In this document: positions 1 to 20,162 of the stretch, piece by piece
How positions within the stretch are numbered: position 1 is the first letter of the stretch
Layout: every line of letters starts with the position of its first letter
Virus record (IMG/VR): IMGVR_UViG_2684623171_000007
Strand: one strand, 5' to 3'
DNA length: 20,162 nucleotides
DNA from: a virus
Taxonomy: Duplodnaviria; Heunggongvirae; Uroviricota; Caudoviricetes
Program-made: the position numbers and the translations under genes
Notes under the pieces: model-generated
What the model was told of the DNA's origin: nothing
What the model saw: only the letters and a program-made list of their open reading frames with translations
Databases searched by the model: none

Positions 1-274
1 ATCTACAAGTGCCTTTTTCTGTCAGCGGTTCTCCTTTCCAGCCAATGAGAACCGTCAGGCGCGCGCCCCGTGGCGGTAGCTGCAACTGACCATCTGCATC
101 ATCCAGCGTGATGGTGAGCTGGTCCGCCTCAAATCCCCGGTTGTCGGTCAGTGACAGGCTCATCAGGCGCTCTGCCACGCCTGACAGCGTTTTACCCTCC
201 GCGAGAATATCAAAATCCGGCACTTTCACGTGGTCTGTGCCCTGACTGAGCAATTGCATGGTGGTGTCGGTCAT
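1..274 (-). CDS. D: tail protein D (P2 gpD-like), N-terminal part; gene continues beyond the window start
   Basis: Minus-strand ATG at ~272-274 preceded by a GGGAGGG Shine-Dalgarno. Translation MTDTTMQLLSQGTDHVKVPDFDILAEGKTLSGVAERLMSLSLTDNRGFEADQLTITLDDADGQLQLPPRGARLTVLIGWKGEPLTEKG contains the LTDNRGFEADQ / LDDADGQ block I recall from P2 gpD. Not in the ORF track because it runs off the window edge. Confidence 0.55.
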   Translation of the reverse strand, partial: MTDTTMQLLSQGTDHVKVPDFDILAEGKTLSGVAERLMSLSLTDNRGFEADQLTITLDDADGQLQLPPRGARLTVLIGWKGEPLTEKGTCR

Positions 275-1434
275 CTGTTCCCTCCCTGTGCGGCATGGTC
301 GCATGTGCGTGCGGAGGGGGTTACTGCTTTTTGTTGTCGCCGTGGCGGGAGAACGGCGCAGGGGTGAGATTACGCGAGTGGTGGGTGATGATTGTTGCCG
401 AATCATTTAACGGATACAAGGGGCTGAAGCTATGAGTGAAACTCGTTTTCATGGTGCCCGTGTTACGGAAAGTACCGACCTGGTAACAGCGATTAATGAT
501 GTTGATTCCAGTGTTATCGGTATCGTGGCAACGGCAGATGATGCGGACGCGGAGCTGTTCCCGCTGAACAAGCCCACACTGCTGACCCGCGTCAATGACG
601 TGCTGGGAAAATGCGGGACTACGGGGACGCTTTATCGTGCGCTTAAGGCTATCGCAGACCAGGTGAGCACAAAAGTGATCGTCGTTCGCGTGGCTGAACA
701 CAAAGAAGAAGGCGGTAAGACGCAGGATCAACTGGTTATCGGTGGTTCTGAATCTGACGGCAGCTATACGGGGATGTATGCGCTGCTTGTTGCAGAGCAG
801 GATGAAAGCATCGGATACCGTCCGCGTATTCTGGCCGCGCCGGAGCTGGACACGGAGGCGGTAACAAAATCCCTGTGCGTGATTGCGGGTAAACTGCGCG
901 CGTTTGTGTATGCCACATGTCATGGTTGTAACACGATGGCTGAGGCGATTACCTACCGCCAGAAATTCAACGAACGTGAGGTGATGCTCTTATGGCCTGA
1001 CTTCATCGCCTACAACCTGAAAAGTGGCAAAAACGAAACGTTCCCCGCGCCTGCTTATGCGTGCGGCCTTCGTGCGTACATTGACCATGAGCAGGGCTGG
1101 CACAAATCGCTGTCCAACGTTCCGGTTAAAAATGTGCTTGGGATGTCGAGGCATGTGTTCTGGTCGTTGCAGGCCGAAGACAGTGATGCCAACAGCCTCA
1201 ACAACAAAGAAATCACGACCATTATTCGTCGCAACGGGTTCCGCTTCTGGGGCAACCGCACACCGGAAACGAACGCCTACATCTTTGAGGTGTATACCCG
1301 AACCGCACAGGTGCTGGCTGATTCAATTGCGGAAGCGCAGTTTGAAACCATCGACAGTCCACTGACACCTGCGAACGTGAAGGATGTTATCAGTGCCATC
1401 AGGGCAAAACTGGATTCACTGGTTACTGCCGGGA

Positions 1435-1437
1435 AAC
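1435..1437. repeat. target-site duplication AAC, left copy
   Basis: AAC immediately outside the IS end at 1438; identical AAC at 2748-2750. A 3-bp duplication is typical for IS3-family elements. Confidence 0.75.
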
Positions 1438-1479
1438 TGAACCGCCCCGGGTTTCCTGGAGAGTGTTTTATCTGTGAAC

Positions 1480-2370
1480 TCAGGCTGCCAGATCATCGTT
1501 TCCGATGGAAGCATAATAAGCTTTTTCTGCTTCTGCCGGAGGAGTATGGCCCAGCCTTCCCAGCAATCGTCGATTGTTATACCAGTCCACCCACGTTAGT
1601 GTGGCCAGTTCCACTTCTGCACGGTTTTTCCAGCTCTTACGGTGTATTACCTCCGCTTTGTAAAGACCATTGATGCTCTCAGCCATCGCGTTGTCATACG
1701 AGTCGCCTGTACTCCCTGTTGATGCCAGTAATCCGGCTTCTTTTAGTCGCTCCGTATAGGCCAGTGACACATACTGAGAGCCTTTATCGCTGTGATGGAT
1801 GGTGCCAGACGGACGACGGGCCCACAACGCCTGCTCCAGCGCATCCAGCACGAATGTCGTTTCCATAGACGATGAGACCCGCCACCCCACGATGTATCCG
1901 GCAAACACATCAATGATAAACGCCACATAGACGAAGCCCTGCCATGTGCTGACGTAAGTAAAATCAGCCACCCACAGCTGGTCAGGTCGTTCTGCCACGA
2001 ACTGACGGTTTACGCGGTCGCCTGCGGCAACGGCTTTCCGGCTGATGGTCGTACGGACCTTTTTACCCCGGAGAACACCGGCAAGTCCCATAACCGCCAT
2101 GAGACGTGCCACTGTACATCTGGCCACCCTGATTCCTTCCCGTAACAACTGACGCCAGACTTTACGCACACCGTACACCTGATGATTTTCATCGTATACG
2201 CGCTGTATCTCTCTCTTCAGCCAGTCGTCGTGCTGCGCACGGGCACTGCGTTTATCCGGATGATGTCGCTGTTGCTGACAATGGTAATACGTTGACGGGG
2301 CAATATGCAGTTCGCTGCATACCGGTCCGACCCCGTACTGCTCACGCAGCTTATCCAGCAGTGGCATCAT
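1480..2370 (-). CDS. IS629-like transposase OrfB (catalytic part; normally expressed as an OrfAB fusion by -1 frameshifting in IS3-family elements)
   Basis: ORF track 296 aa in the -1 frame relative to OrfA, overlapping OrfA by 4 nt at an A6 run; contains the DDE-family motifs. Confidence 0.85.
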
Positions 2371-2693
2371 TTTTTCCAGAGGCGGTCGAACTCCGCCTTC
2401 GCAAAATAAGCGGAAGCCTGGCGAAGGATATCGTTACTGCGGCGCAGTTCACGATTTTCACGTTCCAGCTCTTTCAGACGCTGACGTTCAGCGCTGGTGA
2501 GCCCACCATCACCGCCCCCGGTATCCCGCTCATGCTGGCGAACCCAGACACGCAGAGTCTCCGGCGTACAGCCAATCTTTGGGGCAATGGAACAAATTGC
2601 CGCCCACTGTGAGTCATATTCATCCTGACTTTCCAGAACCATACGAATCGCCCGCTGACGGACTTCGGGGGAAAAACGAGTATTTTTAGTCAT
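2367..2693 (-). CDS. IS629-like transposase OrfA (HTH DNA-binding part)
   Basis: ORF track 108 aa: [98 protein letters not shown]. Stop overlaps the OrfB start in an A-rich run (GGAAAAAATGATG). Confidence 0.9.
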
Positions 2694-2747
2694 CCTGTTT
2701 ACCTCTTTCTCAGGGAGTTTAGTCTCCAGGATTTCCGGGGCGGTTCA

Positions 2748-2750
2748 AAC
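2748..2750. repeat. target-site duplication AAC, right copy
   Basis: AAC immediately outside the IS end at 2747; the FI reading frame resumes here. Confidence 0.75.
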
Positions 2751-2928
2751 TGATTGGCGCGGAGTGCTGGTATGACATCGAGGATAACAGCACCACGAAT
2801 TTACGTCAGGGGCGTGTGCGTATTCGCTACAAATATACGCCCGTTCCTCCGCTGGAAGACATGGAGCTTTACCAGTCGTTTACTGATGAATTCTTTGGTC
2901 CCGCATTTGCGGTGCTGGGAGGTGCCTG

Positions 2929-3441
2929 ATGGCTGTACCAAAACATCTTCGCTTTTTTACGCTGTTTGTGGATGGTGAAAACGAAGTGGGTAAGGTGACG
3001 TCCGTCACCCTGCCTAAACTGACGCGCAAAACCGACAGCTACCGGGGTGGTGGCATGATGGGTGCGGTAAGTATTGACCTCGGCCTGGACGACTCCGCGC
3101 TTGATGCGAGCTTTGTCATGGGGGGCGCAGTTCGTGAGCTGTTCCTGAAGTATGGCGGCACGATTGACGGCACGCTACTGCGTTTTGCGGGGGAATACTA
3201 CACCGATGATGAAAGCGACCTGTATGAAGTCGAAATGCGCGGACGTGTGACGGAAATTGATATGGGGGAAGCCAAACAGGGCGAAGCCACATCACACACT
3301 TACGCCATTAAAAACACCTACTACAAGCTGAGTGTTAACGATCGCCCGTTGTGGGAGATTGACCTGCTGAACTTCATTTACCGGAAGGACGGCAAGGACA
3401 TTGTGCCCGATCGCATCCGTTCCGCGCTTGGGCTTGGCTGA
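2929..3441 (+). CDS. FII: tail tube protein (P2 gpFII-like)
   Basis: ORF track 170 aa; ATG overlaps the FI stop (TGATG). Motifs TLPKLTRKTDSYRGGGMMGAVSIDLGLDD...LRFAGEYYTDDESD..EMRGR..EIDMGEAKQGE resemble P2 FII as I recall it. Position directly after the sheath gene. Confidence 0.85.
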   Translation: MAVPKHLRFFTLFVDGENEVGKVTSVTLPKLTRKTDSYRGGGMMGAVSIDLGLDDSALDASFVMGGAVRELFLKYGGTIDGTLLRFAGEYYTDDESDLYEVEMRGRVTEIDMGEAKQGEATSHTYAIKNTYYKLSVNDRPLWEIDLLNFIYRKDGKDIVPDRIRSALGLG

Positions 3442-3495
3442 TAAGTAATATGCAGGCGGCGCAGTGCGTCGCCTCTGACTGAAAGGAGTTTCCTG

Positions 3496-3861
3496 ATGAA
3501 AGAGACGAAAAACATCGATACCGAAAACACGGTAGTTACTGACACTGTGAAAGAAACCAGTGAGCGTGGTGTAAAACTTACCCAACCAATTGAGCGAGGC
3601 GGCGAAAAAATCACGTATGTGGAGATCACCGGGGCTATTGAGCAGGCTGGATCTCTGCGAGATTTGTCGCTGTCTGATGTGCTGAATCTGAAAGCGGAAT
3701 CCATGTTTACGCTGCTGTCACGCGTGACATCACCGCGACTGGATGAAGTGACGATCAAAAAAATGGCATCCCGTGACTTTATTCAGTTATGTGTGGTTGC
3801 CGTAAATTTTTTGAGCGGTGCGGACTCTGGCGGGAAGAACGAACAGGCGACGGAAGCCTGA
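3496..3861 (+). CDS. E: tail assembly chaperone (P2 gpE-like), zero-frame product
   Basis: ORF track 121 aa; GGAG-type Shine-Dalgarno upstream (GAAAGGAGTTTCCTGATG). Position between the tube and tape-measure genes; contains a TTTTTTG slippery heptamer near its 3' end. Confidence 0.7.
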   Translation: MKETKNIDTENTVVTDTVKETSERGVKLTQPIERGGEKITYVEITGAIEQAGSLRDLSLSDVLNLKAESMFTLLSRVTSPRLDEVTIKKMASRDFIQLCVVAVNFLSGADSGGKNEQATEA

Positions 3862-4025
3862 TCACGGTTGTGTGCTTTGAGCACATAGAAGACTTTGTGG
3901 CAGATATTGCCGTTATTTTTAACTGGTCGCCCGCCGAAATCTTCATGATGACGCCCGGCGAAGTGGTTAGCTGGCGTGAGCGGGCGGCACTTCGCAGCGG
4001 GAATGCAGACAATGAAGACTCTTGA
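3496..4025 (+). CDS. E': tail assembly chaperone E+E' fusion, predicted -1 programmed frameshift product (3496..~3812 joined to the -1 frame ending 4025)
   Basis: Heptamer T_TTT_TTG at ~3807-3813 is in the correct phase in the E frame (codons AAT TTT TTG). The -1 frame (ORF track 3789..4025) is open from the slip site for ~70 codons and ends just inside the start of the tape-measure ORF. The same G/GT-type arrangement and T6G motif are established for the P2 E/E' genes. Confidence 0.6.
3807..3813 (+). other. candidate -1 ribosomal frameshift slippery site TTTTTTG
   Basis: Seen directly in the sequence, phased X_XXY_YYZ in the E reading frame. Confidence 0.6.
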
Positions 4026-6815
4026 TATCCGGGTCGCTTTCAGCGCCGTTGACAGGCTGACCCGACCTGCCGAAAACGCACGCCGCCTGATGGGGCAGTT
4101 TGGTGACTCCATCCAGCGAACGCAGGGGGCGATCAAAAATCTCGAGCGTCAGGCGCGATCATTTGAGCGCGCCCGCGACGCTGTCAGTAAAGCGGATGCT
4201 GGCATCGTGAAAGCACGACGCCAGCTTAACGCCCTTAATCAGTTACAACGCACGGGTACAGTGCTCAGCGAAAAACAACAAAAGCTGATGCAGCAGTTAA
4301 GCACCCGGCTTGAACGCCTGAATGAATCGCGCACACGGGAAATTCAGAAAATGAGGGAACTTGGCGGAGAGCTGAAACGCCACGGCATTTCCCTGACAGG
4401 CAGCGATAACACCATTCAGCAGGCCATCAGACGCACCGAACAATACAACAACCAGCTTGAACGCGAACGGCAGGCGCTTGCGCGTGTAACGCAGGCGCGT
4501 GAGCGGTATTCGCACGCGCAGGAAACCGCGGGAAAACTGAAAACAGGTGGTGCGCTGGCAATTGGTGCGGCAGCGGCGGGCGGCTATGCTGCCGGGCGTT
4601 TTTTGCAGCCTGCGATCGGGTTCGGCAAAGAGATGTCCCGCGTTCAGGCACTGACGCGAATCGACAAAAACAGCCCGCAGTTTAAGGCGCTGCGTGAGCA
4701 GGCGTTAAAACTTGCTGAAACACAGTTTACTGCGAGTGATGCCGCCAGTGGGCAGAGCTTTCTGGCAATGGCTGGTTTTACTCCGCAGGCCATTCAGGCC
4801 GCATTGCCCGGTGTTCTTAATATGGCGCTGGCAGGTGGCGTCGAACTCGGCGAGACGGCTGATATAGGCTCCAATATCCTCACACAGTTCAACCTGACAG
4901 CCGATCAAATGGACCGGGTGGGCGATACGCTGACAGCAGCATTTACCCGGACCAATACTGATTTACGCGCGCTGGGCGAAACCATGAAGTATACCGGTCC
5001 GGTTGCCGCAAAACTTGGTATCAGTCTTGAAGAAGCGGCGGCCATGGCCGGGATGCTTGCCAATAATGGTCTTCGCGGAAGCGATGCTGGCACGGCCATG
5101 CGCGCAAGTCTGTCCCGCCTTGCATCACCGCCAAAAGCTGCGGCTGATGCACTGAAAGAGCTGGGGGTGTCAGTTGCTGAGGCCAGAGGCAAAATGCGCC
5201 CGATGGAGGATGTGCTGCTTGATCTCTATAAGGCGACACAAAAATACGGACAGGTGGACCAGGTCTCCTTCTTCAAGGACATCGCCGGAGAAGAGGCGTT
5301 CGTTGGTTTGCAGACGCTTGTTGCGGCGGCTGGTTCAGGAGAGCTGCAAAAACTGACCAGAGAATTGCAGGGGGCAAGGGGAGAGGCCGATCGCGTCGCA
5401 AAAGTAATGGCTGATAATCTTGATGGGGACCTGAAAAATCTCGACAGCGCATGGGAAGGTCTTCGTATTCGCATCAGTGATCTGGTTGACGGTCCGCTGC
5501 GTTCTGTCACGCAGTGGCTCACGCGGGTGCTTGAAAAAATCACCTCGCTGGCGCAGGCCCATCCGGTACTGACGCGCCAGCTACTGATAGCAGGCGGTGC
5601 GTTGCTGGCAATGACTGCAACGATTGGCTCGTTGTCGCTGGTTATTGGGGTGCTTTACGGGAAGCTGGCCACCCTGCGTCTTGGTTTTGACATTCTTACC
5701 CGGTCAATGAATGTCGTCAGGGTGTTACCTGCGCTATGGGGAATGGTGACGGGTTCCGTTTCTTTACTGGGAGGCGTTATCGGGGCGTTGTTCAGTCCGG
5801 TTGGTCTTATCGTGGCTGCGCTTGCCGGAGCTGCCGTTCTTATCTGGAAATACTGGGATCCTATCAGGGCTTTCTTTGCCGGGGTGTTCAGCGGGATTAT
5901 GGAAAGGCTGACCCCGTTGCGCGACACCTTTGAACGGTTTGGCCCTGTTTTTGACGTAATCGGAAGCGGTTCAGCCAGGTGTTTAACTGGTTTAAATCGC
6001 TGCTGTCACCGATGGAGTCCAGCAAGGAAACGCTGGATAAATGTACCAGTGCTGGCGAGGTATTCGGTAACGTTCTTGGTGGTGCGTTACAGCTTGTTCT
6101 GACGCCTGCAAAAATGTTGCTGGATACGCTGGCGTGGATACTTGAAAAACTCGGTGTGCTTCCGGATGAAGCGGAAAGGGCGCGCAAGAAAATCGAAGAC
6201 GCACAACGTGCGGCCATTCTTCAGGACAAGGTTGCTCTGTTTCAGGGAGACATTGCGAAAATCAATCCGCCGAAGTCTGCGGGAAATAGCAATGGCACCG
6301 GAGATGATAAACCCAAAGACAACAAACCTCTCACAGACAGCAATACCGGCACGCTACGCAGACTCAGCAAAATTGCTGATAACACAGGTAAGCTGGTTGA
6401 TGAGACAAAAAAACGCATTGGCCCCGGCGATATTGTCTTTAAGAACCTGCCCCGCGCACTTGCTGTTCGTGGGGAGTGGCAGGAGCGGAAGATTGCGCAG
6501 GTCAGTAAGCCTGCCCCCGCAATTAATATCACACCCGTGGTCCCGGCTCCGCTGCCTCCGGCGCTGGTCCCTGTTGTTGCGGCCAGCTCCCGCCCGGTGG
6601 TGGAGGCCATACGATCGCCAGTGGCATCAGTTCCTGCAACTTCCCGTAACCGGGAGCCTGTTGCCTCCGGATTTGGCGGTGAAATTCATGTTCATCTGCA
6701 TAACGTTGTTACGCAGAATCCCCGCGAACTGGCGAAACTGGTCGGCGAAATGGTCAGGGCAGAAATGGAACGGCGCGCCCGTGCCAGGCGTGGCAGTTTT
6801 TACGATAAAGATTGA
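3976..6815 (+). pseudogene. T: tail tape measure protein (P2 gpT-like), split into two frames by an apparent 1-bp frameshift near 5966-5980
   Basis: ORF track 3976..6102 (708 aa, GTG at 3976; alternative in-frame ATGs at ~4003 and ~4012) is coiled-coil-rich with a long hydrophobic stretch, as expected for a tape measure. ORF 5979..6815 (278 aa) continues in the -1 frame with no gap. Around GGAAGCGGTTCAGCCAGGTG, one extra T (GGTTTCAGC) would give a continuous ..FDVIGSGFSQVFNWFKSLL.. reading. The C-terminal frame ends 13 nt before the U gene. Confidence 0.7.
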
Positions 6816-6827
6816 GGAGTCATGGCC

Positions 6828-7316
6828 ATGATGATGATCTACGGCATGTTTGTTTTTGAGCTGCGCACGTTGCCGCATCAGCAGTTACAGCAAAACAAAA
6901 GCTGGCGACATGTGAAAAATGAACGCGTTAACCGTTCAGCAAGCTGGCAGTATATCGGTGCAGGTGATGATCGCATCGTTCTTTCTGGTGTTCTTTATCC
7001 TGAGATTACTGGTGGCGAAGTGTCGCTGTCGTTGTTGACCACGCAGGCATATACAGGACGTCCTTGGCCTTTGATTGATGGCGTCGGGCAGATTTACGGC
7101 ATGTATGTCCTGACCGGAACGAATACGACCCGCTCCGAGTTTGATCGCTACGGTAAGGCGAAAAAGATAGAATTTTCACTGACTCTTGAACGCTGTGATG
7201 AGGATTTGCGGGAGCGCCTGCAATCCTCATCGTTCAGCGATATGCTGTCCGGCTTCAAAGATAAGGTGACATCATCCCTTAATAGCGCGGCCAGCTCAGT
7301 TAAGGGGCTGCTCTGA
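6828..7316 (+). CDS. U: tail protein (P2 gpU-like)
   Basis: ORF track 6822..7316. GAGGAG Shine-Dalgarno at ~6814-6819 is best spaced for the ATG at 6828 (MMMIYGMFVFELRTLP...). Motifs YPEITGG and WPLIDGVGQIYGMYVLTG resemble P2 gpU as I recall it. Confidence 0.8.
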   Translation: MMMIYGMFVFELRTLPHQQLQQNKSWRHVKNERVNRSASWQYIGAGDDRIVLSGVLYPEITGGEVSLSLLTTQAYTGRPWPLIDGVGQIYGMYVLTGTNTTRSEFDRYGKAKKIEFSLTLERCDEDLRERLQSSSFSDMLSGFKDKVTSSLNSAASSVKGLL

Positions 7317-7439
7317 TTTAACGTATGTCGCCAATTTCCTGATGAAGGTGACTGGCGACTTGCTGTTGTATGTCCTTCTCAGAAAATTGTTTTTGAATAA
7401 CAAATAACAGGATTTTATAATCTCTTAACCTTATAACAT

Positions 7440-8045
7440 GTGTGGTCTGAAATAATAATTAAGGAGATTATCGTGCTATCTTACTTAATGGCAATTCACT
7501 TTGTTTTATTTGGAAACTCTACTAATTTAAAAAACTTCTGGAAACATGAAGTAATTCGGCGGAAACGTATGGATATCTGGAGGCTTTTAAGAGAGAAAAA
7601 ACAGCGTAACCGGAATTTCCTTTTCTGGTGGCGGTTGGCTAACGAAATGTATATTAATGGTAATAAATTACATAAGAAAGCAGCCAAAAAGTTAAACAGT
7701 AAAATAATTAACAAGTTTGGTTGTGAAATAGGATTGGGCGCAAATATTGGAAAAGGGTTGACAATTCCCCATCATGCTGGAATTGTTGTTCATTTTGCTG
7801 TTGATGCGGGTGAAAATCTGGTATTACGACAGAATACTACCATTGGACAGATAGATGGTGATATGCCTAGTTCAAGAGTAAAAATTGGTAGTAACGTTGA
7901 TATCGGAGCTAATTGTTGCATCATTGGATTATCACGTAAAATTGGGGATAATGTAAAAATAGGTGCAATGTCTTTTATAAATAAAGATATACCATCAAAC
8001 TGCACATATATAACTAAAAAGAGTGGTGTTGTATTGTATAAATAG
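7440..8045 (+). CDS. hexapeptide-repeat (left-handed beta-helix) acyltransferase, serine/sugar O-acetyltransferase-like; low-GC cargo gene
   Basis: ORF track 201 aa. Likely true start is GTG at ~7473 after AAGGAG (MLSYLMAIHF...). Tandem hexapeptide [LIV]-G-x-x-x-x pattern (GCEIGLGANIGKGLTIPHHAGIVVHFAVDAGENLVLRQNTTIGQIDG...VKIGSNVDIGANCCIIG..KIGDNVKIGAMSFI) typical of the CysE/WcaB/LacA acetyltransferase family. The segment 7320-8090 is visibly AT-rich compared with the flanking tail genes. Confidence 0.7.
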   Translation: MWSEIIIKEIIVLSYLMAIHFVLFGNSTNLKNFWKHEVIRRKRMDIWRLLREKKQRNRNFLFWWRLANEMYINGNKLHKKAAKKLNSKIINKFGCEIGLGANIGKGLTIPHHAGIVVHFAVDAGENLVLRQNTTIGQIDGDMPSSRVKIGSNVDIGANCCIIGLSRKIGDNVKIGAMSFINKDIPSNCTYITKKSGVVLYK

Positions 8046-8054
8046 AGTACATAA

Positions 8055-8090
8055 AGCCATCGATATTTCTGTCGATGGCTTTTTCTTTTT
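8055..8090. terminator. candidate bidirectional rho-independent terminator between convergent genes
   Basis: Perfect 9-bp stem AGCCATCGA / TCGATGGCT with an 8-nt loop, followed by TTTTTCTTTTT on the plus strand and preceded by an A-rich run. Lies between the acyltransferase stop (8045) and the tfa stop (8089). Confidence 0.55.
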
Positions 8091-8621
8091 ATTGTGGGGC
8101 GACTGGCCACTCAACATCCGCTGCTACTGTTGTATCAACACGATTCAACAATACCCGATATGTCTTCCATGCAGCCAGTAACGATGCCTCTTCCTCCGTC
8201 GCAATATCCAAATCTACGGCATCCTGAAGTGGCGCAATATGCTCACTGGCTACCTGCATCAGGCTGTTTTTTGTTTCTTCTGCCTCCCGTACCCGAAACA
8301 GTTTTTCTGCTTCTGCATCTTTCGCCCAGGATGTGCCGTTCCACTTCTGACACTCTCCATCCGGCGACAACCAGGTAACATTTTCCGGTAACGGACCGAG
8401 TTCAGAAATAAATAACGCGTCGCCGGAAGCCACGTCATAAACCGTTTTACCCCGATGATCTTCAACGAGATGCCACGATGCCTCATTACTGTTGAAAACA
8501 GCCACGAAGCCAGCCGGAATATCTGGCGGTGCAATATCGGTACTGTTTGCTGGCAGACCTGTATGAGGCGGAATGTATGCGTCACCTTCACCAATAAATT
8601 CATTAGTTCCGGCCAGCAGAT
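8089..8621 (-). pseudogene. tfa: tail fibre assembly protein (Tfa, P2 gpG-like), 5'-truncated by the IS629-like insertion at 8622
   Basis: ORF track 8089..8505 (GTG-initiated) ends ..[30 protein letters not shown], the characteristic Tfa C-terminus. The same frame stays open upstream to the IS boundary (..[45 protein letters not shown]..), matching the internal part of Tfa proteins as I recall them; about 15-20 N-terminal codons and the start codon are missing. Confidence 0.85.
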
Positions 8622-8675
8622 TGAACCGCCCCGGGAATCCTGGAGACTAAACTCCCTGAGAAAGAGGTAAACAGG

Positions 8676-9002
8676 ATGACTAAAAATACACGTTTTTCCC
8701 CCGAGGTCCGTCAACGGGCAGTCCGTATGGTTCTGGAAAGTCAGGGCGAATATGACTCACAATGGGCGGCAATTCGTTCCATTGCCCCAAAGATTGGCTG
8801 TACACCAGAGACTCTGCGTGTGTGGGTTCGTCAGCATGAGCGGGATACCGGGGGCGGTGATGGTGGACTCACCACCGCTGAACGTCAGCGTCTGAAAGAG
8901 CTGGAACGTGAAAATCGTGAACTGCGCCGCAGTAACGATATCCTTCGCCAGGCTTCCGCTTATTTTGCGAAGGCGGAGTTCGACCGCCTCTGGAAAAAAT
9001 AA
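8676..9002 (+). CDS. IS629-like transposase OrfA (copy 2)
   Basis: ORF track 108 aa; differs from copy 1 OrfA at 4 residues (V16, G24, R34, T67 versus I, D, C, S). Confidence 0.85.
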
Positions 9003-9678
9003 TGCCGCTGCTGGATAAGCTGCGTGAGCAGTACGGGGTCGGACCGGTATGCAGTGAACTGCATATTGCCCCGTCAACGGATTACCACTGTCAGCAACAG
9101 CGACATCATCCGGATAAACGCAGTGCCCGTGCGCAGCGCGATGACTGGCTGAAGAGAGAGATACAGCGCGTATACGATGAAAATCATCAGGTGTACGGTG
9201 TGCGTAAAGTCTGGCGCCAGTTGTTACGCGAAGGTATCAGGGTGGCCAGATGTACAGTGGCGCGCCTCATGGCGGTTATGGGACTTGCCGGTGTTCTCCG
9301 GGGTAAAAAGGTCCGTACTACCGTCAGCCGGAAAGCCGTTTCCGCAGGCGACCGCGTAAACCGTCAGTTCGTGGCAGAACGTCCTGACCAGCTGTGGGTG
9401 GCTGATTTTACTTACGTCAGCACATGGCAGGGCTTCGTCTATGTGGCGTTCATCATTGATGTGTTTTCCGGATGTATCGTGGGGTGGCGAGTCTCATCGT
9501 CTATGGAAACGACATTCGTGCTGGATGCACTGGAGCAGGCGTTGTGGGCCCGTCGGCCGTCCGGCACAGTCCATCACAGTGATAAAGGTTCTCAGTATGT
9601 ATCACTGGCCTATACGGAGCGACTAAAAGAAGCAAAACTGCTGGCATCAACAGGGAGTACAGGTGACTCGTATGACAA
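9002..9678 (+). pseudogene. IS629-like transposase OrfB, C-terminally truncated (copy 2)
   Basis: ORF track 9002..9691 (229 aa); the last residues (..DSYDNVFY*) are read from non-IS sequence, so the conserved C-terminal ~70 aa of OrfB are missing. Confidence 0.8.
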
Positions 9679-9710
9679 TGTATTTTATTAGTTCACATAC
9701 AATTATCAGA

Positions 9711-10025
9711 TTATTCTGGGAATAAGGTCTGAATATTCTTTTTTATTTTATAAAAATTGCATTCAACTCCGCTAGGCTGATTAGCCTGGTATGTTTCCTT
9801 GATGCTAACGGTATTGAAGGGGAGGTTGTCCTCTGGCCATTCGGCCATCCAGTAGGCAAATGCTGGGTTGCGCTTTATGAGTGCTAGCCCAGCCAGAAAG
9901 GCCGCGCGTTGCGCGCGGCTGCGTTCGGAGGCTGGCAGGCTATCGAGGTAATTGCACGCCTCCTGTTCACTCTTGACGGCGGCGGGCTTCAGATAGAAAC
10001 TTATCCGTCTGGTTGGTGTCGTCAT
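9711..10025 (-). CDS. parR: ParR/StbB-like centromere-binding partition protein (ribbon-helix-helix)
   Basis: ORF track 104 aa; starts 5 bp after the parM-like stop. N-terminal half (RRISFYLKP...LDSLPASERSRAQRAAFLAGLAL) resembles ParR of plasmid R1 as I recall it (..TIAFKLNP..LDSIPQGERSRLNRAALTAGLAL..). The C-terminal third is divergent and encoded by AT-rich DNA next to the IS junction. Confidence 0.6.
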   Translation of the reverse strand: MTTPTRRISFYLKPAAVKSEQEACNYLDSLPASERSRAQRAAFLAGLALIKRNPAFAYWMAEWPEDNLPFNTVSIKETYQANQPSGVECNFYKIKKNIQTLFPE

Positions 10026-10029
10026 TGGT

Positions 10030-10989
10030 TTACTCCTTGTTCATTGCGTACAACCCATTAACCAGAGCAAACTGTGGCACCCCGTCCGCGATGAAAGTCG
10101 CATTAACTCCGCAGGCTTCGCGGATAGCGGTTGCCACAATCTCCGCCCCGCCACCGACAACCATCACCCGCCCGTAACCCGAAAAAACCGCCAGCGCGCG
10201 GATCACGCGTTGTTTCAGTGTTTCTTCCTTTTCACGAATAACCGCCATCAGGCTGGCGTAATGCGCGTCATTGTGGATGTGCTGGCGCAGCCAGGCTTCA
10301 TCATGGCGATGTTCGATAATGGTATTGGCGATGTGGTGACTGGTGCGCATACCGTTAGTGGCCATCACCGACAGTACGGCATCGGCCATCAGAGAAACGC
10401 CTACGTGTGGATCGCAAAACACCTGGCTGATACCTGCCAGTTGCCCCTGAACCTTTGCCACATCCAGCGTGGTTCCGCCCAAATCCACAATCAGCAGGGA
10501 TTCAAACGGACTCATGTCAGCCAGTGCCTTAAAGCCAGCAGGAATGGATTCAGGCATAACCCGTACGTTACGGATAGTGAATGCTTCGCCGTTCTGGTAC
10601 TCCACCGGGCGCATGACGTTCGCTTTTTTGCGGTTGATGTTGGCCATGTCCGGCTGTGCGTTTGTATCGAAATACTCGCTCAGTGGCAGGGTGACAACCA
10701 CATCCACTTCCTGTGGTGTGATGCCTGATTTGACCAGCGCGTGATGAATGGCAATTACATTCACATCGCTGTACTGGTATTGCGTGTCGGTCGTCTGGAC
10801 AAAGCGATCGCTGACCGGATCAAAACCATAGCGCACGCCATCAAGCATGTAGTTCGCGGGCTGCGTGCCACCGAATGGCGCAGACCATTCCGACTTGAAG
10901 CTGTTCGGGCTGATGGCGTTGCGGCGTTCGCCGTTCTCAGTCCATGCCAGCTTGATGTTGGTGGAGCCGTCGTCGATACAAATTTTCAT
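10030..10989 (-). CDS. parM: ParM/StbA-like actin-type partition ATPase
   Basis: ORF track 319 aa with AAGGA Shine-Dalgarno. Family-defining blocks IDDGSTNIKL, ISPNSF, YQYSDVNVIAIHHAL, MPESIPAG, LIVDLGGTTLD, GVSL, FSGY..VMVVGGGAE and LVNGLY align with R1 ParM/StbA as I recall it. Confidence 0.85.
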   Translation of the reverse strand: MKICIDDGSTNIKLAWTENGERRNAISPNSFKSEWSAPFGGTQPANYMLDGVRYGFDPVSDRFVQTTDTQYQYSDVNVIAIHHALVKSGITPQEVDVVVTLPLSEYFDTNAQPDMANINRKKANVMRPVEYQNGEAFTIRNVRVMPESIPAGFKALADMSPFESLLIVDLGGTTLDVAKVQGQLAGISQVFCDPHVGVSLMADAVLSVMATNGMRTSHHIANTIIEHRHDEAWLRQHIHNDAHYASLMAVIREKEETLKQRVIRALAVFSGYGRVMVVGGGAEIVATAIREACGVNATFIADGVPQFALVNGLYAMNKE

Positions 10990-11023
10990 GTCGCTTTTCC
11001 TTATGTTGATTAATTAATCGGTT

Positions 11024-11132
11024 ACAGGATTTTTAAATCCCGCTTTTGCCTGTTTTGTGCGCGCTTCATATATCGCGGCGCGTTTTTTGCTCATTTACGG
11101 GATTTGTGAGTCCCGTTTCTGTCTGTTTTTTG
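11024..11132. repeat. two ~36-bp direct repeats, each with internal dyad symmetry, upstream of parM (candidate parC-like centromere/operator or tandem hairpins)
   Basis: Copy 1 ~11024-11059 ACAGGATTTTTAAATCCCGCTTTTGCCTGTTTTGTG; copy 2 ~11097-11132 ACGGGATTTGTGAGTCCCGTTTCTGTCTGTTTTTTG (about 27 of 36 positions identical). Cores GGATTT..AAATCC and ACGGGA..TCCCGT are inverted repeats followed by T-rich tracts. Copy 2 lies inside the last ~20 codons of gene A. Confidence 0.4.
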
Positions 11133-13888
11133 TTTCCACTGGTCAGGCCACCCCGCAGCAGGTCTGCTTTGCGGCTGGCGCGTTCAGTGGTTTCACTGAT
11201 TCTCTGTGCGTGCTCTGCGTCGCGGATGGCGCGCAGCATGTCAGAAAGCACGGTAACGGGTGTTTTCATGGTGTTCTGGTCCTGCTGAAGTGTGGATGCC
11301 AGGCGTGCGGCGGCTTCAGGGTCTGATGCCCCCAGCTGTGCCAGATAGCTGGCGACCGGGTTATGGCGGATCTCCGTGCTGCTTACGCCATGATTACGGC
11401 TCAGGCGCTGCCAGAGCTGCGTGATTCGGCTGTCCGGGCGGGTATCCGGTTTGCGTACAATTTCAAATCCCTGCGGTGCAATGATGCTGCCGTCAACGTA
11501 CAGACTGCCGCCCCGTAACAGGTGCTGCATCTGTTGTTCACCGATATGCAGGCCGAGAGATTCAGCAGACTCCCGCCATTCTTTAGCGAGTAATTCGTGG
11601 TTATCAGGCAAAGGCCGCTGCTGTTTGCGGCTCTGTGTCCAGCTCTGCATTTCATCACTGCTGTTTTTTGCCTGTTTGTCACGAAGCGAACGCATCAGCG
11701 CCCGGCGTTCGTGCCGTTTCAGTGAGCGCATCCATTCGTTCACGTCAACGCCGTCAGGAAGCTGCGGCCACGGTGCTGGCCGTTCTTCCGGCTGTTCTGT
11801 CCCGTTGTTGTCCGTTTCCTGTACACGGGGACAGTTATTGCCACGAGTCCAAGGGGCGGCAGGGCCGCCCTGAAGGTCAAAACCATTTTCGCGGGCGCTG
11901 TCTTCTACTCCCGGTTTACGTCTTACCAGCTTCCAGTTATCCGGGTGCGTGCACACACGGGAGGATTCCCCGATGAGTGGTGACCAGATCCCGTAAATCT
12001 GTACGCTCTGTTCGCCGTAATCGTTCAGCTCATCTGCGAGGTCGTAGGCGGTGCGAATCAGGTAGTCCTTGCGTGGAACAAGTACGCCTCCCTGTTTCTC
12101 AATGTAGGTGGTAAAACATCCGGCATCAGCGGCAGCAAGAACCGCATCCATTGCGTCATCCTTCAGCCGTTGCGGGCCTTCCGGGTTGCGTGCCATCTGG
12201 CTGGCAAGGCGACGCAGTTCACGCCACACCTGACGGGAGGGGATGCCAAAGAACTGGAACTGGCGGACCCGGTGAAGGCGCGCCCAGCCAATGGCGCGTT
12301 CCACGCTCTCGGTCATTGATTTTCCGGTTTCGTGGTCAACGCGTGGTTTGCCTGTTTTCGGGTCGATGCCATCCACGGCGCGGCTGTCCAGGTTTTTTCC
12401 GATGTAGGTGGCGATGTAGCTGGTTGGCGTGCCTTTTGAGCCGTCGACATACTCCGCCTTAAAGCGCGGAGTAATATCATCGCCCAGCTCGTGACGATCT
12501 TCCTGAATGGCAATATCGCGGGTGTGGGACACAATGGTGTCGATTTCTTCCGGATGAGCAAAGACCATCATATGCCAGTGCACGGTGCCGTCATGGTGAG
12601 GCTCCACCGTGCGGATGCCATACCAGCGCAGGCCGTCGCGGTTCAGTTTCTTGCGGACCGCCGCAAAAAACGTGTTAACCAGGTAATCGCTGGAGTCGCG
12701 CATGGTGGCCCCGTTCCATTTGGGATTCGGATGACCGTTCTCTGTTGTAGCGTGGTATTTTGACGGGCAGGTGACAGTCAGAAACACCGCTTTGTCGCCA
12801 CGGGCTTCGGCCAGAAGTTCCAGCCCCTTCATGGTGGCCATCATTTCTGCCTTACGGTGAACCGGGTTACTTACTCCCGCGTAATACACTGTCTCGAGAT
12901 CAATCGTGAACCCGTCTTCGTTTTCCAGCATGAAACTTTTCAGGAAATCGCGTGTTTTCTCGCGCTGTGCGCGAAACTCGCTTAACGCGTCCTGGCTCAG
13001 ATAGGGCGATGTTTTTCTGGAAACCAGACAGGCGGCGCGGAGTTGTTCTTCTCTCCACTCGCAACGTAACAGCCACAGTTTGCGTTTCCACCATTCCGCA
13101 CAGGTCAGGCGAAGGATTGCGCCCGGCAGCAGCTCCGTGTCCGGTTCGTTCCTCCGGTCTTTGTCTGTTGTCAGTGCGTCATAATGTGGAGGCATGGCGT
13201 GCAGGTGTAACGCCATGCGGGCCAGCATCTGATACGCCTTCAGCGTTACATCCATGGTCAGTTCGCCATCGGTCGCGCCAAAGCCATCGCAGAGTTTTTC
13301 GAAGGTGCTGCTGAACATCGCCGCCGTCATGGTGGCCAGCGTCTGTATCTGGTGTTTGTTGAGCTGCGGCAGGTAAAGCAAATCGTCCAGGCGTTCGCGT
13401 CCGGCAAGGGAGCGATAACCCTGTGTCAGCCAGCGGTGATCGGTGCGCTCCAGACGTTCGAATATTTTGCGCAGGTTTCCGCGCGCGTAGCGTTCAGCCT
13501 GCCAGCTCTTTTTGCCTTTCTGACGATCGGCTTCCTGTTTTTTGCGCAGGAAGGAGAGGTGGCGAATAAGCGGATCGCGCAGATAGGACGGCAGCAGGCG
13601 CAGCGAGGCCATGGCTTCATCCACCGCACCGCGTGCCTGTTTTCTGGCGTCTCCTGCCAGTGTGATGGTTTTGTCCTGTTTTTCCTGTGCGTCCAGGCTT
13701 TTATTAATCAGGTTGCCCAGCGGCGTTGCGGAGAACGCCGCATCAGCCATTTCCTGGCGGCGCTCGTTCTCTACCCGGTAGGCATCCAGCCAGGAGGAAA
13801 GCGCGGATTCAGGAGCGGGGATCCCCGTTCCTTCACGCCCCACTGCGTGGCGCGGTTGTTGCCAGTCCCTGATGTACTCTGCCGTCAT
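11066..13888 (-). CDS. A: replication initiation endonuclease (P2 gpA-like, HUH rolling-circle initiator)
   Basis: ORF track 940 aa. Contains an HUH-type motif (DGTVHWHMMVF) and a downstream tyrosine motif (TPTSYIATYIGKNLDS), the arrangement established for P2 A-family initiators. Sits at the distal end of the early operon as in P2. It is longer than P2 A as I recall it (~760 aa), so the real start or C-terminal tail may differ. Confidence 0.8.
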   Translation of the reverse strand: MTAEYIRDWQQPRHAVGREGTGIPAPESALSSWLDAYRVENERRQEMADAAFSATPLGNLINKSLDAQEKQDKTITLAGDARKQARGAVDEAMASLRLLPSYLRDPLIRHLSFLRKKQEADRQKGKKSWQAERYARGNLRKIFERLERTDHRWLTQGYRSLAGRERLDDLLYLPQLNKHQIQTLATMTAAMFSSTFEKLCDGFGATDGELTMDVTLKAYQMLARMALHLHAMPPHYDALTTDKDRRNEPDTELLPGAILRLTCAEWWKRKLWLLRCEWREEQLRAACLVSRKTSPYLSQDALSEFRAQREKTRDFLKSFMLENEDGFTIDLETVYYAGVSNPVHRKAEMMATMKGLELLAEARGDKAVFLTVTCPSKYHATTENGHPNPKWNGATMRDSSDYLVNTFFAAVRKKLNRDGLRWYGIRTVEPHHDGTVHWHMMVFAHPEEIDTIVSHTRDIAIQEDRHELGDDITPRFKAEYVDGSKGTPTSYIATYIGKNLDSRAVDGIDPKTGKPRVDHETGKSMTESVERAIGWARLHRVRQFQFFGIPSRQVWRELRRLASQMARNPEGPQRLKDDAMDAVLAAADAGCFTTYIEKQGGVLVPRKDYLIRTAYDLADELNDYGEQSVQIYGIWSPLIGESSRVCTHPDNWKLVRRKPGVEDSARENGFDLQGGPAAPWTRGNNCPRVQETDNNGTEQPEERPAPWPQLPDGVDVNEWMRSLKRHERRALMRSLRDKQAKNSSDEMQSWTQSRKQQRPLPDNHELLAKEWRESAESLGLHIGEQQMQHLLRGGSLYVDGSIIAPQGFEIVRKPDTRPDSRITQLWQRLSRNHGVSSTEIRHNPVASYLAQLGASDPEAAARLASTLQQDQNTMKTPVTVLSDMLRAIRDAEHAQRISETTERASRKADLLRGGLTSGNKKQTETGLTNPVNEQKTRRDI

Positions 13889-13894
13889 AGTGAT

Positions 13895-14260
13895 TTACTT
13901 CGTCATGCCATTCAGGGTGTCGCGGCAGGCTGTAGCCAGCCGCTGAATTTCCAGCACGGTGTCTTCTGTGTCGGCATGGCGATGTGTGATGCGGATGCTG
14001 TCGGCAATCACATCGACGATTGCAGAGGATGGGCGCTGGTAAATGCCAATAACGGACGGGGTGCCACCTTCAATGCGGTAAAGCCTGTAATTTCCCTCGT
14101 GGCTGTCAATCATGTAGCGACCATCAATAACAATCTTTCCGTCAGCGAGCTGCGGTACAGGCAGGGATTTCAGGTACATGTCATAACGATCACGCACGCG
14201 AGCGGCAAGATCACGTTCTGTGTTGAGCAGGTATTCAAGAAAGTCGTTGGCGAGAATCAT
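13895..14260 (-). CDS. hypothetical protein (early operon, immediately upstream of A)
   Basis: ORF track 121 aa, same strand and tightly spaced with A; no family recognised by eye. Confidence 0.45.
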   Translation of the reverse strand: MILANDFLEYLLNTERDLAARVRDRYDMYLKSLPVPQLADGKIVIDGRYMIDSHEGNYRLYRIEGGTPSVIGIYQRPSSAIVDVIADSIRITHRHADTEDTVLEIQRLATACRDTLNGMTK

Positions 14261-14332
14261 TGCGGCAATCCTCTTGTTACAGATGTGCGAAGGCCTCCCG
14301 CCGCAAGGTGCAGGAAAGGCCCGGAACAGGAA

Positions 14333-14563
14333 TTAATGGAGTTTGTTTTGCTGCTGGATGAGCTGTTGAAACTCGTGCAGATCATCCGCCAGATAGCTGA
14401 AAACAGAGGCGGAATAAATGTTTGATAGTGCGTGGCTGCGCTCATGCAGCATATTGATGTGCATGATTTGCGCGACGCGTGATGCGCGGGAAAGTCTGCG
14501 GTTGATTTCAGTCTGGATGTGACGACGCTCCGCGATAGCGCGGTGCTGTTTGCGGTCTGCCAT
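14333..14563 (-). CDS. hypothetical small basic protein (76 aa)
   Basis: ORF track; AAGAGG Shine-Dalgarno about 8 nt upstream of the ATG. Preferred over the overlapping 205-aa ORF 14257..14874, which has low-complexity composition. Confidence 0.4.
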   Translation of the reverse strand: MADRKQHRAIAERRHIQTEINRRLSRASRVAQIMHINMLHERSHALSNIYSASVFSYLADDLHEFQQLIQQQNKLH

Positions 14564-14740
14564 GGTGTGGCCTCTTTGCTCGGTGATAGAAATAACTCAC
14601 CATCCAGAGTTGAGAATCTCGGGGTGGCGAGACGTACAGGGTTCTCAACACCGGAGAGCAAAGAATCCGGCCCGACCGAAGTCGGCCCCGTACGCCCCGC
14701 CATAATTCTGACGCGAAAAAGACGTGGCAATACAGTACGC

Positions 14741-14764
14741 ACAAAAAAACCGCTAGCGCGGTTA
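14741..14764 (-). terminator. candidate rho-independent terminator on the minus strand
   Basis: On the minus strand: 6-bp stem AACCGC/GCGGTT with a 4-nt loop, followed by TTTTTTT (plus strand reads ACAAAAAAACCGCTAGCGCGGTT). Confidence 0.4.
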
Positions 14765-14835
14765 TGCGCTTTGCTCTGTATCGGGTTGAGAATCCCGGCA
14801 CCCGTTTTATGAGGTGCAGCGGAAATGTAACCTGA

Positions 14836-14864
14836 CCGATTGCGGCATGGCAAGCGGTTTTTTT
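14836..14864 (+). terminator. candidate rho-independent terminator on the plus strand (antisense to the early operon)
   Basis: CCGATTGC-GGCATG-GCAAGCGG (8-bp stem with one mismatch, 6-nt loop) followed by TTTTTTT. Confidence 0.4.
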
Positions 14865-14885
14865 GTGTGTGCATGTTCTGGTTTC

Positions 14886-15185
14886 TTACTGGTTCAGAAA
14901 AAAATCAAAAACGTTATCGATGCGTTGCAGCAGCTCTTGCTGCATTGCTTCCGGCGTTTCCGGTTCGCCAGGTGCCCCCAGCGTTGCGCAGAAATCAGCG
15001 ATTTCATGATGGAGCGTGAGGCGAATGGCAGGAGCCGTGGTTCTGGCGTGCTCCAGCTGATCCAGCAGTGCCAGCACAGCAGACGGCGAGAGCATTGCGC
15101 GAAATGCCAGTAATTTTTGAGGCGTTGCCATTCGTTGCAGGGCAAATGCCAGTTCGCGTAGCTTCTGGTGGTTGATGGTGCTCAT
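14886..15185 (-). CDS. hypothetical protein
   Basis: ORF track 99 aa; 4-bp overlap with the upstream ORF 15182..15448 suggests an operon. Confidence 0.45.
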   Translation of the reverse strand: MSTINHQKLRELAFALQRMATPQKLLAFRAMLSPSAVLALLDQLEHARTTAPAIRLTLHHEIADFCATLGAPGEPETPEAMQQELLQRIDNVFDFFLNQ

Positions 15186-15448
15186 GCTCTGGCTTCCTTC
15201 AGTAGCTGGTTAAACATGTGAGTAAGTGGATTGCTACACCCGAACGGCATCGGGTTTACGTGGTAAGAAGCCTGGCCTCCTGTTTTGCGAGCGCGACCAC
15301 CTGTGCTGCGGTTTGTTCTGATGACTAAGCCGCCGCGCCAAAGTCGGCGTAACTCAGCATTAATGGCTGTGGTTGGGGTATTCAGTGCTGCGGCGATCTC
15401 TCCGCCGCTACACCCCGGATGAGTAGCGATGTAGTCCAGAATGGTCAT
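15182..15448 (-). CDS. putative winged-helix DNA-binding protein
   Basis: ORF track 88 aa; N-terminus (ILDYIATHPGCSGGEIAAALNTPTTAINAELRRLWRGGLVIR) has a helix-turn-helix/wing pattern. Function not assignable by eye. Confidence 0.45.
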   Translation of the reverse strand: MTILDYIATHPGCSGGEIAAALNTPTTAINAELRRLWRGGLVIRTNRSTGGRARKTGGQASYHVNPMPFGCSNPLTHMFNQLLKEARA

Positions 15449-15648
15449 CTGCGTGGCTCCTGTACCTGTCGGATAAGATTTACTCGCGCCACGTTGGTGG
15501 CGCAGAAGTAAGTGCCGTCAGTGAGGTAGATGTGGTGTGCATCCTTTTCCGAACGATGTTTGTCGATAGTGGTAATCAGGCGTTCGTCGACCTCGTATTC
15601 GCGCCCTCTGGAGGTAAAGCGAACGACGGGAAAATGCTTAATTGCCAT
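15445..15648 (-). CDS. hypothetical protein
   Basis: ORF track 67 aa; 4-bp overlap with the downstream ORF. Confidence 0.4.
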   Translation of the reverse strand: MAIKHFPVVRFTSRGREYEVDERLITTIDKHRSEKDAHHIYLTDGTYFCATNVARVNLIRQVQEPRR

Positions 15649-15671
15649 TGCGCCCCCTTTGTCCAGTAACC

Positions 15672-16088
15672 CTATGCGTTAAATACGGCACGTTGCGCGT
15701 CATCAATGAATACAGCTTGAGAGCGTTCTATCAGGCGGAGATTTGTCAGAAGCTCTGACTCTTTTGTGTGGTAAGGCGTTATCAGGTATTTGCCGTGCAG
15801 TTCGGCAATAATGGTGTATTGCAGCATCATTGCTGAACCAAGAATATAAATGCAGCGTCCAATGCTGGACGGATTCATGGCTGCAACTGTTGACTGTGTT
15901 TTAAGAGTGTCGATTTCTTTGCTCTGTTCCTCAATAACTTTGGCTGCTTCAGGGGTGGCTATTGCGATGGTCAGTGCGTAAAGCGCTGCCATATGTTGAT
16001 TATCTTTCTGGGCTGCCCTGGACAGCTTGTCTTGCTCTGCTGACACTATTTTTAATGTATTGATAATATTTTTTTCTTTTGCGTTCAT
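15672..16088 (-). CDS. hypothetical protein
   Basis: ORF track 138 aa; GGAG Shine-Dalgarno (GGAGATATAAAATG); AT-rich coding region. Confidence 0.5.
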   Translation of the reverse strand: MNAKEKNIINTLKIVSAEQDKLSRAAQKDNQHMAALYALTIAIATPEAAKVIEEQSKEIDTLKTQSTVAAMNPSSIGRCIYILGSAMMLQYTIIAELHGKYLITPYHTKESELLTNLRLIERSQAVFIDDAQRAVFNA

Positions 16089-16180
16089 TTTATATCTCCG
16101 TTATTTACGTGTGCGAATACCTCCGCGAATGCGGATAGTTTTCAGGTTTTCGGGTTTAATCTGGTGTTCTGTTTAAGCTG

Positions 16181-16294
16181 TTATTTGTCAGTGAAAAAGC
16201 GTTCAATCTTTTTTACTGAATGAATAATTCGCATAATCCCAATGGCGCAGGCCACCGAAATAATCAGAACAAGCCATGAGATAAATATACTCAT
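16181..16294 (-). CDS. small hydrophobic membrane peptide, 37 aa (MSIFISWLVLIISVACAIGIMRIIHSVKKIERFFTDK), not in the ORF track
   Basis: Read by eye. ATG overlaps the TGA stop of ORF 16291..16533 (ATGA), suggesting translational coupling. One predicted transmembrane helix followed by a basic tail. Coordinates approximate to 1-2 bp. Confidence 0.4.
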   Translation of the reverse strand: MSIFISWLVLIISVACAIGIMRIIHSVKKIERFFTDK

Positions 16295-16533
16295 GCGATA
16301 TTCCCCAGCTTATATGGTTCAATGTGTTCCCCGCATTCTGCGGCACAGATCAGCTCGGAAAGTTCGTTAAGTGCATCCAGATCATCAGCGTAAAAAGCAA
16401 CGTCATACAAACTCCGGATTGCCCTGGTCAATGAGTCACGGGCTGCACGTTCAGCATGAGCGCCTGATGCACTTAAGCGAAAATAAAATCGTTCAGGTGC
16501 TTTGTTAATGAGAGTTTTATATTCTTTGCCCAT
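16291..16533 (-). CDS. hypothetical protein
   Basis: ORF track 80 aa; operon context. Confidence 0.45.
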   Translation of the reverse strand: MGKEYKTLINKAPERFYFRLSASGAHAERAARDSLTRAIRSLYDVAFYADDLDALNELSELICAAECGEHIEPYKLGNIA

Positions 16534-16544
16534 CGCAACGCCCT

Positions 16545-16823
16545 TTAATCTGCTTTCTGAATTTCAGCTTCTGAATCCATACAAATAATTTCGATATAGG
16601 GTTCATCGCCATTAACCTGACGAGCCTTTTCAGCTTCGCTAATGATTTCTCGTACGGTCTGGTACGGAAGCTCCACAGTCAGGCGCGTACCGTTCAGATA
16701 AACGTAAGTAGCTGCGTTTTTTTCGGATGGAACAATTCCGTCAATGGCTGATGCGCGTAATAACAGTTCACCGCGAAAATCAATAAAACGGATAAATACA
16801 CCTTGTGCATGCTCTTTGGTCAT
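16545..16823 (-). CDS. hypothetical protein (start taken at the internal ATG 16823; ORF track extends to 16883)
   Basis: The ORF-track start at 16883 would overlap the upstream gene by 50 nt. The internal ATG at 16823 (MTKEHAQG..) follows an AGGTG Shine-Dalgarno and lies 10 nt after the upstream stop. Confidence 0.45.
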   Translation of the reverse strand: MTKEHAQGVFIRFIDFRGELLLRASAIDGIVPSEKNAATYVYLNGTRLTVELPYQTVREIISEAEKARQVNGDEPYIEIICMDSEAEIQKAD

Positions 16824-16833
16824 AAAGCACCTG

Positions 16834-17184
16834 TTATAAATCAGCCTGTTTAATAAAACTTTGCCCGCGAAGCAGACGATCAACCGTGCGAAGTGCTTCG
16901 TATAATGTGAAATCCTGCCCGAAGTGATTGTCGCCGCAGTTCAATGCAAAAATGCGGTTCCCGGTAAACGGATTGCGTGGGCATTTGTGGACCACGATTC
17001 CAGCTTTCTCAATCAGCCAGGCATGTTCGCCGATTTGTTTTACAGCGTGGCCATCCGGTGTTGCATGCGTCTCGTTCAGGTTATAGCGACTGTTACTACG
17101 TGATGCACTGGTAGCGACGTGGTGTACATGGCGTTCTACGCCATTACGAAATTTGGAGTATGGATTATTAGCGTTTTTTTTCAT
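16834..17184 (-). CDS. hypothetical protein
   Basis: ORF track 116 aa; operon context. Confidence 0.45.
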   Translation of the reverse strand: MKKNANNPYSKFRNGVERHVHHVATSASRSNSRYNLNETHATPDGHAVKQIGEHAWLIEKAGIVVHKCPRNPFTGNRIFALNCGDNHFGQDFTLYEALRTVDRLLRGQSFIKQADL

Positions 17185-17205
17185 GATGGTGCTCTGTTCA
17201 TTGTT

Positions 17206-17409
17206 TTAGCTGTTAGCCAAAGCGTCTTTTAACATCGCCACAAGGTTTACTTCAGGCTTTTCCATTTTGGCGCGTTTGGGGCGGATAATAATTCGACCGT
17301 CAGCCAACATCTTTTTGCATGTATTAAGAGGGATACCTGTTATCTCTGCATATTTCTGCAGGGATACATAGGGGGCATTCACATTGATATTGATGGTTAT
17401 ACCTGACAT
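17206..17409 (-). CDS. Cox/excisionase-like small HTH protein
   Basis: ORF track 67 aa. The segment PYVSLQKYAEITGIPLNTCKKMLADGRIIIRP resembles the P2 Cox segment as I recall it (IPYQEFAKLIGKSTGAVRRMIDKGKLPVI). Second gene of the early operon. Confidence 0.5.
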   Translation of the reverse strand: MSGITININVNAPYVSLQKYAEITGIPLNTCKKMLADGRIIIRPKRAKMEKPEVNLVAMLKDALANS

Positions 17410-17425
17410 CCCACTAGCCTCCTGA

Positions 17426-17632
17426 TCAGGAAGATTTGTTTTGTTCTTTCTGGGTTAGCTCTAGGCCGCGAAGGGAGATCATGCGCGCCATGTTAGAGGA
17501 TGAGCGTTGTTCTTTAGCTGCCATTTCATCAATGACGGCTCGCTCCTCGAGGGACAGCCGAAGTGCCAGTCTTGGACCTGTGGCGGTGTTACGCGGAATG
17601 CGTGATCTGGTATCGTGAAGAACTTGTTTCAT
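17426..17632 (-). CDS. ribbon-helix-helix (Arc/CopG-like) DNA-binding protein, first gene of the early operon
   Basis: ORF track 68 aa; the pattern PRLALRLSLEERAVIDEMAAKEQRSSSNMARMI fits a beta-strand followed by two helices as in RHH repressors. Immediately downstream of the divergent promoter region. Confidence 0.5.
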   Translation of the reverse strand: MKQVLHDTRSRIPRNTATGPRLALRLSLEERAVIDEMAAKEQRSSSNMARMISLRGLELTQKEQNKSS

Positions 17633-17707
17633 AGTGGTATATTGTGATCATCTAATAGCTCGTGAAATCATTTTGGTATCAAAAAAGATACCTGTCAAGG
17701 TTTTTGT
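17633..17707. promoter_or_regulatory. divergent promoter/operator region between the repressor gene and the early operon
   Basis: 75-bp intergenic region between divergent genes. Contains the perfect inverted repeat GGTATC-AAAAAA-GATACC (~17675-17692) next to a consensus TTGACA -35 hexamer on the minus strand (~17693-17698), plus TATATT/TAATAG -10-like hexamers. Confidence 0.5.
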
Positions 17708-18112
17708 ATGAAAAATGATATTGGTCGGCGGTTGCGTGAGGAAAGGGAAAGATTGGGACTTAGTCAAGTTGCCATGAGCGACATTGGTGGAGTCAAAAAG
17801 CTAACTCAGCTTAGATATGAGAAAGGAGATAGCTTTCCTGATGCTGCGTATTTGGCAGCGCTGTCTCGTTTTGGCCTTGATGTTCAGTATGTTGTGTTGG
17901 GAATTCACTCACCTGAAACTTATAACGATGATGAGCAGGAATTGATTACTCGCTTTCGAGCAGCTTCGTTAGATGTGAAAAACGCGGTGATTGGGGCTTT
18001 AAAAGGTGCGATCAGTGAAAAGGAAACTCAGCCATCAGGACGTGAGTTAAATATTTCTGGTGGTAATAACCGTATCGCTGGTCGTGACTATAACGAAACT
18101 AAGGGTAGGTGA
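17708..18112 (+). CDS. XRE-family HTH repressor (P2 C / 186 CI-like immunity repressor candidate)
   Basis: ORF track 134 aa. N-terminal Cro/C1-type HTH (IGRRLREERERLGLSQVAMSDIGGVKKLTQLRYEKGDSFPDAAYLAALSRFGLDV); divergent from the early operon and on the integrase strand, as in P2. Confidence 0.7.
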   Translation: MKNDIGRRLREERERLGLSQVAMSDIGGVKKLTQLRYEKGDSFPDAAYLAALSRFGLDVQYVVLGIHSPETYNDDEQELITRFRAASLDVKNAVIGALKGAISEKETQPSGRELNISGGNNRIAGRDYNETKGR

Positions 18113-18127
18113 TAGTAGGGAGGTGAC

Positions 18128-18778
18128 ATGGCCGTCAACTCAAACGGTTCAAACAATCGCGTTGCTGGGCGTGATTTTCACGAAAAGAATATTCAGATAG
18201 AGCGATATGATGGTTCTCATACCGTCAATATCGCAATCCCTTCGAATAATGATGATGACGATCGCCCTTTGCTTAAGGCTCAGCGTAAGGAGCTAAATAG
18301 CTTGGTTGCTGCTATTGCAGAAGCTAGCAATACTGAAGCGTTTATTATTTGGCAAAAAGTACATGCGGAGATTGGTGTAGCTGGTATTGATGATATGACA
18401 GTAAATCAATATAAAACAGCGGAGAGTTTTCTGCATGCAATGCTTGAGCGATGTAAAGATCATGATGCCTGTAAGGCTCTTGTAAGTTTATTACTACGTA
18501 ACAGTGAAGACTGTGGACTTCGACAAAAACTTCTGCGGTATTGCCATATCAATTTCGGTACAGGACGTTTAAACGATCTTACTCGTTCTCAGTTACAGTC
18601 TGCATTGTCGTGGTTAGAGCAACAATCGGCATCAAGCCACATAGAGAGTTCGACCTTACCAGAAGTCCGACTTCGTGCTTCAGAATTAATCCGACTTTAT
18701 CCAAAAGAAATAATATTCTTTATCTGCGTAGGGGTTTTGGTAGGCGGTGTCATTTCTAGGGCGTTTTTTAATTTGTAA
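18128..18778 (+). CDS. hypothetical protein with a C-terminal transmembrane anchor (cargo between repressor and integrase)
   Basis: ORF track 216 aa; GGGAGG Shine-Dalgarno 6 nt upstream. C-terminal hydrophobic segment IIFFICVGVLVGGVISRAFF. N-terminus repeats the motif found at the repressor C-terminus (GSNNRVAGRDFHE versus GGNNRIAGRDYNE). Confidence 0.55.
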   Translation: MAVNSNGSNNRVAGRDFHEKNIQIERYDGSHTVNIAIPSNNDDDDRPLLKAQRKELNSLVAAIAEASNTEAFIIWQKVHAEIGVAGIDDMTVNQYKTAESFLHAMLERCKDHDACKALVSLLLRNSEDCGLRQKLLRYCHINFGTGRLNDLTRSQLQSALSWLEQQSASSHIESSTLPEVRLRASELIRLYPKEIIFFICVGVLVGGVISRAFFNL

Positions 18779-18807
18779 TCTTACTTGAGCTAAATTGAGG
18801 TAATGAT

Positions 18808-19155
18808 ATGAAAGTAAAAAAGGTTCAACTATTAGTTACTTTTTTATCTATGTTTTCTTTTTCCGCCGTCGCAATGCCTTTTAAAACTATTGAACGTGAG
18901 AGTTTCAATGGGGTATGGCCATTTAATACTGATGAGGTTCAATTACAGTGTCTTGATGGTAATCCTTATGTGATGAATTTTGACGATAATAAGTTATATG
19001 CACTTACAGGTTTGGCTCGAATAAAAGGTAAAACATTTGGTGCGTTACCGTTAGATAACAATAATCCATTTTGGCTAGATAATGATGCCGCCCCAGGGTT
19101 AAAAAAGAGTCTGGGGGATGTCACTAAGGCTGCATTTGATTTATGTGATAAGTAA
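18808..19155 (+). CDS. hypothetical secreted/periplasmic protein with predicted signal peptide
   Basis: ORF track 115 aa; N-terminus MKVKKVQLLVTFLSMFSFSAVA looks like a Sec signal peptide. Mature part has two cysteines and is encoded by AT-rich DNA. Confidence 0.55.
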   Translation: MKVKKVQLLVTFLSMFSFSAVAMPFKTIERESFNGVWPFNTDEVQLQCLDGNPYVMNFDDNKLYALTGLARIKGKTFGALPLDNNNPFWLDNDAAPGLKKSLGDVTKAAFDLCDK

Positions 19156-19160
19156 CTAAA

Positions 19161-20162
19161 ATGTCGGTTCGTAAGATTCCATCAGGTAAATGGCTTTGTG
19201 AATGTTATCCCTACGGGGCATCGGGAAAACGCATTCGTAAACAGTTTGCGACAAAAAGTGAGGCGCTCTCTTATGAGCGCCGTTTAATGAATAGTAGAGT
19301 TGGAGACGAGTTTCAAGATGGTTCTGGTTCTCGTCTTTCTGAGTTGATTGCTCGTTGGTTTGAGATGTACGGTAAAACCTTGTCCTCTGGTGCAGAGCGC
19401 AAAGTCAAACTTGAGGCGATTTGTTCCAGGCTGGGAGATCCATTTGCTTCTCAGTTTGACAAAAATATGTTTGCTACTTATCGGGAAAGAAGGCTATCAG
19501 GAGAATGGAATCCCAAGGGGAAGAAAAAACTTAGTGAAGCAACCGTTAATCGCGAGCAGTCATATCTACATGCTGTTTTTGCCGAACTGAAGCGCCTTGG
19601 GGAGTGGTCTGGTGAAAACCCCCTGACTGGTATTCGCAAGTTTCGTGAGGAAGAAAAGGAACTGGCGTTTCTGTATGTAGATGAGATTGAACGCCTTCTG
19701 ATTGCGTGTGATGAGTCACGGAATAAAGATTTGGGGGTTGTTGTCCGTATTGGGCTTGCGACTGGTGCTCGGTGGAGTGAAGCAGAAGGATTAAAGCAAT
19801 CTCAAGTACTGCCCGGTCGAATCACATTTGTTAAAACTAAAGGAAAGAAGAACCGCACTGTACCGATTTCACCTCAATTGCAAGCTATGCTTCCTAAAAA
19901 ACGAGGAGCGCTATTTTCACCATGTTATGAGGCTTTTGACGCTGCAATTAAGAGAGCGAAGATCGAGCTTCCTGATGGGCAATTAACTCATGTGCTACGT
20001 CACACGTTTGCCAGTCATTTTATGATGCGGGGTGGAAATATTCTTGTGTTGCAAAAAATACTGGGGCATAGCGATATAAAAATGACTATGCGTTATGCGC
20101 ATTTTGCTCCAGGTCATTTAGAGGCTGCTGTTGAATTGAACCCTTTTGACAATAGAGGGTAA
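19161..20162 (+). CDS. int: tyrosine recombinase, phage integrase (P2 Int family)
   Basis: ORF track 333 aa; the catalytic-domain signature ..ATGARWSE.. / HVLRHTFASHFMMRGGNILVLQKILGHSDIKMTMRYAHF contains the conserved R, H-x-x-R and Y of tyrosine recombinases. The stop codon is the last triplet of the window, so any attachment site lies outside. Confidence 0.9.
   Translation: MSVRKIPSGKWLCECYPYGASGKRIRKQFATKSEALSYERRLMNSRVGDEFQDGSGSRLSELIARWFEMYGKTLSSGAERKVKLEAICSRLGDPFASQFDKNMFATYRERRLSGEWNPKGKKKLSEATVNREQSYLHAVFAELKRLGEWSGENPLTGIRKFREEEKELAFLYVDEIERLLIACDESRNKDLGVVVRIGLATGARWSEAEGLKQSQVLPGRITFVKTKGKKNRTVPISPQLQAMLPKKRGALFSPCYEAFDAAIKRAKIELPDGQLTHVLRHTFASHFMMRGGNILVLQKILGHSDIKMTMRYAHFAPGHLEAAVELNPFDNRG

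Follow-up and report, generated by a model that had tools for sequence, protein, structure and literature searches.

Genes and insertions at the locus

The window analyzed here is a 20,162-nt stretch of DNA whose positions 1-10000 are 100% identical to many E. coli O157:H7 chromosomes and are at least 80% covered in 276 genomes, the element being located between tRNA-Leu/IS30 and yecA. Pfam and blastn searches upheld the gene identities and strands given in a preliminary description of its first 8,621 positions, namely a gpD fragment on the minus strand, FI-FII-E/E'-T-U on the plus strand, and a tail-fiber assembly gene on the minus strand. Homologues of the sheath, tube, GpE chaperone, tape measure, GpU and GpD proteins are all present, as in a contractile-tail module of the P2 family (Peduoviridae). 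The features are as follows.

about 7-274, minus strand: fragment of gpD (baseplate hub / late control D), N-terminal ~89 codons
275-431: divergent D/FI intergenic region, 157 bp; putative bidirectional Ogr-dependent late promoter region
335-352, plus strand: Ogr-box-like dyad TGTCGCCGTGGCGGGAGA (TGT-N12-AGA; the P2 late-promoter consensus, TGT-N12-ACA, differs at one position)
432-1437, plus strand: 5' part of the tail sheath gene FI (Pfam Phage_sheath_1 and Gp18_domIII_N; sheath match 432-1439)
1438-2747, minus strand: IS1203 (IS3 family), 1310 bp, inside FI (PGAP, inverted repeat, transposase domains)
2748-2929, plus strand: 3' part of FI, colinear with P88 and prophage L007 right after the IS
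2929-3441, plus strand: tail tube gene FII (Pfam Phage_tube, E = 1.3e-47)
3496-4025, plus strand: tail chaperone genes, E at 3496-3861 and E' in the -1 frame, which stays open to 4025
4012-6815, plus strand: tape measure gene T (Pfam PhageMin_Tail, 3976-6102)
6828-7316, plus strand: tail gene U (Pfam Phage_P2_GpU, E = 1.5e-38)
7393-8082, plus strand: AT-rich cargo unit ('moron') of promoter, acetyltransferase-like gene and terminator
7393-7421, plus strand: predicted sigma-70-like promoter of the cargo gene (promoter scan)
7473-8045, plus strand: hexapeptide-repeat / serine O-acetyltransferase-like gene (name from PGAP; Hexapep match below the Pfam cutoff)
8053-8082, plus strand: predicted terminator of the cargo gene, 13-bp stem (terminator scan)
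8089-8621, minus strand: tail-fiber assembly gene tfa, the P2 G equivalent (Pfam Caudo_TAP, 8089-8619, E = 5e-40)
8622-9679, plus strand: truncated IS3-family (IS629/IS1203-like) copy (PGAP, inverted repeat, transposase domains)

The D fragment shares 59% identity with residues 15-85 of P2 gpD (E = 4e-26) and 93% with the complete D of the related prophage L007, and PGAP calls it a pseudogene in FRIK944. E' is read in the -1 frame relative to E, whose 3' end it overlaps, Pfam Phage_P2_GpE matches 3870-4025, and direct reading of the sequence reveals a slippery heptamer, T TTT TTG, at 3807-3813; E/E' is thereby predicted to have the -1 programmed frameshift architecture of the P2-family chaperone genes. 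P88-like homology ends just beyond U, where the alignment to P88 stops at 7322, 6 bp past the U stop codon, and tfa converges on the U/acetyltransferase unit. (Note that the acetyltransferase gene between U and tfa, which lies in a region of ~40% GC, was overlooked in the preliminary description, as were the IS1203 in FI, the frameshift in T, the IS30 cut in D and the truncation of tfa.)

The tail module of this copy is dead: IS30 cuts D, IS1203 interrupts FI, a frameshift disrupts T, and an IS-associated deletion has removed 16.6 kb. In particular, IS30 ends at the left edge of the window and cuts D at about position 7, the position at which colinearity of the D fragment with P88 starts. A tblastn search of the window and of the O157 locus found no ogr, the loss of which is attributed to an IS30-associated deletion. 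The IS1203 in FI has 25-bp terminal inverted repeats and is flanked by a 3-bp target duplication, AAC. The lesion in T, which PGAP labels 'frameshifted', is a 1-bp deletion near 5967, mapped against L007, that inactivates the gene. Farther right, tfa is without its first ~15 codons (the alignment stops at L007 position 21801, 45 bp before the start of tfa there), and the IS3-family remnant at 8622-9679, in the orientation opposite to that of the IS1203 in FI, marks the deletion, which, mapped against L007, runs from tail fiber to portal and took tail-fiber, baseplate, lysis, head and packaging genes.

Gene order in the P88 branch

In every member of the P88 branch that we examined, ...V-W-J-I-H-tfa lie on one strand, U-T-E'-E-FII-FI on the other, and D-ogr on the first strand again. 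In P88 itself, a phage with a contractile tail, H and tfa are on the plus strand, U to FI on the minus strand (27600-33175), and D on the plus strand (33333-34433). P88 is inducible and plaque-forming, with a burst size of about 65 (PMC5285337). The P88-like Citrobacter phage phiSM is viable, SEN4/5, which has the same order, forms plaques, and the order recurs in Klebsiella phage ST16-OXA48phi5.4, Enterobacter phage phiT5282H and Salmonella phage SEN5. It is found in four ICTV genera of the Peduoviridae (Xuanwuvirus, to which P88 belongs, Reipivirus, Novemvirus and Senquatrovirus), and a divergent D and FI, matched by blastn as one place, occur in 43 phage records at nucleotide identities down to 69%, as well as in 1,115 of the 5,426 complete E. 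coli genomes searched. A colinear FI-to-D operon of the kind present in P2 is absent from the window and from all P88-clade phages examined, in which D diverges from FI.

The window matches the Xuanwuvirus phages (P88, 500465-2, PhiR44_2, P884B11 and Citrobacter phage phiSM) in the order and strands of D, FI-FII-E-E'-T-U and the tail-fiber genes, with 93-97.7% nucleotide identity in the retained tail genes (97.7% to P88 in the 5' part of FI) and about 96% in the replication and partition genes. Moreover, its 157-bp D/FI spacer differs from that of P88 at one position, the box being the same. Unlike these phages, the window is defective (IS30, IS1203, T frameshift, 16.6-kb deletion) and is without ogr, a DNA invertase and an alternative H'/tfa' cassette, carrying the acetyltransferase gene after U instead. 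Colinear blastn blocks to P88 flanking the deletion place the Xuanwuvirus order int-C-cox...A-parM-par | ... | tfa | U-T-E-FII-FI | D in the window. The ICTV criterion for a genus is a genome-wide identity of roughly 70% or higher; identity between the window and P88 is 85-97.7% over all retained homologous segments, about half of the genome being deleted, so that no whole-genome figure applies.

An apparently intact prophage (L007 above) occupies the same tRNA-Leu/yecA site in E. coli 2010C_5028 (NZ_CP074879, 3.405-3.437 Mb), with ogr and D on the minus strand, FI to U and the acetyltransferase gene on the plus strand, and tfa, H, I, J, W, V and so on upon the minus strand. Window positions 7-1440, 2747-8622 and 9880-13281 are colinear with this prophage, which shares the integration site, the gene order and the U-acetyltransferase-tfa module at 93-98% identity. 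Unlike the window, it has all its late genes intact and still carries ogr, hok and a cargo gene of the YecA family. A prophage of the 2010C_5028 type that has since decayed is the best description of the O157 copy.

By inference rather than by alignment to the Sakai record, we equate the element with Sp13 of strain Sakai, as the only P2-like prophage in O157; its EDL933 counterpart we take to be CP-933T. The published properties of Sp13, which is the sole P2-like prophage of O157 Sakai, is defective and without most morphogenetic genes, and carries a P4 epsilon-like derepression gene, all match the window, no difference from which was found, and an ogr homologue has been reported in Sp2, not Sp13 (PMC2669165).

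Origin of the reversed FI-U block

P2 has the colinear order H-G-fun(Z)-FI-FII-E-E'-T-U-D-ogr. That FI-U is opposite to its orientation in P2, as the preliminary description had proposed, is borne out by blastn, which puts the D match on the strand opposite to the FI and T matches; it is also correct that only this block is reversed and that the rest of the element keeps the P2 orientation. The window and the P2 'FETUD' operon (Peduovirus) have in common FI, FII, E/E' with a -1 frameshift, T, U and D, at 42-49% protein identity, and in P2, as in the P88 clade, ogr follows D. However, whereas the seven genes of P2 form one colinear operon transcribed from P_F, in the P88 branch FI-U is inverted and D(-ogr) stands separate from and divergent to FI. 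The reversal is an old, clade-wide rearrangement relative to P2, and the gene order at this locus is ordinary, being the normal fixed order of the P88 branch. We are highly confident in reading the window as an E. coli O157:H7 prophage, now decayed, that belongs to the P88-like Peduoviridae and inherited a fixed, native gene order, which neither arose nor is switching here.

The colinear arrangement is probably ancestral, judging from its distribution. U and D are adjacent and colinear in 387 of 521 phage records, from phages of Escherichia, Klebsiella, Yersinia, Burkholderia, Ralstonia, Pseudomonas, Mannheimia and Xanthomonas, and the D proteins of colinear records are at most 51% identical to P88 D. 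In contrast, split-arrangement phages have D proteins 62-100% identical to P88 D, and occur only among enterobacterial phages, the colinear order extending across many Beta- and Gammaproteobacterial hosts. Parsimony, together with these bands of D-protein identity, suggests a single ancient inversion of P_F-FI-FII-E-E'-T-U, which would have split the P2-type operon into a divergent FI-U and D(-ogr). Alternatively, FI-U may have been replaced by an oppositely oriented module from another phage, or the divergent order may be ancestral and the P2 order derived. P2-like genomes are indeed mosaic at the tail-fiber and cargo hotspot next to U. Nevertheless, we consider this alternative unlikely, given the host range of the 387 colinear records and the restriction of the split order to enterobacterial phages. 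In addition, protein identity between P88 and P2 is uniform, with FI (46%), FII (42%) and U (46%) as diverged as D (49%) and the head and baseplate proteins (Q 47%, P 44%, N 41%, V 47%, J 54%), and an in-place inversion is favored over a foreign module because of this uniformity.

The preliminary description had instead ascribed the reversal to an inversion of the ~7-kb FI-U block in this element, with breakpoints in 275-431 and 7317-7440. Although FI-U is reversed relative to P2 and IS elements have heavily rearranged the element in other respects, we give a recent inversion in this prophage almost no credence. Intact relatives (P88, the 2010C_5028 prophage and members of three further genera) have the identical order, the D/FI junction is 97.7% identical to that of P88, and 2747-8622 aligns continuously to the intact 2010C_5028 prophage. 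Furthermore, none of the inverted repeats sought between 275-431 and 7317-7440 pairs the two intervals, the best nearby inverted pair (172-186 with 6782-6796, 15 nt) lying within coding sequence.

Equally improbable, in our view, is that FI-U inverts actively, whether through a Gin/Hin/Cin-type recombinase or through recombination between inverted IS3-family copies. P88 has a DNA invertase next to U, and in the window two inverted IS copies, the IS1203 at 1438-2747 on the minus strand and the IS3-family remnant from 8622 on the plus strand, flank a segment and have ends 93% complementary over 91 nt. However, the P88 invertase flanks the tail-fiber H/tfa cassette rather than FI-U and is missing from most clade members, among them the window, the 2010C_5028 prophage, ST16-OXA48phi5.4, phiT5282H and SEN5; the FI-U block holds no recombinase gene, and no serine invertase is annotated or was found in the window. 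Among the 5,426 complete E. coli genomes, the flipped U-D junction occurs in none (0/5,426), and neither does the junction expected from an IS-IS inversion of 2748-8621. Finally, the idea that a neighboring element contributed the D fragment at 1-274, two prophages being juxtaposed, can be dismissed despite the truncation of D and its abutting IS30, since D, spacer (157 bp) and FI form one contiguous stretch that is colinear with individual phage genomes (P88, 500465-2, phiSM and others; 97.7% to P88 across the junction) and likewise with the intact 2010C_5028 prophage, which shares the chromosomal site (97.9%).

The D/FI spacer and late expression

The spacer between D and FI is 154-157 bp in representatives of Xuanwuvirus, Reipivirus and Senquatrovirus, and an 11-nt block within it, TTTTTGTTGTC, is invariant across three genera. 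The Ogr-box-like dyad has the same position in P88, 2010C_5028, phiT5282H and ST16-OXA48phi5.4, a placement conserved across four genera; its sequence is TGT-N12-AGA in the Escherichia, Klebsiella and Enterobacter members, which thus depart from the consensus ACA, whereas SEN5 matches TGT-N12-ACA perfectly at this place. Late promoters of P2 depend on a TGT-N12-ACA activator site (PMC3931495). A scan of 275-431 found no sigma-70-like promoter, as would be expected of a promoter that depends on an activator. Elsewhere in P88 and L007, the extended motif TTGTTGT-N12-AGA[AC] is confined to the divergent terminase/scaffold region, apart from an N13 variant in P88; no equivalent box was found in P88 for the third late operon (baseplate/V), so that the motif definition may be incomplete.

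Because the dyad is conserved in the spacer and the extended motif recurs only at the terminase/scaffold late-promoter region, D is probably transcribed from a bidirectional late promoter in the D/FI spacer. In particular, a single dyad-symmetric Ogr-box-like site would drive both FI-U and D(-ogr) late in infection, acting like the one activator site between P and O of P2 that serves P_P and P_O. The two regions are alike in having one activator-binding dyad, at a similar position, between divergent late operons, and they are similar in length (173 bp for P_P/P_O, 154-157 bp for D/FI). Whereas P_P/P_O has been mapped experimentally, the D/FI region is predicted and has an AGA rather than an ACA half-site in most members. 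The center of the box is 69.5-76.5 bp from the D start codon and 81.5-88.5 bp from the FI start, leaving out the annotated FI start of phiT5282H. (That start looks about 45 bp too early.) The corresponding distances in the P/O region are 73.5 and 81.5 bp in P88-like phages and 78.5 and 95.5 bp in the characterized P2 region. In P2-type promoters the dyad is placed at about -55 from the start site, and the position of the TGT-N12-AGA box of the window at 335-352 is measured from start codons only.

The separation of D from its operon, as had been proposed for this element, holds in that D no longer lies downstream of U, but D is still joined to ogr in intact relatives and, given the probable shared promoter, is probably not orphaned in intact phages. 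Annotation and tblastn place ogr directly downstream of D in ST16-OXA48phi5.4, phiT5282H, P88 and SEN5, and downstream of D in 2010C_5028 as well; the P88 copy, at 34476-34733, is unannotated.

Strand arrangement of the tail genes

RefSeq annotation and Pfam agreed on the gene calls in the window, in which the tail genes FI to U form a plus-strand block flanked by D and by the tail-fiber assembly gene (tfa), both on the minus strand.

Features of the window (source RefSeq/Pfam unless noted)
8-274, minus: gpD pseudogene (RefSeq annotation; BLASTP)
432-1439, plus: sheath gene FI, 5' part
1438-2747, minus: IS1203
to 2929, plus: rest of FI
2929-3441, plus: tube gene FII
3496-3861, plus: E
3870-4025, plus: E'
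4012-6815, plus: tape measure gene T, frameshifted
6828-7316, plus: U
7473-8045, plus: hexapeptide / serine acetyltransferase-like gene
8089-8619, minus: tail-fiber assembly gene
8622 to about 9679, plus: truncated IS3-family element
within 9711-20162, minus and plus: par, parM, replication gene A, early genes, immunity genes
19161-20162, plus: integrase

Because a Pfam search of the 90-residue D fragment gave no match, the fragment was identified by BLASTP, in which it was 59% identical to residues 15-85 of P2 gpD and 93% identical to the intact D of a relative. Annotation, Pfam and BLASTP together confirmed that D diverges from FI and that tfa and U, at the block's other end, are convergent. 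In P2 the order is colinear (V-W-J-I-H-G, fun(Z), FI-FII-E-E'-T-U-D-ogr), and when the window was compared directly with P2 by blastn, its D matched on the strand opposite to that matched by its FI and T; the inversion of the block relative to P2 put forward in the preliminary description is borne out by these strands and by P2's colinear order. The module holds the P2-family tail gene set, but the single colinear FETUD operon of P2 is absent from it, as it is from all phages examined of the P88 clade (the Xuanwuvirus, Reipivirus, Novemvirus and Senquatrovirus phages with a divergent D/FI order). A slippery heptamer, T TTT TTG (3807-3813), is placed shortly before the end of E, and the -1 frame stays open until 4025; this layout is the conserved E/E' frameshift architecture of the P2 tail chaperone.

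The same order in intact relatives

The preliminary description had attributed the arrangement to a local inversion in this element, with breakpoints at about 275-431 and 7317-7440; this is refuted by related intact phages and prophages that carry the same order. P88 (NC_026014) and other members of Xuanwuvirus are the closest phage relatives, being 91-97% identical to window positions 7-7322 with the IS excluded, and the window matches this genus in gene order and identity over what it retains. In the complete P88 genome, H and tfa lie on the plus strand; next come the alternative cassette tfa'/H' and a gene for a DNA invertase, after which U-T-E'-E-FII-FI occupy the minus strand (27600-33175) and D the plus strand (33333-34433), which is the layout of the window. 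P88 is inducible and plaque-forming; its tail is contractile and its burst size about 65 (PMC5285337). Citrobacter phage phiSM, which is P88-like, is functional as well (PMC6456863). The order recurs in Klebsiella phage ST16-OXA48phi5.4 (Reipivirus), Enterobacter phage phiT5282H (Novemvirus) and the plaque-forming Salmonella phage SEN5 (Senquatrovirus). It is found as well in an apparently intact prophage of E. coli 2010C_5028 at the same tRNA-Leu/yecA site, which begins on the minus strand with hok, ogr, a YecA-family gene and D, continues on the plus strand with FI, FII, E, E', T, U and an acetyltransferase gene, and returns to the minus strand with tfa, H, I, J, W, V and so on. Window positions 7-1440, 2747-8622 and 9880-13281 are colinear with this prophage at 93-98% identity, and colinearity across the D/FI junction excludes the derivation of the D fragment from a separate neighboring element.

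As in P2, ogr follows D: it is annotated there in ST16-OXA48phi5.4, phiT5282H and 2010C_5028, and was located there by tblastn in P88 and SEN5. The P88 RefSeq record has no ogr annotation; tblastn placed an 86-residue Ogr/Delta zinc-finger ORF at 34476-34733, immediately past D and 98.8% identical to the annotated ogr of 2010C_5028. Between ogr and D, the 2010C_5028 prophage, which adjoins chromosomal yecA, has a "YecA family protein" cargo gene (locus positions 12123-13262) that is missing from the O157 copy.

Divergent D and FI were recovered as one alignment place in 43 phage records, down to about 69% nucleotide identity. Among 5,426 complete E. coli genomes, the D/FI family occurred in 1,424, and the native divergent junction was in one piece in 1,115. 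The gene order of the window is ordinary for a known, classified phage lineage and is plain to see in deposited, annotated, ICTV-classified genomes. For the window itself it is of little consequence. For annotation and prophage finding, P2 is no universal gene-order template for Peduoviridae, and a divergent D/FI junction is a mark of the P88-like clade and no reason to report a rearrangement or an assembly error. Open-access papers on P88, phiSM, SEN4/5, Sp13 and P2/P4 hotspots (2026) contain no discussion of the block's orientation; one of them describes P2-like phages as "extremely conserved in ... organization of core genes".

Nor was an active, site-specific invertible segment borne out: none of its three defining features (end repeats, an invertase and both orientations among genomes) was found. 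Searches found no inverted repeat pairing 275-431 with 7317-7440, no recombinase sites at these proposed breakpoints and no invertase in the element. A synthetic query joining D to the reverse complement of U, which represents the flipped, colinear U-D junction, matched as a single place in 0 of the 5,426 genomes. The only real inverted repeats in the window were the IS1203 ends and the two IS copies, and only the IS3-family copies at 1438-2747 and from 8622 would be able to flip anything. These copies (IS1203/IS629-type; 1438-2747 and 8622-9679) are mutually inverted and could in principle invert 2748-8621; a synthetic query for the resulting IS-IS junction likewise matched none of the 5,426 genomes as a single place. 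The P88 invertase was rejected as the agent of inversion because it is not conserved across the clade.

The D/FI spacer and the probable origin of the inverted order

The intergenic spacer between D and FI is 154-157 bp long in Xuanwuvirus, Reipivirus and Senquatrovirus. In an alignment that is otherwise diverged, TTTTTGTTGTC is invariant and is followed by ...AGA(A/C)C, so that the site reads TGT-N12-AGA; in SEN5 the equivalent position carries an exact TGT-N12-ACA. The latter is the consensus of Ogr/Delta-dependent P2 late promoters (PMC3931495), from which the box in most clade members is one base off. The one-mismatch variant was recognized from the cross-genus alignment; the exact consensus matched the window once (16028), outside this region and less often than expected by chance. 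In the 41.8-kb 2010C_5028 locus, TTGTTGT-N12-AGA[AC] occurs at two sites only, the D/FI spacer and the scaffold/large-terminase spacer, the latter being the equivalent of P_O/P_P. P88 shares both sites and has one N13 variant in addition; the patterns used did not reveal a third Ogr box upstream of the P88 baseplate operon.

The box center lies 69.5-76.5 bp from the D start codon and 81.5-88.5 bp from the FI start, leaving out the annotated FI start of phiT5282H, which, to judge from the blastn alignment, seems to be placed about 45 bp too early. In the P/O spacer of the same phages the distances are 73.5 and 81.5 bp, and for the mapped P_P and P_O of P2, where a single activator site is annotated for both divergent promoters, they are 78.5 and 95.5 bp. 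We found no sigma-70-like promoter in the D/FI spacer. On the strength of the conserved box, its recurrence, its geometry and the lack of a sigma-70-like site, we propose that the spacer is probably a bidirectional Ogr-dependent late promoter, in which case D would not be orphaned in intact phages. The site yields a simple testable prediction on how a late operon might be divided and still keep its regulation. The RefSeq sheath starts of ST16-OXA48phi5.4 (1560-1686) and phiT5282H (13242 to about 13290) look too far upstream and leave apparent D/FI spacers of only 28 and 108 bp; the conserved sheath start in P88 and ST16 is ATG(A/T)(G/C)TGAAACTCG.

When P88 U and D were fused into a single protein query and searched against all phage records, U and D were adjacent and colinear in 387 of the 521 matching records (hosts including Escherichia, Klebsiella, Yersinia, Salmonella, Burkholderia, Ralstonia, Pseudomonas, Mannheimia and Xanthomonas). 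Among the colinear records, D was never more than 51% identical to P88 D; where U and D lay apart, D was 62-100% identical. The divergence of P88 from P2 is about equal within the block and outside it, with protein identities of 46% (FI), 42% (FII), 46% (U) and 49% (D), and of 47% (Q), 44% (P), 41% (N), 47% (V) and 54% (J) elsewhere. By parsimony, the simplest reading of these sequences would be one old FI-U inversion, ancestral to an enterobacterial sub-clade; they agree less well with a foreign FI-U module or with a recent event. Such an inversion would have made the unidirectional late promoter P_F bidirectional, so that FI-U and D(-ogr) were both driven from it, and it may have been tolerated because P_F's dyad-symmetric Ogr site could at once act both ways. 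We put at roughly even the chances that a single ancient P_F-FI-U inversion, tolerated in this manner, founded the enterobacterial clade (Xuanwuvirus, Reipivirus, Novemvirus, Senquatrovirus). If true, this would be a natural case of an inversion-split operon rescued by activator-site symmetry; no explicit description of one with bidirectional Ogr-site rescue appeared in the open-access literature searched.

Lesions and cargo of the O157 copy

Many O157:H7 chromosomes are 100% identical to window positions 1-10000, and at least 80% of that interval is covered in 276 genomes. In FRIK944 the element is bounded on the left by tRNA-Leu and IS30 and on the right by yecA. Judged against the intact 2010C_5028 prophage, this copy is damaged in four ways. 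IS30 left only 268 bp of D and took away hok, ogr and the YecA-family gene; IS1203 entered FI by simple insertion, with a 3-bp target duplication (AAC); a 1-bp deletion near 5967 (GCGGG to GC-GG) caused the annotated frameshift in T; and the truncated IS3-family copy (8622-9679) marks a 16.6-kb late-gene deletion spanning the first 15 codons of tfa and then H and the baseplate, lysis, head and packaging genes. A further deletion in T, of 3 bp and in frame, lies at about 4714 when the gene is compared with that of the intact prophage.

The window prophage is a known defective O157:H7 element, and its state fits the published description of Sp13, the sole P2-like prophage of O157 Sakai, which lacks most morphogenetic genes and still excises and replicates after mitomycin C; an ogr homolog was reported in Sp2 and not in Sp13 (PMC2669165). 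That paper contains no terms for integration site or IS, and we infer that the window prophage is Sp13. ParM/partition genes (9711-10989) and a P4 epsilon-like "derepression protein" gene (14333-14563) are present, as they are in P88; the epsilon-like gene was offered as a possible explanation of the unusual mitomycin C induction of Sp13 (PMC2669165).

Cargo at the convergent U/tfa junction varies among members of the clade, and by its position the site corresponds to the P2 Z/fun hotspot. The junctions compared were window 7317-8088, 7346-10311 in ST16-OXA48phi5.4, 18968-19121 in phiT5282H, 8216-9119 in record L003 and 5026-5228 in record L008. The site is empty in phiT5282H and SEN5, and it holds an invertase and alternative tail-fiber cassette in P88, a DUF262 protein and a hypothetical protein in ST16-OXA48phi5.4, and an acetyltransferase in the O157 and 2010C_5028 prophages. 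In the window the cargo gene (7393-8082) is AT-rich (about 40% GC), with its own sigma-70-like promoter (TTGAAT-17-TATAAT) and a terminator with a 13-bp stem, and encodes a hexapeptide-repeat / serine O-acetyltransferase-like protein, which may be a lysogenic-conversion factor. Two larger Escherichia phages (81-100 kb), vB_EcoM-Ro157c2YLVW and JL22, share the acetyltransferase and tfa module at 91% identity.

Follow-up and report, generated by a model that had tools for sequence, protein, structure and literature searches.

A complete IS629 (IS1203 isoform) element in the tail sheath gene of the defective prophage Sp13 of Escherichia coli O157:H7

In the 20,162-nucleotide stretch of DNA analysed here (hereafter the window), the tail sheath gene of a defective P2-like prophage is interrupted by a complete IS629 element of the IS1203 isoform, 1310 bp in length and lying on the minus strand. 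It is almost certain that an active IS629 element made this new copy within codon 336 of the sheath gene. This is the explanation that accounts best for the observations described below, none of which contradicts it.

Over its whole length, the window matches E. coli O157:H7 FRIK944 (NZ_CP016625.1) at 100% identity; it lies in the prophage Sp13, beside a tRNA-Leu gene (leuZ). When the element is left out of the comparison, only eight SNPs in about 18.8 kb separate the window from Sp13 of strain Sakai; the other difference between the two is the insertion itself, which amounts to 1313 bp. The closest relative of the Sp13 tail module is phage P88 (Xuanwuvirus, Peduoviridae), and both have the same gene order, with gpD on the minus strand and the genes for sheath, tube, E, E', T and U on the plus strand. 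An inversion of the FI to U tail segment relative to P2 was considered and rejected, since P88 natively has gpD on the minus strand and the sheath gene on the plus strand. Relative to P88, Sp13 is devoid of head, baseplate and fibre genes, carries a frameshift in its tape measure gene, and has its gpD cut by an IS30. The window starts about 7 nt inside the end of this IS30 (using coordinates converted from the Sakai annotation), and the truncated gpD (late control D) occupies positions 8-274 of the minus strand. Two overlapping frames, 3976-6102 and 5979-6815, represent the split tape measure gene. Its frameshift is annotated in Sakai as well as in FRIK944, which indicates that the tail module was broken before the IS629 arrived. 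Together, the IS30 and two IS629 copies make three IS-related breaks in this 20-kb prophage remnant, an "IS island" as described for O157.

The features of the element and of its surroundings are listed in Table 1. The first bases of the element, at 1438, are TGAACCGCCCC..., and the last, at 2747, are ...GGGGCGGTTCA; written out as letters, its boundaries run from TGAACCGCCCCGGG... to ...CCGGGGCGGTTCA. The terminal inverted repeats located by a repeat finder are 25 nt each, are complementary at 22 of the 25 positions, and give the element the ends TGAACC...GGTTCA. Both transposase frames, orfA and orfB, are intact, and overlap at ATGA. OrfB scores 316 bits against the NCBIfam model transpos_IS3 (an IS3-family equivalog, with a cut-off of 160), and its rve domain is matched over positions 2-101 of 102 in Pfam. 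The DD(35)E residues, which I assigned by eye from the translation, are the D of WVADFTY, the D of HHSDKGSQY, and the E of NAMAESING, 35 residues on. An ALIL pseudoknot was identified with a score of 121.5 bits, compared to a gathering score of 50, and covers the A6 run at the orfA stop. The A6 run and the pseudoknot, located at the orfA/orfB overlap, form the predicted -1 frameshift signal for the OrfAB transposase, and the IS1203-family transposase is annotated as a programmed-frameshift product in the RefSeq record of FRIK944.

Table 1. Coordinates of the sheath gene fragments, the complete IS629 element with its target duplication, and the truncated second copy (positions in the window).
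Feature	Position	Strand	Basis or remarks
Sheath gene 5' fragment, codons 1-335 and first base of codon 336	432-1437	+	Pfam Phage_sheath_1, Gp18_domIII_N
Left target site duplication, AAC	1435-1437		Letters, and single AAC in the Sakai empty allele
IS629 (IS1203 isoform), complete	1438-2747	-	IRR end at 1438, IRL end at 2747
IRR, right terminal inverted repeat, TGAACCGCCCCGGGTTTCCTGGAGA	1438-1462		Repeat finder
orfB, 296 aa, HTH_21 and rve (DDE integrase core)	1480-2370	-	Pfam PF13276, PF00665
ALIL pseudoknot and A6 slippery run (TGG AAA AAA TGA)	2296-2412	-	Rfam RF01497
orfA, 108 aa, HTH_Tnp_1 DNA-binding domain	2367-2693	-	Pfam PF01527, E = 2.4e-12
IRL, left terminal inverted repeat	2723-2747		Repeat finder
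Right target site duplication, AAC	2748-2750		Letters, and single AAC in the Sakai empty allele
Sheath gene 3' fragment, rest of codon 336 to codon 394 and stop	2751-2929	+	Pfam PF17482
Truncated IS629-subtype copy: IRL, orfA, first 225 codons of orfB	8622-9678	+	Alignment to the complete copy

The 1310 bp of the element are 100% identical to many copies in O157:H7, O111 and other E. coli, which are annotated in RefSeq as "IS3-like element IS1203 family transposase". Identity to the annotated IS629 of the Sakai plasmid pO157 is 99.7% (4 mismatches), and identity to IS629 copies of Shigella flexneri is approximately 95.4% (56 mismatches). With 100% and 99.7% identity to annotated IS1203 and IS629 copies, the resemblance is not a matter of chance. 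In ISfinder practice, nucleotide identity of roughly 95% or more denotes the same IS or an isoform. Length, TG...CA ends, overlapping ORFs, DDE residues, target duplication and nucleotide identity all place the element in IS629/IS1203, the identity having been judged on annotated copies. An earlier reading of the window, made from its letters without database searches (the sequence-only reading), had proposed a complete IS629-like element at this position, and the inverted repeats, the two transposase frames, the ALIL pseudoknot and the identity to IS629/IS1203 bear this out. Three subtypes of IS629, 4-5% apart, have been described (Rump et al., PMC3271280), and the mismatch counts given above suggest that the complete copy is of their IS1203-like subtype I. 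In itself, the element shows no difference from the IS629/IS1203 of E. coli O157:H7, where it is the dominant IS, and the 3-bp duplication, the frameshift signal and the location in a prophage are likewise the same.

The sheath ORF, in its interrupted form, spans positions 432-1673 and runs into the element, giving a 413-aa chimera. In silico deletion of positions 1438-2750 produces a single ORF of 394 aa starting at 432, the same length as ECs_2645 (394 aa). The restored protein is identical to the sheath protein of the functional phage P88 (gp49) at 381 of 394 residues (97%) without gaps, and the match continues across the junction, which lies between ...AGKL and IGAE.... That removal of the element returns a full-length sheath frame, as had been claimed from the letters, is therefore confirmed. 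The presence of Phage_sheath_1, Gp18_domIII_N and Phage_sheath_1C, along with full-length collinearity with P88, identifies the product as a contractile tail sheath of the P2 gpFI type, and the break at codon 336 is located within the Phage_sheath_1C domain (residues 281-374; Pfam). The tube gene follows directly after the sheath gene. This interruption is also visible in the RefSeq annotation of FRIK944, where a sheath pseudogene ("missing C-terminus") and a 3' sheath fragment stand on either side of an intact transposase of the IS1203 family.

Restoration of the frame is no test of the target duplication, since the frame comes out the same whether or not one AAC is deleted along with the element. 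The empty site was assembled in silico, by joining 432-1437 to 2751-3750 (2006 bp), and searched for in 5426 complete E. coli genomes. It matches unbroken, with 100% identity, in Sakai, EDL933, EC4115, TW14359 and dozens more. The empty site that the sequence-only reading had expected in related strains was thus found, by genome search, in Sakai, EDL933 and others. The uninterrupted Sakai allele reads GCCGGGAAAC followed directly by TGATTGG, with one AAC only. As the empty allele contains a single AAC, the flanking triplets are a true 3-bp target duplication; the possibility against which the earlier reading had guarded, that the uninterrupted allele would show them to be no true duplication, was examined in Sakai and is not the case. 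Target duplications of 3-4 bp have been reported for IS629 (PMC3271280), and the four genomes of that study (Sakai, EDL933, EC4115 and TW14359) all have the empty sheath site, unlike the window. In a survey of Shigella and E. coli loci, a 3-bp duplication was preserved at only 3 of the 11 elements that had both ends; as these are old and rearranged copies, the duplication was judged from the empty site and the published study instead.

The complete element, the AAC duplication and the existence of an empty allele agree with the simple transposition event proposed in the sequence-only reading. There are about 17-18 copies of IS629 in this O157:H7 lineage/chromosome, all potential donors. By analogy with other members of the IS3 family, OrfAB would be made by -1 ribosomal frameshifting at the A6 run and ALIL pseudoknot, and would copy the element out as a circle. 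This circle would then be integrated at a target whose two strands are cut 3 bp apart, and repair of the stagger would duplicate AAC.

In order to identify other genomes with the occupied site, a probe of 100 nt across the left junction was used. The site is occupied in exactly five of the 5426 complete E. coli genomes, namely FRIK944, FRIK2069, FRIK2455, FRIK2533 and BB24-1, which are closely related and were all isolated from cattle or water. The prophage (at least 80% of it) is present in 263 genomes. For 17,412 bp to the right of the insertion, no base distinguishes the window from at least 38 non-carriers (100% identity), and the IS copy has no mismatch to the common copy. Taken together, the five carriers in 5426 genomes, the mismatch-free element and the identical flanks in non-carriers show that the insertion is recent, and what had been put as "probably recent" from the letters is hence strengthened, with 17.4 kb free of SNPs relative to at least 38 non-carriers. 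The insertion is thus more recent than every point mutation of this prophage, and its recent date is well supported.

It could be argued that the insertion is instead old, and that the empty alleles arose by precise excision, perhaps through the IS-excision enhancer (IEE) of O157. Two reports state that IEE promotes IS629 excision in O157 (PMC9943667; 10.1101/2023.06.07.543989), and precise excision would leave exactly the single-AAC allele that is observed. However, only 5 of the 263 Sp13-bearing genomes are occupied, and empty alleles are found in every major O157 lineage, including Sakai, EDL933, EC4115 and TW14359. In addition, the exact prophage haplotype of the carriers is shared by the at least 38 non-carriers, and the IS is indistinguishable from the common active copy. 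An old insertion would therefore require very many independent precise excisions, and is highly improbable.

An equally slim chance attaches to the interrupted allele having reached some of the carriers by homologous recombination or transduction, and not by single descent. The three FRIK2xxx genomes, which are near-identical, differ in source from BB24-1 and FRIK944, and it has been shown in Sakai that mitomycin C still induces Sp13 to excise and replicate, with weak packaging, although most morphogenetic genes are absent (PMC2669165). However, the transfer efficiency of Sp13 was 0 in the same work, with no transfer detected experimentally (PMC2669165), and the flanks and resistance-gene profile common to the carriers fit descent from one ancestor. 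The five-gene profile is shared by the five carriers, and was found elsewhere in that study only in strains 2-6-2 and SS TX 313-1 (PMC10731853); strain 2-6-2 has an empty site. The five carriers thus appear to be monophyletic, and even if the allele had been transferred, the original event would still be the same simple transposition. Finally, an assembly artefact, whereby an IS repeat was misplaced in the sheath gene, can be set aside as scarcely credible: IS629 is multicopy, and repeats are a classic source of misassembly, but the identical junction is present in five complete genome records, including strains of different sources, and both junctions are clean, with a duplication of the length expected for IS629.

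A separate observation on these genomes is that a query spanning the sheath and tube genes has two matching places in each of the five carriers, and one in the other O157 genomes listed. The five carriers may hold a second P2/P88-like prophage.

The window includes a second IS copy, 5.9 kb away from the complete element, of the same family and with the same architecture over the first 1057 bp. It consists of 1057 of the 1310 bp; the final 253 bp, with IRR and the catalytic Glu, are gone, and its reading frame ends at ...TGDSYDN, just short of this residue. An ALIL pseudoknot is also identified by Rfam in this copy (8957-9073). Alignment of the two copies reveals 52 mismatches over 1057 aligned positions (4.9%, or 95.1% identity). 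Sakai has the truncated copy in the same place, under the annotation "IS1203 ... partial" (ECs_2636/2637), and it is 100% identical at this locus in at least 20 further O157 genomes, which argues that it is old and immobile. On the basis of these alignments, it can be described as an old, immobile remnant of another IS629 subtype that is fixed across O157:H7, and not as a sibling of the complete copy. Site IS.14 of Rump et al. (2011) is probably this copy.

The sequence-only reading had described the two copies as lying in opposite orientation and differing at several positions. The orientation is correct, but the differences are far from few (52 of 1057), the subtypes are not the same, and the second copy is truncated. 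Similarly, about 1 kb of inverted homology, suggested as a substrate for recombination, does exist, but its longest perfect run is 125 bp, and there is no inversion between the copies in any of the five carriers, where the sheath flanks are colinear and 1313 bp apart. A divergence of 5% lowers RecA-dependent exchange when mismatch repair is active. I also considered a composite transposon made of the two IS copies, which is ruled out since the truncated copy has no IRR, and hence no outer end.

Two of the eight SNPs that separate the window from Sakai, at 8775 and 9080, are located inside the truncated copy, and in both cases the Sakai base is that of the active IS629. Gene conversion between the two copies in this lineage was rejected, since both SNPs make the truncated copy less like the complete one. 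Small conversion patches in the Sakai lineage could account for them, as could ordinary mutation in that of FRIK; the window alleles at both positions are common to many cattle-associated O157 genomes.

Several other features were noted around the truncated copy. It adjoins a StbB/ParM-like partition gene pair next to the replication gene gpA (9679-10989). The head-to-fibre genes of a P88-like phage are absent between the truncated IS with its partition pair and the tfa gene, which suggests an old IS-associated deletion. An IS009 sRNA is predicted by Rfam inside the tail fibre assembly gene adjoining the truncated IS (8126-8324, minus strand, 191 bits). A candidate defence system from FRIK944, which may or may not be this locus, was synthesised in a previous study, and showed no activity (Rousset et al., bioRxiv 10.1101/2021.01.21.427644).

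Two Rfam matches on the minus strand also fall in the early region of Sp13, to the C4 antisense RNA (14620-14707, 78.5 bits) and to the Hfq-binding sRNA isrK (14743-14817, 63 bits). Both are within or beside genes annotated in Sakai as encoding antirepressor and derepression proteins (window positions 13895-14874), and one of the SNPs relative to Sakai, at 14624, falls inside C4. These RNAs may have a bearing on the unexplained inducibility of Sp13 by mitomycin C (PMC2669165).

The sequences flanking the two IS copies resemble each other. Positions 1414-1437, outside the right end of the complete copy, and positions 8598-8621, outside the left end of the truncated copy, agree in register at 16 of 24 positions. 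No other pair of 24-mers in the window does so (binomial P of about 2-6e-5), and some blast matches at other IS629 sites ran on into the flank. For a test of a target consensus, 271 right-end (IRR) flanks were gathered from genome, viral and metagenome contigs, of which 231 were left after de-duplication. In these 231 flanks, the mean match to the window flank is 6.07 of 24, compared to 6.06 for controls, with a maximum of 11, and their gapped scores are no different from the control (p = 0.52). This survey rejects a target-site consensus as the cause of the resemblance, and the blast matches extending into the flank were discounted as evidence for one, being the most extreme among thousands of sites. 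When real flanks are paired at random, at least 16 of 24 positions match at a frequency of 2.6e-4, and the resemblance is most likely due to chance.

I also considered that new IS629 insertions are guided to sequences resembling a nearby IS-end junction, that is, a local and homology-assisted form of targeting. This is very unlikely, but if true, it could help explain the pile-up of IS629 in "IS islands" and in the same prophages. The 231 flanks do show a weak target bias, with C at position -5 in 111 of them (48%), C depleted at -4, and A or T at -2. The IRL side of the insertion in the window fits this bias (CAGTT next to the element), whereas the IRR side (GAAAC) does not. This is slightly more than the absence of any clear target sequence pattern reported for IS629 (Rump et al., 2011, PMC3271280). 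In that study, 62% of IS629 copies were located in prophages, Sp13 included (PMC3271280).

As a result of the insertion, the sheath is cut short within its C-terminal domain, and the downstream tail genes are separated from the sheath gene by an antisense IS. As Sp13 is without most morphogenesis genes, and its tape measure gene is frameshifted, loss of the sheath C-terminus would take away nothing that still worked, and the insertion is most likely neutral; the sequence-only reading was unaware that the prophage was defective. Nonetheless, since Sp13 is still able to excise, to replicate and to be packaged at a low level in Sakai, an effect on what remains of the tail operon is possible.

The event is a routine IS629 polymorphism of O157 prophages, already known and annotated in public genomes, and bears on no open question. 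It adds one more lineage-specific marker to the IS629 insertions on which IS-printing and strain typing of O157:H7 already draw, and could serve as a clade marker for the group of FRIK944, FRIK2069, FRIK2455, FRIK2533 and BB24-1. For the prophage itself, it illustrates the ongoing, IS-driven decay of the Sp13 remnant.

Follow-up and report, generated by a model that had tools for sequence, protein, structure and literature searches.

We analysed a stretch of DNA of 20,162 nucleotides (hereafter the window) in which a phage tail tape-measure gene is split between two reading frames. Comparison with related prophages suggests, at a probability of about 93%, that the split is a genuine and fixed inactivating mutation of prophage Sp13, and that it belongs to the neutral decay of a tail operon that was already disabled when the mutation arose. 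What the lesion is, which state preceded it, where it occurs and when it arose relative to other events are shown here by comparison of the window with its relatives. That this gene is a frameshifted pseudogene is correct but ordinary, since public annotation already records it as such (ECs_2640; PGAP), and the lesion is by itself of little import, being one more in a prophage already called defective. The mutant allele, GGTTC, is nevertheless useful as a clean marker, since it sets typical O157:H7 apart from the LSU-61, sorbitol-fermenting and glucuronidase-positive lineages. When combined with a shared IS30 insertion in gene D and a GCT deletion, it allows the decay of one prophage to be set in order along the stepwise O157:H7 lineage.

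The locus and its two reading frames

A 3-kb query around the gene matched many E. coli O157:H7 chromosomes at 100% identity and complete P2/186-like phages (Peduoviridae) at 89-96% identity. In these phages one 'tail tape measure protein' gene spans the region. The FRIK944 record is 100% identical (window coordinates are its locus coordinates minus 5101) and there PGAP labels the gene 'phage tail tape measure protein, frameshifted'; the region adjoins uvrC-pgsA-tRNA Gly/Cys/Leu. The Sakai genome has the region under the label 'prophage Sp13, P2-like phage' and lists the gene as the pseudogene ECs_2640 (Sp13/CP-933T, NC_002695.2 2606612..2609415), which lies at the same locus and has the same length of 2804 nt as the gene in the window. 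The window and Sakai Sp13 are 99.96% identical, colinear and free of gaps apart from one 1.3-kb IS at 1441-2746, an IS1203/IS629 carried in the sheath gene of the window but not of Sakai. The 61 nt surrounding the lesion are identical in the two, and there are a few SNPs elsewhere. These matches identify the window as prophage Sp13, a P2-like remnant beside tRNA-Leu (leuZ) of typical E. coli O157:H7.

The two open reading frames described in an earlier note on this DNA are present in the ORF listing. They lie on the + strand at 3976..6102 (708 aa) and 5979..6815 (278 aa), overlap by 124 nt and differ in frame by one base (3976 is 1 and 5979 is 0 modulo 3). The break between them is a deterministic property of the sequence and involves no statistics. 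The 5' frame closes at the TGA at 6100-6102, and the 3' frame is open directly after the TGA at 5952-5954 and on to 6815. Any event joining the two frames must therefore fall in 5955..6099, within the + strand zone where both are open on translation (5955..6102). The string that the earlier note quoted, GGAAGCGGTTCAGCC, is found at 5962-5976. One base added there produces a single ORF at 4012..6815, of 2805 nt (934 codons plus the stop), in good agreement with the roughly 930 codons expected by the note from one added T. This joined ORF starts at the annotated ATG at 4012 and has no internal stop, whether a T is added or the ancestral state is restored. The tail tape-measure gene, equivalent to P2 gpT, is hence a frameshifted pseudogene at 4012..6815 on the + strand (PGAP, Sakai annotation, PF10145), with its 5' part (frame 1) closed by the stop at 6102 and its 3' part (frame 0) extending to 6815. 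The predicted truncated product has 696 aa from ATG 4012. It is tape-measure-like up to ...FDVIGSG, and its last 44 residues, encoded out of frame from 5970 to 6102 (SARCLTGLNRCC...SLF*), are unrelated. This aberrant tail contains SARCLTGLNRCCHRW.

The identity of the gene as a tape measure, which had been proposed from the letters alone, is upheld by family searches. The 5' product matches PF10145 (PhageMin_Tail) at aa 228-426 with 184.3 bits (3e-54, for a curated cut-off of 33.2 bits), and the intact orthologue matches TIGR01760 (tape_meas_TP901) at aa 190-537 with 289.3 bits (4e-86, for a cut-off of 28.8 bits). The 3' ORF alone matched no Pfam family. The position of the gene is also that of a tape measure, after a frameshifting chaperone pair and before distal tail genes. 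The tail assembly chaperone pair (P2 E and E+E' equivalents; PGAP 'tail protein' and 'GpE family phage tail protein') occupies 3496..4025 on the + strand, where E is at 3496..3861 and the E' frame, which ends at 4025, extends past the tape-measure start at 4012. Its programmed -1 slippery site, the canonical T_TTT_TTG (3807-3813), is intact. Directly downstream of the pseudogene comes an intact tail protein gene at the position of P2 gpU (6828..7316, + strand, PGAP). P2 gpT and the tape-measure genes of other Peduoviridae (Escherichia phage 500465-2, a Gemsvirus; phage P88) have the same place in the FI-FII-E-E'-T-U-D operon. They resemble the window gene, within the range of DNA identity given above, in having a PF10145/TIGR01760 core followed by a hydrophobic segment. 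Yet, these phage genes are intact and reside in complete, presumably functional genomes, whereas the frame in the window is interrupted at 5968-5970 and would give 696 instead of 934-935 aa. A working tape measure is expected to be one long open frame, the length of which sets that of the tail, and we thus class the gene as a pseudogene member of the tape-measure family, not a functional one.

A serine O-acetyltransferase gene (7473..8045) follows the tail gene and precedes the tail-fibre assembly gene. Since the intact prophage of LSU61 has it as well, it resembles cargo (a moron gene).

The lesion, its ancestral state and its distribution

The closest intact genes are those of O157:H7 LSU61 (WP_000853406.1) and 493/89 (WP_000853407.1), which belong to the same prophage, integrated at the same site next to tRNA-Leu, with the same flanking E, E', U and acetyltransferase genes. 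The LSU61 prophage is complete, with tail, baseplate, fibre, lysis and head genes. Both tape-measure genes are more than 99.7% identical to that of the window but have an uninterrupted frame (2808 nt, 935 aa). We considered O55:H7 CB9615 as a direct ancestor of the locus and rejected it, because its prophage is at another site (next to ihfA) and is a paralogous relative. The proper comparator is LSU61, not CB9615. Over the whole tape-measure gene the window and LSU61 differ at 8 alignment columns only: a deletion of 3 nt (GCT) near 4715, substitutions at 5074, 5181 and 6173, and the two columns of the lesion. In length, the window gene differs from those of LSU61 and 493/89 only by the in-frame GCT and by one base at 5968. 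The GCT deletion (4712..4717, + strand, alignment to LSU61 and 493/89) lies in an alanine-rich stretch, and the codon is kept in LSU61, 493/89, phage 500465-2 and CB9615. The deletion is common to the window, PV15-279 and F3113, which makes it older than the frameshift.

The lesion itself is at 5968..5970 on the + strand. In the alignments the window has GGT (in GCGGTTCAGC) where all intact relatives have GGGA (in GCGGGATCAGC), so that the site reads GGTTC in the window and GGGATC in LSU61, 493/89, PV15-279, F3113, phage 500465-2 and CB9615. Relative to these, a G is absent at 5968 and a T stands for an A at 5970. The alignments thus indicate that the lost base is a G accompanied by an adjacent A-to-T change, or else that GA was replaced by T. 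The break had been placed at 5950-5990, and this was correct. It had also been ascribed to the deletion of a single base from a short T run, and this is refuted by the orthologues. The earlier note had itself asked for a comparison with orthologous tape-measure genes, and these proved to be intact single genes with one extra base. To judge from their common GGGATC, the ancestor had no T run, and the TT is a product of the mutation. Neither is the addition of a T a return to the original state: it would give Phe, and the ancestral residue is Ile (GCGGGATCAGC encodes Gly-Ile-Ser). An apparent homopolymer indel can be typed only against orthologues, and here the 'T run' was itself made by the mutation. 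The change at 5968-5973 also abolished a GATC site (Dam methylation / MutH) that is kept in all intact relatives.

A 61-nt query centred on the site had matches in 1,230 E. coli records, 264 of which, all complete and Sakai among them, carry the exact allele; those of the 264 with a serotype label are without exception O157. Among the non-identical records, all of the 47 sampled span one base more than the query. We also searched 5,426 complete E. coli genomes for the forms GGGTTC and GGATC, the intermediates expected if the two changes occurred one after the other, and found no exact match to either.

This bears on whether the lesion arose in one step or two. Compared with its closest sister, PV15-279, the window shows three differences in ~2.3 kb, two of which are only two bases apart, and by our own arithmetic such proximity would occur by chance in about 0.5% of cases. 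Given this proximity and the lack of intermediate alleles among the complete genomes, the likeliest origin is in probabilistic terms a single complex event, e.g. the replacement of GA by T. Two independent mutations, i.e. the loss of a G from GGG by slippage plus a separate A-to-T substitution, are a rather unlikely origin, even if the ancestral run of three G makes slippage plausible and even if they could not be told apart from a single event had both fallen on one branch. In the search for a templated origin, no 8-12-mer spanning the new GG|T junction was found within ±1 kb on either strand. We also considered template switching by way of an 11-nt quasi-palindrome partner, GGCTGACCCCG (~5904-5914, located by eye), and rejected it because the mutation reduces the complementarity.

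Slippage, error and gene splitting as alternatives

The mutation brought a heptamer of the slippery form X_XXY_YYZ, T_TTA_AAT at 5991..5997 (+ strand, from sequence and codon phase), into phase with the shifted 5' frame. Both frames are open around the heptamer, and ribosomes slipping by -1 on it would return to the 3' frame. If a small fraction of them did so, a recoding site born by accident from the mutation would partly rescue the frameshift, and some full-length tape-measure protein would come from the 'pseudogene' after all, altered at nine residues (ISQVFNWFK to SARCLTGLN). The analogy is with the programmed frameshift of tail chaperones (P2 E/E+E', lambda G/GT), with which this site shares the -1 shift, the tail operon and a heptamer of slippery form. 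In fact, a genuine programmed -1 site lies 2.2 kb upstream in the same operon. Yet, that site is in the chaperone gene and is part of a conserved design, while the break in the tape measure is mutational, belongs to one clone and has no stimulatory structure. The RNA downstream (5985-6110, 126 nt) is not unusually stable compared with shuffled sequences (z = -0.87, with 36 of 200 shuffles folding as well). The usual spacer between a slippery site and its structure is 5-9 nt, and no hairpin or pseudoknot was found at that distance; the nearest clean hairpin begins about 19 nt after the heptamer. Without a stimulator, moreover, heptamers ending in AAU are poor slippery sites in E. coli. All intact relatives read the same bases as TGG TTT AAA TCG, with the heptamer out of phase, and it therefore cannot have been selected for a role in slippage. 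Nor is the pair of frames conserved, since only the 264 identical records have it, and all the others sampled carry the extra base. Finally, a restored tape-measure protein would have no tail to build, as breaks or deletions affect the sheath gene (in this strain) and the D, baseplate, fibre, head and lysis genes (PMC2669165). Rescue by slippage is thus very improbable. We judge T_TTA_AAT to be a chance by-product of the mutation, and nothing we found supports programmed frameshifting.

The earlier note had left open whether the break was a real inactivating mutation or an error of sequencing or assembly at a homopolymer, in which case the true sequence would be one base longer and the gene intact. 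Among assembly errors, indels of one base are the most frequent, and there is a short run at the site. Yet, the exact allele comes from many laboratories in its 264 complete records, and it stands in the Sakai reference, whose curators kept the gene as a pseudogene. Furthermore, the context is just GG followed by TT, with no long homopolymer, and the lesion includes a base substitution, which errors of the indel type do not make. The form with the extra T, GGTTTC, had no exact match in the 5,426 complete E. coli genomes. A bias of shared reference-guided polishing across the 264 complete genomes and Sakai is very unlikely. Hence, the agreement among many independent assemblies, the accompanying substitution and the lack of a long run all point to a real, clone-wide mutation, and we give next to no credence to an error. 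The lesion is reproducible in independent sequences, close orthologues are intact, and a small indel explains the difference, as expected of a pseudogene.

An authentic two-gene arrangement, in which the tape-measure function would be shared by two separately translated proteins, is hardly conceivable in spite of the long ORFs (708 and 278 codons, the second with a GTG at 5979), since every relative outside the typical O157:H7 clone is one base longer here (47 sampled), the annotated orthologues that we fetched, including the syntenic ones of LSU61 and 493/89, have a single gene of ~2808 nt and not the two-gene layout that the earlier note had envisaged, the 3' ORF alone is without a Pfam match, and the arrangement has roughly the age of a single clone.

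Decay of the prophage and the order of events

The real inactivating mutation in the tape-measure gene is one among several lesions of Sp13. Tail gene D (late control D) is reduced to a 5' fragment at 8..274 (- strand, PGAP), cut by an IS30 just left of the window. The junction (7386-7389 in LSU61 coordinates) is common by BLAST to 493/89, PV15-279 and the window. The tail sheath gene is interrupted by IS1203/IS629 at 1441..2746 (- strand, PGAP and alignments), leaving pieces at 432..1439 and 2747..2929. This insertion is present in FRIK944 and absent from Sakai, and is hence specific to a sub-lineage. Further signs of decay had been mentioned before, and they are amply borne out by these two insertions and by deletions at an IS3-family fragment, so that lesions affect gene D and the sheath, baseplate, fibre, lysis and head genes. 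Sp13/CP-933T is indeed already known as a defective prophage without most morphogenetic genes, and its transcription rises when Sakai is induced with mitomycin C (PMC2669165).

Some details of this erosion may be added. On the far side of the IS30, typical O157:H7 has lost hok, ogr, a YecA-family gene and most of D (LSU61 ~3977-7300). The tail-fibre assembly gene is truncated at the IS3-family (IS629) fragment (window 8622-9691), and beyond it the baseplate, fibre, macro-domain, lysis, head and terminase genes of LSU61 are all missing. Plasmid-type partition genes (ParM/StbA and a partner, 9711..10989, - strand) adjoin a replication endonuclease gene (11066..13888), which fits the reported excision and replication of Sp13.

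The relatives allow these events to be ordered. In 493/89, a sorbitol-fermenting O157, the tape-measure gene is intact and the IS30 junction is present. PV15-279, a glucuronidase-positive O157:H7, and F3113 have lost the region from the sheath gene to the 5' part of T by an IS1203-associated deletion, and both keep GGGATC. LSU-61 is regarded as intermediate between the O55:H7 and O157 branches (PMC7175801), and the glucuronidase-positive cluster is consistent with the stepwise model (PMC6256406). The most probable sequence of events would start with the insertion of IS30 into gene D in an ancestor common to typical O157:H7 and to the sorbitol-fermenting and glucuronidase-positive lineages, which makes it, on this comparison, the oldest lesion of the tail operon. 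The loss of the GCT codon in the tape-measure gene would come next, followed by the change from GGGATC to GGTTC, only on the branch of typical O157:H7 (glucuronidase-negative and non-sorbitol-fermenting). The insertion of IS1203 into the sheath gene, in the sub-lineage of the window, would be the last step. After the third of these, translation would leave the tape-measure frame after Gly-Ser-Gly (codon 652) and run through the aberrant residues to the stop at 6102, and the C-terminal ~283 residues of the protein would be lost.

The IS30 in gene D is shared with lineages in which the tape-measure site is intact, and the tail operon would therefore have been disabled before the frameshift arose. 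Gene D is essential in P2. If we assume that it is essential here too, the frameshift struck an operon already out of function, would not have been selected against, and was probably neutral.

Decay has also proceeded outside the typical O157:H7 branch. The tape-measure remnant of F3113 (10564..12876) has an additional internal stop, from a C-to-T change at the equivalent of window position 6480, and F3113 and a second glucuronidase-positive strain have an internal stop in the holin gene (22172..22495). These lesions amount to independent decay in the glucuronidase-positive lineage. Finally, even in the prophages of LSU61 and CB9615, which look intact, PGAP annotates gene D (6536..7389 and 6522..7375, respectively) as a CDS of 801 nt and a small partial ORF, and not as a gene of ~1.1 kb, which could be a quirk of annotation or an older lesion.

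What the first reader, a model, noticed from the sequence alone, without database searches (positions are those of the whole stretch)
7317..8090. AT-rich hexapeptide-repeat acyltransferase gene at the tail-fibre/sheath junction (Z/fun-equivalent cargo position)
A gene with a clear left-handed beta-helix acetyltransferase signature and a basic N-terminal extension sits between tfa and the tail block, closed off by a strong bidirectional terminator. Its composition is sharply different from the neighbours. This is where P2 carries its exclusion gene, so the locus is a known cargo site. An acetyltransferase here could modify surface polysaccharide (lysogenic conversion or receptor masking) or have another protective role.
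Basis: partly seen in the sequence, partly recalled or inferred. Interest (0 to 1): 0.6.

Follow-up and report, generated by a model that had tools for sequence, protein, structure and literature searches.

The report
Tail-fibre-linked phage acetyltransferase cargo gene
A decayed P2-like prophage of E. coli O157:H7 carries an intact, self-contained, AT-rich acetyltransferase gene that in many unrelated phages sits next to the tail-fibre genes, and it most likely acetylates a cell-surface sugar (probably lipopolysaccharide) that such phages use as a receptor, although nobody has tested this.

Summary
The gene is real. It is a 190-aa CDS at 7473-8045 (+), identical to RefSeq WP_000954203, with 33.9% GC against about 50% in its neighbours. 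It has a promoter-like site, a strong ribosome-binding site and a hairpin terminator of its own.

The protein belongs to the CysE/WcaB-like branch of hexapeptide (left-handed beta-helix) acetyltransferases. The catalytic His100 and the acidic Glu85 are conserved. It lacks the N-terminal domain and several serine-binding residues of true serine acetyltransferases and falls far below every curated cut-off.

The gene lies between gpU, the last gene of the tail block, and a convergent tfa, not at the sheath. That U->|<-tfa convergence is native to P88-like phages. P88 itself carries an invertase and alternative fibre genes in this slot.

The new point is synteny. In 15 of 23 informative allele clusters a convergent tfa follows within 150 bp, across P2-like, P1-like, phiNP-like and Hafnia phages. 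Distant chromosomal homologues sit in LPS-core (waa) clusters next to WaaZ.

Best reading: a cargo gene that O-acetylates LPS (core or O-unit) and so alters a phage receptor. Function is untested. The gene is ordinary in kind and moderately interesting.

The parts
6822..7316 (+). gpU-like tail protein. It is the last gene of the FI-FII-E-E'-T-U tail block and forms the upstream boundary of the cargo slot.
   Evidence: Pfam Phage_P2_GpU E=1.5e-38. RefSeq annotates it as 'phage tail protein'. DNA similarity to P88-like phages ends at about 7322.
7393..7421 (+). Sigma-70-type promoter-like site, TTGAAT-17 nt-TATAAT, for the acetyltransferase.
   Evidence: It matches 10 of 12 consensus positions. 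The region as a whole has no more such sites than shuffles do. However, this site, the leader and the ribosome-binding site are conserved even upstream of alleles whose proteins are only 70% identical (L008-L011, L074). Activity has not been tested.
7461..7466 (+). Shine-Dalgarno sequence AAGGAG, six bases before the GTG start.
   Evidence: Read directly from the sequence. It is conserved in relatives.
7473..8045 (+). CDS of 190 aa: a CysE/WcaB-like hexapeptide-repeat (LbH) acetyltransferase, WP_000954203, member of phrog_2154. Residues 1-82 form a basic helical domain and residues 83-190 form the LbH domain. The catalytic residue is His100, with Glu85 as its acidic partner.
   Evidence: dN/dS against other alleles is 0.02-0.17, and all 62 alleles above 85% identity are intact at 190 aa.
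8053..8092 (.). Hairpin with a 13-bp stem (8053-8082) followed by a T tract. It is an intrinsic terminator for the acetyltransferase. The same hairpin lies 6 bases beyond the tfa stop on the other strand, where the U tract is weak.
   Evidence: It is conserved together with the 3' ends of both genes across P2-like and P1-like copies.
8089..8622 (-). Tail-fibre assembly gene (tfa, Caudo_TAP), convergent with the acetyltransferase. An IS3-family insertion cuts off its 5' end, removing the first ~16 codons. The fibre gene H and all further late genes are deleted.
   Evidence: Pfam Caudo_TAP E=2.6e-40. The alignment with the intact O26:H11 prophage breaks at window 8622/8623, where the IS left end begins. 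RefSeq annotation.

Best explanation
The feature is a prophage cargo gene (a 'moron') that travels with the 3' end of the tail-fibre assembly gene.

It encodes a small cytoplasmic enzyme, probably trimeric and membrane-peripheral, of the CysE/WcaB-like LbH acetyltransferase clade.

Proposed mechanism:
1. The gene is transcribed from its own sigma-70-type promoter in the lysogen. This is inferred, not shown.
2. The enzyme uses acetyl-CoA and the conserved Glu85-His100 dyad to O-acetylate a sugar hydroxyl.
3. [quoted passage not shown] The most likely target is lipopolysaccharide: an outer-core sugar, or otherwise an O-unit.
4. The acetyl group changes the structure that LPS-binding tail fibres of P2-, P1- and Mu-type phages recognise. 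The lysogen then adsorbs such phages less well, including relatives that carry the same fibre module.

Shown: the family assignment, the catalytic residues, the cassette anatomy, purifying selection, the conserved synteny with tfa, and the LPS-cluster context of distant homologues.

Inferred: the substrate, the timing of expression and the phenotype.
For: Family and chemistry:
- The best PDB and NCBIfam relatives are CysE, EpsC and WcaB.
- His100 is nearly invariant and position 85 is Glu or Asp in all 40 aligned family members.
- These positions align to the CysE motifs 'DIHP' and 'DHATG'.

Cargo anatomy:
- GC is 33.9% against about 50% in the flanks.
- A promoter-like site, ribosome-binding site and terminator are present.
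- The promoter and leader are conserved across alleles that are 70% identical.
- P88 lacks the gene at the same slot, whereas the intact O26:H11 prophage has gpU -> gene -> | <- tfa <- H <- I <- J.

Selection: dN/dS is 0.02-0.17 and all 62 close alleles are intact. The gene is present in 530 of 5426 complete E. coli genomes.

Link to the fibre module:
- A convergent tfa lies within 150 bp downstream in 15 of 23 informative allele clusters. This holds down to 36-45% protein identity.
- The arrangement is seen in P88-like prophages, P1-like JL22 (inside the cin-invertible segment), phiNP, 613R2, Hafnia phage yong2 and another myovirus type.

Link to LPS:
- A 48%-identical homologue in Leminorella lies inside the waa core cluster, in the order waaG-like, rfaP, waaB, waaI, rfaY, waaZ, [gene], <- rfaL.
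- A Halomonas homologue lies directly after waaZ, which scores 222.9 against the TIGR04437 cut-off of 200.
- A Pseudomonas homologue lies between WaaP-family kinases plus a GT2 and a UDP-sugar dehydrogenase gene with a further hexapeptide transferase.
- A Xenorhabdus prophage pairs the gene with a GT25 glycosyltransferase beside its fibre gene.
- phiNP, which carries a family member next to tfa, uses LPS core GlcII as its receptor. P88-like phiSM uses GlcIII (PMC6456863).

The basic N-terminal domain (pI 11.4) fits binding to an anionic membrane or lipid-linked substrate. This last point is inference.
Against: - There is no experiment on any family member. Papers that notice the gene call its role unknown (PMC9603915) or list it only as 'fitness' cargo (PMC6456863).
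- No curated family cut-off is reached, so the substrate cannot be read from homology.
- LPS-cluster contexts were found for 3 chromosomal homologues. The other chromosomal homologues whose neighbourhoods were listed (6 of them) sit among genes with no evident link to LPS or any glycan pathway; those neighbours were judged from ORF listings only, not scanned against family libraries.
- The synteny with tfa could simply reflect hitch-hiking on a recombination-prone module. Breakpoints lie within the gene itself.
- The structure model is poor for the catalytic half (pLDDT about 50-60), and the fold search gave no significant match.
- The promoter is only a consensus match. A proteome study of O157:H7 did not list the protein among the passages retrieved.
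- To my knowledge, O-acetylation of the E. coli R3 core has not been reported.
Confidence: 0.45

Rival explanations
1. Anti-phage or anti-competitor cargo that works without modifying a glycan. The acetyltransferase would inactivate a phage component, a signalling molecule or a small-molecule toxin or antibiotic inside the cell, as other cargo in P2-like variable loci does.
For: P2-like phages are rich in defence cargo at variable loci, and P2 itself carries exclusion genes (PMC9122126). The gene has moron anatomy and is under purifying selection. The central part of the gene is hypervariable between conserved flanks, as expected for a gene in an arms race.
Against: - PADLOC gives no match.
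- The documented P2 hotspot is gpA-gpQ, not this slot.
- No xenobiotic (Vat/CatB-type) acetyltransferase family appears among the hits.
- The nearest relatives and the chromosomal contexts point to sugar and LPS pathways.
- A hypervariable core fits changing acceptor sugars equally well.
Confidence: 0.15
2. A phage morphogenesis or infection factor tied to the fibre. The enzyme would acetylate the tail fibre, its chaperone or a virion component. Alternatively it would act late in infection to modify receptors on the dying cell, so that progeny are not lost on debris.
For: The adjacency to tfa and the fibre gene is tight and ancient across at least five phage lineages. In P1-like JL22 the gene lies inside the invertible fibre segment and points the same way as the alternative Sv'-U' genes.
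Against: - The gene converges on the late fibre operon, with its own promoter-like site and terminator.
- Close relatives such as P88 make fibres without it.
- Homologues occur in chromosomal LPS clusters with no phage genes nearby.
- The O157:H7 prophage keeps the gene intact although the fibre gene is deleted. That deletion may be recent, however.
Confidence: 0.1
3. A genuine serine O-acetyltransferase, as annotated. It would be an auxiliary metabolic gene that boosts cysteine synthesis for the host or the phage.
For: RefSeq names it 'serine O-acetyltransferase'. All the best solved-structure relatives are CysE. The catalytic dyad and the Arg of the 'RH' motif are conserved.
Against: - TIGR01172 scores 62 bits against a cut-off of 211, and PRK11132 scores 36 against 397.
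- There is no SATase_N domain, and only about 82 residues precede the LbH domain.
- Positions aligned to the serine- and cysteine-binding Asp of 'DH' and His of 'RH' are Pro99 and Val. The residue roles come from my knowledge of the E. coli and H. influenzae CysE structures.
- The protein ends ...VVLYK, without the C-terminal tail that binds CysK (my knowledge).
- E. coli already has cysE.
Confidence: 0.05
4. Neutral hitch-hiker or relic. The gene would have no current function in O157:H7 and persist only because it sits in a recombination-prone fibre module of a decaying prophage.
For: The prophage is heavily degraded by IS30, IS1203, an IS3-family element and a frameshifted tape measure. O157:H7 copies are at least 99.8% identical, so they say nothing about selection since the decay.
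Against: Across alleles dN/dS is 0.02-0.17 and no close allele is disrupted. Catalytic residues are conserved to 36% identity. The promoter and ribosome-binding site are conserved.
Confidence: 0.05

Closest known systems
CysE serine O-acetyltransferase (LbH family; PDB 6WYE, 4N69, 1T3D)
   Same: It is the closest relative with a solved structure (profile E=5e-24). The alignment runs from the last alpha-domain helices through the whole beta-helix. The catalytic His and its acidic partner are conserved.
   Different: The window protein is about 80-100 residues shorter at the N-terminus and lacks SATase_N. Two substrate-binding positions are changed. It scores far below the equivalog cut-offs. 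It works like a CysE-type acetyl-CoA O-acetyltransferase but is not a member of the serine acetyltransferase family proper.
WcaB (colanic acid) and EpsC-type short polysaccharide O-acetyltransferases
   Same: They share the short architecture of a truncated helical N-terminus plus an LbH domain of about 160-190 aa. They are the best NCBIfam hits (EpsC 2.7e-21, WcaB 5.6e-15). The motif around the catalytic His resembles that of WcaB (and my knowledge of the WcaB sequence).
   Different: Scores are 76 against 150 and 55 against 196, so it is not an equivalog. The gene is encoded on phages beside tfa rather than in an exopolysaccharide operon.
NeuO of prophage CUS-3 (a phage-borne LbH O-acetyltransferase of the K1 capsule) and Oac of Sf6 (O-antigen acetylase)
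   Same: They are functional precedents (my knowledge): temperate-phage cargo that O-acetylates a surface polysaccharide and changes antigenicity and phage sensitivity. NeuO is also a hexapeptide-repeat enzyme.
   Different: NeuO did not appear among the 60 best-scoring PDB matches shown, of 120 with E <= 0.01. Oac is an integral-membrane AT3-family enzyme. Neither is linked to tfa. The target proposed here, the LPS core, would be new for a phage enzyme.
P2 Z/fun locus and the P88 invertase/alternative-fibre slot
   Same: Both are variable cargo positions immediately beyond the 3' end of the fibre-assembly gene in P2-family phages.
   Different: In P2 the neighbour on the other side is the sheath gene FI, whereas here it is gpU because the tail block is inverted. 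Homology to Z/fun was not tested.
Receptor-blocking genes linked to receptor-binding genes (T5 llp next to pb5; cor next to fibre genes in phi80/N15)
   Same: The logic is the same (my knowledge): a gene that disables the receptor is kept next to the gene that recognises it.
   Different: Those are lipoproteins that plug FhuA. Here the proposed action is enzymatic modification of a glycan, and it is unproven.

Membership tests
Hexapeptide-repeat (LbH) acyltransferase superfamily | Tandem imperfect hexapeptide repeats, [LIV]-G-x4 | tested here: met
   Pfam Hexapep E=2.7e-5 and Hexapep_2 E=0.0033, both below the gathering score. Nine [LIV]G repeat starts lie between residues 86 and 163. There are many LbH hits in NCBIfam and PDB.
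Hexapeptide-repeat (LbH) acyltransferase superfamily | Left-handed parallel beta-helix fold that forms a trimer with active sites at subunit interfaces | tested here: inconclusive
   The AlphaFold2 model predicts short strands through residues 96-170, but pLDDT there is only about 50-60. The best Foldseek PDB hits are all CysE, yet E is 3.5e-3 or worse and TM is 0.43 or lower. The oligomeric state could not be tested.
CysE serine O-acetyltransferase (EC 2.3.1.30) | Score above the curated equivalog cut-off | tested here: not met
   TIGR01172 scores 62.3 against 210.65, and NF008349 scores 36.4 against 397.
CysE serine O-acetyltransferase (EC 2.3.1.30) | N-terminal alpha-helical SATase_N domain | tested here: not met
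   There is no SATase_N hit in Pfam. Alignments to CysE chains begin at chain residues ~110-140. Only 82 residues precede the LbH domain.
CysE serine O-acetyltransferase (EC 2.3.1.30) | Catalytic His with an acidic partner | tested here: met
   His100 aligns to the His of 'DHATG', and Glu85 aligns to the Asp of 'DIHP'. Among 40 family members His100 is at least 90% conserved and position 85 is always Glu or Asp.
CysE serine O-acetyltransferase (EC 2.3.1.30) | Serine/cysteine-binding residues (the Asp before the catalytic His, and the Arg-His pair) | tested here: not met
   Pro99 replaces the Asp. The Arg is kept but Val replaces the His (alignments). The roles of these residues come from my knowledge of published CysE structures.
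WcaB / EpsC polysaccharide O-acetyltransferases | Score above the curated equivalog cut-off | tested here: not met
   EpsC scores 76 against 150. WcaB scores 55.2 against 196 and 54.1 against 194.65.
WcaB / EpsC polysaccharide O-acetyltransferases | The gene lies within a surface-polysaccharide biosynthesis cluster | tested here: inconclusive
   This is not true of the window gene, which is prophage cargo. It is true of distant homologues in the Leminorella waa cluster, next to Halomonas waaZ and in the Pseudomonas core/O-antigen region.
Phage moron / lysogenic-conversion gene | An autonomous cassette (own promoter and terminator) with composition unlike the phage backbone | tested here: met
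   The promoter-like site at 7393-7421 and the terminator at 8053-8092 are consensus-level evidence only. GC is 33.9% against about 50%.
Phage moron / lysogenic-conversion gene | Present or absent at one slot among otherwise collinear relatives | tested here: met
   P88 has an invertase plus Sv'/tfa' at the slot. The O26:H11 prophage has this gene. L008-L010 have a 70% allele plus a methyltransferase. 613R2 has an allele about 36% identical in the same slot.
Phage moron / lysogenic-conversion gene | Expressed from the prophage and changes a host phenotype | not testable with these tools
   No expression or phenotype data were found.
Known anti-phage defence systems (PADLOC-DB) | Match to a defence-system protein model | tested here: not met
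   There were no families at E <= 1.
P2 Z/fun locus | Lies between tfa (G) and the sheath gene (FI) | tested here: not met
   The gene lies between gpU and tfa. The sheath gene is at the far end of the tail block. Sequence homology to Z/fun was not tested.

The most novel reading that the evidence does not exclude
This phage family (phrog_2154) could be a set of LPS-core O-acetyltransferases kept next to the fibre or chaperone module as a matched 'receptor-editing' partner of the receptor-binding protein. Its hypervariable central cassettes would track different core sugars. That would be the first phage conversion enzyme acting on the LPS core rather than on O-antigen or capsule. It would also identify the chromosomal homologues beside waaZ and in Pseudomonas core clusters as the still-unassigned core O-acetyltransferases.
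Probability: 0.3. Interest if true: 0.65.

Novelty: new member of a known kind. Interest (0 to 1): 0.4.

Why it matters
If the enzyme acetylates LPS, about one in ten sequenced E. coli would carry a hidden, phage-borne modifier of a major phage receptor and innate-immune ligand. These strains include the O157:H7, O26 and O111 Shiga-toxin lineages.

That would matter in three ways:
- for phage-therapy host-range prediction;
- for LPS-based typing and vaccines;
- for understanding why tail-fibre modules carry passengers when they move between P2-like, P1-like and other phages.

It would also give a testable candidate for the unidentified core O-acetyltransferases of Pseudomonas and other bacteria (PMC8005017).

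If instead it is an ordinary polysaccharide acetyltransferase with a minor phenotype, the main value is to correct the misleading 'serine O-acetyltransferase' annotation.

Tried and rejected
- Structure: the AlphaFold2 model (pLDDT 70.6) is confident only for the helical N-terminus. Foldseek against PDB gave CysE at the top, but E was 3.5e-3 or worse, so it adds nothing beyond the sequence evidence.
- PADLOC gave no hit. PHROGs only gave phrog_2154, of 'unknown function'.
- Eight literature searches found no functional study. The two P2 hotspot papers do not mention an acetyltransferase. The O157:H7 proteome supplement returned only the housekeeping cysE. The paper on E. coli core types (PMC97256) is not held.
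- The genome-contig scan returned mostly very distant LbH enzymes from other phyla. Only about 14 loci were usable. Of these, three were in LPS contexts, one retained a short tfa-like remnant just downstream, and the 6 others whose neighbourhoods were listed sat among genes with no evident glycan link, judged from ORF listings only.
- I first considered that the window was a plasmid because of ParM/StbB. I rejected this: the sequence is chromosomal O157:H7, and partition genes are common cargo of P2-like phages.
- I considered that the gpU/tfa juxtaposition was an IS-made artefact. I rejected this because intact relatives have the same arrangement.
- I considered compensatory changes in the terminator between the O157 and O26 copies. 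There were none; the differences simply shorten the stem.
Full report
**1. What is in the window**

The window is chromosomal DNA of E. coli O157:H7, with 100% identity over 7200-8200 to many O157:H7 chromosomes. It covers a decayed P2-family prophage that lies between a tRNA-Leu/IS30 region and yecA. The gene order in window coordinates is:
- a gpD fragment;
- a sheath fragment (432-1439);
- IS1203 (1480-2693);
- tube;
- gpE and E';
- a frameshifted tape measure;
- gpU (6822-7316, +);
- the gene in question;
- tfa (8089-8622, -);
- a partial IS3-family element;
- StbB and ParM;
- the replication gene A;
- early genes and the integrase.

**2. The observation**

RefSeq places the CDS at 7473-8045: a GTG start, 190 aa, protein WP_000954203, named 'serine O-acetyltransferase'. 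AAGGAG lies six bases upstream of the start. Homologues align from residue 1-2, which supports this start rather than the GTG at 7440.

The composition is clearly foreign. The gene is 33.9% GC with GC3 of 0.28. gpU is 49.9% GC and tfa is 49.6% GC.

A TTGAAT-17-TATAAT site lies at 7393-7421. A 13-bp hairpin with a T tract lies at 8053-8092 (-21.3 kcal/mol, z = -4.0). On the minus strand the hairpin also folds (-16.1 kcal/mol, z = -4.2), but only UUUAUGU follows it and the scan calls no terminator there. 'Bidirectional' is therefore only partly supported.

The neighbours are gpU and tfa.

**3. What the protein is**

- Pfam gives weak Hexapep hits.
- The best NCBIfam hits are EpsC (76 bits against a cut-off of 150), CysE (62 against 211) and WcaB (55 against 196), so no curated family is reached.
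- The best solved relatives are all CysE, at E=1.5e-12 with the single sequence and 5e-24 with a 40-member family profile. The alignment runs from the last helices of the CysE alpha domain to the end of the beta-helix.
- His100 aligns with the catalytic His of 'DHATG'. Glu85 aligns with the Asp of 'DIHP'. His100 is at least 90% conserved, and position 85 is Glu or Asp in all 40 family members.
- The positions that bind serine or cysteine in CysE are only partly kept. Pro replaces the Asp before the His. The Arg is kept. Val replaces the following His. There is no SATase_N domain. The roles of these residues come from my knowledge of the CysE structures.
- The N-terminal 82 residues are helical (pLDDT about 90) and very basic (pI 11.4). 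The LbH half is poorly modelled, and the fold search is not significant.

The protein is therefore a CysE/WcaB-like LbH acetyltransferase and very probably not a serine acetyltransferase. PHROGs places it in phrog_2154, of 'unknown function' (E=2.9e-87). PADLOC has no match.

**4. Is the position native?**

Yes. Intact relatives have <- gpD | FI FII E E' T U -> [acetyltransferase] -> | <- tfa <- H <- I <- J <- W <- V <- S <- R. This order is seen in the O26:H11 11368 prophage and in four further prophages whose allele is 70% identical.

Phage P88 (Xuanwuvirus, Peduoviridae) has the same backbone. In the slot it carries <- invertase, Sv' -> and tfa' ->.

The U->|<-tfa convergence is thus a lineage feature, and the slot is a variable cargo position just beyond the 3' end of tfa. 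It resembles the P2 Z/fun position only in that sense.

In the window, an IS3-family element whose left end starts at 8623 has removed the first ~16 codons of tfa and all late genes from H to Q. ParM/StbB next to gene A occupy the gpA-gpQ hotspot described for P2-like phages (PMC9122126).

**5. The link to tfa**

The same gene-terminator-tfa module occurs in other phage types.
- In P1-like phage-plasmids (JL22, Ro157c2YLVW, and many of the 69 plasmid records with a match) the DNA match runs from within or at the start of the gene through tfa.
- In JL22 the gene ('sacF') lies between U' and tfa. It sits inside the cin-invertible segment, which is bounded by 602-nt inverted repeats.
- The module also occurs in an unrelated myovirus-type prophage, in Citrobacter phage phiNP (44% identity), in E. 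coli phage 613R2 (36% by tblastn; same gpU slot) and in Hafnia phage yong2 (35%).

I ran a census of 102 loci with an HMM for tfa. It gave 26 allele clusters at 95% identity, of which 23 had downstream sequence.
- 15 clusters have a convergent tfa within 150 bp.
- 1 has a convergent tfa further downstream.
- 2 have a co-directional tfa upstream; at least one of these (L087-type) follows a large fibre-like ORF.
- 5 have no tfa in the locus. One of these (Xenorhabdus) lies beside an ORF in the fibre position that has no family hit.

The linkage persists while the acetyltransferase diverges to 36-45% and tfa to about 38%. It is therefore old.

**6. Evidence of function and of cassette exchange**

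- dN/dS against the window allele is 0.02-0.17, and all 62 alleles above 85% identity are intact.
- The gene is present in 530 of 5426 complete E. coli genomes.
- Alleles are mosaic. The L008 allele is about 95% identical to the window in the promoter, leader, first ~90 nt, last ~90 nt, terminator and tfa 3' end. It is only 50-70% identical across 7560-7957.
- The JL22 allele differs in the promoter and first ~45 codons and is then 90-100% identical.
- P1-like copies have a different upstream region with its own near-consensus promoter-like site.

**7. What it may act on**

The evidence here is contextual.
- A Leminorella grimontii homologue (48% identity) lies inside the LPS-core cluster, in the order waaG-like, rfaP, waaB, waaI, rfaY, waaZ, [gene], <- rfaL.
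- A Halomonas homologue lies directly after a waaZ that passes its TIGR04437 cut-off, and before a UDP-glucose dehydrogenase gene.
- A Pseudomonas homologue lies between four WaaP-family kinase genes plus a GT2 and a UDP-sugar dehydrogenase gene with a further hexapeptide transferase.
- A Xenorhabdus prophage has int | [gene] -> GT25 glycosyltransferase -> | <- an ORF in the fibre position.
- phiNP, which carries a family member beside tfa, adsorbs to LPS core GlcII. The P88-like phage phiSM adsorbs to GlcIII (PMC6456863).
- The core O-acetyltransferases of Pseudomonas are still unidentified according to the same paper.

Against this, the other chromosomal homologues whose neighbourhoods were listed lie among genes with no evident glycan link, judged from ORF listings only. 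No experiment exists for any member. The JL22 paper states that the reason for the gene's presence is unknown, and the phiNP paper lists it only as fitness cargo.

**8. Verdict**

The interpretation of cargo acetyltransferase, possibly masking a receptor, is the best reading. The P2 Z/fun analogy is loose, however, and the 'serine acetyltransferase' annotation is probably wrong.

My confidence in the individual steps is:
- about 0.95 that it is an active LbH acetyltransferase;
- about 0.65 that its substrate is an envelope glycan;
- about 0.3-0.4 that this glycan is the LPS core.

The full proposed mechanism is held at 0.45.

The kind of thing is known: phage-borne surface-glycan acetyltransferases such as NeuO and Oac. 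I therefore class it as a new, uncharacterised member of a known kind. The conserved coupling to tfa and the waaZ-adjacent homologues are the parts worth following up.

Noticed in passing
window 8-274, 432-2693, 3976-6815, 8623-9691: The prophage is heavily decayed. IS30 truncates gpD, IS1203 splits the sheath gene and the tape measure is frameshifted. A partial IS3-family element (left end at 8623) has deleted everything from the 5' end of tfa through the fibre, baseplate, lysis and head genes. The acetyltransferase, ParM/StbB and the early region remain intact.
   Followed up: partly
window 9711-10989 (minus strand): StbB and ParM plasmid-partition genes lie next to replication gene A (11066-13888). 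This is the gpA-gpQ cargo hotspot of P2-like phages, where about a quarter of them carry a partition system (PMC9122126). It does not indicate that the window is a plasmid.
   Followed up: partly
window 7560-7957 compared with L008 and L002: Acetyltransferase alleles are mosaic. The conserved flanks are the promoter with the 5' end of the gene, and the 3' end of the gene with the terminator and tfa 3' end. They bracket a central region that is only 50-70% identical between alleles, and recombination breakpoints fall inside the gene in P1-like plasmids. This looks like cassette exchange or diversifying selection.
   Followed up: partly
L008-L010, 7617-8605: In some relatives the slot holds extra cargo. 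A SAM-dependent methyltransferase gene follows the acetyltransferase, preceded by a duplicated 87-aa tfa 3' fragment and followed by the full-length tfa. This suggests that cargo is added by recombination within tfa.
   Followed up: no
L002 (phage JL22) 3401-4002 and 8263-8864: In P1-like JL22 the acetyltransferase lies near the centre of the cin-invertible fibre segment, bounded by 602-nt inverted repeats. It points the same way as the alternative Sv'-U' genes, so read-through into it could depend on the orientation of the segment.
   Followed up: partly
L003-L007, 6662-7573: A 57%-identical paralogue sits just after a hok-like toxin gene, at the end of a prophage remnant next to copA. It is found in very many E. 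coli assemblies (594 index blocks).
   Followed up: no
L096 5132-6519 and L105 5001-6384: The homologue lies immediately downstream of waaZ (Kdo III transferase) in both Leminorella grimontii and a Halomonas genome. This is a recurring pair that may mark an LPS-core O-acetyltransferase.
   Followed up: partly
window 7327-7359: A 7-bp inverted repeat (GTCGCCA...TGGCGAC, with a 19-nt loop) followed by TTGCTGTTGT lies just after the gpU stop, near where similarity to P88 ends. It may be a weak terminator for the tail operon. Alleles in L008-L011 have a different, stronger-looking hairpin at this place.
   Followed up: no

Follow-up and report, generated by a model that had tools for sequence, protein, structure and literature searches.

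How a prophage can keep part of a tail module and a full early region with none of the modules that normally lie between them is the question raised by the DNA on either side of a truncated insertion sequence in a P2-like element. An earlier note on this DNA had proposed that a cut-off IS629-like copy, lying between the tail fibre assembly gene tfa and the partition gene parR, marks a deletion junction that removed the head, lysis and baseplate modules. Here, the element that carries the junction is identified, the two sides of the junction are placed to the base, the interval that appears to have been lost is sized against intact relatives, and the routes by which the junction could have formed are weighed. 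The window, by which we mean the whole stretch of DNA that was analysed, is 20,162 bases long, and the features of it that bear on the question are collected in Table 1.

Chromosomes of the E. coli O157:H7 strains FRIK944, FRIK2455, FRIK2533, FRIK2069 and BB24-1 match the window with 100% identity. In FRIK944 the window is flanked by the glyW-cysT-leuZ tRNA cluster and an IS30 on one side and by yecA on the other, and the element is bracketed, close beyond the ends of the window, by a 121-bp direct repeat that includes the leuZ 3' end (L001 11833-11953 and 34269-34389); both att sites are therefore present. The Sakai RefSeq record labels the corresponding stretch "prophage Sp13, P2-like phage" and has, exactly at the truncated IS copy, a 1057-bp repeat_region named "IS1203 Family: IS3 partial". 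The sequences across both junctions of that copy are 100% identical in Sakai and EDL933, in the latter of which the counterpart of Sp13 goes by the name CP-933T. Compared with Sp13 of Sakai, the window copy has an extra full-length IS629 in the sheath gene, which Sakai lacks, and the window omits ~2 kb at the left end of the element (two small ORFs, the IS30 and attL) and 0.23 kb at its right end (attR). We are highly confident, as one joint account, that the stretch represents Sp13, a defective prophage of E. coli O157:H7 that is P88-like (P2 family) and lies integrated at the leuZ tRNA gene, and that this single prophage took up an IS in tfa and then underwent an interstitial deletion reaching to near parR.

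Much about Sp13 has been described before. A study published in 2009 determined that Sp13 lacks most morphogenetic genes and is the sole P2-like prophage in Sakai, and that it excises, replicates, is inducible with mitomycin C and occurs even in a form that is protected from DNase (PMC2669165). Rump et al. found one IS629 site in Sp13 that is common to four O157:H7 genomes and a second that occurs only in EC4115 and TW14359, and the Sp13 target region was seen only in clonal complex A6 (PMC3271280). The scar is thus already known, as the Sakai reference carries an annotation for the partial IS and the missing morphogenesis genes have been described (PMC2669165).

The distribution of the scar was determined in 5,426 complete E. 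coli genomes with two queries, one of 300 bp across the left junction of the IS copy and one of 300 bp across the right junction. Each is present at full length in 264 genomes, and the window as a whole (at a coverage of at least 80%) is likewise found in 264 of the 5,426; the matches listed are all O157. Neither a left junction lacking the right one nor the converse was found among the 5,426 genomes, so this collection holds no intermediate, and the deletion scar is fixed in 264 of the 264 complete genomes that have the element.

Table 1. Features of the window that bear on the origin of the junction, with window coordinates, strand and the evidence for each assignment.
Feature	Position	Strand	Evidence or remark
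gpD N-terminal fragment (late control D / tail protein)	8..274	-	PGAP; Sakai annotation with 'IS30 partial'
Tail sheath gene, two parts	432-1437 and 2748-2929		split by IS copy 1
IS629/IS1203 copy 1, full length, 1310 bp	1438..2747	-	annotation, alignment; splits the tail sheath gene
Tape-measure gene, frameshifted pseudogene	4012..6815	+	PGAP 'frameshifted'; Sakai pseudogene ECs_2640; split ORFs
tfa remnant, codons 16-192 and stop	8089..8621	-	Pfam Caudo_TAP (E = 2.6e-40), BLASTP
IS copy 2, truncated IS629-type element (IS3 family), nt 1-1057 of 1310	8622..9678	+	alignment to copy 1, Pfam, Sakai annotation
Deletion junction, IS nt 1057 joined to phage DNA	9678..9679	.	three-way alignment, string comparison, flank BLAST
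Native AT-rich spacer downstream of parR, 32 nt	9679..9710	.	100% identical to CEA212U prophage DNA
parR, plasmid stability protein B family	9711..10025	-	Pfam Plasmid_stab_B (E = 7.7e-29), PGAP
parM, actin-like segregation ATPase	10030..10989	-	Pfam StbA_N, ParM_N
Gene A-type replication endonuclease, 940 aa	11066..13888	-	Pfam Phage_GPA (E = 2.4e-131); DNA identity of 97.7% to P88-like phage records

The truncated element (copy 2) was mapped with the full-length copy 1 as a reference from within the window. Its left inverted repeat is intact and begins at 8622 (TGAACCGCCCCGGG...), and copy 2 can be aligned to copy 1 up to 9678, beyond which the two diverge completely. Alignment to full-length elements shows no right inverted repeat in copy 2, as homology ends at nt 1057 and the last 253 bp are lost. 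The position of the break was fixed with a reference of the same subtype, namely a full-length 1310-bp element in ydjE of strain 7386Nal that differs from copy 2 at only one of the 1057 positions (1056 of 1057 identical). Past the breakpoint, the 7386Nal element continues from ...GACAA into CGCGATGG and the window continues from ...GACAA into TGTATTT.

The coding capacity of copy 2 reflects this cut. orfA is whole (8676-9002) and orfB follows in the -1 frame with an annotated frameshift pseudoknot; Pfam finds HTH_Tnp_1 in orfA and HTH_21 and rve in orfB. OrfB (9002-9691) has 225 IS-encoded residues that end in ...DSYDN and is closed by VFY and a stop codon contributed by phage DNA. In the OrfB of copy 1, E231 lies 36 positions beyond the second Asp, D195, both of which we take to belong to the DD(35)E triad on the basis of what is established for the IS3 family. 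The OrfB of copy 2 stops four residues short of this Glu and so does not have a complete triad. The earlier description of an IS copy truncated within OrfB is therefore correct, and the alignment that had been suggested as a check puts the cut at IS nt 1057 with either reference.

Copy 2 shares the left inverted repeat, orfA, orfB and the frameshift pseudoknot with IS629/IS1203 and differs from it in ending at nt 1057 and in having no recoverable target duplication, the right flank having been lost with the deletion; 3-bp duplications are found at copy 1 (AAC) and at the 7386Nal copy (CTG). With only the left of the two terminal inverted repeats (TG...CA), it is a remnant and an incomplete member of its group, and it is probably immobile by itself because the right inverted repeat and the catalytic Glu are both missing. 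Copy 2 and copy 1 are 95.08% identical (52 mismatches), and ~300 further records contain copies that are at least 99% identical to copy 2. IS629 is known to comprise distinct subtypes that are 4-5% apart (PMC3271280). Since the ~5% divergence from copy 1 matches this spread, copy 2 fits an IS629 subtype distinct from the common O157 IS629/IS1203 copy (95.1% identity).

On the left of copy 2, the tfa remnant aligns to residues 16-192 of the 192-aa homologue from the prophage of O111:H8 7-58 72A with 95% identity (BLASTP), and in the DNA alignment homology to tfa reaches right up to the IS end; therefore only the start codon and 15 codons have been lost. The IS does cut off the 5' end of tfa, as had been claimed, with its intact left end in codon 16 and 15 codons gone. 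The annotated starts of the remnant differ, as PGAP calls a CTG at 8619 and the Sakai annotation a GTG at 8505; the PGAP start is a by-product of homology-based start calling.

On the right of copy 2, the DNA from 9679 on is native phage sequence that is 100% identical over 200 bp to a prophage of strain CEA212U. The earlier note had described AT-rich DNA here and a distance of 33 bp to the parR stop; the first holds (22% GC over 9679-9760) and the second becomes 32 nt. At the joint itself, A9678 is common to the IS and the phage, giving a possible overlap of 1 nt, and a search for microhomology or repeats at both deletion endpoints yielded this single shared A only. Beyond the spacer, parR and parM are full length and gene A, at 940 codons, matches its P88 counterpart in length. 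The region from gene A through parM to parR has 97.4-97.9% DNA identity to P88, P884B11 and vB_EcoM-569R5. The published excision, replication and mitomycin C induction of Sp13 (PMC2669165) support the conclusion that its early region is functional.

Because the gene A-parM-parR region is 97-98% identical to the P88 group, the appropriate reference for this element is P88-like (Xuanwuvirus) and not P2. P88 (Peduoviridae, Xuanwuvirus) shares with it the early-region gene set, with parMR downstream of gene A, as well as a sheath-tube-E-T-U block encoded on the other strand from H/tfa and D. The P88 genome is complete, with 35.8 kb, whereas the window element has IS elements and is missing ogr, most of D and the ~15-16 kb that span H to Q; the position of its serine O-acetyltransferase-like gene is taken in P88 by a DNA invertase together with an alternative fibre cassette.

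Six intact relatives were used to determine what lay between tfa and parR: P88, the prophages of CEA212U, O111:H8 7-58 72A, 1070/13 and O55:H7 CB9615, and a second prophage of FRIK2455 and FRIK944. In all six the order is colinear, tfa-H-I-J-W-V-S-R-lysis-X-L-M-N-O-P-Q-cargo-parR, with one to four variable cargo genes before parR, and in those measured tfa and parR are separated by 14.7-16.5 kb. The interval is 15,995 bp in CEA212U (L002 4004-19998; 20 annotated genes), in which both window flanks were placed by BLAST. It is ~15.1 kb in O111:H8 7-58 72A, with the left flank placed by BLAST and the right end by gene coordinates, and ~16.5 kb in 1070/13 and ~14.7 kb in P88, both from gene coordinates. 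The 200-bp flanks of the junction had no BLAST match in P88, the second prophage of FRIK2455 or the CB9615 prophage because the tfa type and the DNA downstream of parR differ in these three, so that breakpoints can be placed only by CEA212U (both flanks) and the O111 prophage (left flank) and are estimated from gene coordinates in the others.

The annotation of the window contains no gene for the head, terminase, portal, lysis, baseplate or tail fibre. The comparison supports a loss that would comprise the tail fibre gene H, the baseplate genes I, J, W and V, the tail completion genes R and S, the lysis cassette, X and L. It likewise indicates that the terminase genes M and P, the capsid gene N, the scaffold gene O, the portal gene Q and the variable cargo genes are missing. 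A P2 cos motif (GGCGAGGCGGGGAAAGCAC, and a degenerate form of it) had no match in the window, in the loci or in L002 at up to 3 mismatches; by its position next to Q in P2-type phages, the cos region was probably lost as well. As the order from tfa to parR is colinear in all six relatives, one interstitial deletion would be sufficient to explain the arrangement in the window.

With the sizing against intact related prophages that the earlier note had called for (15,995 bp in CEA212U), its central claim is borne out: the IS copy sits where the relatives carry ~15-16 kb of head, lysis and baseplate genes between tfa and parR. Its description of a defective remnant without capsid, lysis, baseplate and tail-fibre genes agrees equally with the annotation, as the element does not have the complete head, packaging, lysis, baseplate and fibre modules together with ogr and is a defective derivative. 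The note had also taken a P2-type genome with an old/tin region as its reference. The missing modules are those that it named from this reference; the slot between parR and Q in the P88-like relatives is occupied by variable cargo and not by old/tin.

In the course of events that we favour, an IS629-type element would have entered tfa at codon 16, its left end pointing towards the part of the gene that survives. A later deletion would have run from a point within the IS, after nt 1057, to a point 32 nt downstream of the parR stop. Gone with it would be the terminal 253 bp of the IS, 45-46 nt from the start of tfa and the ~15-16 kb that reach from H to the cargo genes. Because the joint has at most 1 nt of homology, the ends were probably brought together in a single event by end-joining after a break. 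In one possible version, the transposase would have cut at the right IS end, resection would have removed 253 bp on the IS side and ~16 kb on the phage side, and the ends would have been sealed by IEE-type joining. The breakpoints, and the content that lies between them in the relatives, are observed. The order, insertion first and deletion later, and the number of events are what we infer, because the pre-deletion form (the same integrase at leuZ, an IS in tfa and H to Q kept) was not found among the genomes searched.

The version with resection and IEE-type joining is patterned on the scheme put forward for IEE-dependent deletions beside IS629, whose sizes range from a few nt to >40 kb (PMC9943667). 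The Sp13 scar resembles the IS629/IEE deletions of O157 in being a large (~16 kb) deletion beside an IS629-type element in a prophage with minimal homology at the joint, and 0-1 nt of homology would be compatible with end-joining triggered by IEE and transposase. It differs from them in that the known deletions adjoin the IS (PMC9943667), whereas the endpoint here lies 253 bp inside it, and a role for IEE and transposase at this site is presumed. Two familiar routes were considered and rejected. The endpoint of a classical IS-mediated adjacent deletion would coincide with an intact IS terminus and would not lie 253 bp inside the element, and after homologous recombination between direct IS copies one would expect a complete hybrid IS and not a fragment of 1057 bp.

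The same final sequence would be compatible with a decay in two steps, in which a transposase-mediated adjacent deletion from the intact right IS end was followed by a small deletion of 253 bp and some flank. IS3-family elements, IS629 included, are known to make adjacent deletions (PMC9943667). This route requires two events where one suffices, and the equal counts of the left and right junctions (264 and 264 in 5,426 genomes) leave no two-step intermediate; we therefore think it rather unlikely.

The two flanks have different closest relatives in the database, as the SAT-tfa side is 96.4% identical to the O111 prophage and the parR side is 99.6% identical to the CEA212U prophage. This could be taken to mean that two P88-like genomes or prophages, one of which carried an IS, were fused at this IS by illegitimate recombination. 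Such mosaicism is general among these prophages, however, and both halves have the order and orientation expected of one genome, with a single int, a single gene A and a single matching pair of att repeats. A fusion would in any case entail a net loss of the same modules, and we judge it improbable.

The ends of IS3-family elements terminate in CA, and with the 1-nt ambiguity at the joint the IS part can be read as ending in ...GACA. Strand transfer by transposase from a cryptic internal end (the CA at nt 1055-1056) to a site near parR, with deletion of the DNA between, would thus leave such a joint; the sequence upstream of nt 1056 is unlike a true right inverted repeat beyond the CA, a dinucleotide that is expected by chance, and this route is highly improbable.

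A last alternative is that the head, lysis and baseplate block was not lost and that IS629 copies instead mediated its relocation to another part of the chromosome. To examine this, the 11.2-kb I-to-Q block of CEA212U was compared with the complete E. coli genomes, and it matches 1,479 of them. FRIK944 and FRIK2455 do carry the full gene set ~200 kb from the window. At that locus, between ihfA and btuC, the genes belong to a complete and independent P88-like prophage with its own int, repressor C, gene A, parMR, sheath-to-U genes, D and ogr, which no IS flanks, and O55:H7 CB9615 has a prophage at the same site. In these two strains the missing modules were thus not found beside an IS629 copy, the arrangement that the earlier note had named as the one that would speak for an inversion. 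Since O157:H7 makes up only one of 60 evenly spaced rows of the matches (FRIK2455), where ~10 would be expected if all 264 genomes had the module, and since Sakai has no other P2-like prophage (PMC2669165), we give a translocation almost no credence.

With the account of IS insertion followed by a single deletion in a single prophage preferred, the state of the retained tail genes can be considered. The earlier note had described the regulatory, replication, partition and partial tail modules as intact-looking, which stands for the early region and fails for the tail, where the sheath, tape-measure and gpD genes are damaged (Table 1) and ogr is absent from the element according to the window annotation, the Sakai annotation and PMC2669165. 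Without ogr, the late genes are predicted to be expressed at a low level, unless the ogr homologue on Sp2 provides the function. The gpD fragment ends at window base 8, just before the IS30 that lies immediately outside the window start, and this is a second decayed end of the prophage. The split of the sheath gene is a feature of the strain lineage and is absent from Sakai. The sheath-to-U block is opposite to the P2 order, and an O157-specific inversion of it through the two oppositely oriented IS copies was considered as a reason for this. That candidate was rejected because the orientation is the same in P88, in five intact prophage relatives and in Sakai, which is without copy 1; by this comparison the orientation appears as a trait of the whole P88 group.

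As a consequence of the deletion, the Sp13 remnant is predicted to be unable to build particles or to lyse its host. It retains the att repeats, int, the repressor switch, an epsilon-like derepressor, gene A and ParMR, and this set (att repeats, int, switch, gene A and ParMR) fits the published excision and replication of Sp13 (PMC2669165). One speculative reading, which we regard as unlikely, is that the deletion derivative is maintained as a self-excising, self-replicating and partition-competent mini-replicon that could travel in the particles of other prophages. Under that reading, the complete sibling prophage of FRIK944 and FRIK2455 could serve as a helper or a recombination partner, and chimeric phages that are viable could arise anew. 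A lesser possibility is a trans effect of the truncated IS on active IS629 copies, which is conceivable because OrfA is intact while OrfB, and any frameshifted OrfAB, is without the catalytic Glu.

The current understanding of Sp13 is not changed by these results, and the additions to it are modest: the exact breakpoint and the size and content of the loss relative to P88-type relatives. To these may be added the distinct IS subtype and the intact sibling prophage in some O157 strains, which could interact with the remnant. The junction provides a base-resolved example of how IS elements and deletions degrade the prophages of E. coli O157:H7, and the deletion that it marks would explain why Sp13 does not make particles and yet still excises and replicates.

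Direct repeats of 121 bp that differ at one position flank the prophage Sp13; the two copies, each made up of the last 55 nt of leuZ and a terminator-like hairpin downstream, mark attL and attR. The sheath-tube-E-E'-T-U block is read from the strand opposite to that of tfa/H and gpD, unlike in P2. A rearrangement within O157 was ruled out as the source of this orientation since the block is opposed in the same way in phage P88 and in all five intact prophage relatives. The opposed block is thus a lineage trait of the P88-like phages.

Coordinates of the features discussed (L001, chromosomal locus with flanks; L005 and L006, second-prophage loci; L007, phage P88)
Feature	Location	Remarks
Direct repeat	L001 11833-11953 and 34269-34389	outside window
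IS30	L001 12864-14000 (region)	directly outside window start
gpD fragment	within window 1-274	N-terminal part only; ends beside IS30
gpD, strand comparison	window 8-274	opposite to sheath-U block
Sheath-tube-E-E'-T-U block	window 432-7316	opposite to tfa/H and gpD
P88 counterpart of block	L007 27600-33175
IS629/IS1203, full length	window 1438-2747	1310 bp; target duplication AAC; splits tail sheath gene
Tape-measure gene	window 4012-6815	frameshifted
Hexapeptide-repeat, serine O-acetyltransferase-like gene	window 7473-8045	between gpU and tfa; low GC (~34%)
tfa, strand comparison	window 8089-8621	opposite to sheath-U block
Annotated 'derepression protein' gene	window 14333-14563	P4 epsilon-like
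Complete prophage, FRIK944	L006 13288-48047 (chromosome 2,468,287-2,503,046)	between btuC and ihfA
Complete prophage, FRIK2455	L005	between btuC and ihfA

The IS629 in the sheath gene is lineage-specific, as it is missing from the Sakai copy of Sp13. It may be the second Sp13 IS629 site that was found only in EC4115 and TW14359 (PMC3271280). PGAP and the Sakai annotation both list the tape-measure gene as a pseudogene. At its opposite end, where the gpD fragment stops beside IS30, the prophage has decayed independently a second time; ogr is absent there, and the stretch from leuZ to IS30 contains two small hypothetical ORFs.

The tfa remnant retains a complete Caudo_TAP domain, and its reading frame runs into the IS as far as a TAG at 8647-8649. 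PGAP places the start at a CTG at 8619, hard against the IS end, whereas the Sakai annotation uses a GTG at 8505 resulting in a protein of 138 aa. Expression of the remnant, if any, would need an internal start. The acetyltransferase-like gene is probably a moron; in P88 and several relatives the slot between gpU and tfa is instead occupied by a DNA invertase together with an alternative cassette for tail fibres.

Asadulghani et al. proposed that the P4 epsilon-like gene explains the mitomycin C inducibility of Sp13, which is unusual for a P2-type prophage. In FRIK944 and FRIK2455 the Sp13 copy matches the window at 100% identity, and both strains have in addition a complete P88-like prophage ~200 kb away, at a site that is likewise occupied by a prophage in O55:H7 CB9615 (locus L008). 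Some identical proteins are common to this sibling and the window element, including gpE' (WP_000333495.1) and a MarR-family protein (WP_000153707.1). The sibling prophage could serve as a helper or a recombination partner for the Sp13 remnant.

Follow-up and report, generated by a model that had tools for sequence, protein, structure and literature searches.

Why would a P2-like phage, integrated in the bacterial chromosome and equipped with a rolling-circle initiator, carry what looks like the partition locus of a plasmid? This question was raised by a first-pass annotation of the window, as we call the entire 20,162-nucleotide stretch of DNA analyzed here, in which a parM-like gene, a parR-like gene and two upstream repeats (positions 9711-11135) were proposed to form a complete type II partition locus. 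The window is chromosomal, adjoins yecA and corresponds to a defective P2-like prophage of Escherichia coli O157:H7 of the Sp13/CP-933T type, a relative of phage P88. Head, lysis and baseplate functions are no longer encoded by the prophage, which still has an intact int, gene A, parM and parR. A tyrosine integrase is encoded in the window and in all the complete relatives, and integration at the att site was seen in all the genomes examined. The only replication gene in the window is gene A (11066-13888, minus strand), whose 940-aa product is a P2-type rolling-circle endonuclease (Pfam Phage_GPA, 2.4e-131, residues 179-503); a plasmid-type replicon is absent.

The gene at 10030-10989 (minus strand) encodes a 319-aa protein with the actin fold of the partition ATPases. 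It matched the Pfam profiles StbA_N (1.8e-82) and ParM C-terminal domain (3.5e-69) as well as PHROG 691 'partition protein' (1.1e-89), and it aligned end to end, over residues 2-316, with the sequences of the R1 ParM crystal structures (E 7e-93). The nucleotide-binding motifs are kept, namely phosphate-1 IDDGSTNIKL, MPESIPAG, phosphate-2 DLGGTTLD (which corresponds to R1 D170) and GGGAE. The profile search and the R1 alignment therefore place the protein in the ParM/StbA family, as its signature blocks had suggested. All of 83 related loci have the full 319-aa reading frame, and parM is under strong purifying selection (dN/dS 0.059, 69 alleles).

The parR gene (9711-10025, minus strand) starts with an ATG located 5 nt past the last base of the parM stop codon. 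Its 104-aa product is the predicted centromere-binding adaptor, with matches to Pfam Plasmid_stab_B (7.7e-29) and PHROG 2515 'partition protein' (1e-54); the position of the ATG and the Pfam match confirm the parR-like gene proposed at this distance. The protein begins with a putative DNA-binding part, continues with a variable linker and ends in a conserved tail. Among 47 homologues, the segment R6-P14 (RRISFYLKP) and the pair F102-P103 are invariant, N97-I98 is found in at least 90%, and residues 62 to 95, approximately, are hypervariable. The tail motif NAxxLFP recurs in the Plesiomonas, Hafnia, Serratia and Enterobacter homologues. An AF2 monomer model built on the 47-sequence alignment, with a pLDDT of only 65, predicts an extended N-terminus, helices at 20-29, 32-52, 54-61 and 91-101 and a disordered stretch at 67-87; the N-terminus followed by the first two helices would be compatible with a ribbon-helix-helix fold. 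A Foldseek comparison of this model with the PDB gave no meaningful match, and the sole PDB sequence match of ParR was a weak one to the N-terminus of pB171 ParR (2jd3, E 0.01). Membership in the ribbon-helix-helix class is thus presumed from the Pfam assignment and the weak 2jd3 match.

Two 38-nt repeats, 79% identical and 73 nt apart, were identified upstream of parM as the putative parC. The promoter-proximal one (11022-11059, minus strand; family consensus ACAAAACAGGCAAAAACGGGATTTCAGAATCCCGTAAAC) lies in the 76 nt that separate the stop codon of gene A from the start of parM. The distal one (11095-11132, minus strand; family consensus AAAAAACAGACAGAAACGGGATTCACAAATCCCGTAAAT) is embedded in the 3' end of gene A, within its last 22 codons or so, and the interval originally drawn for the locus overlaps gene A by 70 nt. 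Each repeat holds a dyad, as the first-pass annotation had described; it is of the type GGGATT-N4-AATCCC. No further copy of this dyad, allowing up to one mismatch, was found in the window, and in complete P88-type genomes the motif is confined to the two repeat sites. The dyad arms hardly change across 67 distinct related upstream sequences, in contrast to the 4-nt spacer, which varies. In the Plesiomonas lineage the repeat sequence is different, yet the two-copy layout is the same, with a spacing of 72 nt. At the sequence level, then, ParM, ParR and a repeat-bearing upstream region are all present, and the reading as a complete type II partition locus stands.

The module shares with the ParMRC system (parA/stb) of plasmids R1 and R100 the gene order repeat region, parM, parR, the full-length ParM alignment and the assignment of ParR to the same Pfam family. 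The basic and hydrophobic C-terminal tail of the phage ParR presumably resembles the ParM-binding tail of R1 ParR. The two systems differ in their carriers, an integrating rolling-circle phage in one case and a theta-replicating low-copy plasmid in the other, and the phage ParM is only about 50% identical to that of R1 and falls in a separate, phage-linked clade. The centromeres differ as well. R1 has ten 11-bp iterons flanking a promoter, whereas the putative phage centromere consists of two 38-nt units with 20-bp palindromes, one of them in a coding region. This putative parC with two sites, instead of a tandem iteron array as in R1 or pSK41, counts against a partition function.

A sigma-70-like promoter, which would be expected from the R1 arrangement, was not detected in the phage parC: a simple consensus scan of the minus strand between 10990 and 11140, in which a weak promoter could be missed, gave none, and R1-style autoregulation is therefore unsupported. 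From the gene A stop to parM the minus strand showed nothing resembling a terminator or a promoter, and promoter, terminator and Rfam scans of 9500-11400 returned no coding-strand promoter and no RNA family. A plus-strand 'terminator' called at 11097-11116 is merely the distal palindrome. Transcription of parMR by read-through from gene A is the likelier arrangement. In the parts covered of the O157 proteome supplements (PMC3210124) the partition proteins have no entry.

We then asked whether the cassette belongs to the phage or to a neighboring plasmid or island. In the window its normal 3' phage neighbors are separated off by a truncated IS629 of the IS3 family (8676-9678, plus strand; NCBIfam IS3 transposase, 3.4e-70; Pfam rve/HTH_21), which contains an ALIL pseudoknot at 8957-9073. 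IS629 homology extends up to 9678 and phage homology begins at 9679. The fragment stands at the 3' flank of parR in place of the cargo, portal, head, lysis and baseplate genes of an intact phage. IS629 as the carrier that brought the cassette is ruled out, as intact phages have the cassette without any IS. The same position is occupied in the virion-derived genomes of P88, phiSM, vB_EcoM-569R5, PhiR44_2 and Chuche, which assigns the cassette to the phage itself.

The cassette is present in 1304 of 5426 complete E. coli genomes (24%, in collections skewed to clinical E. coli), including O157:H7 and ST131 strains, and 1442 of its 1444 copies in these genomes are chromosomal. In E. coli the cassette comes after about 96% of the P88-type gene A copies, counting 1275 records with at least 80% of the cassette against 1322 records with a P88-type gene A. 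The post-A location had been likened to the place where P2 carries its variable tin/old cargo; the cassette does follow gene A directly and in the same direction, but with such a frequency it is not variable cargo. A comparison of 67 loci gave the same picture: the cassette is constant, while the 1.5 kb past parR shows 23 arrangements. The cassette is thus a near-constant left shoulder of the gpA-gpQ hotspot. Cargo beside it in relatives includes HicAB and a KAP NTPase. A few P88-type prophages have an ead/Ea22-like gene in place of the cassette, which is therefore dispensable for persistence as a prophage.

Beyond E. coli, the closest ParMs show 62, 62, 58, 57 and 54% identity (Plesiomonas, Hafnia, two from Serratia, Enterobacter), and all five lie in P2-like prophages in the order A - parM - parR - cargo - portal. 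These ParMs group in a clade of 16 members in a neighbor-joining tree of 107 proteins, drawn without bootstrap support. The relatives with about 50% identity that we examined are on plasmids or on an ICE. Recent capture from a known plasmid was rejected: the best plasmid matches (IncL/M pKPC-type) reach about 67% at the DNA level and 52% at the protein level, and their iterons are unrelated.

The module had been considered unexpected in a P2-type phage. It is in fact already known: it was noted by Rousset et al. (PMC9122126), and RefSeq already names both partition proteins. The gpA-gpQ region that it adjoins is the defence hotspot documented in the same work, and HicAB and the KAP NTPase are among the cargo next to the cassette in relatives. 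A role in exclusion, incompatibility or defence might be read from this location, with ParR and ParM interfering with plasmids or phages that share the centromere or serving as an anti-phage system. Incompatibility is conceivable because neither the DNA-binding segment of ParR nor the repeats differ among the E. coli variants. However, PADLOC gave no match for either protein, the cassette stays constant while the defence cargo turns over, and every hallmark of a working partition machine has been kept, its own cis-acting sites included. The defence or exclusion role suggested earlier is accordingly unsupported, and we regard it as the most improbable of the readings considered here.

An extrachromosomal substrate for partition exists. 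In O157 Sakai, Sp13 circularizes spontaneously, and after mitomycin C its circular DNA rises about 30-fold and its early transcripts increase (PMC2669165). We infer that the element in the window is Sp13 because Sp13 is the sole P2-like prophage of O157. Besides, one complete P88-type genome, a 34.5-kb circle joined at att, was deposited as a 'plasmid', and the Plesiomonas relative is on a phage-sized contig of 32 kb that ends 141 nt from int. In an attP-junction search in complete genomes, the point at which chromosomes interrupt the junction coincided exactly with the record start of pZ1323PEC0009-2; such a search cannot count episomal forms, as circular records are split at their origin. 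P88-type phages also have a hok/sok-like locus, a second stability function of R1 type.

These observations could mean that ParMRC maintains these P2-like phages over many generations in the form of low-copy plasmid prophages, with the hok/sok-like locus acting in post-segregational killing. Partition modules do occur in phage-plasmids, as the StbA-type ParM of D6 and the ParAB systems of P1 and N15 show, and the 91-kb D6, which we take to be a P1-like phage-plasmid, encodes a ParM 48% identical to ours, annotated 'StbA type plasmid stability protein'. However, D6, P1 and N15 are obligate extrachromosomal prophages with plasmid replicons and are not known to integrate in the chromosome, whereas P88-type phages integrate by means of their tyrosine integrase, and all but two of the 1444 copies counted above are chromosomal. 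Integrase and att-site integration are kept in all the genomes examined, and gpA is the only initiator, with no plasmid-type replicon beside it. Ordinary spontaneous induction would by itself yield circular assemblies. A plasmid prophage of this kind, on which Rousset et al. speculated (PMC9122126), is in our opinion quite unlikely, and the chromosomal copies and the integrase speak against the phage-plasmid lifestyle, one suggestion of the first-pass annotation, as the normal state.

A closer precedent is the srpMRC locus, which stabilizes SXT/R391 ICEs only when they are excised and is switched on only together with the genes for excision and transfer (Carraro et al. 2015, PMC4489591). As in the phage, an actin-type locus is carried by a normally integrated element that, once excised, replicates by a rolling circle, driven in the ICEs by a relaxase, and that has a toxin-antitoxin stabilizer too. 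Based on this precedent, the phage module can be read as serving the partition of an excised or not-yet-integrated circle. The carrier is an ICE, SrpM is distant from R1 ParM and SrpR has no recognizable ParR domain, whereas the phage proteins are clear members of the ParM and ParR families; srpMRC has been validated experimentally and the phage module is known from its sequence. The modest effect of srpMRC in SXT/R391 (PMC4489591) counts against a partition function in the phage.

On balance we favor, at slightly better than even confidence, a functional type II (ParMRC) partition module that is near-core in the P88/Xuanwuvirus lineage and acts on the gpA-replicated phage circle, with no stable plasmid-prophage state. 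This explanation draws on the homologies, the conserved motifs and repeats, the purifying selection on parM, the association of the cassette with gene A and the chromosomal position of nearly all its copies. ParR dimers would bind the two palindrome-bearing repeats upstream of parM through the invariant N-terminal RRISFYLKP, the presumed ribbon of the ribbon-helix-helix fold, and the conserved C-terminal helix of ParR (KNIxxxFPE) would capture the ends of ParM filaments, whose ATP-dependent polymerization may drive the copies of the phage DNA apart. The substrate would be the covalently closed circular genome produced by gpA rolling-circle replication, expected in the interval between infection and integration and again once the prophage has excised, either spontaneously or through an SOS trigger. 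The likely benefit is that both daughter cells retain a copy until re-integration or lytic commitment. The module is probably co-transcribed with gene A from the early operon, and we propose that it is in consequence made only when the genome is episomal. We found no published test of stabilization or of ParM filaments for this module, which is absent from the Sp13 and P88 papers.

The same circles could be handled for another purpose. P2-type phages replicate into monomeric circles, and ParM filaments might, via ParR, position or spread these replicating circles and so raise the efficiency of replication and packaging instead of serving inheritance. The location of parMR directly behind the replication gene, without a predicted terminator, favors such a role, and the strong purifying selection in inducible, virion-forming phages fits a function in the productive cycle. 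The model is the AlpC/AlpA/alpS system of the integrated Corynebacterium glutamicum prophage CGP3, which is induced early and on which the efficient replication of the phage DNA depends (Donovan et al. 2015, PMC4446434). It also combines an actin-like filament former with a DNA-binding adaptor, AlpA binds sites upstream of its own operon, and the system acts on circular phage DNA. The host and the phage type are different, however, AlpC is a distant and strongly diverged member of the actin-like proteins and AlpA has no relation to ParR, whereas the phage ParM is about 50% identical to true plasmid-segregation ParMs. Moreover, the variants without ParMR and all the other P2-like lineages replicate without the module. 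We consider this role unlikely, although less so than a lasting plasmid prophage, and it is compatible with partition of the circle, the two not being exclusive.

In the window itself the module might be an inert passenger, still present only because O157:H7 strains share a recent ancestor. IS629 has heavily degraded the prophage, and the O157:H7 copies of the cassette are 100% identical among the matches listed, so that within O157 there is no diversity from which selection could be inferred. Nevertheless, the intact int, gene A, parM and parR, together with an element that still excises, replicates and responds to mitomycin C in O157 Sakai, make this very improbable, and retention of the circle would matter more here because the element cannot lyse the cell.

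If the module secures the inheritance of the excised or pre-integration circle, as we favor, it would add a step to the textbook lysogeny pathway and would extend to phages the lesson of srpMRC that integrated elements invest in their episomal phase. It could also help to explain the persistence and mobilizability of degraded prophages such as Sp13. If the module organizes lytic replication instead, small temperate coliphages would gain their first actin-type system of this kind. A further proposal, which we advance only tentatively and hold as possible but well short of probable, is that P88-type P2-like phages are facultative episomes whose gpA-replicated circle, formed upon infection or by spontaneous excision, is partitioned by ParMRC and policed by the hok/sok-like killer, in a heritable carrier state of several generations that is followed by re-integration or lysis. 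In that case the defective Sp13, unable to lyse the cell, would behave as a part-time plasmid, and ParMRC would be, rather than a captured plasmid gene, an ancient lineage-defining module that has co-diversified with P2-like phages across Enterobacterales and Plesiomonas.

Profile searches placed the 319 aa product of the minus-strand gene at 10030-10989, which the first-pass annotation had described as parM-like, in the ParM family: both Pfam ParM domains were matched (1.8e-82 and 3.5e-69) and R1 ParM crystal-structure sequences aligned to residues 2-316 (E 7e-93). Its phosphate-binding and adenosine motifs are kept, and with them the aspartate that corresponds to R1 D170. The 319 aa ORF is intact in 83 of 83 loci, ParM identity is 98-100% in 80 IMG/VR loci, and 69 alleles gave a dN of 0.0046 and a dS of 0.078 (ratio 0.059). 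The parR gene (9711-10025, minus strand, 104 aa) starts 5 nt past the last base of the parM stop codon and matches Plasmid_stab_B (Pfam, 7.7e-29); spacing and match bear out the parR-like gene proposed 5 bp downstream of parM. Among PDB sequences ParR had a single match, pB171 ParR (2jd3, E 0.01), and a fold search with its AlphaFold model (pLDDT 65) gave no confirmation of the RHH fold. This model shows an extended N-terminus, helices at residues 20-29, 32-52, 54-61 and 91-101 (C-terminal) and a disordered linker. Across 47 homologues, RRISFYLKP in the N-terminal region is invariant, the helices are conserved up to about residue 61, residues 62-95 are hypervariable and the tail NIxxxFPE is conserved. 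As expected for a ParR, the predicted layout combines an N-terminal domain for DNA binding with a flexible linker and a C-terminal peptide for ParM binding.

The two dyad-containing repeats reported upstream of parM were found as 38 nt units at 11022-11059 and 11095-11132, 79% identical and 73 nt apart. Their consensus, AAAACAGrCArAAACGGGATT-N4-AATCCCGTAAA, was obtained from 67 distinct related sequences, in which the 4 nt spacer varies and the palindrome arms hardly change. In whole P88-type genomes the dyad occurs at these two sites only, and the distal repeat falls within the last codons of gene A. Paired elements also precede parM in divergent phage lineages, as two 26 nt direct copies 72 nt apart in Plesiomonas and as inverted arms of 14-20 nt in Serratia and Enterobacter. 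Canonical ParMRC systems have an iteron array, whereas the putative centromere of the phage module consists of two palindrome-bearing units; unlike them, too, the module has one repeat unit inside a coding region, lacks a promoter consensus and is carried by an integrating phage. The feature is real and strongly conserved and, judged by sequence, complete.

The window encodes a tail sheath, tube, tape measure and gpU in its left part and an HTH repressor and a tyrosine integrase in its right part (Pfam). The 940 aa gpA carries a Phage_GPA domain (Pfam, E 2.4e-131), and the early region shares 97-98% identity with phage P88, with other Xuanwuvirus members of the Peduoviridae and with Citrobacter phage phiSM. 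Many E. coli O157:H7 chromosomes share the 4.4 kb surrounding the cassette (parM, parR and repeats) at 100% identity. In strain TR01 the element adjoins yecA and is annotated with tail genes, an IS3-family transposase, a 'plasmid partitioning/stability family protein', a 'plasmid segregation protein ParM', a 'replication endonuclease', early genes and a 'phage integrase'. Intact relatives show the order int - C - cox - early genes - A - parM - parR - small cargo genes - portal - terminase - head - lysis - tail, which upholds the placement of the cassette directly downstream of gene A. The window lacks any gene from the cargo through the tail-fibre region. A truncated copy of the IS3-family element IS629 (8676-9678, plus strand) adjoins parR at junction 9678/9679 and marks a large deletion beside it; a full copy (1480-2693, minus strand) interrupts the tail sheath gene, and both contain an ALIL frameshift pseudoknot. 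The IS629 copies and this gene loss identify the window element as a defective P2-like prophage of O157. Since Sp13 has been described as the sole P2-like prophage in O157 Sakai (PMC2669165) and O157 genomes hold one cassette copy, we infer that the element is Sp13/CP-933T.

Several other features of this prophage were observed. The IS629 insertion in the tail sheath gene is absent from TR01, so the window derives from another O157 strain. In gene A, Phage_GPA is limited to residues 179-503, codons ~504-940 (11066-12380) have no Pfam match, and the long C-terminal region ends in the distal parC repeat; gpA has 785-912 aa in relatives. The immunity region (17708-19155, plus strand) is unlike that of P88, which has only a 93 aa C protein next to int, whereas the window has a 134 aa HTH repressor and, between it and int, a 216 aa ORF without Pfam match and a DUF2511 ORF. 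A serine/sugar O-acetyltransferase-like gene with hexapeptide repeats (7440-8045, plus strand; EpsC/CysE-like in NCBIfam, below cut-offs), inserted between gpU and a tail-fibre-assembly remnant, is likely a moron and perhaps an LPS or O-antigen modifier. Within the remnant, between this gene and the truncated IS629, lies a strong Rfam match to the IS009 sRNA family (8126-8324, minus strand, 191 bits). Gathering-level Rfam matches to C4 antisense RNA (RF01695; 14620-14707, minus strand) and the Hfq-binding sRNA isrK (RF01394; 14743-14817, minus strand) were located in the early operon, just upstream of a 76 aa 'derepression' gene (14333-14563). The unusual inducibility of Sp13 by mitomycin C, for which Asadulghani et al. 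gave no explanation (PMC2669165), could have its regulator here.

The cassette is present in 1304 of 5426 complete E. coli genomes (24%). With at least 80% coverage as the threshold, the cassette was in 1275 records of these genomes and the P88-type gene A in 1322 (ratio about 96%), versus 23 unrelated arrangements among 67 loci in the 1.5 kb past parR. These data make the cassette the constant left shoulder of the variable gpA-gpQ region, not an exchangeable cargo item of the tin/old kind. Natural variants without the cassette occur, strain CUVET19-1704 among them; a rare variant has an ead/Ea22-like gene in its place. All 14 phage records with a ParM of the cassette type are P88-like, and the 91-kb phage D6 encodes one at 48% identity. 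Selection acts on the module, which is a component of the phage. At the DNA level, homology of the phage variants ends within parR, while the adjacent parM stays 98-100% conserved; the hypervariable linker maps to the C-terminal half of parR (9711-9900, and the equivalents in loci L005-L084). Recombination at the gpA-gpQ hotspot seems to have its boundary inside parR, where the sequences re-converge only over the final ~10 codons. In Escherichia, ParR forms dozens of 90%-identity clusters and ParM only a few.

Outside E. coli, the closest ParM relatives (62% identity in Plesiomonas and in Hafnia, 58% and 57% for two Serratia proteins, 54% in Enterobacter) all come from P2-like prophages, where parM stands immediately behind a Phage_GPA gene and is followed by a Plasmid_stab_B gene, cargo and then the portal gene. 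A 93% identical ParM (P0003) has the same context. A neighbour-joining tree of 107 ParM homologues, built without bootstrap, groups the P2-linked proteins in one clade of 16 members, and the ParMs examined outside this clade are encoded on two plasmids (one of them IncL/M), an integrated plasmid and an ICE. Because the best plasmid match has 52% protein identity and unrelated iterons, recent capture from a known plasmid is unlikely.

A phage-plasmid lifestyle, one of the roles first proposed, is not supported in its stable form, because 1442 of 1444 cassette copies in complete E. coli genomes are chromosomal, an integrase is always present alongside and the element has no plasmid replicon. The exceptions, a circular record of 34.5 kb closed precisely at att and a Plesiomonas contig of phage size, would both be explicable by ordinary excision. 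The former (NZ_CP148288.1, pZ1323PEC0009-2) is a complete P88-type genome entered in the database as a circular 'plasmid' of 34,461 bp; its att junction coincides with the record start. Sp13 circles form spontaneously, and mitomycin C raises Sp13 circular DNA ~30-fold together with early-region transcripts (PMC2669165); thus the element does have an episomal phase. Since the 76 nt gap between gene A and parMR has no predicted terminator or promoter on the coding strand, parMR is probably expressed with the replication gene, while the genome is a free circle. At an end of the prophage outside the window, P88 (34781-35068) and NZ_CP148288.1 (1291-1431) have a Hok/Gef-family toxin gene (Pfam 3.7e-7); beside it the sok antitoxin RNA model matches over its full length, at 47.9 bits (E 2.7e-9), which falls short of the gathering score of 59. 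R1 stability functions of both classes, parMRC and hok/sok-like, are thus present in P88-type phages.

Both proteins are already named in RefSeq, the gpA-gpQ locus in E. coli was analysed by Rousset et al. in 2022 (PMC9122126), the phiSM paper entered the gene as a 'fitness' ORF, and we found no functional test of the module in the literature; the finding is therefore a rediscovery of a feature noted before and not characterised. The phage-plasmid role first proposed had also been put forward already (PMC9122126), and the module is not discussed in the P88 paper or in a 2026 survey of P2-like viruses. What is added here is a phage-linked ParM clade across several genera, a cassette that is near-core for its lineage, a defined and conserved candidate centromere, and genome data that count against a plasmid lifestyle.

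Among systems of known function the nearest parallel is srpMRC, the actin-type partition locus of the SXT/R391 ICEs. These elements integrate and depend on a rolling-circle relaxase for replication; srpMRC is expressed together with excision functions and lowers loss of the excised form (PMC4489591). The defence role also proposed is unsupported, with no PADLOC matches. By analogy with AlpAC, the actin-like system of Corynebacterium prophage CGP3, the module might instead organise lytic replication; this is the main rival, and it could coexist with partition. Given the episomal phase, the probable co-expression with gene A, the srpMRC precedent and the hok/sok-like locus, we favour, with moderate confidence, partition of a transient circle: the circle replicated by gpA would be partitioned by ParMRC, so that both daughter cells would keep the element until re-integration or cell lysis.

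Follow-up and report, generated by a model that had tools for sequence, protein, structure and literature searches.

A candidate parC-like centromere formed by two dyad repeats at the A/parM junction of a P88-like prophage of Escherichia coli O157:H7

Gene order and repeats at the A/parM junction

The window, the whole 20,162-nt stretch of DNA that was analyzed (IMG/VR record IMGVR_UViG_2684623171_000007), is a P88-like prophage (Xuanwuvirus, Peduoviridae, P2 family) of E. coli O157:H7. Positions 9679-11400 are 96-98% identical to phages vB_EcoM-569R5, P88, P884B11, PhiR44_2 and Citrobacter phiSM, and the A/parM junction matches E. coli O157:H7 chromosomes with 100% identity. Read along the minus strand, gene A is followed by two repeats, located in the end of A and in the 76-nt gap between A and parM, and then by parM and parR. 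The order A-parM-parR is also annotated in P88 and its relatives.

Gene A (11066-13888, minus strand) encodes the P2-family replication endonuclease gpA with 940 aa (PF05840, Phage_GPA, 2.4e-131), which is 30% identical to A of P2 over residues 77-800. Inside A, on the same strand, lies the counterpart of the P2 ori nick region (11831-11868), which agrees at 30 of 38 positions with the sequence surrounding the annotated nick in P2. The gene parM (10030-10989, minus strand) encodes an actin-like segregation ATPase of 319 aa (StbA_N/ParM; PF06406, 1.8e-82; PF21523, 3.5e-69), the product of which matches the structure of R1 ParM (1mwk) with an E-value of 7e-93. The gene parR (9711-10025, minus strand) encodes a ribbon-helix-helix centromere-binding adaptor of 104 aa by family assignment (PF10784, 7.7e-29); its match to the ribbon-helix-helix domain of pB171 ParR (2jd3) is weak (E 0.012). 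The parM leader (10990-11021, minus strand) contains the conserved motif ATTAATCAA at 11005-11014 and the Shine-Dalgarno sequence AAGGA at 10998-11002; the ATTAAT and AGG-type ribosome site of this leader are common to the Hafnia and Plesiomonas relatives described below. An IS629-like element of the IS3 family is located on the plus strand about 33 nt beyond the parR stop codon.

A repeat search identified a single family of two 38-nt direct repeats, copy 1 at 11022-11059 and copy 2 at 11095-11132 (both minus strand), which are 79% identical (30/38) with a start-to-start spacing of 73 bp. When 10900-11300 was shuffled 300 times with dinucleotides preserved, the best direct match of 38 nt had 22 identities on average and never more than 25, as compared to 30 in the real sequence. 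The two related repeats about 73 bp apart that had been noticed in the first-pass annotation, the quoted sequences of which correspond to 11024-11059 and 11097-11132, are thus borne out above all shuffles. Copy 2 (sense strand CAAAAAACAGACAGAAACGGGACTCACAAATCCCGTAA), the upstream block of the putative parC, is located inside gene A at codons about -22 to -10, in agreement with the earlier remark that it overlaps the last ~20 codons of A (it lies within the last ~22). Copy 1 (sense strand CACAAAACAGGCAAAAGCGGGATTTAAAAATCCTGTAA), the downstream block, is located in the A/parM gap with its edge 33 nt upstream of the parM start.

Each repeat contains a dyad of the form CGGGAyT-N-AATCCyG. The dyad cores read ACGGGATTTGTGAGTCCCGT for copy 2 (11097-11116) and ACAGGATTTTTAAATCCCGC for copy 1 (11024-11043) on the plus strand; the latter is a degenerate variant in the window, and most relatives carry a perfect 8-bp dyad in copy 1, ACGGGATT-TCAG-AATCCCGT. 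A search for ACGGGATT-N4-AATCCCGT with up to three mismatches gave three matches in the 20-kb window against an expectation of about 0.05, namely the two repeat sites and a weak, three-mismatch site at 7407. Between the two blocks lies a 35-nt core (11060-11094, minus strand; sense ATGAGCAAAAAACGCGCCGCGATATATGAAGCGCG), which varies more than the blocks do and occupies the place of the par promoter in the parC of R1 and of IncL/M plasmids. The A stop codon (11066-11068) falls within this core. The strongest ~10-bp AAA periodicity of the window also falls in the repeat region. Such phasing of A-tracts would be in keeping with a curved centromere, but it is not significant, the observed level being reached in 145 of 1000 shuffles of the region itself, and it is not counted as evidence.

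Co-inheritance of the repeats with parMR

The first-pass annotation had read the low-complexity tail of A and the embedded repeat as traces of a par cassette inserted into the end of A. Comparison of A and its downstream DNA at three other loci supports the insertion. At the first locus (L111), which was reached by a protein search with the A C-terminus that returned mostly fragments, A occurs without par. The last 700 nt of A are 95% identical to those of the window, but homology ends at about 11165, the A tail is unrelated, and a methyltransferase and an AAA ATPase replace par after A. No repeats are present in this par-less homologue, and neither is the tail of the window; the finding named in the first-pass annotation as fatal to an insertion, A homologues with this tail and these repeats but no par cassette, was thus not obtained. 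At the second locus (L070), the C-terminus of A is replaced and is followed by an unrelated 155-aa ORF upstream of par; P88-type homology restarts exactly at the 5' edge of copy 2, and the foreign ORF enters the repeat and ends at the same TGA as A, with the tail ..EKQTKTGFTNPVNEQKTRSDI. The third locus (L099) is a second case of this kind; its related ORF upstream of par stops at the TAA closing copy 2, and both dyads and par are kept. Judged from these comparisons, the repeats belong to the par module and not to A. A scan of genome contigs with the A C-terminus returned only four close loci.

The tail of A comprises the last ~33 codons (11066-11165, minus strand) and ends in ..DLLRGGLTSGNKKQTETGLTNPVNEQKTRRDI before the stop codon. 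On the evidence of the par-less homologue, from which its DNA is absent, the tail is cargo or par-module sequence, and variable; this low-complexity tail is explained as a by-product of par-module DNA. Slips of +1 and -1 in the A-run before copy 2 alter the tail, e.g. in phage Chuche, while the DNA motif stays. At one locus (L040) a precise 73-bp deletion between the copies has left a single hybrid repeat. The tail is not constrained as protein, given that homopolymer frameshifts and the 73-bp deletion alter it and that a different ORF has adopted it. Although the copies form a direct repeat, loss of one of them was found at only one of about 90 loci.

The cargo hotspot between gpA and gpQ accordingly has its recombination boundary inside gene A, about 33 codons before the A stop codon, and only for this reason would the upstream block lie inside A. 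The annotated C-terminal ~33 residues of the endonuclease are therefore encoded by cargo and variable, which is useful for annotation and for engineering of the hotspot. The A/parM junction is common to all 14 Xuanwuvirus phage records (14/14) and to 1304 of 5426 complete E. coli genomes, and is therefore ancestral and not recent.

Conservation of the dyads and of ParR

The set of close relatives comprised 89 loci with 48 distinct sequences. None of the 89 loci deviates in the GGGA or TCCC half-site of either copy, and a run AAAACAG.C..AA upstream of the dyads is nearly invariant. The 4-nt center of the dyad varies (TCAG, TAAA or TGAA in copy 1; CACA, CACG or TACG in copy 2), and the 35-nt core is the most variable part. 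In Salmonella, where the C-terminus of A is 86% identical, the repeats are almost unchanged; the changes are in the core and in the adjoining A codons.

Homologues of ParM with 54-62% identity are encoded between gpA and the portal gene in P2-type prophages of Hafnia, Plesiomonas, Serratia and Enterobacter. In Plesiomonas (ParM 62% identical) the sequences GCGGGACAACAAAAACCCG and GCGGGACAACACTAACCCA are found at a spacing of 72 bp, and the first of them overlaps gpA at its end; in Hafnia (ParM also 62% identical) GGGATTGAGGAAACCC and GGGTTCATTAAATCCC are located 73 bp apart. In both, GGG-N10-CCC dyads are kept within diverged flanks. These dyads have GGG/CCC stems of only 3-4 bp, loops of 10 nt and no T tail, and are not stable hairpins. 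The Serratia- and Enterobacter-type relatives have an inverted-block layout instead. Scans of IMG/VR with the ParM proteins of Hafnia and Plesiomonas found no locus and one locus, respectively.

ParR was compared in about 45 distinct sequences encoded downstream of parM, including a few that are cut short or wrongly called. Every full-length variant except one (MATPT...) has the N-terminal MTTPTRRISFYLKP; the tail NI(R/Q)xxFP(E/K/D) at the C-terminus is conserved, and the linker between the two is hypervariable. In ParR of R1, pB171 and pSK41, DNA is bound by an N-terminal ribbon-helix-helix domain, and ParM by a peptide at the C-terminus. The pattern of conservation matches this division of labor, and the ParR of the window looks like a working adaptor by its sequence. 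Among close relatives no link was found between ParR allele and repeat variant: phage 569R5 combines a window-type ParR with a P88-type copy 1, and P884B11 shows the reverse. This fits the near-invariant N-terminus of ParR. As its N-terminal strand barely varies in close relatives, co-variation of protein and site was judged across few lineages. The strand reads TRR(I/V)SFYL in all three lineages that have GGG-N10-CCC dyads (window type, Hafnia, Plesiomonas), and differs, together with the repeats, in ParR of Serratia, R1 and IncL/M. The dyads are thus conserved with their cognate ParR across diverged relatives, three lineages in number.

A putative parC and competing readings

The repeats probably represent a parC-like, ParR-binding centromere, the upstream half of which overlaps the 3' end of A. 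As in a parC, the site adjoins parM-parR, its repeated units form two clusters around a core, and it is exchanged as a module with parMR. The first-pass annotation had listed ParR binding sites among the possible roles of the repeats; position, co-inheritance, conserved dyads and spacing, and the two-block layout all argue for this by comparison, and binding itself is suggested by analogy to characterized ParR proteins. The 111 bp from 11022 to 11132 would then be the cis-acting parC of a type II ParMRC module that P88-like prophages carry as cargo, with two 38-bp blocks flanking a 35-bp core. By analogy to R1, pB171 and pSK41, ribbon-helix-helix dimers of ParR would bind both blocks, each time centered on CGGGAyT...AATCCyG, and the spacing of 73 bp, about seven helical turns, would put the blocks on the same face of the DNA. 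ParM-ATP filaments might then capture the ParR-parC complex at their ends, via the conserved tail at the ParR C-terminus, and would push sister DNA circles apart.

The closest plasmid relatives by ParM (52-53% identical) are the loci of IncL/M and IncFII(K)-type plasmids (L010 and L009). They share with the window the architecture of ParR and two blocks of ~34 nt with a spacing of 73 bp upstream of parM. Their blocks, however, are direct repeats rich in T that lack GGGA/TCCC dyads, their ParR reads NRKCSFYI and not TRRISFYL in its N-terminal strand, and a clear promoter, TTTACA-17-TAATAAT, is located between the blocks (flanked at L010 by two 34-nt blocks with the 73-bp spacing). The parC of R1/R100, reportedly described by Dam and Gerdes in 1994, is likewise located directly upstream of parM-parR, with two blocks around a core of ~35-39 bp and an A-rich sense strand; R100-type ParR belongs to the same Pfam family (PF10784) and is ~31% identical to ParR of the window. 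At an R100-like locus (L012), blocks spaced 32 and 72 bp flank the promoter, and the 72-bp block-to-block spacing is again similar. The parC of R1 has a length of 159 bp, with two sets of five 11-bp iterons and a 39-bp promoter core; ParR binds each iteron set and leaves the core free (Hoischen et al. 2008, PMC2241845). In position, size and spacing the element of the window corresponds to this architecture. The window differs in having two 38-bp blocks with an internal inverted dyad in place of two times five direct 11-bp iterons, in the position of the upstream block inside the coding end of the preceding gene, and in its host, which is an integrated phage and not a plasmid.

A further difference concerns expression. 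The core of R1 carries the par promoter, so that parC doubles as promoter and operator, whereas a scan of the minus strand from 10990 to 11600 with the sigma-70 consensus gave no match in or near the core of the window. Only weak, unconserved promoter candidates were seen by eye, e.g. TTTAAA-17-ATTAAT overlapping copy 1, and no recognizable sense-strand terminator is located between A and parM. As neither was found, parMR is probably expressed by read-through from the early replication operon, which ParR at parC may damp. The missing promoter counts against a parC, although not every centromere needs to contain one, as does the presence of only two large blocks where characterized parC sites have 4-10 short iterons, and so do the inverted blocks of the Serratia- and Enterobacter-type relatives. 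The single-repeat variant (L040) is also unfavorable: either two copies may not be essential, or the prophage concerned is defective.

Two readings that invoke hairpins compete with the parC reading. According to the first, the repeats are plus-strand intrinsic terminators that keep transcription running antisense through parR-parM out of A; its source would be the IS, as also offered in the first-pass annotation, or convergent cargo genes. The hairpin followed by a T-rich tract, described earlier for both copies on the plus strand, holds for copy 2 (-10.2 kcal/mol, z -3.45, flagged as terminator-like), where the T run is broken, but not for copy 1 in the window, the plus-strand hairpin of which is weak (centroid -3.3 kcal/mol, z +0.57). 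The plus-strand sequence of copy 1 in most relatives, ACGGGATTCTGAAATCCCGTTTTTGCC, has a fair terminator shape, and the cargo genes downstream of parR often face parR. No plus-strand gene ends here, however; the sites are antisense to A and upstream of parM, and the nearest such gene would be found at a distance of over 1.3 kb, on the far side of parR. Neither T run is continuous (TTTCTGTCTG.. and CTTTTGCC..), a common CCC>CCT change in copy 1 produces an A.C mismatch on the plus strand, and the short stems without T tail in Plesiomonas and Hafnia do not have the form of terminators. Compensatory changes were found in none of the 16 stem pairs among the 48 distinct sequences (0/16), a result that is uninformative rather than negative for hairpins. 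Phages that lack the IS conserve the repeats equally well, which rules out an IS-related explanation; with no plus-strand gene end at the site either, the proposed protection against antisense transcription from the IS is not supported, and a terminator role in general is unlikely.

According to the second reading, which is about equally improbable, the repeats act as sense-strand RNA hairpins in an A-parM transcript and set the expression of parM versus A through processing, stability or translation control. Both copies do fold on the sense strand (-8.7 and -9.7 kcal/mol; z -4.2 and -2.5), and without a terminator between A and parM both hairpins would be present in one transcript. One-sided changes in copy 1 keep pairing, from A-U to G.U in 23 distinct sequences and from G-C to G.U in 11. 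In copy 2, a frequent T>C change results in a C.A mismatch in 17 of the 48 distinct sequences, and compensatory double changes are missing. The stems are not kept in Hafnia and Plesiomonas, where only GGG/CCC is retained; the hairpins leave the parM ribosome site free, being located 30-100 nt upstream; and a fixed spacing of 72-73 bp is expected for a constraint on the face of the DNA, not for two independent hairpins.

It is less probable still that the repeats are a small coding duplication or a functionless scar, left as a local duplication by insertion or exchange of cargo at the gpA-gpQ hotspot. The two copies are in the same codon phase and encode similar peptides, NKKQTETGLTNPV in A and TKQAKAGFKNPV in a 26-codon ORF (11094-11014); the boundary of variable DNA is close by, and the copies recombine, as seen in the 73-bp deletion. 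A scar would not be expected to keep its dyads and their spacing where ParM is only 62% identical and the flanks have diverged, to lose a copy at only one of about 90 loci, or to have invariant half-sites next to variable positions. The small ORF itself (MSKKRAAIYEARTKQAKAGFKNPVTD) was rejected as a gene or coding duplicate, as it has no ribosome site and five of its seven changes in Salmonella are non-synonymous. A part in the replication origin, or another binding site of the A (HUH) endonuclease, is very improbable and largely refuted: HUH endonucleases often recognize hairpins, the repeats are found where A ends, and P2 carries its ori within A, but the counterpart of the P2 nick region (11831-11868) is ~700 bp upstream of the repeats, which are missing from the close par-less A homologue and present behind a different A C-terminus and an extra ORF (L070).

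With the parC reading, an actin-type segregation module is complete in about a quarter of complete E. coli genomes, within integrated P2-family prophages. P2-type replication yields monomeric circles. The ParMRC of P88-like phages may, as a tentative suggestion, separate or position such circles after infection or induction, and not maintain plasmids. Co-transcription with the early replication operon, from which such a role could follow, is suggested by the lack of a promoter or terminator between A and parM and by the overlap of the putative centromere with the end of A. If true, this role would explain why the module is present in ~24% of E. coli genomes and nearly always integrated, and it would resemble the AlpAC system of prophage CGP3 of C. 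glutamicum. AlpA/AlpC/alpS is described to act on viral DNA transport and replication (PMC5539076). Both systems combine a prophage-borne actin-like filament, a DNA-binding adaptor and a cis site; actin-like protein, adaptor and host phylum differ. The likeness is one of biological setting only.

The candidate centromere offers a DNA target that is short and easily mutated (two GGGA/TCCC dyads at a spacing of 73 bp), which makes the role of the module testable by ParR binding, plasmid stabilization, incompatibility of co-resident P88-like prophages, lysogenization, loss upon excision, and burst. A full-text literature search found no paper describing this centromere. Rousset et al. (2022, PMC9122126) reported that in about a quarter of the E. 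coli P2-like prophages the gpA-gpQ hotspot contains a 'putative plasmid partitioning system'. The genes and hotspot named in that passage are the same as here, and the prevalence agrees with the 1304 of 5426 genomes. A term search of the text of PMC9122126 gave no mention of a centromere, of the repeats or of the overlap with gpA. Most likely, the repeats are a component that systems of this known type are expected to have, and one that had not been pointed out in these very common E. coli prophages. Plasmid maintenance was suggested in one sentence of the same paper (PMC9122126); the places found in E. coli in the present analysis are, in contrast, chromosomal in 1441 of 1443 cases and on a plasmid in two. 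A 34.5-kb circular record labeled 'plasmid' is a whole P88-like genome.

Variation of the repeats and of the region upstream of parMR

A natural variant of the two-repeat arrangement is found in the viral record IMGVR_UViG_2657245439_000011 (locus L040, 1430-1476), in which an exact deletion of 73 bp between the repeats leaves a single hybrid repeat. Gene A of this variant terminates with ..KKQTKTGFKNPVTD and a stop codon, 24 nt ahead of parM. The variant could act as a ready-made single-site mutant. In a second record, IMGVR_UViG_3300000059_000115 (locus L099, 795-815), the 5' part of copy 2 departs from the P88-type sequence. Inspection by eye gives apparently about 11 extra nucleotides (ACAGACA-AATAATGAACA-AAAGCGGGA), approximately one helical turn, while the dyad and the remainder of the region are retained.

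The layout upstream of parMR differs in P2 prophages of the Serratia and Enterobacter type (L105, 3880-3945; L106, 3383-3450; L110, 1085-1150). These three loci carry two inverted arms of 14-20 nt, GGGAAC..ATAGAAAAAT and ATTTTTCT..GTTCCC, which flank a core of 26-28 nt. This looks like a second putative centromere style inside one phage-borne ParMR clade.

Mosaicism of parR, fragmentation of parM and the adjacent IS element

The parR gene is mosaic among loci L001-L096, the variable portion being window positions 9711-9971 (codons 19-104, approximately). DNA identity to P88 of about 98% falls to unalignable at about position 9971, within parR. ParM is 98-100% identical. Approximately 45 distinct ParR-region sequences were obtained from about 90 loci. 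The first 14 residues of ParR are conserved (residue 2 differs in one variant), as are the last eight or so, and the linker is hypervariable. This pattern may be caused by relaxed constraint on a disordered linker, or by diversifying selection or recombination. In one E. coli sequence (JZQA01000170.1; locus L112, 4854-7635) parM is in pieces, with two StbA_N fragments of 130 aa and an ORF of 311 aa between them, which suggests that parM is disrupted or duplicated in some prophages.

An IS3-family (IS629-like) element is located on the plus strand at about 8676-9691 of the window, with its right end near 9678. The element is inserted beyond the 3' end of parR, some 33 nt past the stop codon, and its transposase ORFs are directed towards parR. 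Positions 9600-9678 are 100% identical to IS629 copies of Stx phages.

Probable replication origin and occurrence of P88-like A/par sequences

A stretch of 38 nt within gene A (window 11831-11868, minus strand) matches the nick region of the P2 ori (GCGGCCCTGCCGCCCCTTGGACTCGTGGCAATAACTGT) at 30 of 38 positions and is the probable replication origin of the prophage.

Of the 1443 matches to the A/parM junction among complete E. coli genomes, 1441 lie on chromosomes, in contrast to NZ_CP148288.1, a circular record of 34,461 bp deposited as E. coli plasmid pZ1323PEC0009-2. This record amounts to an entire P88-like phage genome, including gpA, parM, parR and genes for terminase and capsid, and may represent an extrachromosomal form, either plasmid-like or induced. 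P88-like A/par sequences were also observed in two Firmicutes-labelled assemblies, NZ_JBQPOM010000071.1 ('Vagococcus sp.', L014) and a 'Planococcaceae' MAG (L016). They share 92-95% identity with their E. coli counterparts and most likely reflect contamination or mis-binning.

Follow-up and report, generated by a model that had tools for sequence, protein, structure and literature searches.

The region at 14564-14885 of the window (the whole 20,162-nt stretch of DNA analyzed here), previously described as a non-coding island, consists of the genes for two small RNAs, IsrK and C4, and the targets of C4, which lie in front of an anti-repressor-like gene. A single minus-strand transcription unit, overlooked in the earlier note, holds every feature of the island except a plus-strand hairpin. 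The window probably represents Sakai Sp13, a P2-like prophage of E. coli O157:H7. The features are as follows.

14824..14864, minus strand: predicted isrK promoter (promoter scan)
14743..14817, minus strand: IsrK / c4-a1b1 small RNA (Rfam RF01394, 63.0 bits, full-length match)
14785..14794, minus strand: a1, GAUUCUCAAC, loop of IsrK hairpin 2; complement of C4 a′ (motif copy 3 of the earlier note)
14769..14776, minus strand: b1, GAGCAAAG, single-stranded segment 3′ of hairpin 2; complement of the C4 b′ loop
14743..14763, minus strand: IsrK intrinsic terminator, AACCGC-GCUA-GCGGUU and a U run (terminator scan)
14620..14707, minus strand: C4 antisense RNA gene (Rfam RF01695, 78.5 bits, model positions 1-87 of 87)
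14672..14685, minus strand: C4 hairpin P2 with a UUCG tetraloop (Rfam and MFE)
14656..14663, minus strand: b′, CUUUGCUC, in the 12-nt loop of C4 hairpin P3
14640..14649, minus strand: a′, GUUGAGAACC (inverted motif copy)
14609..14618, minus strand: a2 target, GAUUCUCAAC, starting 5 nt past the predicted C4 3′ end (motif copy 1)
14574..14581, minus strand: b2 target, GAGCAAAG, overlapping the Shine-Dalgarno sequence AAAGAGG (14577..14571) of the epsilon-like gene
14333..14563, minus strand: P4 epsilon homologue, 76 aa (helper derepression / anti-repressor; Pfam PF25738)
14260..13895, minus strand: 121-aa ORF, downstream in the same operon
13888..11066, minus strand: replication gene A (Pfam Phage_GPA, 438 bits)
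14834..14864, plus strand: hairpin followed by T7, overlapping the −35 box of the isrK promoter

Both RNAs exceed the gathering scores of their Rfam families (50 bits for RF01394, isrK Hfq-binding RNA, and 45 bits for RF01695), in agreement with the earlier suggestion of a small regulatory RNA or an antisense pair. The c4-a1b1 model RF03163 (threshold 46.7) stays below threshold in the window, where, of the two models for this RNA, isrK alone reaches its own; the RF03163 threshold is reached in P1 and Gifsy-1. The isrK promoter predicted by the promoter scan combines a −35 box, TTGCCA (14853..14848), an 18-nt spacer and a −10 box, TACATT (14829..14824), whose end is 7 nt from the 5′ end that Rfam gives for isrK (14817); this promoter-like site would also put the start at 14817. 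Neither hexamer varies among 42 unique relatives. An A7 tract (14864..14858) lies immediately upstream of the −35 box, and at loci with differing upstream genes homology starts at this tract, which may serve as an UP-like element.

IsrK is arranged as hairpin 1, hairpin 2 with a1 in its loop, the single-stranded b1 and the intrinsic terminator. Its MFE is −24.2 kcal/mol (z −2.7), and the hairpins agree with the family structure. The terminator is the minus-strand terminator noticed earlier, with a stem at 14763..14748 followed by U7 to 14743; the stem (helix 3) shows no variation among relatives. As for the terminator proposed on the plus strand, a hairpin with T7 does exist, but its stability (ΔG −11.4 kcal/mol, z −0.9) is not above that of shuffled sequence, the terminator scan does not call it, and neither a plus-strand promoter nor a gene feeding it was found in the promoter scan or the window. 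It is thus not retained as a firm feature. In 49 of 82 loci, a C-to-U change leaves this hairpin with a G-U pair when it is read as plus strand, but the corresponding minus-strand pair is lost.

Aligned to P1 c4, whose ends are annotated, C4 has a predicted mature length of 79 nt (14701..14623), and its conserved flanks, AAUUAU/GG on the 5′ side and CCACC on the 3′ side, align with those ends. The RNA has an MFE of −47.1 kcal/mol (z −5.3) and a fold identical to the Rfam structure, in which a long closing stem, P1, surrounds P2, with its stable tetraloop, and P3, with its large loop, and leaves an unpaired 3′ linker. The linker, which joins P3 to the 3′ strand of P1, reads GUUGAGAA at a′. Among 37 distinct relatives, pairing is 100% in all three stems, and four pairs have changed on both sides. 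The GC-rich hairpin of the earlier note is P2, CCGAC-UUCG-GUCGG on the minus strand (14685..14672), with extra stem on either side; two pairs of this stem (helix 5) change compensatorily in L054-type relatives. A second candidate promoter just upstream of C4 (TTGCCA at 14730 and AATTAT ending at 14702) was rejected: transcripts from it would begin within the closing stem, its −35 box reads TCGCCA in many relatives, and its supposed −10 box is the conserved 5′ leader of C4.

The b2 target starts 18 nt before the ATG of the epsilon-like gene, a distance equal to that in P1. The 76-aa protein scores 31.9 bits against the Pfam family PF25738, Derepression (cut-off 27), shares 32% identity over 50 aa with P4 epsilon (E 6e-9) and is named 'derepression protein' in RefSeq; its frame has a pN/pS of 0.28. 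This gene is the predicted regulated cargo of the C4 cassette. Further along the operon, the product of gene A is 30% identical to P2 A (E 2e-79), and the 121-aa ORF shows no homology to P4 orf151 (E 0.16). Pfam and PHROG searches of the two ORFs downstream of the cassette returned no Icd or Ant domains. The C-like repressor of the prophage (17708-18112) resembles P2 C only over 46 N-terminal residues (33% identity).

The motif singled out in the earlier note, GTTGAGAAYC, is present three times, all within the island, at 14609-14618 (+), 14640-14649 (−) and 14785-14794 (+); a search of the 20-kb window returned no further copies. Chance would give 0.09 copies, and three matches were reached in none of 100 shuffles. 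A second triplet, GAGCAAAG, had been overlooked; it lies at 14581..14574 (−), 14656-14663 (+) and 14776..14769 (−), in the same layout as the first. The first motif is the 'a' recognition element, present as a1 in the IsrK loop, a′ in C4 and a2 downstream, and the second triplet is the 'b' recognition element. Relative to the other two motif copies, the middle one is reverse-complemented, which is what an antisense partner requires.

These three motif copies behave as RNA-RNA pairing partners. We compared 82 loci with 42 unique upstream sequences, whose epsilon-like proteins are 89-100% identical. The promoter, stems and terminator are almost invariant across the 82 loci, and on this scaffold the three positions change together, in five a-alleles and eight b-alleles; this is the covariation across homologous prophages that the earlier note had proposed to look for. 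For the pairings a′-a2 and b′-b2, 95.4% of cells are paired, against 68.9% in shuffles, none of 500 of which reaches that value. Changes on both sides affect 141 cells (41.6 in shuffles), and the covariation score is 0.629, compared with 0.118 in shuffles and 0.05-0.18 in slid controls. The outcome is the same for a1-a′ and b1-b′, with 96.1% of cells paired; in the b1-b′ helix, 100% of cells are paired and five of eight pairs have changes on both sides. Pairing of a′ extends over eight contiguous pairs, the first column being unpaired in 23 of 37 distinct relatives. G-U pairs are tolerated, with GU in four rows of the a′-a2/b′-b2 set and UG in four rows of the a1-a′/b1-b′ set.

Predicted duplex energies also separate matched from mismatched alleles: −10.2 kcal/mol for cognate a′-a2 versus −4.1 kcal/mol for non-cognate, and −14.0 versus −6.1 kcal/mol for b′-b2. 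The unprocessed 273-nt transcript is itself predicted to pair b′/a′ with a2/b2. A scan of genome contigs for further copies returned three loci, and among four same-genome cassette pairs in IMG/VR the alleles differ in two and are identical in two, which are possibly assembly duplicates.

Taken together, the sequence evidence makes it likely that the island is an RNA immunity cassette of the P1/P4 type on the minus strand, with its own promoter at about 14853..14824. An RNA immunity switch of this kind is already known; the copy in this P2-like E. coli O157 prophage is unannotated.

The immunity region of P4 (CI RNA with seqA/seqB/seqC, upstream of epsilon and alpha) is colinear with the window in a1/b1, b′/a′ and a2/b2, and P4 matches both Rfam models (isrK, 60.8 bits, 8692..8615; C4, 74.9 bits, 8507..8420). 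In both, b2 falls on the Shine-Dalgarno sequence, and the cassette lies inside an operon, ahead of the gene for an epsilon-type derepression protein and, beyond that, a replication gene. The replication gene differs, being A in the window and the alpha primase in P4, as do the recognition sequences. The epsilon-like gene begins 57 nt after C4 in the window, whereas P4 has an ORF of ~65 aa between. The carriers are also distinct: unlike the P4 satellite, the window carrier is a P2-like helper-type phage with gene A, cox-like, C-like and tail genes, and judged on alpha primase, sid, psu and delta it does not classify as a P4-like satellite. The window cassette works like P4 immunity, but its carrier is not a P4-like element.

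The immI operon of P1/P7 (c4, icd, ant) presents promoter, a1, b1, c4, a2, b2 and start codon in the same order as the window and at near-identical spacing, with c4 scoring 68.8 bits on RF01695. Its cargo likewise has an anti-repressor function, provided by Icd and Ant1/2 in P1 and by an epsilon-type protein in the window. P1 and P7 are heteroimmune, and the specificity alleles described here parallel this. In contrast to P1, the window showed neither a C1-type operator nor a second promoter upstream, and the upstream element of P1 scores higher as c4-a1b1 (51 bits) than as isrK (35 bits), the reverse of the window.

In Salmonella Gifsy-1, the isrK-orf45-anrP-isrJ locus opens with isrK, which has a promoter of its own and a leaky terminator and is followed 26 nt on by a C4 match (69 bits) and then an anti-repressor. 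Both a short IsrK and a read-through mRNA are documented there (Hershko-Shalev et al. 2016, PMC4825925). 'orf45' and the processed ~80-nt STnc1160 coincide with the C4 match. In contrast to the window, Gifsy-1 is a lambdoid prophage, and its cargo family is AnrP, followed by isrJ. The P2-like phage 186 resembles the window in carrying an anti-repressor, Tum, able to lift CI/C repression; Tum, however, has a LexA-repressed promoter, and no LexA box lies near the window cassette. Searches for the C4/isrK cassette in P2 and 186 gave no match at E up to 1, and the idea that the cassette is a general P2-like feature was set aside.

These comparisons suggest a mechanism. Most transcripts are predicted to end at the IsrK terminator, giving a 75-nt IsrK RNA that displays a1 and b1, while read-through transcripts would comprise C4 RNA, the a2/b2 targets and the mRNA of the epsilon-like anti-repressor. 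Covariation and duplex energies, together with the sequence itself, establish that b′ in its hairpin loop and a′ in the linker, both unpaired in the predicted C4 fold, are complementary to a2/b2. By homology with P1 c4 and P4 CI, RNase P would excise C4 from its precursor, and C4 pairing would block translation of the epsilon-like gene in trans and, on the unprocessed transcript, also in cis. The corresponding RNA of P1 and P4 exerts polarity on the genes that follow it. By this analogy, an untranslated epsilon-like mRNA would be subject to Rho termination, so that the 121-aa ORF and gene A may be held down by polarity when translation of the epsilon-like gene is blocked; an attenuator upstream of gene A, as the earlier note had it, is accordingly plausible by analogy.

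IsrK holds a second copy of both targets and would therefore act as a decoy. Abundant IsrK would titrate C4 and release the epsilon-like protein, which in turn would inactivate a P2-type C repressor. Matched a/b alleles may act as immunity specificities, as between P1 and P7. Two candidate controls of the cassette were rejected. For LexA, no CTGT-N8-ACAG lies nearby and matches in the window are at chance level; for the C repressor, the isrK promoter region and the Pe/Pc region share no words of at least 8 nt. A literature search for small RNAs in Sp13 / CP-933T returned none. The Gifsy-1 study reports an activator circuit with a translated ORF over C4, and we therefore infer the sign and hierarchy of regulation proposed here.

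That study provides the alternative with the best standing, although we regard it as unlikely. According to the activator logic described for Gifsy-1, the read-through transcript would be locked in cis and opened in trans by short IsrK, and C4 would be mainly a leader structure or a small translated ORF instead of a trans-acting repressor. The Gifsy-1 locus is the same cassette (isrK, C4, anti-repressor), and cis pairing of b′/a′ with a2/b2 is also predicted for the full-length transcript of the window. In Gifsy-1, translation of the anti-repressor rose more than 100-fold when IsrK was provided in trans, tagging detected an ORF over the C4 region, and the published model has IsrK activating through the translated 'orf45' (PMC4825925). 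The paper makes no mention of c4 or P1 (PMC4825925). In the window, on the other hand, no short ORF occupies the C4 position; the sole ORF across C4 is a 205-aa frame that fails a coding test. P1 c4 and P4 CI, which score 69-75 bits on the same Rfam model, are processed trans-acting repressors, the former also according to the P1 annotation. Activation by IsrK is moreover what would be expected of a C4 decoy, so the activator and decoy accounts largely describe one circuit.

It is very unlikely that the cassette is an inert relic of a defective prophage. The window prophage is indeed rearranged and interrupted by IS3-family copies, and Sakai Sp13 is described as being without most morphogenetic genes. 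Yet in the window the six a/b sites and every stem are undamaged and fit one another, the locus recurs at 100% identity in many O157 genomes, related copies are frequent among complete E. coli genomes, and treatment with mitomycin C still leads to excision, replication and packaging of Sp13.

Also very unlikely is a role of the repeats as DNA sites of a co-evolved sequence-specific protein, whether as operator, iterons or an origin-like element. The direct-inverted-direct arrangement of the three motif copies and a nearby winged-helix gene (15448..15182, minus strand) fit such sites, and repeats recognized by a co-evolving protein would likewise change in concert. The earlier proposal of protein-binding sites forming an operator or origin-like element does not, however, accord with their position in unpaired loops and linkers of two conserved RNA structures that match curated families, or with the tolerance of both allele sets for G-U pairs. 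The five by eight alleles switch and reassort while the flanking proteins stay 89-100% identical, no words of at least 8 nt are common to the neighboring region and the Pe/Pc control region, and P2 and 186, which have the same A-type replication, are without the element.

Equally improbable is that the overlapping 205-aa ORF (14874..14257) encodes a real protein, an 'Ash family' member or 'transcriptional regulator'. The frame is open (205-206 aa) in 38 of 42 unique relatives, but two of the three frames are stop-free across the entire RNA region, so that openness is uninformative. In the 228 nt that this ORF has in common with the epsilon-like gene, the 205-aa frame gives a pN/pS of 1.59, against 0.28 for the epsilon frame; the earlier judgment that the island has no convincing coding frame is thus sustained. 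That note had looked to protein-level homology of this ORF as evidence against its own reading. Such similarity exists: residues 13-110 match PHROGs 995, 821 and 6928 (E 1e-16 to 1e-13), Pfam Phage_ASH (PF10554) matches weakly, at 18.6 bits against a cut-off of 26, and PGAP annotates a feature of a related phage as 'similar to ash family protein'. It is, however, confined to the stretch over isrK and C4. The corresponding P1 frame is interrupted by a stop within c4. In P4, the ORF with a score of 59.7 bits on Phage_ASH is the one formerly called 'cI', which overlies the gene for the CI RNA, and the shared peptide 'RIMxG' simply arises when the conserved AAUUAUGGnGGGG at the 5′ end of C4 is read as protein. 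The protein similarity is a by-product of translating a conserved RNA gene.

Related copies of the cassette region occur in 1293 of 5426 complete E. coli genomes, about a quarter. In RefSeq/GenBank records the region carries just 'hypothetical' or 'derepression' proteins or a spurious 'Ash-like' feature, with RNA genes absent, and our analysis supplies the missing annotation for a region common in E. coli genomes. It also links three literatures that have been treated separately, those on P1 c4, P4 CI and Salmonella IsrK, and places the IsrK-C4 cassette type in helper-type P2-like phages as well. Since systems of this kind are already well described, the gain lies in annotation and context and not in principle. 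Matched a/b alleles on an almost invariant scaffold provide ready-made orthogonal antisense-target pairs.

The cassette offers a concrete candidate explanation for why mitomycin C induces the O157 prophage Sp13, a question that PMC2669165 leaves open given that the Sp13 repressor carries no cleavage motif. That the cassette is the actual induction and heteroimmunity switch in P88/Sp13-type P2-like phages is a tentative proposal, possible but doubtful at present. If it is true, C4 restrains an epsilon-type anti-repressor and, by polarity, gene A, and stress-driven IsrK titrates C4, which would explain the induction of Sp13 by mitomycin C. The combinatorial a and b alleles (at least 5 × 8) would then constitute an RNA 'immunity code' that decides cross-repression and cross-induction among co-resident P2-like prophages, possibly including P4-like satellites with the same cassette type. 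It would follow that the immunity-epsilon cassette passed either from a helper-type phage to P4 or from P4 to such a phage.

The island at ~14564-14885 is an unannotated instance of a well-known kind of RNA immunity system. Searched whole against Rfam at gathering thresholds, the window yields two minus-strand RNA genes, isrK and the C4 antisense RNA, which jointly occupy the island; RefSeq annotates no RNA gene at the locus. The earlier note had proposed a small or antisense RNA here, and this reading is borne out by the Rfam matches and by covarying pairing sites, whereas its alternative of a protein-binding or origin-like element is not. The features are as follows.

14853..14824, minus: sigma-70-like promoter (TTGCCA, 18 nt, TACATT), ending 7 nt before the isrK 5′ end
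14817..14743, minus: isrK (RF01394), 63.0 bits against a threshold of 50
14794..14785, minus: a1, GAUUCUCAAC, loop of IsrK hairpin 2
14776..14769, minus: b1, GAGCAAAG, single-stranded, directly 3′ of IsrK hairpin 2
14707..14620, minus: C4 antisense RNA (RF01695), 78.5 bits against a threshold of 45
14663..14656, minus: b′, CUUUGCUC, 12-nt loop of C4 hairpin P3
14649..14640, minus: a′, GUUGAGAA(CC), linker 3′ of P3 in C4
14618..14609, minus: a2, GAUUCUCAAC, 5 nt past the predicted C4 3′ end
14581..14574, minus: b2, GAGCAAAG, overlapping the Shine-Dalgarno AAAGAGG (together 14571-14581)

The terminator scan recovers the minus-strand terminator of the earlier note, which is the isrK 3′ end, and the GC-rich hairpin described there corresponds to C4 hairpin P2, which has a UUCG loop. 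Mature C4, its ends taken from alignment to the annotated P1 c4, is predicted at 14701..14623 and folds exactly into the family structure (−47.1 kcal/mol, z −5.3); with the predicted IsrK fold (−24.2 kcal/mol, z −2.7), this modelling supports both assignments. A proposed plus-strand terminator fares less well: the hairpin and T7 run exist (14834-14864, −11.4 kcal/mol), but their stability does not exceed that of shuffles (z −0.9) and the scan does not call them. This element overlaps the isrK promoter. The variant most frequent among relatives, a plus-strand C-to-U change, keeps the pairing (as G-U) in the plus-strand sense alone, which hints at a plus-strand role, perhaps in stopping antisense transcription; a search for a plus-strand promoter serving it found none.

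Across all 20,162 bp of the window the motif GTTGAGAAYC has three copies, each within the island (14609-14618, plus; 14640-14649, minus; 14785-14794, plus), where the earlier note had placed them; 0.09 copies are expected by chance, and none of 100 shuffles reached three. A second triplet of the same layout, unlisted there, comprises GAGCAAAG at 14776..14769 and 14581..14574 (minus) and its complement at 14663..14656. With two direct copies and one inverted, it lies in register with the first motif as b1, b′ and b2. In the published c4 layout, the unpaired elements a′ and b′ of C4 can pair with a2/b2 downstream and a1/b1 upstream, and 'c4-a1b1' denotes a two-hairpin motif that holds a1 and lies directly 5′ of b1 (Weinberg et al. 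2010, PMC2864571, supplement). The six sites of the window match this layout exactly, and the Shine-Dalgarno under b2 is that of the epsilon-like gene, whose start is at 14563. Rfam represents the upstream element by two families that overlap, isrK (RF01394, no clan) and c4-a1b1 (RF03163, clan CL00128).

Relatives were gathered by searching IMG/VR with the 76-aa epsilon-like protein, which matched 80 loci (89-100% identity). Adding the window and a single GenBank phage yields 42 unique upstream sequences and 37 distinct rows in a 306-nt alignment, A1. The promoter hexamers, IsrK hairpin 1, terminator, C4 stems, Shine-Dalgarno and ATG are almost invariant, and variation is concentrated at the six short sites. 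Five a-alleles (UUCUCAAC, UUCGCAG, UUGGAAC, UUUCCAC and UUGCAAC) and eight b-alleles occur, each in matched form at all three of its positions, with some using G-U pairs. At a′-a2 and b′-b2, a standard pair forms in 95.4% of cells, a figure that none of 500 shuffles reaches (68.9% after shuffling), although such counts are not probabilities given how closely the sequences are related. Changes on both sides are seen in 141 cells against 41.6, and the covariation score is 0.629 against 0.118; slid-register controls give 0.05-0.18. The upstream pairings, a1-a′ and b1-b′, are formed in 96.1% of cells with the same covariation. Predicted duplex energies also separate cognate from non-cognate pairs, at −10.2 versus −4.1 kcal/mol for a′-a2 and −14.0 versus −6.1 kcal/mol for b′-b2.

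The a and b alleles reassort with each other on a nearly identical scaffold (A1, upstream regions of relatives L004-L083): L063 shares its a-allele with the window but not its b-allele, and L081 has the a-allele of L042 and the b-allele of L072. Given independent alleles, reassortment and the slid controls, an RNA-RNA recognition code is the only economical reading despite the kinship of the sequences. Independent reassortment further suggests that cassettes recombine and that new immunity types are selected for. The genes directly upstream (window 15182-15448 and 14886-15185, minus) differ among relatives, and at least four such contexts join at the A7 tract (14858-14864); the cassette and the epsilon-like gene therefore act as a unit with a sharp 5′ boundary.

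The evidence here establishes the two RNA genes with their structures, and the way their targets match, covary and are placed, b2 occluding the Shine-Dalgarno. By the P1 and P4 literature and the annotation, RNase P would free C4 from read-through transcripts, C4 would block translation of the epsilon-like gene, and the untranslated mRNA would undergo Rho-dependent termination, lowering gene A expression. Terminated IsrK may act as a decoy that lifts repression, as the Gifsy-1 work and the original idea of a1/b1 competition suggest. In the unprocessed 273-nt transcript, the C4-target pairing is predicted to form in cis and to sequester the Shine-Dalgarno there too. A search of the isrK promoter found neither a LexA box nor shared operator words.

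The order in the fully annotated P1 immI, namely promoter, a1, b1, c4, a2, b2 and icd, is that of the window, and in both b2 starts 18 nt ahead of the start codon (P1: C4 68.8 bits, c4-a1b1 51 bits). P4 is the closest parallel, sharing the RNA pair, the epsilon-type cargo and the position ahead of the replication gene. Its isrK (60.8 bits) and C4 (74.9 bits) lie upstream of epsilon, in what is known as the CI-RNA immunity region of P4; the six sites are all colinear with the window, and its b2 lies on an AGGAGG Shine-Dalgarno. Unlike P4, the window's carrier is a helper-type phage, not a satellite. In Gifsy-1, from which the IsrK name comes, C4 (69 bits) lies 26 nt beyond isrK, and both precede the anti-repressor. 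In that locus (L090, 34131-34316), the published 'orf45' and processed ~80-nt STnc1160 coincide with the C4 match, 26 nt 3′ of isrK; the IsrK paper (Hershko-Shalev et al. 2016, PMC4825925) and a 2025 review make no connection between IsrK and c4. With E values up to 1 admitted, searches of P2 and 186 gave no match to the cassette. It follows that the cassette is a mobile module common to unrelated temperate elements and, among classical P2-like phages, particular to the P88/Sp13 lineage.

A protein gene at the 205-aa ORF (14874..14257, minus) was considered as an alternative. Its residues 13-110 match PHROG 'transcriptional regulator' families (E 1e-16 to 1e-13), it scores 18.6 bits on Pfam Phage_ASH, under the cut-off of 26, and it is open in 38 of 42 unique relatives. 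This homology, which the earlier note had named as grounds against a non-coding island, is apparent only, an artefact of translating a conserved RNA gene, because the similarity is confined to the isrK and C4 stretch, two of three frames are stop-free over the whole RNA region in the window, the corresponding P1 frame has a stop inside c4, and the 59.7-bit Phage_ASH match of P4 falls on the old 'cI gene product' ORF over CI RNA. Moreover, where the ORF and the epsilon-like gene overlap (228 nt), pN/pS reaches 1.59 in the ORF frame against 0.28 in that of epsilon. ORFs overlying isrK-C4 RNA genes appear to be the basis of Phage_ASH (PF10554) and of several PHROG 'transcriptional regulator' families; such cases lie at window 14257-14874 and P4 (L002) 8168-8584. 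A P4-satellite survey used PF10554 as its 'epsilon' marker (PMC8628076), and may in fact have tracked the RNA cassette, since PF10554 matches the obsolete 'cI' ORF and epsilon is PF25738.

The cargo gene itself (14563..14333, minus) scores 31.9 bits on Pfam 'Derepression' (cut-off 27), and its product shares 32% identity with P4 epsilon across 50 residues (E 6e-9); P4 epsilon scores 170 bits on the same family (PF25738). An 87% identical copy of this enterobacterial gene in the contig L088 (NZ_JBQPOM010000071.1), labelled Vagococcus sp., a Firmicute, probably comes from contamination or from an assembly under the wrong label. In the window, the cargo gene is followed downstream by a 121-aa ORF and a P2-type gene A (Phage_GPA 438 bits, 30% identity to P2 A); on its upstream side are cox-like and Arc-like genes and a divergent C-like repressor. 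Genes for ParM-type plasmid segregation and partition/stability proteins follow gene A (9711-10989, minus), also in phage relatives, which suggests a plasmid-like maintenance option.

The nearest phage relatives are P2-like phages of the P88/Xuanwuvirus type. Many E. coli O157:H7 chromosomes contain the 901-nt stretch around the island at 100% identity, and 1293 of 5426 complete E. coli genomes have related copies. Two inverted IS3-family copies with transposase orfA/orfB (1480-2693, minus; 8676-9691, plus) carry ALIL frameshift pseudoknots (2412..2296; 8957-9073). The 3′ end of the tail-sheath gene adjoins or overlaps the first copy. In the second, orfB is shorter (229 aa versus 296), and this copy stands between the tail genes and the parM-A region. 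Another O157 strain has portal and terminase genes on the side that this copy holds, so the prophage is rearranged in the window. A full-length IS009 match (RF02111, 191 bits; 8126-8324, minus) is flanked by a hexapeptide-transferase-like ORF (7440-8045) on one side and by the second copy on the other.

The element is probably the P2-like O157 prophage Sp13, for which a P4 epsilon-like gene and unexplained mitomycin-C inducibility have been described (Asadulghani et al. 2009, PMC2669165). What makes the system of interest is its context: a helper-type O157 prophage that carries a P4-style RNA immunity-epsilon cassette, with a rich natural set of specificity alleles and a possible link to the inducibility of Sp13.

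Follow-up and report, generated by a model that had tools for sequence, protein, structure and literature searches.

A conserved 37-codon gene in the early operon of P88-type prophages encodes a predicted single-pass membrane protein

Introduction

Does a reading frame of 37 codons that begins on the stop codon of an early prophage gene encode a protein of use to the phage, and what might such a protein do? The question was raised by a stretch of 20,162 nucleotides of viral DNA (this whole stretch is called the window here), for which a first-pass annotation made from the letters had proposed such a frame and described it as unannotated. Regulators of the AcrZ and MgrB type, which are 30-50 residues long and carry one transmembrane (TM) helix, act by binding a larger membrane protein, and the type I toxins Hok, TisB, LdrD, ZorO and Ibs are small, hydrophobic single-helix peptides with a charged end. 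We examined the reading frame, its relatives and its genetic surroundings.

Results

A P88-type prophage carries the frame in its early operon

The window belongs to a P2-like prophage of the P88 type, which is integrated beside yecA in E. coli O157:H7 and is degraded. Over the 2.1 kb surrounding the ORF, many O157:H7 chromosomes match the window at 100% identity. The ORF is contained in the early (Cox-side) operon, which is that of a P88-type phage (genus Xuanwuvirus, Peduoviridae). Genes on the minus strand follow the order Cox-like, DUF4761, hypothetical, DUF4754, 37-aa ORF, 138-aa, 67-aa, MarR-like and Ead-like, with the derepression protein, a hypothetical protein and the GpA-type replication endonuclease further 3', and a C-type repressor and an integrase are encoded on the opposite strand. 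The early phage gene setting that the first-pass annotation had suggested was borne out by this gene order and by the matches to Cox, C, derepression and GpA proteins. Coordinates of the features discussed here are collected in Table 1.

Table 1. Features of the 37-codon gene and its surroundings, in window coordinates
Feature	Position	Strand	Basis or remark
37-aa small membrane protein CDS	16181..16294	-	Intact frame in 86/88 loci; identical to RefSeq WP_000021655.1
ATGA start/stop overlap of 37-aa ORF and upstream DUF4754 gene	16291..16294	-	
Shine-Dalgarno-like GGGGA	16302..16306	-	7 nt 5' of ORF ATG, within DUF4754 coding sequence
Predicted TM helix, codons 3-21, IFISWLVLIISVACAIGIM	16232..16288	-	Hydropathy, conservation, AF2
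Predicted cytoplasmic basic amphipathic tail, codons 22-37, RIIHSVKKIERFFTDK	16184..16231	-	Hydrophobic moment, conservation
DUF4754 gene, 80 aa	16291..16533	-	PF15946; always directly 5' of peptide gene
5-bp hairpin TCCGC ATTC GCGGA	16122..16135	-	45 nt after peptide stop
138-aa gene after hairpin	15672-16088	-	PHROG 9338; function not given by family
Cox-like excisionase/repressor	17206-17409	-	PHROG 575
Derepression protein	14333-14563	-	PF25738
GpA-type replication endonuclease	11066-13888	-	

Several other features of the prophage were recorded. Its late side is degraded and its early operon is intact. RefSeq flags the tape-measure gene as frameshifted, and two IS3-family ALIL frameshift pseudoknots and an IS009 RNA match occur amid tail genes (2296-2412 on the minus strand, 8957-9073 on the plus, 8126-8324 on the minus and 3976-6102 on the plus). 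Directly 3' of the GpA gene, at 9711-10989 on the minus strand, lies a ParM (StbA) and Plasmid_stab_B partition pair, a plasmid-type segregation module within a P2-like prophage. Just 5' of the derepression gene, a C4 antisense RNA (Rfam, 78.5 bits) and isrK (63 bits) stand in tandem at 14620-14707 and 14743-14817 on the minus strand, forming an RNA immunity or antirepressor module of the P1/P4 style within a P2-like prophage. Both RNAs are missing from the PGAP features of the matching RefSeq locus, and the long ORFs that overlap them (e.g. 14257-14874) are probably spurious. In the switch region, PGAP annotates a 45-aa ORF at 17481-17618 on the plus strand, which is wholly overlapped by a 68-aa ORF at 17426-17632 on the minus strand. 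The 68-aa ORF, at the head of the early operon, is without a Shine-Dalgarno sequence (+0.6 kcal/mol); the two ORFs are represented by only 5 and 2 alleles, too few to decide coding, and have no Pfam match.

The start codon overlaps the upstream stop

The proposed coding frame at 16181-16294 was confirmed and was found to lie on the minus strand, which the first-pass annotation had not stated. Its product, MSIFISWLVLIISVACAIGIMRIIHSVKKIERFFTDK, has 37 residues, with translation beginning at an ATG and ending at a TAA (16181-16183). As had been claimed, the ATG (16294-16292) shares bases with the TGA of the 80-aa DUF4754 gene in a 4-nt ATGA overlap. This overlap was present in 88 of 88 close loci and also in the distant loci L089 and L093-L097.

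The GGGGA upstream of the ATG has an anti-Shine-Dalgarno pairing energy of -5.5 kcal/mol, which places it in the top fifth of background strength (-2.05 +/- 2.5) and is typical for the genes of the operon. Distant loci carry GAGGAG, GGAGG or GAGGTG 4-6 nt 5' of the AUG, with pairing energies of -7.6 to -10.3 kcal/mol, and these motifs persist although the C-terminus of DUF4754 differs there. The AUG is within a 6-bp palindromic stem of the predicted mRNA fold, which was not significant (z = -1.7). The overlapping AUGA, taken with the Shine-Dalgarno-like site, leads us to propose partial coupling, in which ribosomes probably enter at the AUGA in part by termination-reinitiation from DUF4754. 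An identical 4-nt ATGA overlap joins the 67-aa/MarR and MarR/Ead gene pairs of the same operon, indicating that such overlaps are a general style of the operon and not a special link between two of its genes.

The frame is under selection as a coding sequence

We assembled 88 related loci, comprising the O157 locus L001, chromosomal and phage loci, and 80 IMG/VR contigs, to monitor selection on the frame. The 80 IMG/VR loci came from an alignment-based scan of viral contigs; a single-protein scan of genome contigs gave only 2. A frame that was not conserved, or was interrupted, in homologous regions had been named at the outset as the observation that would count against a gene. The frame was unbroken in 86 of the 88 loci, which represent 46 nucleotide alleles, and it was intact in diverged prophages too. 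The two broken copies are accounted for by one frameshift and one IS3 insertion (L006).

The ratio pN/pS, computed over 38 alleles of 114 nt, was 0.24 in the frame of the ORF and 1.47 and 1.03 in the other two sense frames. The antisense frames gave 1.63, 0.31 and 0.81, the value of 0.31 being expected because that frame shares its wobble positions with the coding frame. Segregating sites numbered 10, 6 and 20 at codon positions 1, 2 and 3, respectively (chi-square p = 0.013). The upstream DUF4754 gene is under tighter constraint over the same loci, with a pN/pS of 0.066. In the diverged prophages, synonymous sites have reached saturation (pS 0.5-0.8); the peptide still retains 46-66% identity to the window copy, and the identity of DUF4754 falls to 25-39%. 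The most diverged members that we found, P0076, P0077 and P0079 (43-62% identity), each lie in a P2-like early operon, where the start of the gene is 4 nt ahead of the stop of a DUF4754-type gene of 80 aa. On these patterns of conservation, the 37-codon frame is a conserved gene and not a chance ORF.

The peptide does not appear in the supplementary gene lists of two Ribo-seq studies of EHEC (PMC5597208, PMC4765031). This absence is expected because the operon is controlled by a repressor in uninduced cells, yet it lends the gene no support either.

The product is predicted to be a single-pass membrane protein

When all six frames of the whole window are searched for ATG-initiated ORFs of 30-60 aa, the ORF ranks first in hydrophobicity among the 69 obtained. 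Its best TM segment spans residues 3-21, for which the Hessa dG sums to -2.9 kcal/mol and Kyte-Doolittle hydropathy averages 2.68. No lysine or arginine precedes this segment in the window copy and five follow it, so that the earlier description of one hydrophobic helix with a basic tail holds. The same asymmetry was seen in 87 of 88 distinct full-length family members: K/R residues are absent N-terminal of the helix, and three or more lie C-terminal of it. Under the positive-inside rule, such a distribution of charge predicts a single-pass protein oriented N-out/C-in, of which only two residues would be outside. The stretch from residue 22 to residue 35 is amphipathic (hydrophobic moment 0.55-0.72), with I23/I24, V27, I30 and F33/F34 forming a hydrophobic stripe and R22, H/N25, K28, K29, E31 and R32 at the polar positions.

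AF2, run with the family alignment, modelled residues 2-35 as a single unbroken helix with a mean pLDDT of 85.9. A short N-out end followed by a TM helix and an amphipathic helix is, on paper, also the build of TatA and TatE. However, the modelled helix is straight and the hinge of TatA is missing, and membership of that family was rejected, as NCBIfam NF003393 matched one family member only, with E = 0.004 and 16.9 bits against a cutoff of 104.

Conservation across the family is uneven. The residues M1, F4, S6, W7, L10, I11, A17, G19, I20, M21, R22, I23, I24, K28 and I30 are conserved in at least 90% of members, and a small-xxx-small pair, [S/A]13...A17, is retained across the family. The C-terminal end is variable and defines three length classes, ending in FFT[GD][EK] (37 aa), LFTG[DE]xRRK (41 aa) and FSLxNNxxNKTxx (45 aa).

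We considered whether the hydrophobic segment could instead be a lipoprotein or secretion signal peptide, with cleavage before Cys16 freeing a 22-aa lipopeptide. The residues SVAC at positions 13-16 loosely resemble a lipobox. Lipoprotein signals combine a charged n-region, a lipobox and an invariant cysteine, and this combination was not found in the family: the n-region is without K/R, the -1 position (residue 15) is free (A/V/L/I, often V, L or I) and is the most variable of the helix, and members of the 41-aa class have Met in place of Cys16. We therefore rejected the lipobox and find a lipoprotein scarcely credible.

The gene is catalogued, common and narrowly distributed

The description of the frame as unannotated proved to be wrong outside the ORF track on which it had been based, since the gene is present in RefSeq, in GenBank phage records and in UniRef. 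PGAP labels the CDS WP_000021655.1, 'hypothetical protein', in essentially all of the complete genomes sampled. In the record of phage P88 it is gp07, a 'membrane protein' (YP_009113050.1) that is 94.6% identical to the window peptide, and UniRef names it 'Prophage membrane protein' (A0A0C2F1Q7), with the exact sequence occurring in >1000 contigs. These P88, RefSeq and UniRef records carry annotation only, with no experiment or paper attached. The peptide belongs to this uncurated P88 gp07/WP_000021655.1 family by a full-length sequence match and also by synteny, as its gene, within a P2-like early operon, directly follows a DUF4754-type gene of 80 aa and overlaps it by 4 nt. P88 gp07 itself occupies the same slot after DUF4754, with the same overlap, in a Xuanwuvirus-type early operon.

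In an exhaustive phmmer search, only 9 of 1.84 billion cluster representatives matched. A profile search headed by a 41-aa member found 152 clusters (90% identity), with E values down to about 1e-20. Nearly all of these are from Escherichia (E. coli, E. albertii and E. fergusonii), all are named 'hypothetical protein', and none contains a Pfam domain. For the peptide itself, no family was found in Pfam, PHROGs, NCBIfam, PADLOC or a PDB sequence profile, and a literature search with the peptide sequence, its accessions, DUF4754 and DUF4761 found no paper. Relatives of a 501-nt core were present in 1385 of 5426 complete E. coli genomes (about a quarter), including O157:H7 and ST131. The gene is thus very common yet narrowly distributed. 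It is already catalogued yet uncharacterised, a gene for a phage-encoded small single-pass membrane protein; its recognition here brings databases no new gene, and as yet no surprising biology.

Two records call for caution in their own right. In CP025874.1 (L007, Escherichia phage 503458), an unannotated record, DUF4754 and the peptide gene contain several frameshifts, and the record looks like an error-rich assembly and not a true gene loss. NZ_JBQPOM010000071.1 (L002), a 226-kb contig labelled Vagococcus sp. WN89Y, encodes a DUF4754 that is 96% identical to that of E. coli; the label, which refers to a genus of Firmicutes, is probably due to contamination or mislabelling.

DUF4754 is a constant neighbour and a candidate partner

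The DUF4754 and peptide genes were adjacent without exception in 94 loci. Because the two are never separated, DUF4754 is the obvious candidate for a partner of the peptide. We rate it weakly, as a possibility suggested by adjacency, since ATGA overlaps also occur at other junctions of the operon and since a natural recombinant argues against tight co-adaptation of the two proteins. The recombinant, L095 (GCA_900536625.1, 3762-4126), combines an E. coli-type DUF4754 with a peptide of the 41-aa type. That type usually accompanies a DUF4754 that is 39% identical to the one in the window, and L095 seems to have its junction close to the 3' end of DUF4754.

The AF2 model of DUF4754 is a three-helix bundle (pLDDT 70.5), and a Foldseek search of this model against the PDB found nothing with E < 1. 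Two further leads were discarded. Proteins of 103-128 aa labelled 'DUF4754', which could have been natural fusions with the peptide, were frameshift read-throughs in the wrong frame and mostly singletons. A similarity of DUF4754 to P2 gpB over an 18-aa stretch gave a shuffle p of 0.003, but the hhalign probability was 1.8%.

A conserved hairpin follows the gene

The hairpin downstream of the ORF is placed 31-32 nt past the stop in distant loci. It is followed directly by a near-invariant GG, there is an A-rich run at 16136-16160, and it stands where the conserved cox-to-peptide block gives way to a slot whose genes vary. Among 19 distinct variants, 98.9% of cells were paired, with compensatory double changes at 2 of the 5 pairs. 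Three one-sided changes produce U.G or G.U pairs on the sense strand and A.C mismatches on the other strand. This wobble on the sense strand only, in three cases of three (p = 0.125), is suggestive of a hairpin that works in the early mRNA. Phage 186 tR1 and the P2 terminator, at the same operon position, are canonical terminators; the hairpin, in contrast, is without a T-run on the sense strand, and it reads terminator-like on the plus strand. It might mark a processing site, act as a 5' stabiliser or be nut-like, and it may not be part of the function of the peptide.

The gene content of the slot 3' of the hairpin differs among relatives. The 138-aa gene occurs there in the window and in locus L004, and is absent from phage P88 and from L005, where the 67-aa gene comes next. 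A promoter-like site at 16040-16067 on the opposite strand is aimed at the hairpin.

The conserved hairpin at the border of the variable block, together with the shortness of the ORF and its proposed coupling to the upstream gene, would fit a model in which translation itself matters and the peptide is a by-product, with ribosome traffic preventing Rho-dependent polarity or setting the folding of the hairpin. The distance between stop and hairpin, however, is not fixed, as the stop shifts among forms of 37, 41, 45 and 59 aa. Purifying selection on amino acids is limited to the frame of the ORF, and the TM helix, the charge asymmetry and the near-invariant residues survive at 43-66% identity, where synonymous sites are saturated. 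These properties of the product make a by-product very improbable.

Discussion

The analysis points to a real gene, and the nature of its product can be approached through its position and its build. The gene would be transcribed within the early (Cox-side) operon, and from this position we infer that it is expressed only after derepression, with the C repressor keeping it off in the lysogen and its product appearing early once the prophage is induced or a cell is infected. The N-terminal 19-21 residues are predicted to insert as a TM helix, and the basic, amphipathic C-terminal residues (about 16) would extend this helix into the cytoplasm. The peptide may tether or modulate a phage partner, for which DUF4754 is a candidate, or it may bind a host inner-membrane protein.

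The same operon slot, located between the switch genes and a structured RNA element, 5' of replication gene A, is occupied in phage 186 by fil, which encodes a division inhibitor, and dhr, which encodes an inhibitor of host DNA replication, and in P2 by orf78 and B. The 186 genes of this slot, fil and dhr, are non-essential and modulate the host. Because the slot is shared with these genes, an accessory role in modulating the host or anchoring a partner is suggested for the peptide. Fil, Dhr and Orf78, however, have no TM helix and no sequence relation to the peptide. No small hydrophobic ORF was found in the early operons of 186 and P2, which argues that the peptide gene is a lineage-specific addition in P88-type phages. 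A resemblance to the C-terminus of 186 Fil (IIRIVHFVIK compared to IMRIIHSVKK) was examined and set aside; its Smith-Waterman score of 29 had a shuffle p of 0.036, and the p values for diverged members were >0.25.

In build, the peptide is like the small inner-membrane regulators AcrZ, MgrB, MgtS, MgtR, SgrT, KdpF and CydX, which are also short, single-TM and oriented by charge, and as predicted it has the single TM helix, the length of at most 50 aa and the charge-set orientation of that class, whose way of acting, by binding a larger membrane protein, serves as our working model. It differs from the AcrZ and MgrB class in being phage-encoded and operon-internal, and has no similarity to the curated families.

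The first-pass annotation had drawn attention to host killing, host takeover and membrane regulation, and neither homology nor the literature nor gene context singled out one of these three. As to host killing, in being a small and very hydrophobic membrane peptide, with a single helix and a charged C-terminal end, the product does have a build common to type I toxins. A toxin of this kind would oligomerise in the inner membrane and dissipate the proton-motive force, like Hok, TisB, Ldr, Zor or holin-like peptides. The genetic arrangement argues against it. Type I toxins have a nearby RNA antitoxin and an independent transcription unit, and neither was found here by Rfam or by a promoter scan. 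The peptide gene is internal to an operon and overlaps the upstream stop, and so does not form a stand-alone unit of toxin and antisense RNA. Rfam detected no antitoxin RNA at or near the locus, a search that an unmodelled RNA could escape, and promoter-like sites were no commoner than in shuffled sequence, with none positioned to give an antisense transcript over the ORF. A holin would be expected in a late lysis cassette beside an endolysin, but no lysis genes adjoin the ORF and no endolysin is near its position in the early operon. The gene also lies 5' of the replication genes, where an early loss of proton-motive force would presumably harm the phage itself. Finally, conservation in the family is specific to position and goes beyond hydrophobicity. 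We consider a toxin unlikely, and a role in lysis, as a lipoprotein or as a type I toxin fits poorly.

A role in superinfection exclusion would have the peptide bind an inner-membrane component needed by incoming phage DNA and so block injection, in the way of T4 Imm and HK97 gp15, which are also small phage inner-membrane proteins and are not homologous to it. Small phage membrane proteins of such a kind are known to exclude phages, and a small inner-membrane protein of a temperate phage, with a predicted N-out/C-in anchor, could act in this manner. Unlike a moron that is expressed in the lysogen from its own promoter, however, the peptide gene is part of a repressor-controlled early lytic operon, so that any protection would be confined to lytic growth. 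Neither the peptide nor its neighbours matched an exclusion or defence profile in PADLOC or PHROG. Exclusion is, in our judgement, rather improbable.

The reading that we favour, with confidence only a little above even, is that this is a real gene for a single-pass inner-membrane protein, which would assist early lytic development as an accessory factor anchored in the membrane and act through specific protein contacts. The near-invariance of S6, W7, L10, I11, A17, G19-I24, K28 and I30 suggests specific contact, since perturbation of lipids would need only generic hydrophobicity. This argument is a weak one, because pore-forming families of type I toxins also have conserved residues. In a bolder form, which we regard as tentative and doubtful, the peptide would be an early-lytic effector that binds and reprograms an essential inner-membrane machine of the host (e.g. 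the divisome, FtsH, Sec/YidC or a PTS permease), perhaps together with DUF4754.

Small membrane proteins have received too little study, and the early operons of phages are known to encode compact inhibitors of host machinery. Should the peptide prove to anchor DUF4754, it would offer a first way into the study of that uncharacterised domain. If its target is a host membrane complex, the peptide may provide a handy probe or inhibitor of 37 residues. An effector that acts with DUF4754 on a host machine would, if true, represent a new two-gene takeover or exclusion module, carried by about one quarter of E. coli genomes.

Follow-up and report, generated by a model that had tools for sequence, protein, structure and literature searches.

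Comparison with homologous loci makes it very probable that the repressor of the prophage binds chiefly at the 18-bp palindrome O1 (positions 17675–17692), inside the early lytic promoter. We analyzed this site in the window, the whole 20,162-nucleotide (20 kb) stretch of viral DNA under study, together with the corresponding regions of related phages and prophages. The initial annotation had regarded the palindrome as an operator at which a bound repressor dimer would block the early promoter. This proposal is now supported by the conserved position of the palindrome, by symmetric compensatory changes in its arms, and by co-variation between its half-sites and the recognition helix of an XRE-type repressor. 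In our model O1 is the primary operator of a 134-amino acid XRE repressor and sits in the spacer of the early promoter Pe, a weaker operator, O2, is located nearby, and the repressor promoter Pc faces Pe. Taken as a whole, we regard this arrangement as probable.

Direct reading and a pattern search both locate the perfect inverted repeat GGTATC-N6-GATACC that had been reported for this region, with GGTATC at 17675–17680, AAAAAA at 17681–17686, and GATACC at 17687–17692. In the frame shared by the whole family it is written 7-4-7, as GGTATCA-AAAA-AGATACC. The adjoining TTGACA (minus strand, 17698..17693; TGTCAA on the plus strand) was recovered by our promoter scan as the Pe −35 hexamer, and it points at the RHH gene (17632..17426) and thus toward the early operon, as previously described. 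The −10 hexamer, CAAAAT (minus strand, 17670..17675), is mediocre and is separated from the −35 by 17 nt; at the equivalent place relatives carry CATAAT, CACAAT, CAGAAT, or CATCAT (plus strand AT[TG]nTG). With 10/12 matches, Pe is the sole σ70-like site that the scan found in 17100–18200, and its transcription start is predicted near 17663. O1 covers approximately −29 to −12 relative to Pe. It does not overlap the −35 hexamer, as had been assumed, but instead takes up the 17-nt spacer, with one end adjoining the −35 and the other including the first −10 base. A two-fold symmetric element in the 14–18-bp range is hence found overlapping the lytic promoter. The sequence [TAC]GTCAA directly adjoining O1 is conserved among relatives, and in the window the plus-strand TGTCAAGG at the Pe −35 doubles as an AAGG Shine-Dalgarno-like sequence for the repressor gene.

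The repressor gene (17708..18112, plus strand) encodes a 134-amino acid protein with an N-terminal XRE-type helix-turn-helix (HTH). This domain matches Pfam HTH_31 (E = 4.5e-5) and also HTH_19 and HTH_3, all under the gathering scores; the best PHROG is 8 (E = 2.6e-14), and the nearest solved structure by sequence is the N-terminal domain of the P22 c2 repressor (E = 0.02, ungapped over 50 residues). The recognition helix comprises approximately residues 29–37 and is followed by a conserved helix (76–100) and a tail motif, NNRIAGRDYNE. A profile search returned no peptidase family match and no C-terminal S24 peptidase domain, and the Sp13 repressor has likewise been described as being without a peptidase motif (PMC2669165). 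Downstream on the plus strand are two ORFs and the integrase gene (19161..20162), which is the last gene in the direction of the repressor operon and runs past the end of the window. The second gene of this lysogenic operon (18128..18778, plus strand) encodes ORF216, a 216-amino acid Flk_N-like protein with a C-terminal hydrophobic helix, and the N terminus of ORF216 repeats the repressor tail motif.

On the opposite strand, the early operon begins with a 68-amino acid ribbon-helix-helix (RHH) protein (17426..17632), whose orthologues are conserved and which matches PHROG 3431 (“Arc-like repressor”, E = 4e-27). Six of the 12 members of its family match Pfam RHH_5 (best E = 0.0012) and others RHH_7, NikA-like, RHH_1, or Arc; the window's protein by itself has no Pfam match. 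The family profile matches the solved RHH proteins 6AJM, 1X93, 5ZGN, and 6IYA (E = 0.002–0.03), and the matches of family members to solved RHH proteins range over E = 0.002–0.07. An AF2 monomer model of the 68-amino acid protein contains one long helix (28–67) and a disordered N terminus (pLDDT 74), a monomer being unable to show the dimeric RHH fold. The second early gene (17206..17409, minus strand) encodes a 67-amino acid Cox/Xis-like winged-helix protein (PHROG 575, “Cox-like”, E = 1e-27). In Foldseek, its model (pLDDT 66) resembles Pukovnik Xis (4J2N, probability 1.00, TM 0.58/0.70) and P2 Cox (4LHF, probability 0.99, TMq 0.62), with weak E values of 0.06–0.12. P2 Cox itself matches PHROG 575 over residues 4–44 only (E = 4e-7) and gives no BLASTP alignment with the 67-amino acid protein, and single-sequence searches with the RHH and Cox-like proteins against solved structures yielded nothing meaningful. 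We presume the RHH protein to be a Cro/Apl-like repressor of Pc and the winged-helix protein to be an excision directionality factor. Profiles and fold thus bear out an early operon that starts with RHH and then Cox-like genes, differing from the cox-first order of P2, and this order is conserved in enterobacterial relatives.

Inside the window alone, the palindrome is unremarkable. In the 20 kb, perfect inverted repeats with arms of 6 nt and a spacer of 2–10 nt occur 81 times, 16.7% of the shuffled versions of the 75-nt intergenic region hold such a repeat, and the promoter scan found one site where 2.5 are expected from shuffles. The significance of O1 therefore derives solely from comparison. 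We compared repressor homologues from many Gamma- and Betaproteobacteria and considered the distinct upstream regions that contain GTCAA, scoring an 18-mer as symmetric if at least 6 of 7 arm positions pair. Such an 18-mer abuts GTCAA in 41 of these 52 regions, versus 1 of 220 other GTCAA occurrences in the same loci. The homologous loci contain 36 distinct operator sequences, and symmetry is retained in each of them.

A second, weaker operator, O2, is predicted at 17705..17722 (TGTATG-AAAAAT-GATATT) from a repeat search and from co-variation. It matches O1 in 9 of 14 arm positions, lies 30 bp away from center to center, and covers the repressor start codon (17708–17710); this site had been missed in the initial annotation. 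Among loci, O2 offsets from O1 cluster at 30–32 bp, with clear examples in L086 and L088. The downstream region matches the O1 of its own locus better (mean 8.8) than in cross pairs (7.0; permutation p < 5e-5, not corrected for phylogeny). Because O2 sits in coding sequence, this similarity may partly reflect conserved N-terminal codons (Ile-Gly motif).

Further candidate sites were rejected. TGGTAT occurs 15 times in the window and three times within 72 bp. The copy at 17635 belongs to a conserved TGnTATATT, and the half-site is missing from relatives with TGATATATT; the copy at 17608 is RHH coding sequence and is unchanged in a relative whose operator is GGTACG. A distal site at 17320–17337 (TGTATTAAGAGGGATACC, two mismatches), considered in connection with looping, is explained by the codons Thr-Gly-Ile-Pro of the Cox-like gene. 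Outside the operator itself, loci match their own operator sequence no more often than that of other loci (0.44 versus 0.30 per locus).

The gap between the Pe −35 and the repressor ATG is only 9 nt, and the repressor promoter would therefore lie beyond Pe and fire through it. Our candidate for Pc is an extended −10 element, TGgTATATT (17635..17643, plus strand), which is conserved in RHH-type loci, eight of which share an invariant block, CATAGTGGTATATTGTGATC. The variants TGaTATATT (L001, L088) and TGtTATAGT (L016) keep the pattern TGnTATAnT and destroy the GGTAT half-site, and the element shows no co-variation with O1. The candidate −35, GTGAAG, is poor, and the conservation of the block could have another cause, because it also forms the 5′ leader of the RHH gene. 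With the repressor being read from this element, the two promoters would face each other; the Pc start is predicted near 17650–17651, ∼13 bp from the Pe start. We thus infer that Pe and Pc are face-to-face promoters of the P2/186 type. The term “divergent” in the initial annotation holds for the genes, but not for the promoters, which the 9-nt gap argues are not back-to-back. Two further boxes with invariant columns, GTGATC (17644–17649) and GTGA (17662–17665), are located around both predicted starts and might, speculatively, be targets of the RHH protein, the Cox-like protein, or both. Co-variation is powerless in assigning sites to these two proteins, because the DNA-facing residues of the RHH protein hardly vary among loci.

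These elements suggest how the switch may work. A repressor dimer would place one recognition helix in each GGTATC half-site, with the A-rich center not being read base by base. Since O1 occupies the Pe spacer, the bound repressor would exclude RNA polymerase and silence the early operon, from the RHH and Cox-like genes onward to replication. O2, three helical turns away across the −35 hexamer, would probably take up a second dimer cooperatively, and its occupancy may reinforce Pe repression and, when the repressor is abundant, hinder the repressor's own transcript. Pe and Pc would be mutually exclusive, as in P2 and 186, and silencing of Pe would relieve interference on Pc. In the opposite state, the RHH protein made from Pe would presumably shut off Pc, and the Cox-like protein would direct excision.

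Alternatively, the repressor could bind O1 and O2 mainly to autoregulate its own gene by a roadblock, with Pe depending mainly on competition between the promoters or on some other factor, for example the Flk_N-like partner ORF216. Both operators do lie within the predicted Pc transcript (approximately +25 to +72), with O2 covering the start codon; the corresponding partner gene of phage PhiBP82.2 is likewise needed for lysogeny; and the P2 repressor C represses Pc at high concentration (PMC3448106). We nevertheless consider this unlikely. In all lineages O1, the stronger and perfectly symmetric site, occupies precisely the Pe spacer, but it can be anywhere from 14 to ∼40 nt away from the repressor start. 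The conserved register is therefore that relative to Pe.

We assigned O1 to the XRE repressor by comparing half-sites with recognition helices. Base 5 of the half-site can be predicted from repressor residue 32: Leu is paired with T in 21 of 22 half-sites, Gln with C in 20 of 22, and Lys with A in 8 of 8, the half-sites being GGTAT, GGTAC, and GGTAA, respectively. The association and permutation tests ignore phylogeny, yet Leu and Gln variants alternate inside several lineages. Wholly different recognition helices are paired with wholly different half-sites (GTTCCC, TTCAAC, GGTTCAT, and GGTGCAG). Leu-32 of the window repressor aligns with Val-33 in the N-terminal domain of P22 c2, a residue that packs against thymine methyl groups in each half of an 18-bp operator (PMC5175364). 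A natural specificity swap is seen in two E. coli relatives, where the helix VKKLTQL occurs with GGTATC (L086) and the helix IRKQTQL with GGTACG (L084).

This swap also bears on whether the RHH protein could recognize O1, which the initial annotation had left possible. In such a scheme the RHH (or Cox-like) protein would autoregulate Pe from O1, and the XRE repressor would act elsewhere. RHH proteins such as Arc, Mnt, and CopG recognize short sites that are symmetric or repeated, autoregulation is frequent among them, and O1 is located in the promoter of the RHH protein's own operon. In L084 and L086, however, the RHH β-strands are identical, and the palindromes differ, following the XRE helices. 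An O1-type operator is present in loci that start with an RHH gene and also in loci where the first early gene encodes a Ner-like HTH protein instead. Because L084 and L086 share the RHH strand but not the operator, and because the Ner-like loci keep the operator, we exclude the RHH protein as the O1 binder. The half-site, moreover, tracks XRE residue 32 and does not change with the RHH protein, and the blocks that are invariant across RHH-type loci map elsewhere, to 17630–17665. Binding of O1 by an early gene product in place of the repressor thus appears very improbable.

We further considered that the inverted repeat might form a hairpin in the repressor mRNA leader and act at the RNA level, on stability or translation. 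With Pc at 17635–17643, the palindrome would be transcribed 15 nt upstream of the AUG, and a stem would likewise survive the symmetric compensatory changes. In its minimum-free-energy fold, however, the leader does not form the O1 hairpin, and the z-score is only −1.7. A hairpin would leave unexplained the conserved GGTA...TACC core, its link to a recognition-helix residue, the fixed register relative to the −35 and −10 hexamers, and the non-palindromic copy of the half-sites 30 bp away, and we give it only a slim chance. That O1 is a chance inverted repeat beside a chance TTGACA, devoid of any regulatory role, would agree with the abundance of such repeats in the window and in shuffled intergenic regions and with a promoter scan no richer than shuffles, but is hardly credible in view of the recurrence of the architecture in two proteobacterial classes, its near absence from the controls, and the co-variation of half-site and repressor helix.

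The motif shared by the repressor tail and the N terminus of the partner differs between lineages and matches within each locus (permutation p < 5e-5). It is possible, rather than likely, that immunity requires two proteins, with the repressor tail (NNRIAGRDYNE) and a Flk_N-like partner that carries the same motif and a C-terminal membrane helix, and that occupancy of O1 and O2 depends on the partner. The membrane-anchored partner may pair with the repressor tail or protect it. In the Burkholderia relative PhiBP82.2, the partner gp37 is as necessary for lysogeny as the repressor gp38 (PMC13026187). Excision has been reported for Sp13, a P2-like prophage of O157, and mitomycin C induces its early genes (PMC2669165). 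We inspected the switch and the surroundings of the epsilon-like gene (14333–14563) and found no convincing LexA box: CTGT-N8-ACAG, with at most one mismatch, has 10 matches versus 6.5 expected, and direct reading of the 14564–14885 intergenic region revealed only half a box. We therefore rejected LexA control. Two-protein immunity, if it exists, would allow the prophage to be induced without the involvement of LexA or RecA cleavage, and dependence on a partner could explain the response of Sp13 to mitomycin C despite its peptidase-less repressor. The shared motif also hints at a new way of holding or releasing a repressor.

O1 itself is ordinary, because an operator is to be expected where a phage repressor gene adjoins the early genes. 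What the analysis adds is a control region, at base resolution, for a third type of P2-like lysis-lysogeny switch beside those of P2 and 186, one that is not known to have been dissected. Repressor homologues are found in P2-like as well as Mu-like phages, from Escherichia, Burkholderia, Ralstonia, and Pseudomonas; the genomes of Salmonella, Klebsiella, Yersinia, Pectobacterium, and Pasteurellaceae contain related loci. The prophage that carries the present switch, a defective P2-like element of E. coli O157:H7, remains able to excise and replicate following DNA damage. A literature search for Xuanwuvirus found no paper on regulation. The recognition rule, from residue 32 to base 5 of the half-site, is simple and testable. 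Applied to sequences, it predicts immunity groups, and it could help in designing virulent forms of Burkholderia therapy phages.

We compared the locus to other phage switches. Like Arc and Mnt of P22 immI, the first early protein is a small RHH phage transcriptional regulator; it occupies, however, the Cro/Cox position of the main switch and has no detectable direct similarity to Arc, and its family profile weakly matches RHH proteins of the CopG, AtaR, and HP0222 type. The repressor shares with P22 c2 and 434 cI an XRE/Cro-C1 HTH and an 18-bp two-fold symmetric operator with an A/T-rich, uncontacted center. Unlike the lambdoid repressors, it has no C-terminal S24 peptidase/RecA-cleavage domain. 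Lambdoid PR and PRM are back-to-back with three adjacent sites, whereas here the promoters are predicted to be face-to-face with two sites 30 bp apart, and the counter-repressor position is taken by an RHH protein rather than by the HTH protein Cro.

A further counterpart is the Burkholderia P2-like phage PhiBP82.2 (Tigrvirus). Its gp38 is a homologue of the window repressor (∼38% identity, HTH only), its gp37 is a reciprocal PHROG homologue of ORF216, and an unannotated RHH-like gene comes first in its early operon. Its O1, AGTGGTC-GAAT-GACCACT, has a half-site unlike that of the window, but also abuts TGTCAA, and its O2 is located 31 bp away over the start codon. Deletion of gp38 or gp37 produces a lytic phage, and the paper reporting this describes no operator (PMC13026187). 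For Milagro, another Burkholderia P2-like phage (PMC10688314), face-to-face PL and PR promoters have reportedly been proposed, as cited in PMC13026187.

In P2, as here, the repressor gene, followed by the integrase gene, is flanked on its other side by the early operon, with int on the same strand downstream of the repressor in the window, and the −35 of the early promoter is next to or over the repressor start codon (annotated P2 record; PMC3448106). P2 also has an operator in the Pe spacer with a second one nearby, a repressor promoter that faces Pe (predicted here), and a repressor without a peptidase domain. However, P2 C has 99 amino acids and belongs to PHROG 147, compared with 134 amino acids and PHROG 8 here, and the two proteins align by BLASTP over the first 46 residues only (E = 8e-5), a weak HTH similarity. 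The P2 operators are non-palindromic 8-bp direct repeats flanking the −10, as opposed to 18-bp inverted repeats flanking the −35 and 30 bp apart; cox is the first early gene in P2, whereas here it is RHH, followed by a shorter Cox/Xis-like gene; and the starts are ∼36 bp apart in P2 and a predicted ∼13 bp here.

Phage 186, likewise P2-like, has face-to-face promoters, and its repressor recognizes inverted repeats (see also the legend to Fig. 1 of PMC3448106). The prophage studied here (Sp13) is, like 186, inducible by DNA damage (PMC2669165). The 186 CI, in contrast, has ∼190 amino acids and was unrelated to the window repressor in our tests, its first early genes are apl (a Cox homologue) and then cII rather than RHH, and it is induced via the LexA-controlled Tum; we find no convincing LexA box here, either in the switch or close to the epsilon-like gene. 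The “distinct switch architecture” suggested in the initial annotation is thus upheld for the parts, which are an XRE repressor, an inverted-repeat operator, and an RHH gene in first position, but not for the topology, which appears to be that of P2 and 186.

A promoter scan of 17100-18200 returned a single site, the minus-strand early promoter Pe directed toward the RHH gene. Its -35 element lies at 17693-17698 (plus-strand TGTCAA, i.e. TTGACA) and is separated by a 17-nt spacer from the -10 element CAAAAT at 17675-17670 (10/12 matches). The putative primary operator of the 134-aa XRE repressor, O1, is a perfect inverted repeat with a left arm GGTATC (17675-17680), an AAAAAA center and a right arm GATACC (17687-17692). 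Sequence and scan together confirm the initial annotation in that GGTATC-N6-GATACC adjoins TTGACA. The palindrome had also been described as overlapping the -35 element, but it abuts this hexamer, fills the promoter spacer and shares one base, the first, with the -10 element, at about -29 to -12 of Pe given a predicted start near 17663. By itself, and within the window alone, the palindrome is not significant: the window has 81 perfect inverted repeats whose arms are 6 nt long, and when the 75-nt intergenic region is shuffled, such a repeat turns up in 16.7% of cases. The adjoining TGTCAAGG (17693-17700) has two uses: its complement provides the Pe -35 element, and its AAGG, 7 nt ahead of the repressor ATG, acts as the ribosome-binding sequence. 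Enterobacterial relatives keep this element as GTCAAGG.

The repressor, RHH and Cox-like assignments made initially hold, given the HTH and PHROG matches, family profiles and fold matches. The 134-aa repressor (17708-18112, plus strand) has an N-terminal XRE-type HTH and matches PHROG 8 (E=2.6e-14), the P22 c2 N-terminal domain (E=0.02) and, below gathering score, Pfam HTH_31 (E=4.5e-5). The 68-aa RHH protein (17632-17426, minus strand) matches PHROG 3431 'Arc-like repressor' (E=4e-27). A Pfam search with this protein itself gave no match; in a 12-member alignment of its family, 6 members match RHH_5 and others RHH_7, NikA-like, RHH_1 or Arc. Searched against solved structures, the family profile found the RHH proteins AtaR (6AJM), HP0222 (1X93), KacA and CopG-family members (E=0.002-0.07), and an AF2 monomer model was uninformative. 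The 67-aa Cox-like protein (17409-17206, minus strand) shows no similarity to P2 Cox by BLASTP; it matches PHROG 575 'Cox-like' (E=1e-27), as do the first 44 residues of P2 Cox, and the top folds for its structure model of moderate confidence (pLDDT 66) are Pukovnik Xis and P2 Cox. RefSeq/PGAP leaves the RHH gene uncalled on O157:H7 and instead calls an opposite-strand 45-aa 'hypothetical protein' (17481-17618, plus strand). An antisense ORF (gp39) is likewise called over the RHH-like gene in the record of the Burkholderia P2-like phage PhiBP82.2.

We compared O1 among relatives of the repressor, which has more than 200 homologues, using 80 fetched genomic loci, 6 loci obtained by exact-protein look-up and 1 Burkholderia phage. 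Among 52 distinct GTCAA-containing upstream regions, 41 place immediately before [TAC]GTCAA an 18-mer whose arms are symmetric in at least 6/7 positions; at GTCAA sites elsewhere in these loci, this holds for 1 of 220. The hosts include Enterobacterales, Orbales (Gilliamella), Pasteurellaceae, Aeromonas, Pseudomonas, Halomonas, Lysobacter, Cellvibrio, Burkholderia, Bordetella and Achromobacter, among others. Symmetry is kept in each of 36 distinct operator sequences (e.g. GGTATTC-gttt-GAATACC, GGTACTC-aaac-GAGTACC, GGTAACT-aaat-AGTTACC, ATTCAAC-gaat-GTTGAAT and GGTGTGA-aaaa-ACACACC), and the four central bases are nearly always A/T-rich. Left of the operator, homologous loci carry AT[TG]nTG (CAn[AC]AT when read along the minus strand); the Pe -10 element is thus also conserved, with a 17-nt spacer. 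A Pseudomonas subgroup of repressor homologues (MNGIG..., helix GGVEPNAQG; loci L036, L038, L041, L045-L053, L060-L066, L069-L070, L078-L079) lacks the operator/-35 architecture and has a response-regulator gene next in place of the Flk_N-like partner. This subgroup seems to consist of chromosomal paralogues rather than phage genes.

Across loci, the half-site varies with the recognition helix of the XRE repressor. GGVKKL[TA]QL goes with GGTAT, GGV[RQK]KQAQL or AGIRKQTQL with GGTAC, xTTKKSQI with GGTAACT, GVKKWTQI with GGTGTG, GV[AS]KT[ST]QF with TTCAAC, GVGKTTQI with GGTTCAT, and GASKRSQL with GGTGCAG. The residue equivalent to Leu32 goes together with the base at half-site position 5 (Leu/T in 21/22, Gln/C in 20/22 and Lys/A in 8/8 half-sites, counts that ignore phylogeny), and Leu and Gln variants alternate within the Escherichia-type, Pasteurellaceae and Yersinia/Hafnia lineages. 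The sharpest case is a pair of loci within E. coli: L086 (repressor P0002, helix VKKLTQL) has the operator GGTATC-aaaaat-GATATC, whereas L084, whose repressor P0004 has the helix IRKQTQL but is otherwise a close relative of P0002, has GGTACG-aaaaaa-CGTACC. In a gap-free alignment, Leu32 lies opposite Val33 of P22 c2, which packs on thymine methyl groups in both half-sites of the 18-bp P22 operator (PMC5175364), making the Leu-to-T rule physically plausible. The RHH protein can be excluded as the O1 binder, since the RHH beta-strands are identical in L084 and L086 although the operators differ, and since the operator is also kept in loci whose first early gene encodes a Ner-like HTH protein instead.

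A second, weaker putative site, O2 (TGTATG-AAAAAT-GATATT, 17705-17722), covers the repressor start codon and repeats 9/14 O1 arm positions, 30 bp rightward of O1 (start to start). When the O1 of each of 36 distinct loci was matched to the region downstream of it, the mean best score was 8.8/14, compared with 7.0 when O1 and downstream region came from different loci; no permutation out of 20,000 reached the observed value (p<5e-5, with tree structure ignored and O2 in coding sequence). The best offsets cluster at 30-32 bp. L086 has TGTATG-gaaaat-GATATC as its second site, the Salmonella locus L088 repeats GGTGTG 31 bp away with its GTG start codon included, and in PhiBP82.2 the sites AGTGGTC-gaat-GACCACT and GGTGGTC-aatt-GACCGTT are spaced 31 bp apart. 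Repressor codons 3-5 differ among loci in such a way that they resemble the right half of O1, e.g. GAGAATACC in L016 and CGAGTACA in L013. O1 and O2 bracket the -35 hexamer and, being three helical turns apart, lie on one DNA face; repressor binding to them may be cooperative.

Between the Pe -35 element and the repressor ATG there are only 9 nt (17699-17707), and the AAGG overlaps TGTCAA. This gap is too small for a promoter, and transcription of the repressor must therefore come from the left side, across Pe. All RHH-type loci keep the block CATAGTGGTATATTGTGATC (17630-17649) almost unchanged, although O1 differs among them. Its core TGnTATAnT (17635-17643) is a plus-strand extended -10 element, a pattern retained in the variants TGATATATT (phage 520873, Salmonella) and TGTTATAGT (Serratia), and PhiBP82.2 has TATACT in the equivalent place. 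This motif makes 17635-17643 the candidate repressor promoter, Pc. If so, its predicted start (~17650) would face the predicted Pe start (~17663) about 13 bp away, so that polymerase footprints would overlap and the promoters exclude each other. The same block is also the RHH mRNA leader, which lacks a Shine-Dalgarno sequence. GTGATC (17644-17649) and GTGA (17662-17665) are invariant around both predicted starts in all RHH-type loci, and in some relatives the GTGA box is a small palindrome, GTGA(N1-2)TCAC. The RHH or Cox-like protein may bind these boxes.

In a lysogen, repressor dimers would occupy O1 strongly and O2 weakly, closing Pe and freeing Pc from interference. At high concentration the repressor may obstruct its own transcript, because both operators fall within about +25 to +72 relative to Pc. 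Once repression is lost, Pe would fire, the RHH protein, in the Cro/Cox/Apl position, would presumably close Pc via the invariant boxes around 17630-17665, and the Cox/Xis-like protein would presumably steer excision. Deletion of gp38, the repressor homologue of PhiBP82.2, yields a lytic phage (PMC13026187), and mitomycin C raises Sp13, the sole P2-like prophage of O157 Sakai, ~30-fold and increases its early transcripts (PMC2669165); both support the role of this family. Excision and replication of Sp13 have been reported, although no peptidase motif is present in its repressor (PMC2669165).

Many E. coli O157:H7 chromosomes carry the switch region (17400-18120) at 100% identity; in the complete Escherichia phage 520873 (Peduoviridae, Xuanwuvirus), its identity is 98%. 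The annotated O157:H7 region spanning the window (L082) is a degraded P2-like prophage adjoining yecA, with IS insertions, a frameshifted tape-measure gene, tail sheath and tube genes, a replication endonuclease, ParM and partition genes, and an integrase. We infer that the window is an Sp13/CP-933T-type element, in which case the switch would be live despite the defective prophage. Genes for ParM and a partition protein (plasmid-type segregation, ~9711-10989) adjoin the replication endonuclease, also in phage 520873, and hint at a possible extrachromosomal (phage-plasmid) lifestyle. The early region also encodes a P4 epsilon-like 'derepression protein' (PHROG 3688; 14333-14563, minus strand); in the intergenic region upstream (14564-14885) no LexA box was found, only the half match TACTGTAT. 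Within the Cox-like gene, at 17346-17361, CTGCATATTTCTGCAG (CTG-N10-CAG) forms a near-palindrome that loosely resembles a LexA box and is probably a chance product.

The most novel lead in the region is the repressor and its operon partner ORF216 (18128-18778), which share a motif. The repressor C-terminal tail SGGNNRIAGRDYNETKGR (18066-18112) and the ORF216 N-terminus NSNGSNNRVAGRDFHEKN (18128-18200) carry a common 12-aa motif. Among loci L002-L088 this motif varies between lineages and matches within a locus (self 29.6 versus cross 19.2, p<5e-5, tree structure ignored), as in Gilliamella (GEGQIAGGNIY / AEQIAGRDIY) and L073 (KGDIAGRDIV / TGDVAGRDVV). The DNA of the two copies in the window is only ~64% identical by our own count, and conservation thus appears to act at the protein level. 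ORF216 is Flk_N-like with a C-terminal hydrophobic helix; it matches NCBIfam Flk at E=8e-16, below cut-off, and PF27202 is precomputed in homologues. Its remote homologue gp37 of PhiBP82.2 (reciprocal PHROG match) is reportedly required for lysogeny (PMC13026187).

Our literature search found no paper describing operators for this repressor family, and a 2011 survey of P2-like regulatory regions recognized P2 and 186 types and set others aside as unalignable. The repressor is not a lambdoid CI, because it lacks a peptidase domain. It also falls outside the P2 C family, as its PHROG differs, its weak similarity is confined to the HTH, and its operators are inverted repeats, whereas those of P2 are direct repeats. 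P2-like switches are described as a pair of converging promoters with mutually repressing first products (PMC3448106). In the annotated P2 record, the elements come in the order proposed here: C start codon, Pe -35, O1, Pe -10, O2, Pc -10, Pc -35 and cox. In its predicted face-to-face promoter topology the switch resembles P2 and 186, and in its proposed mode of recognition it resembles the P22 c2 and 434 repressor-operator pairs.
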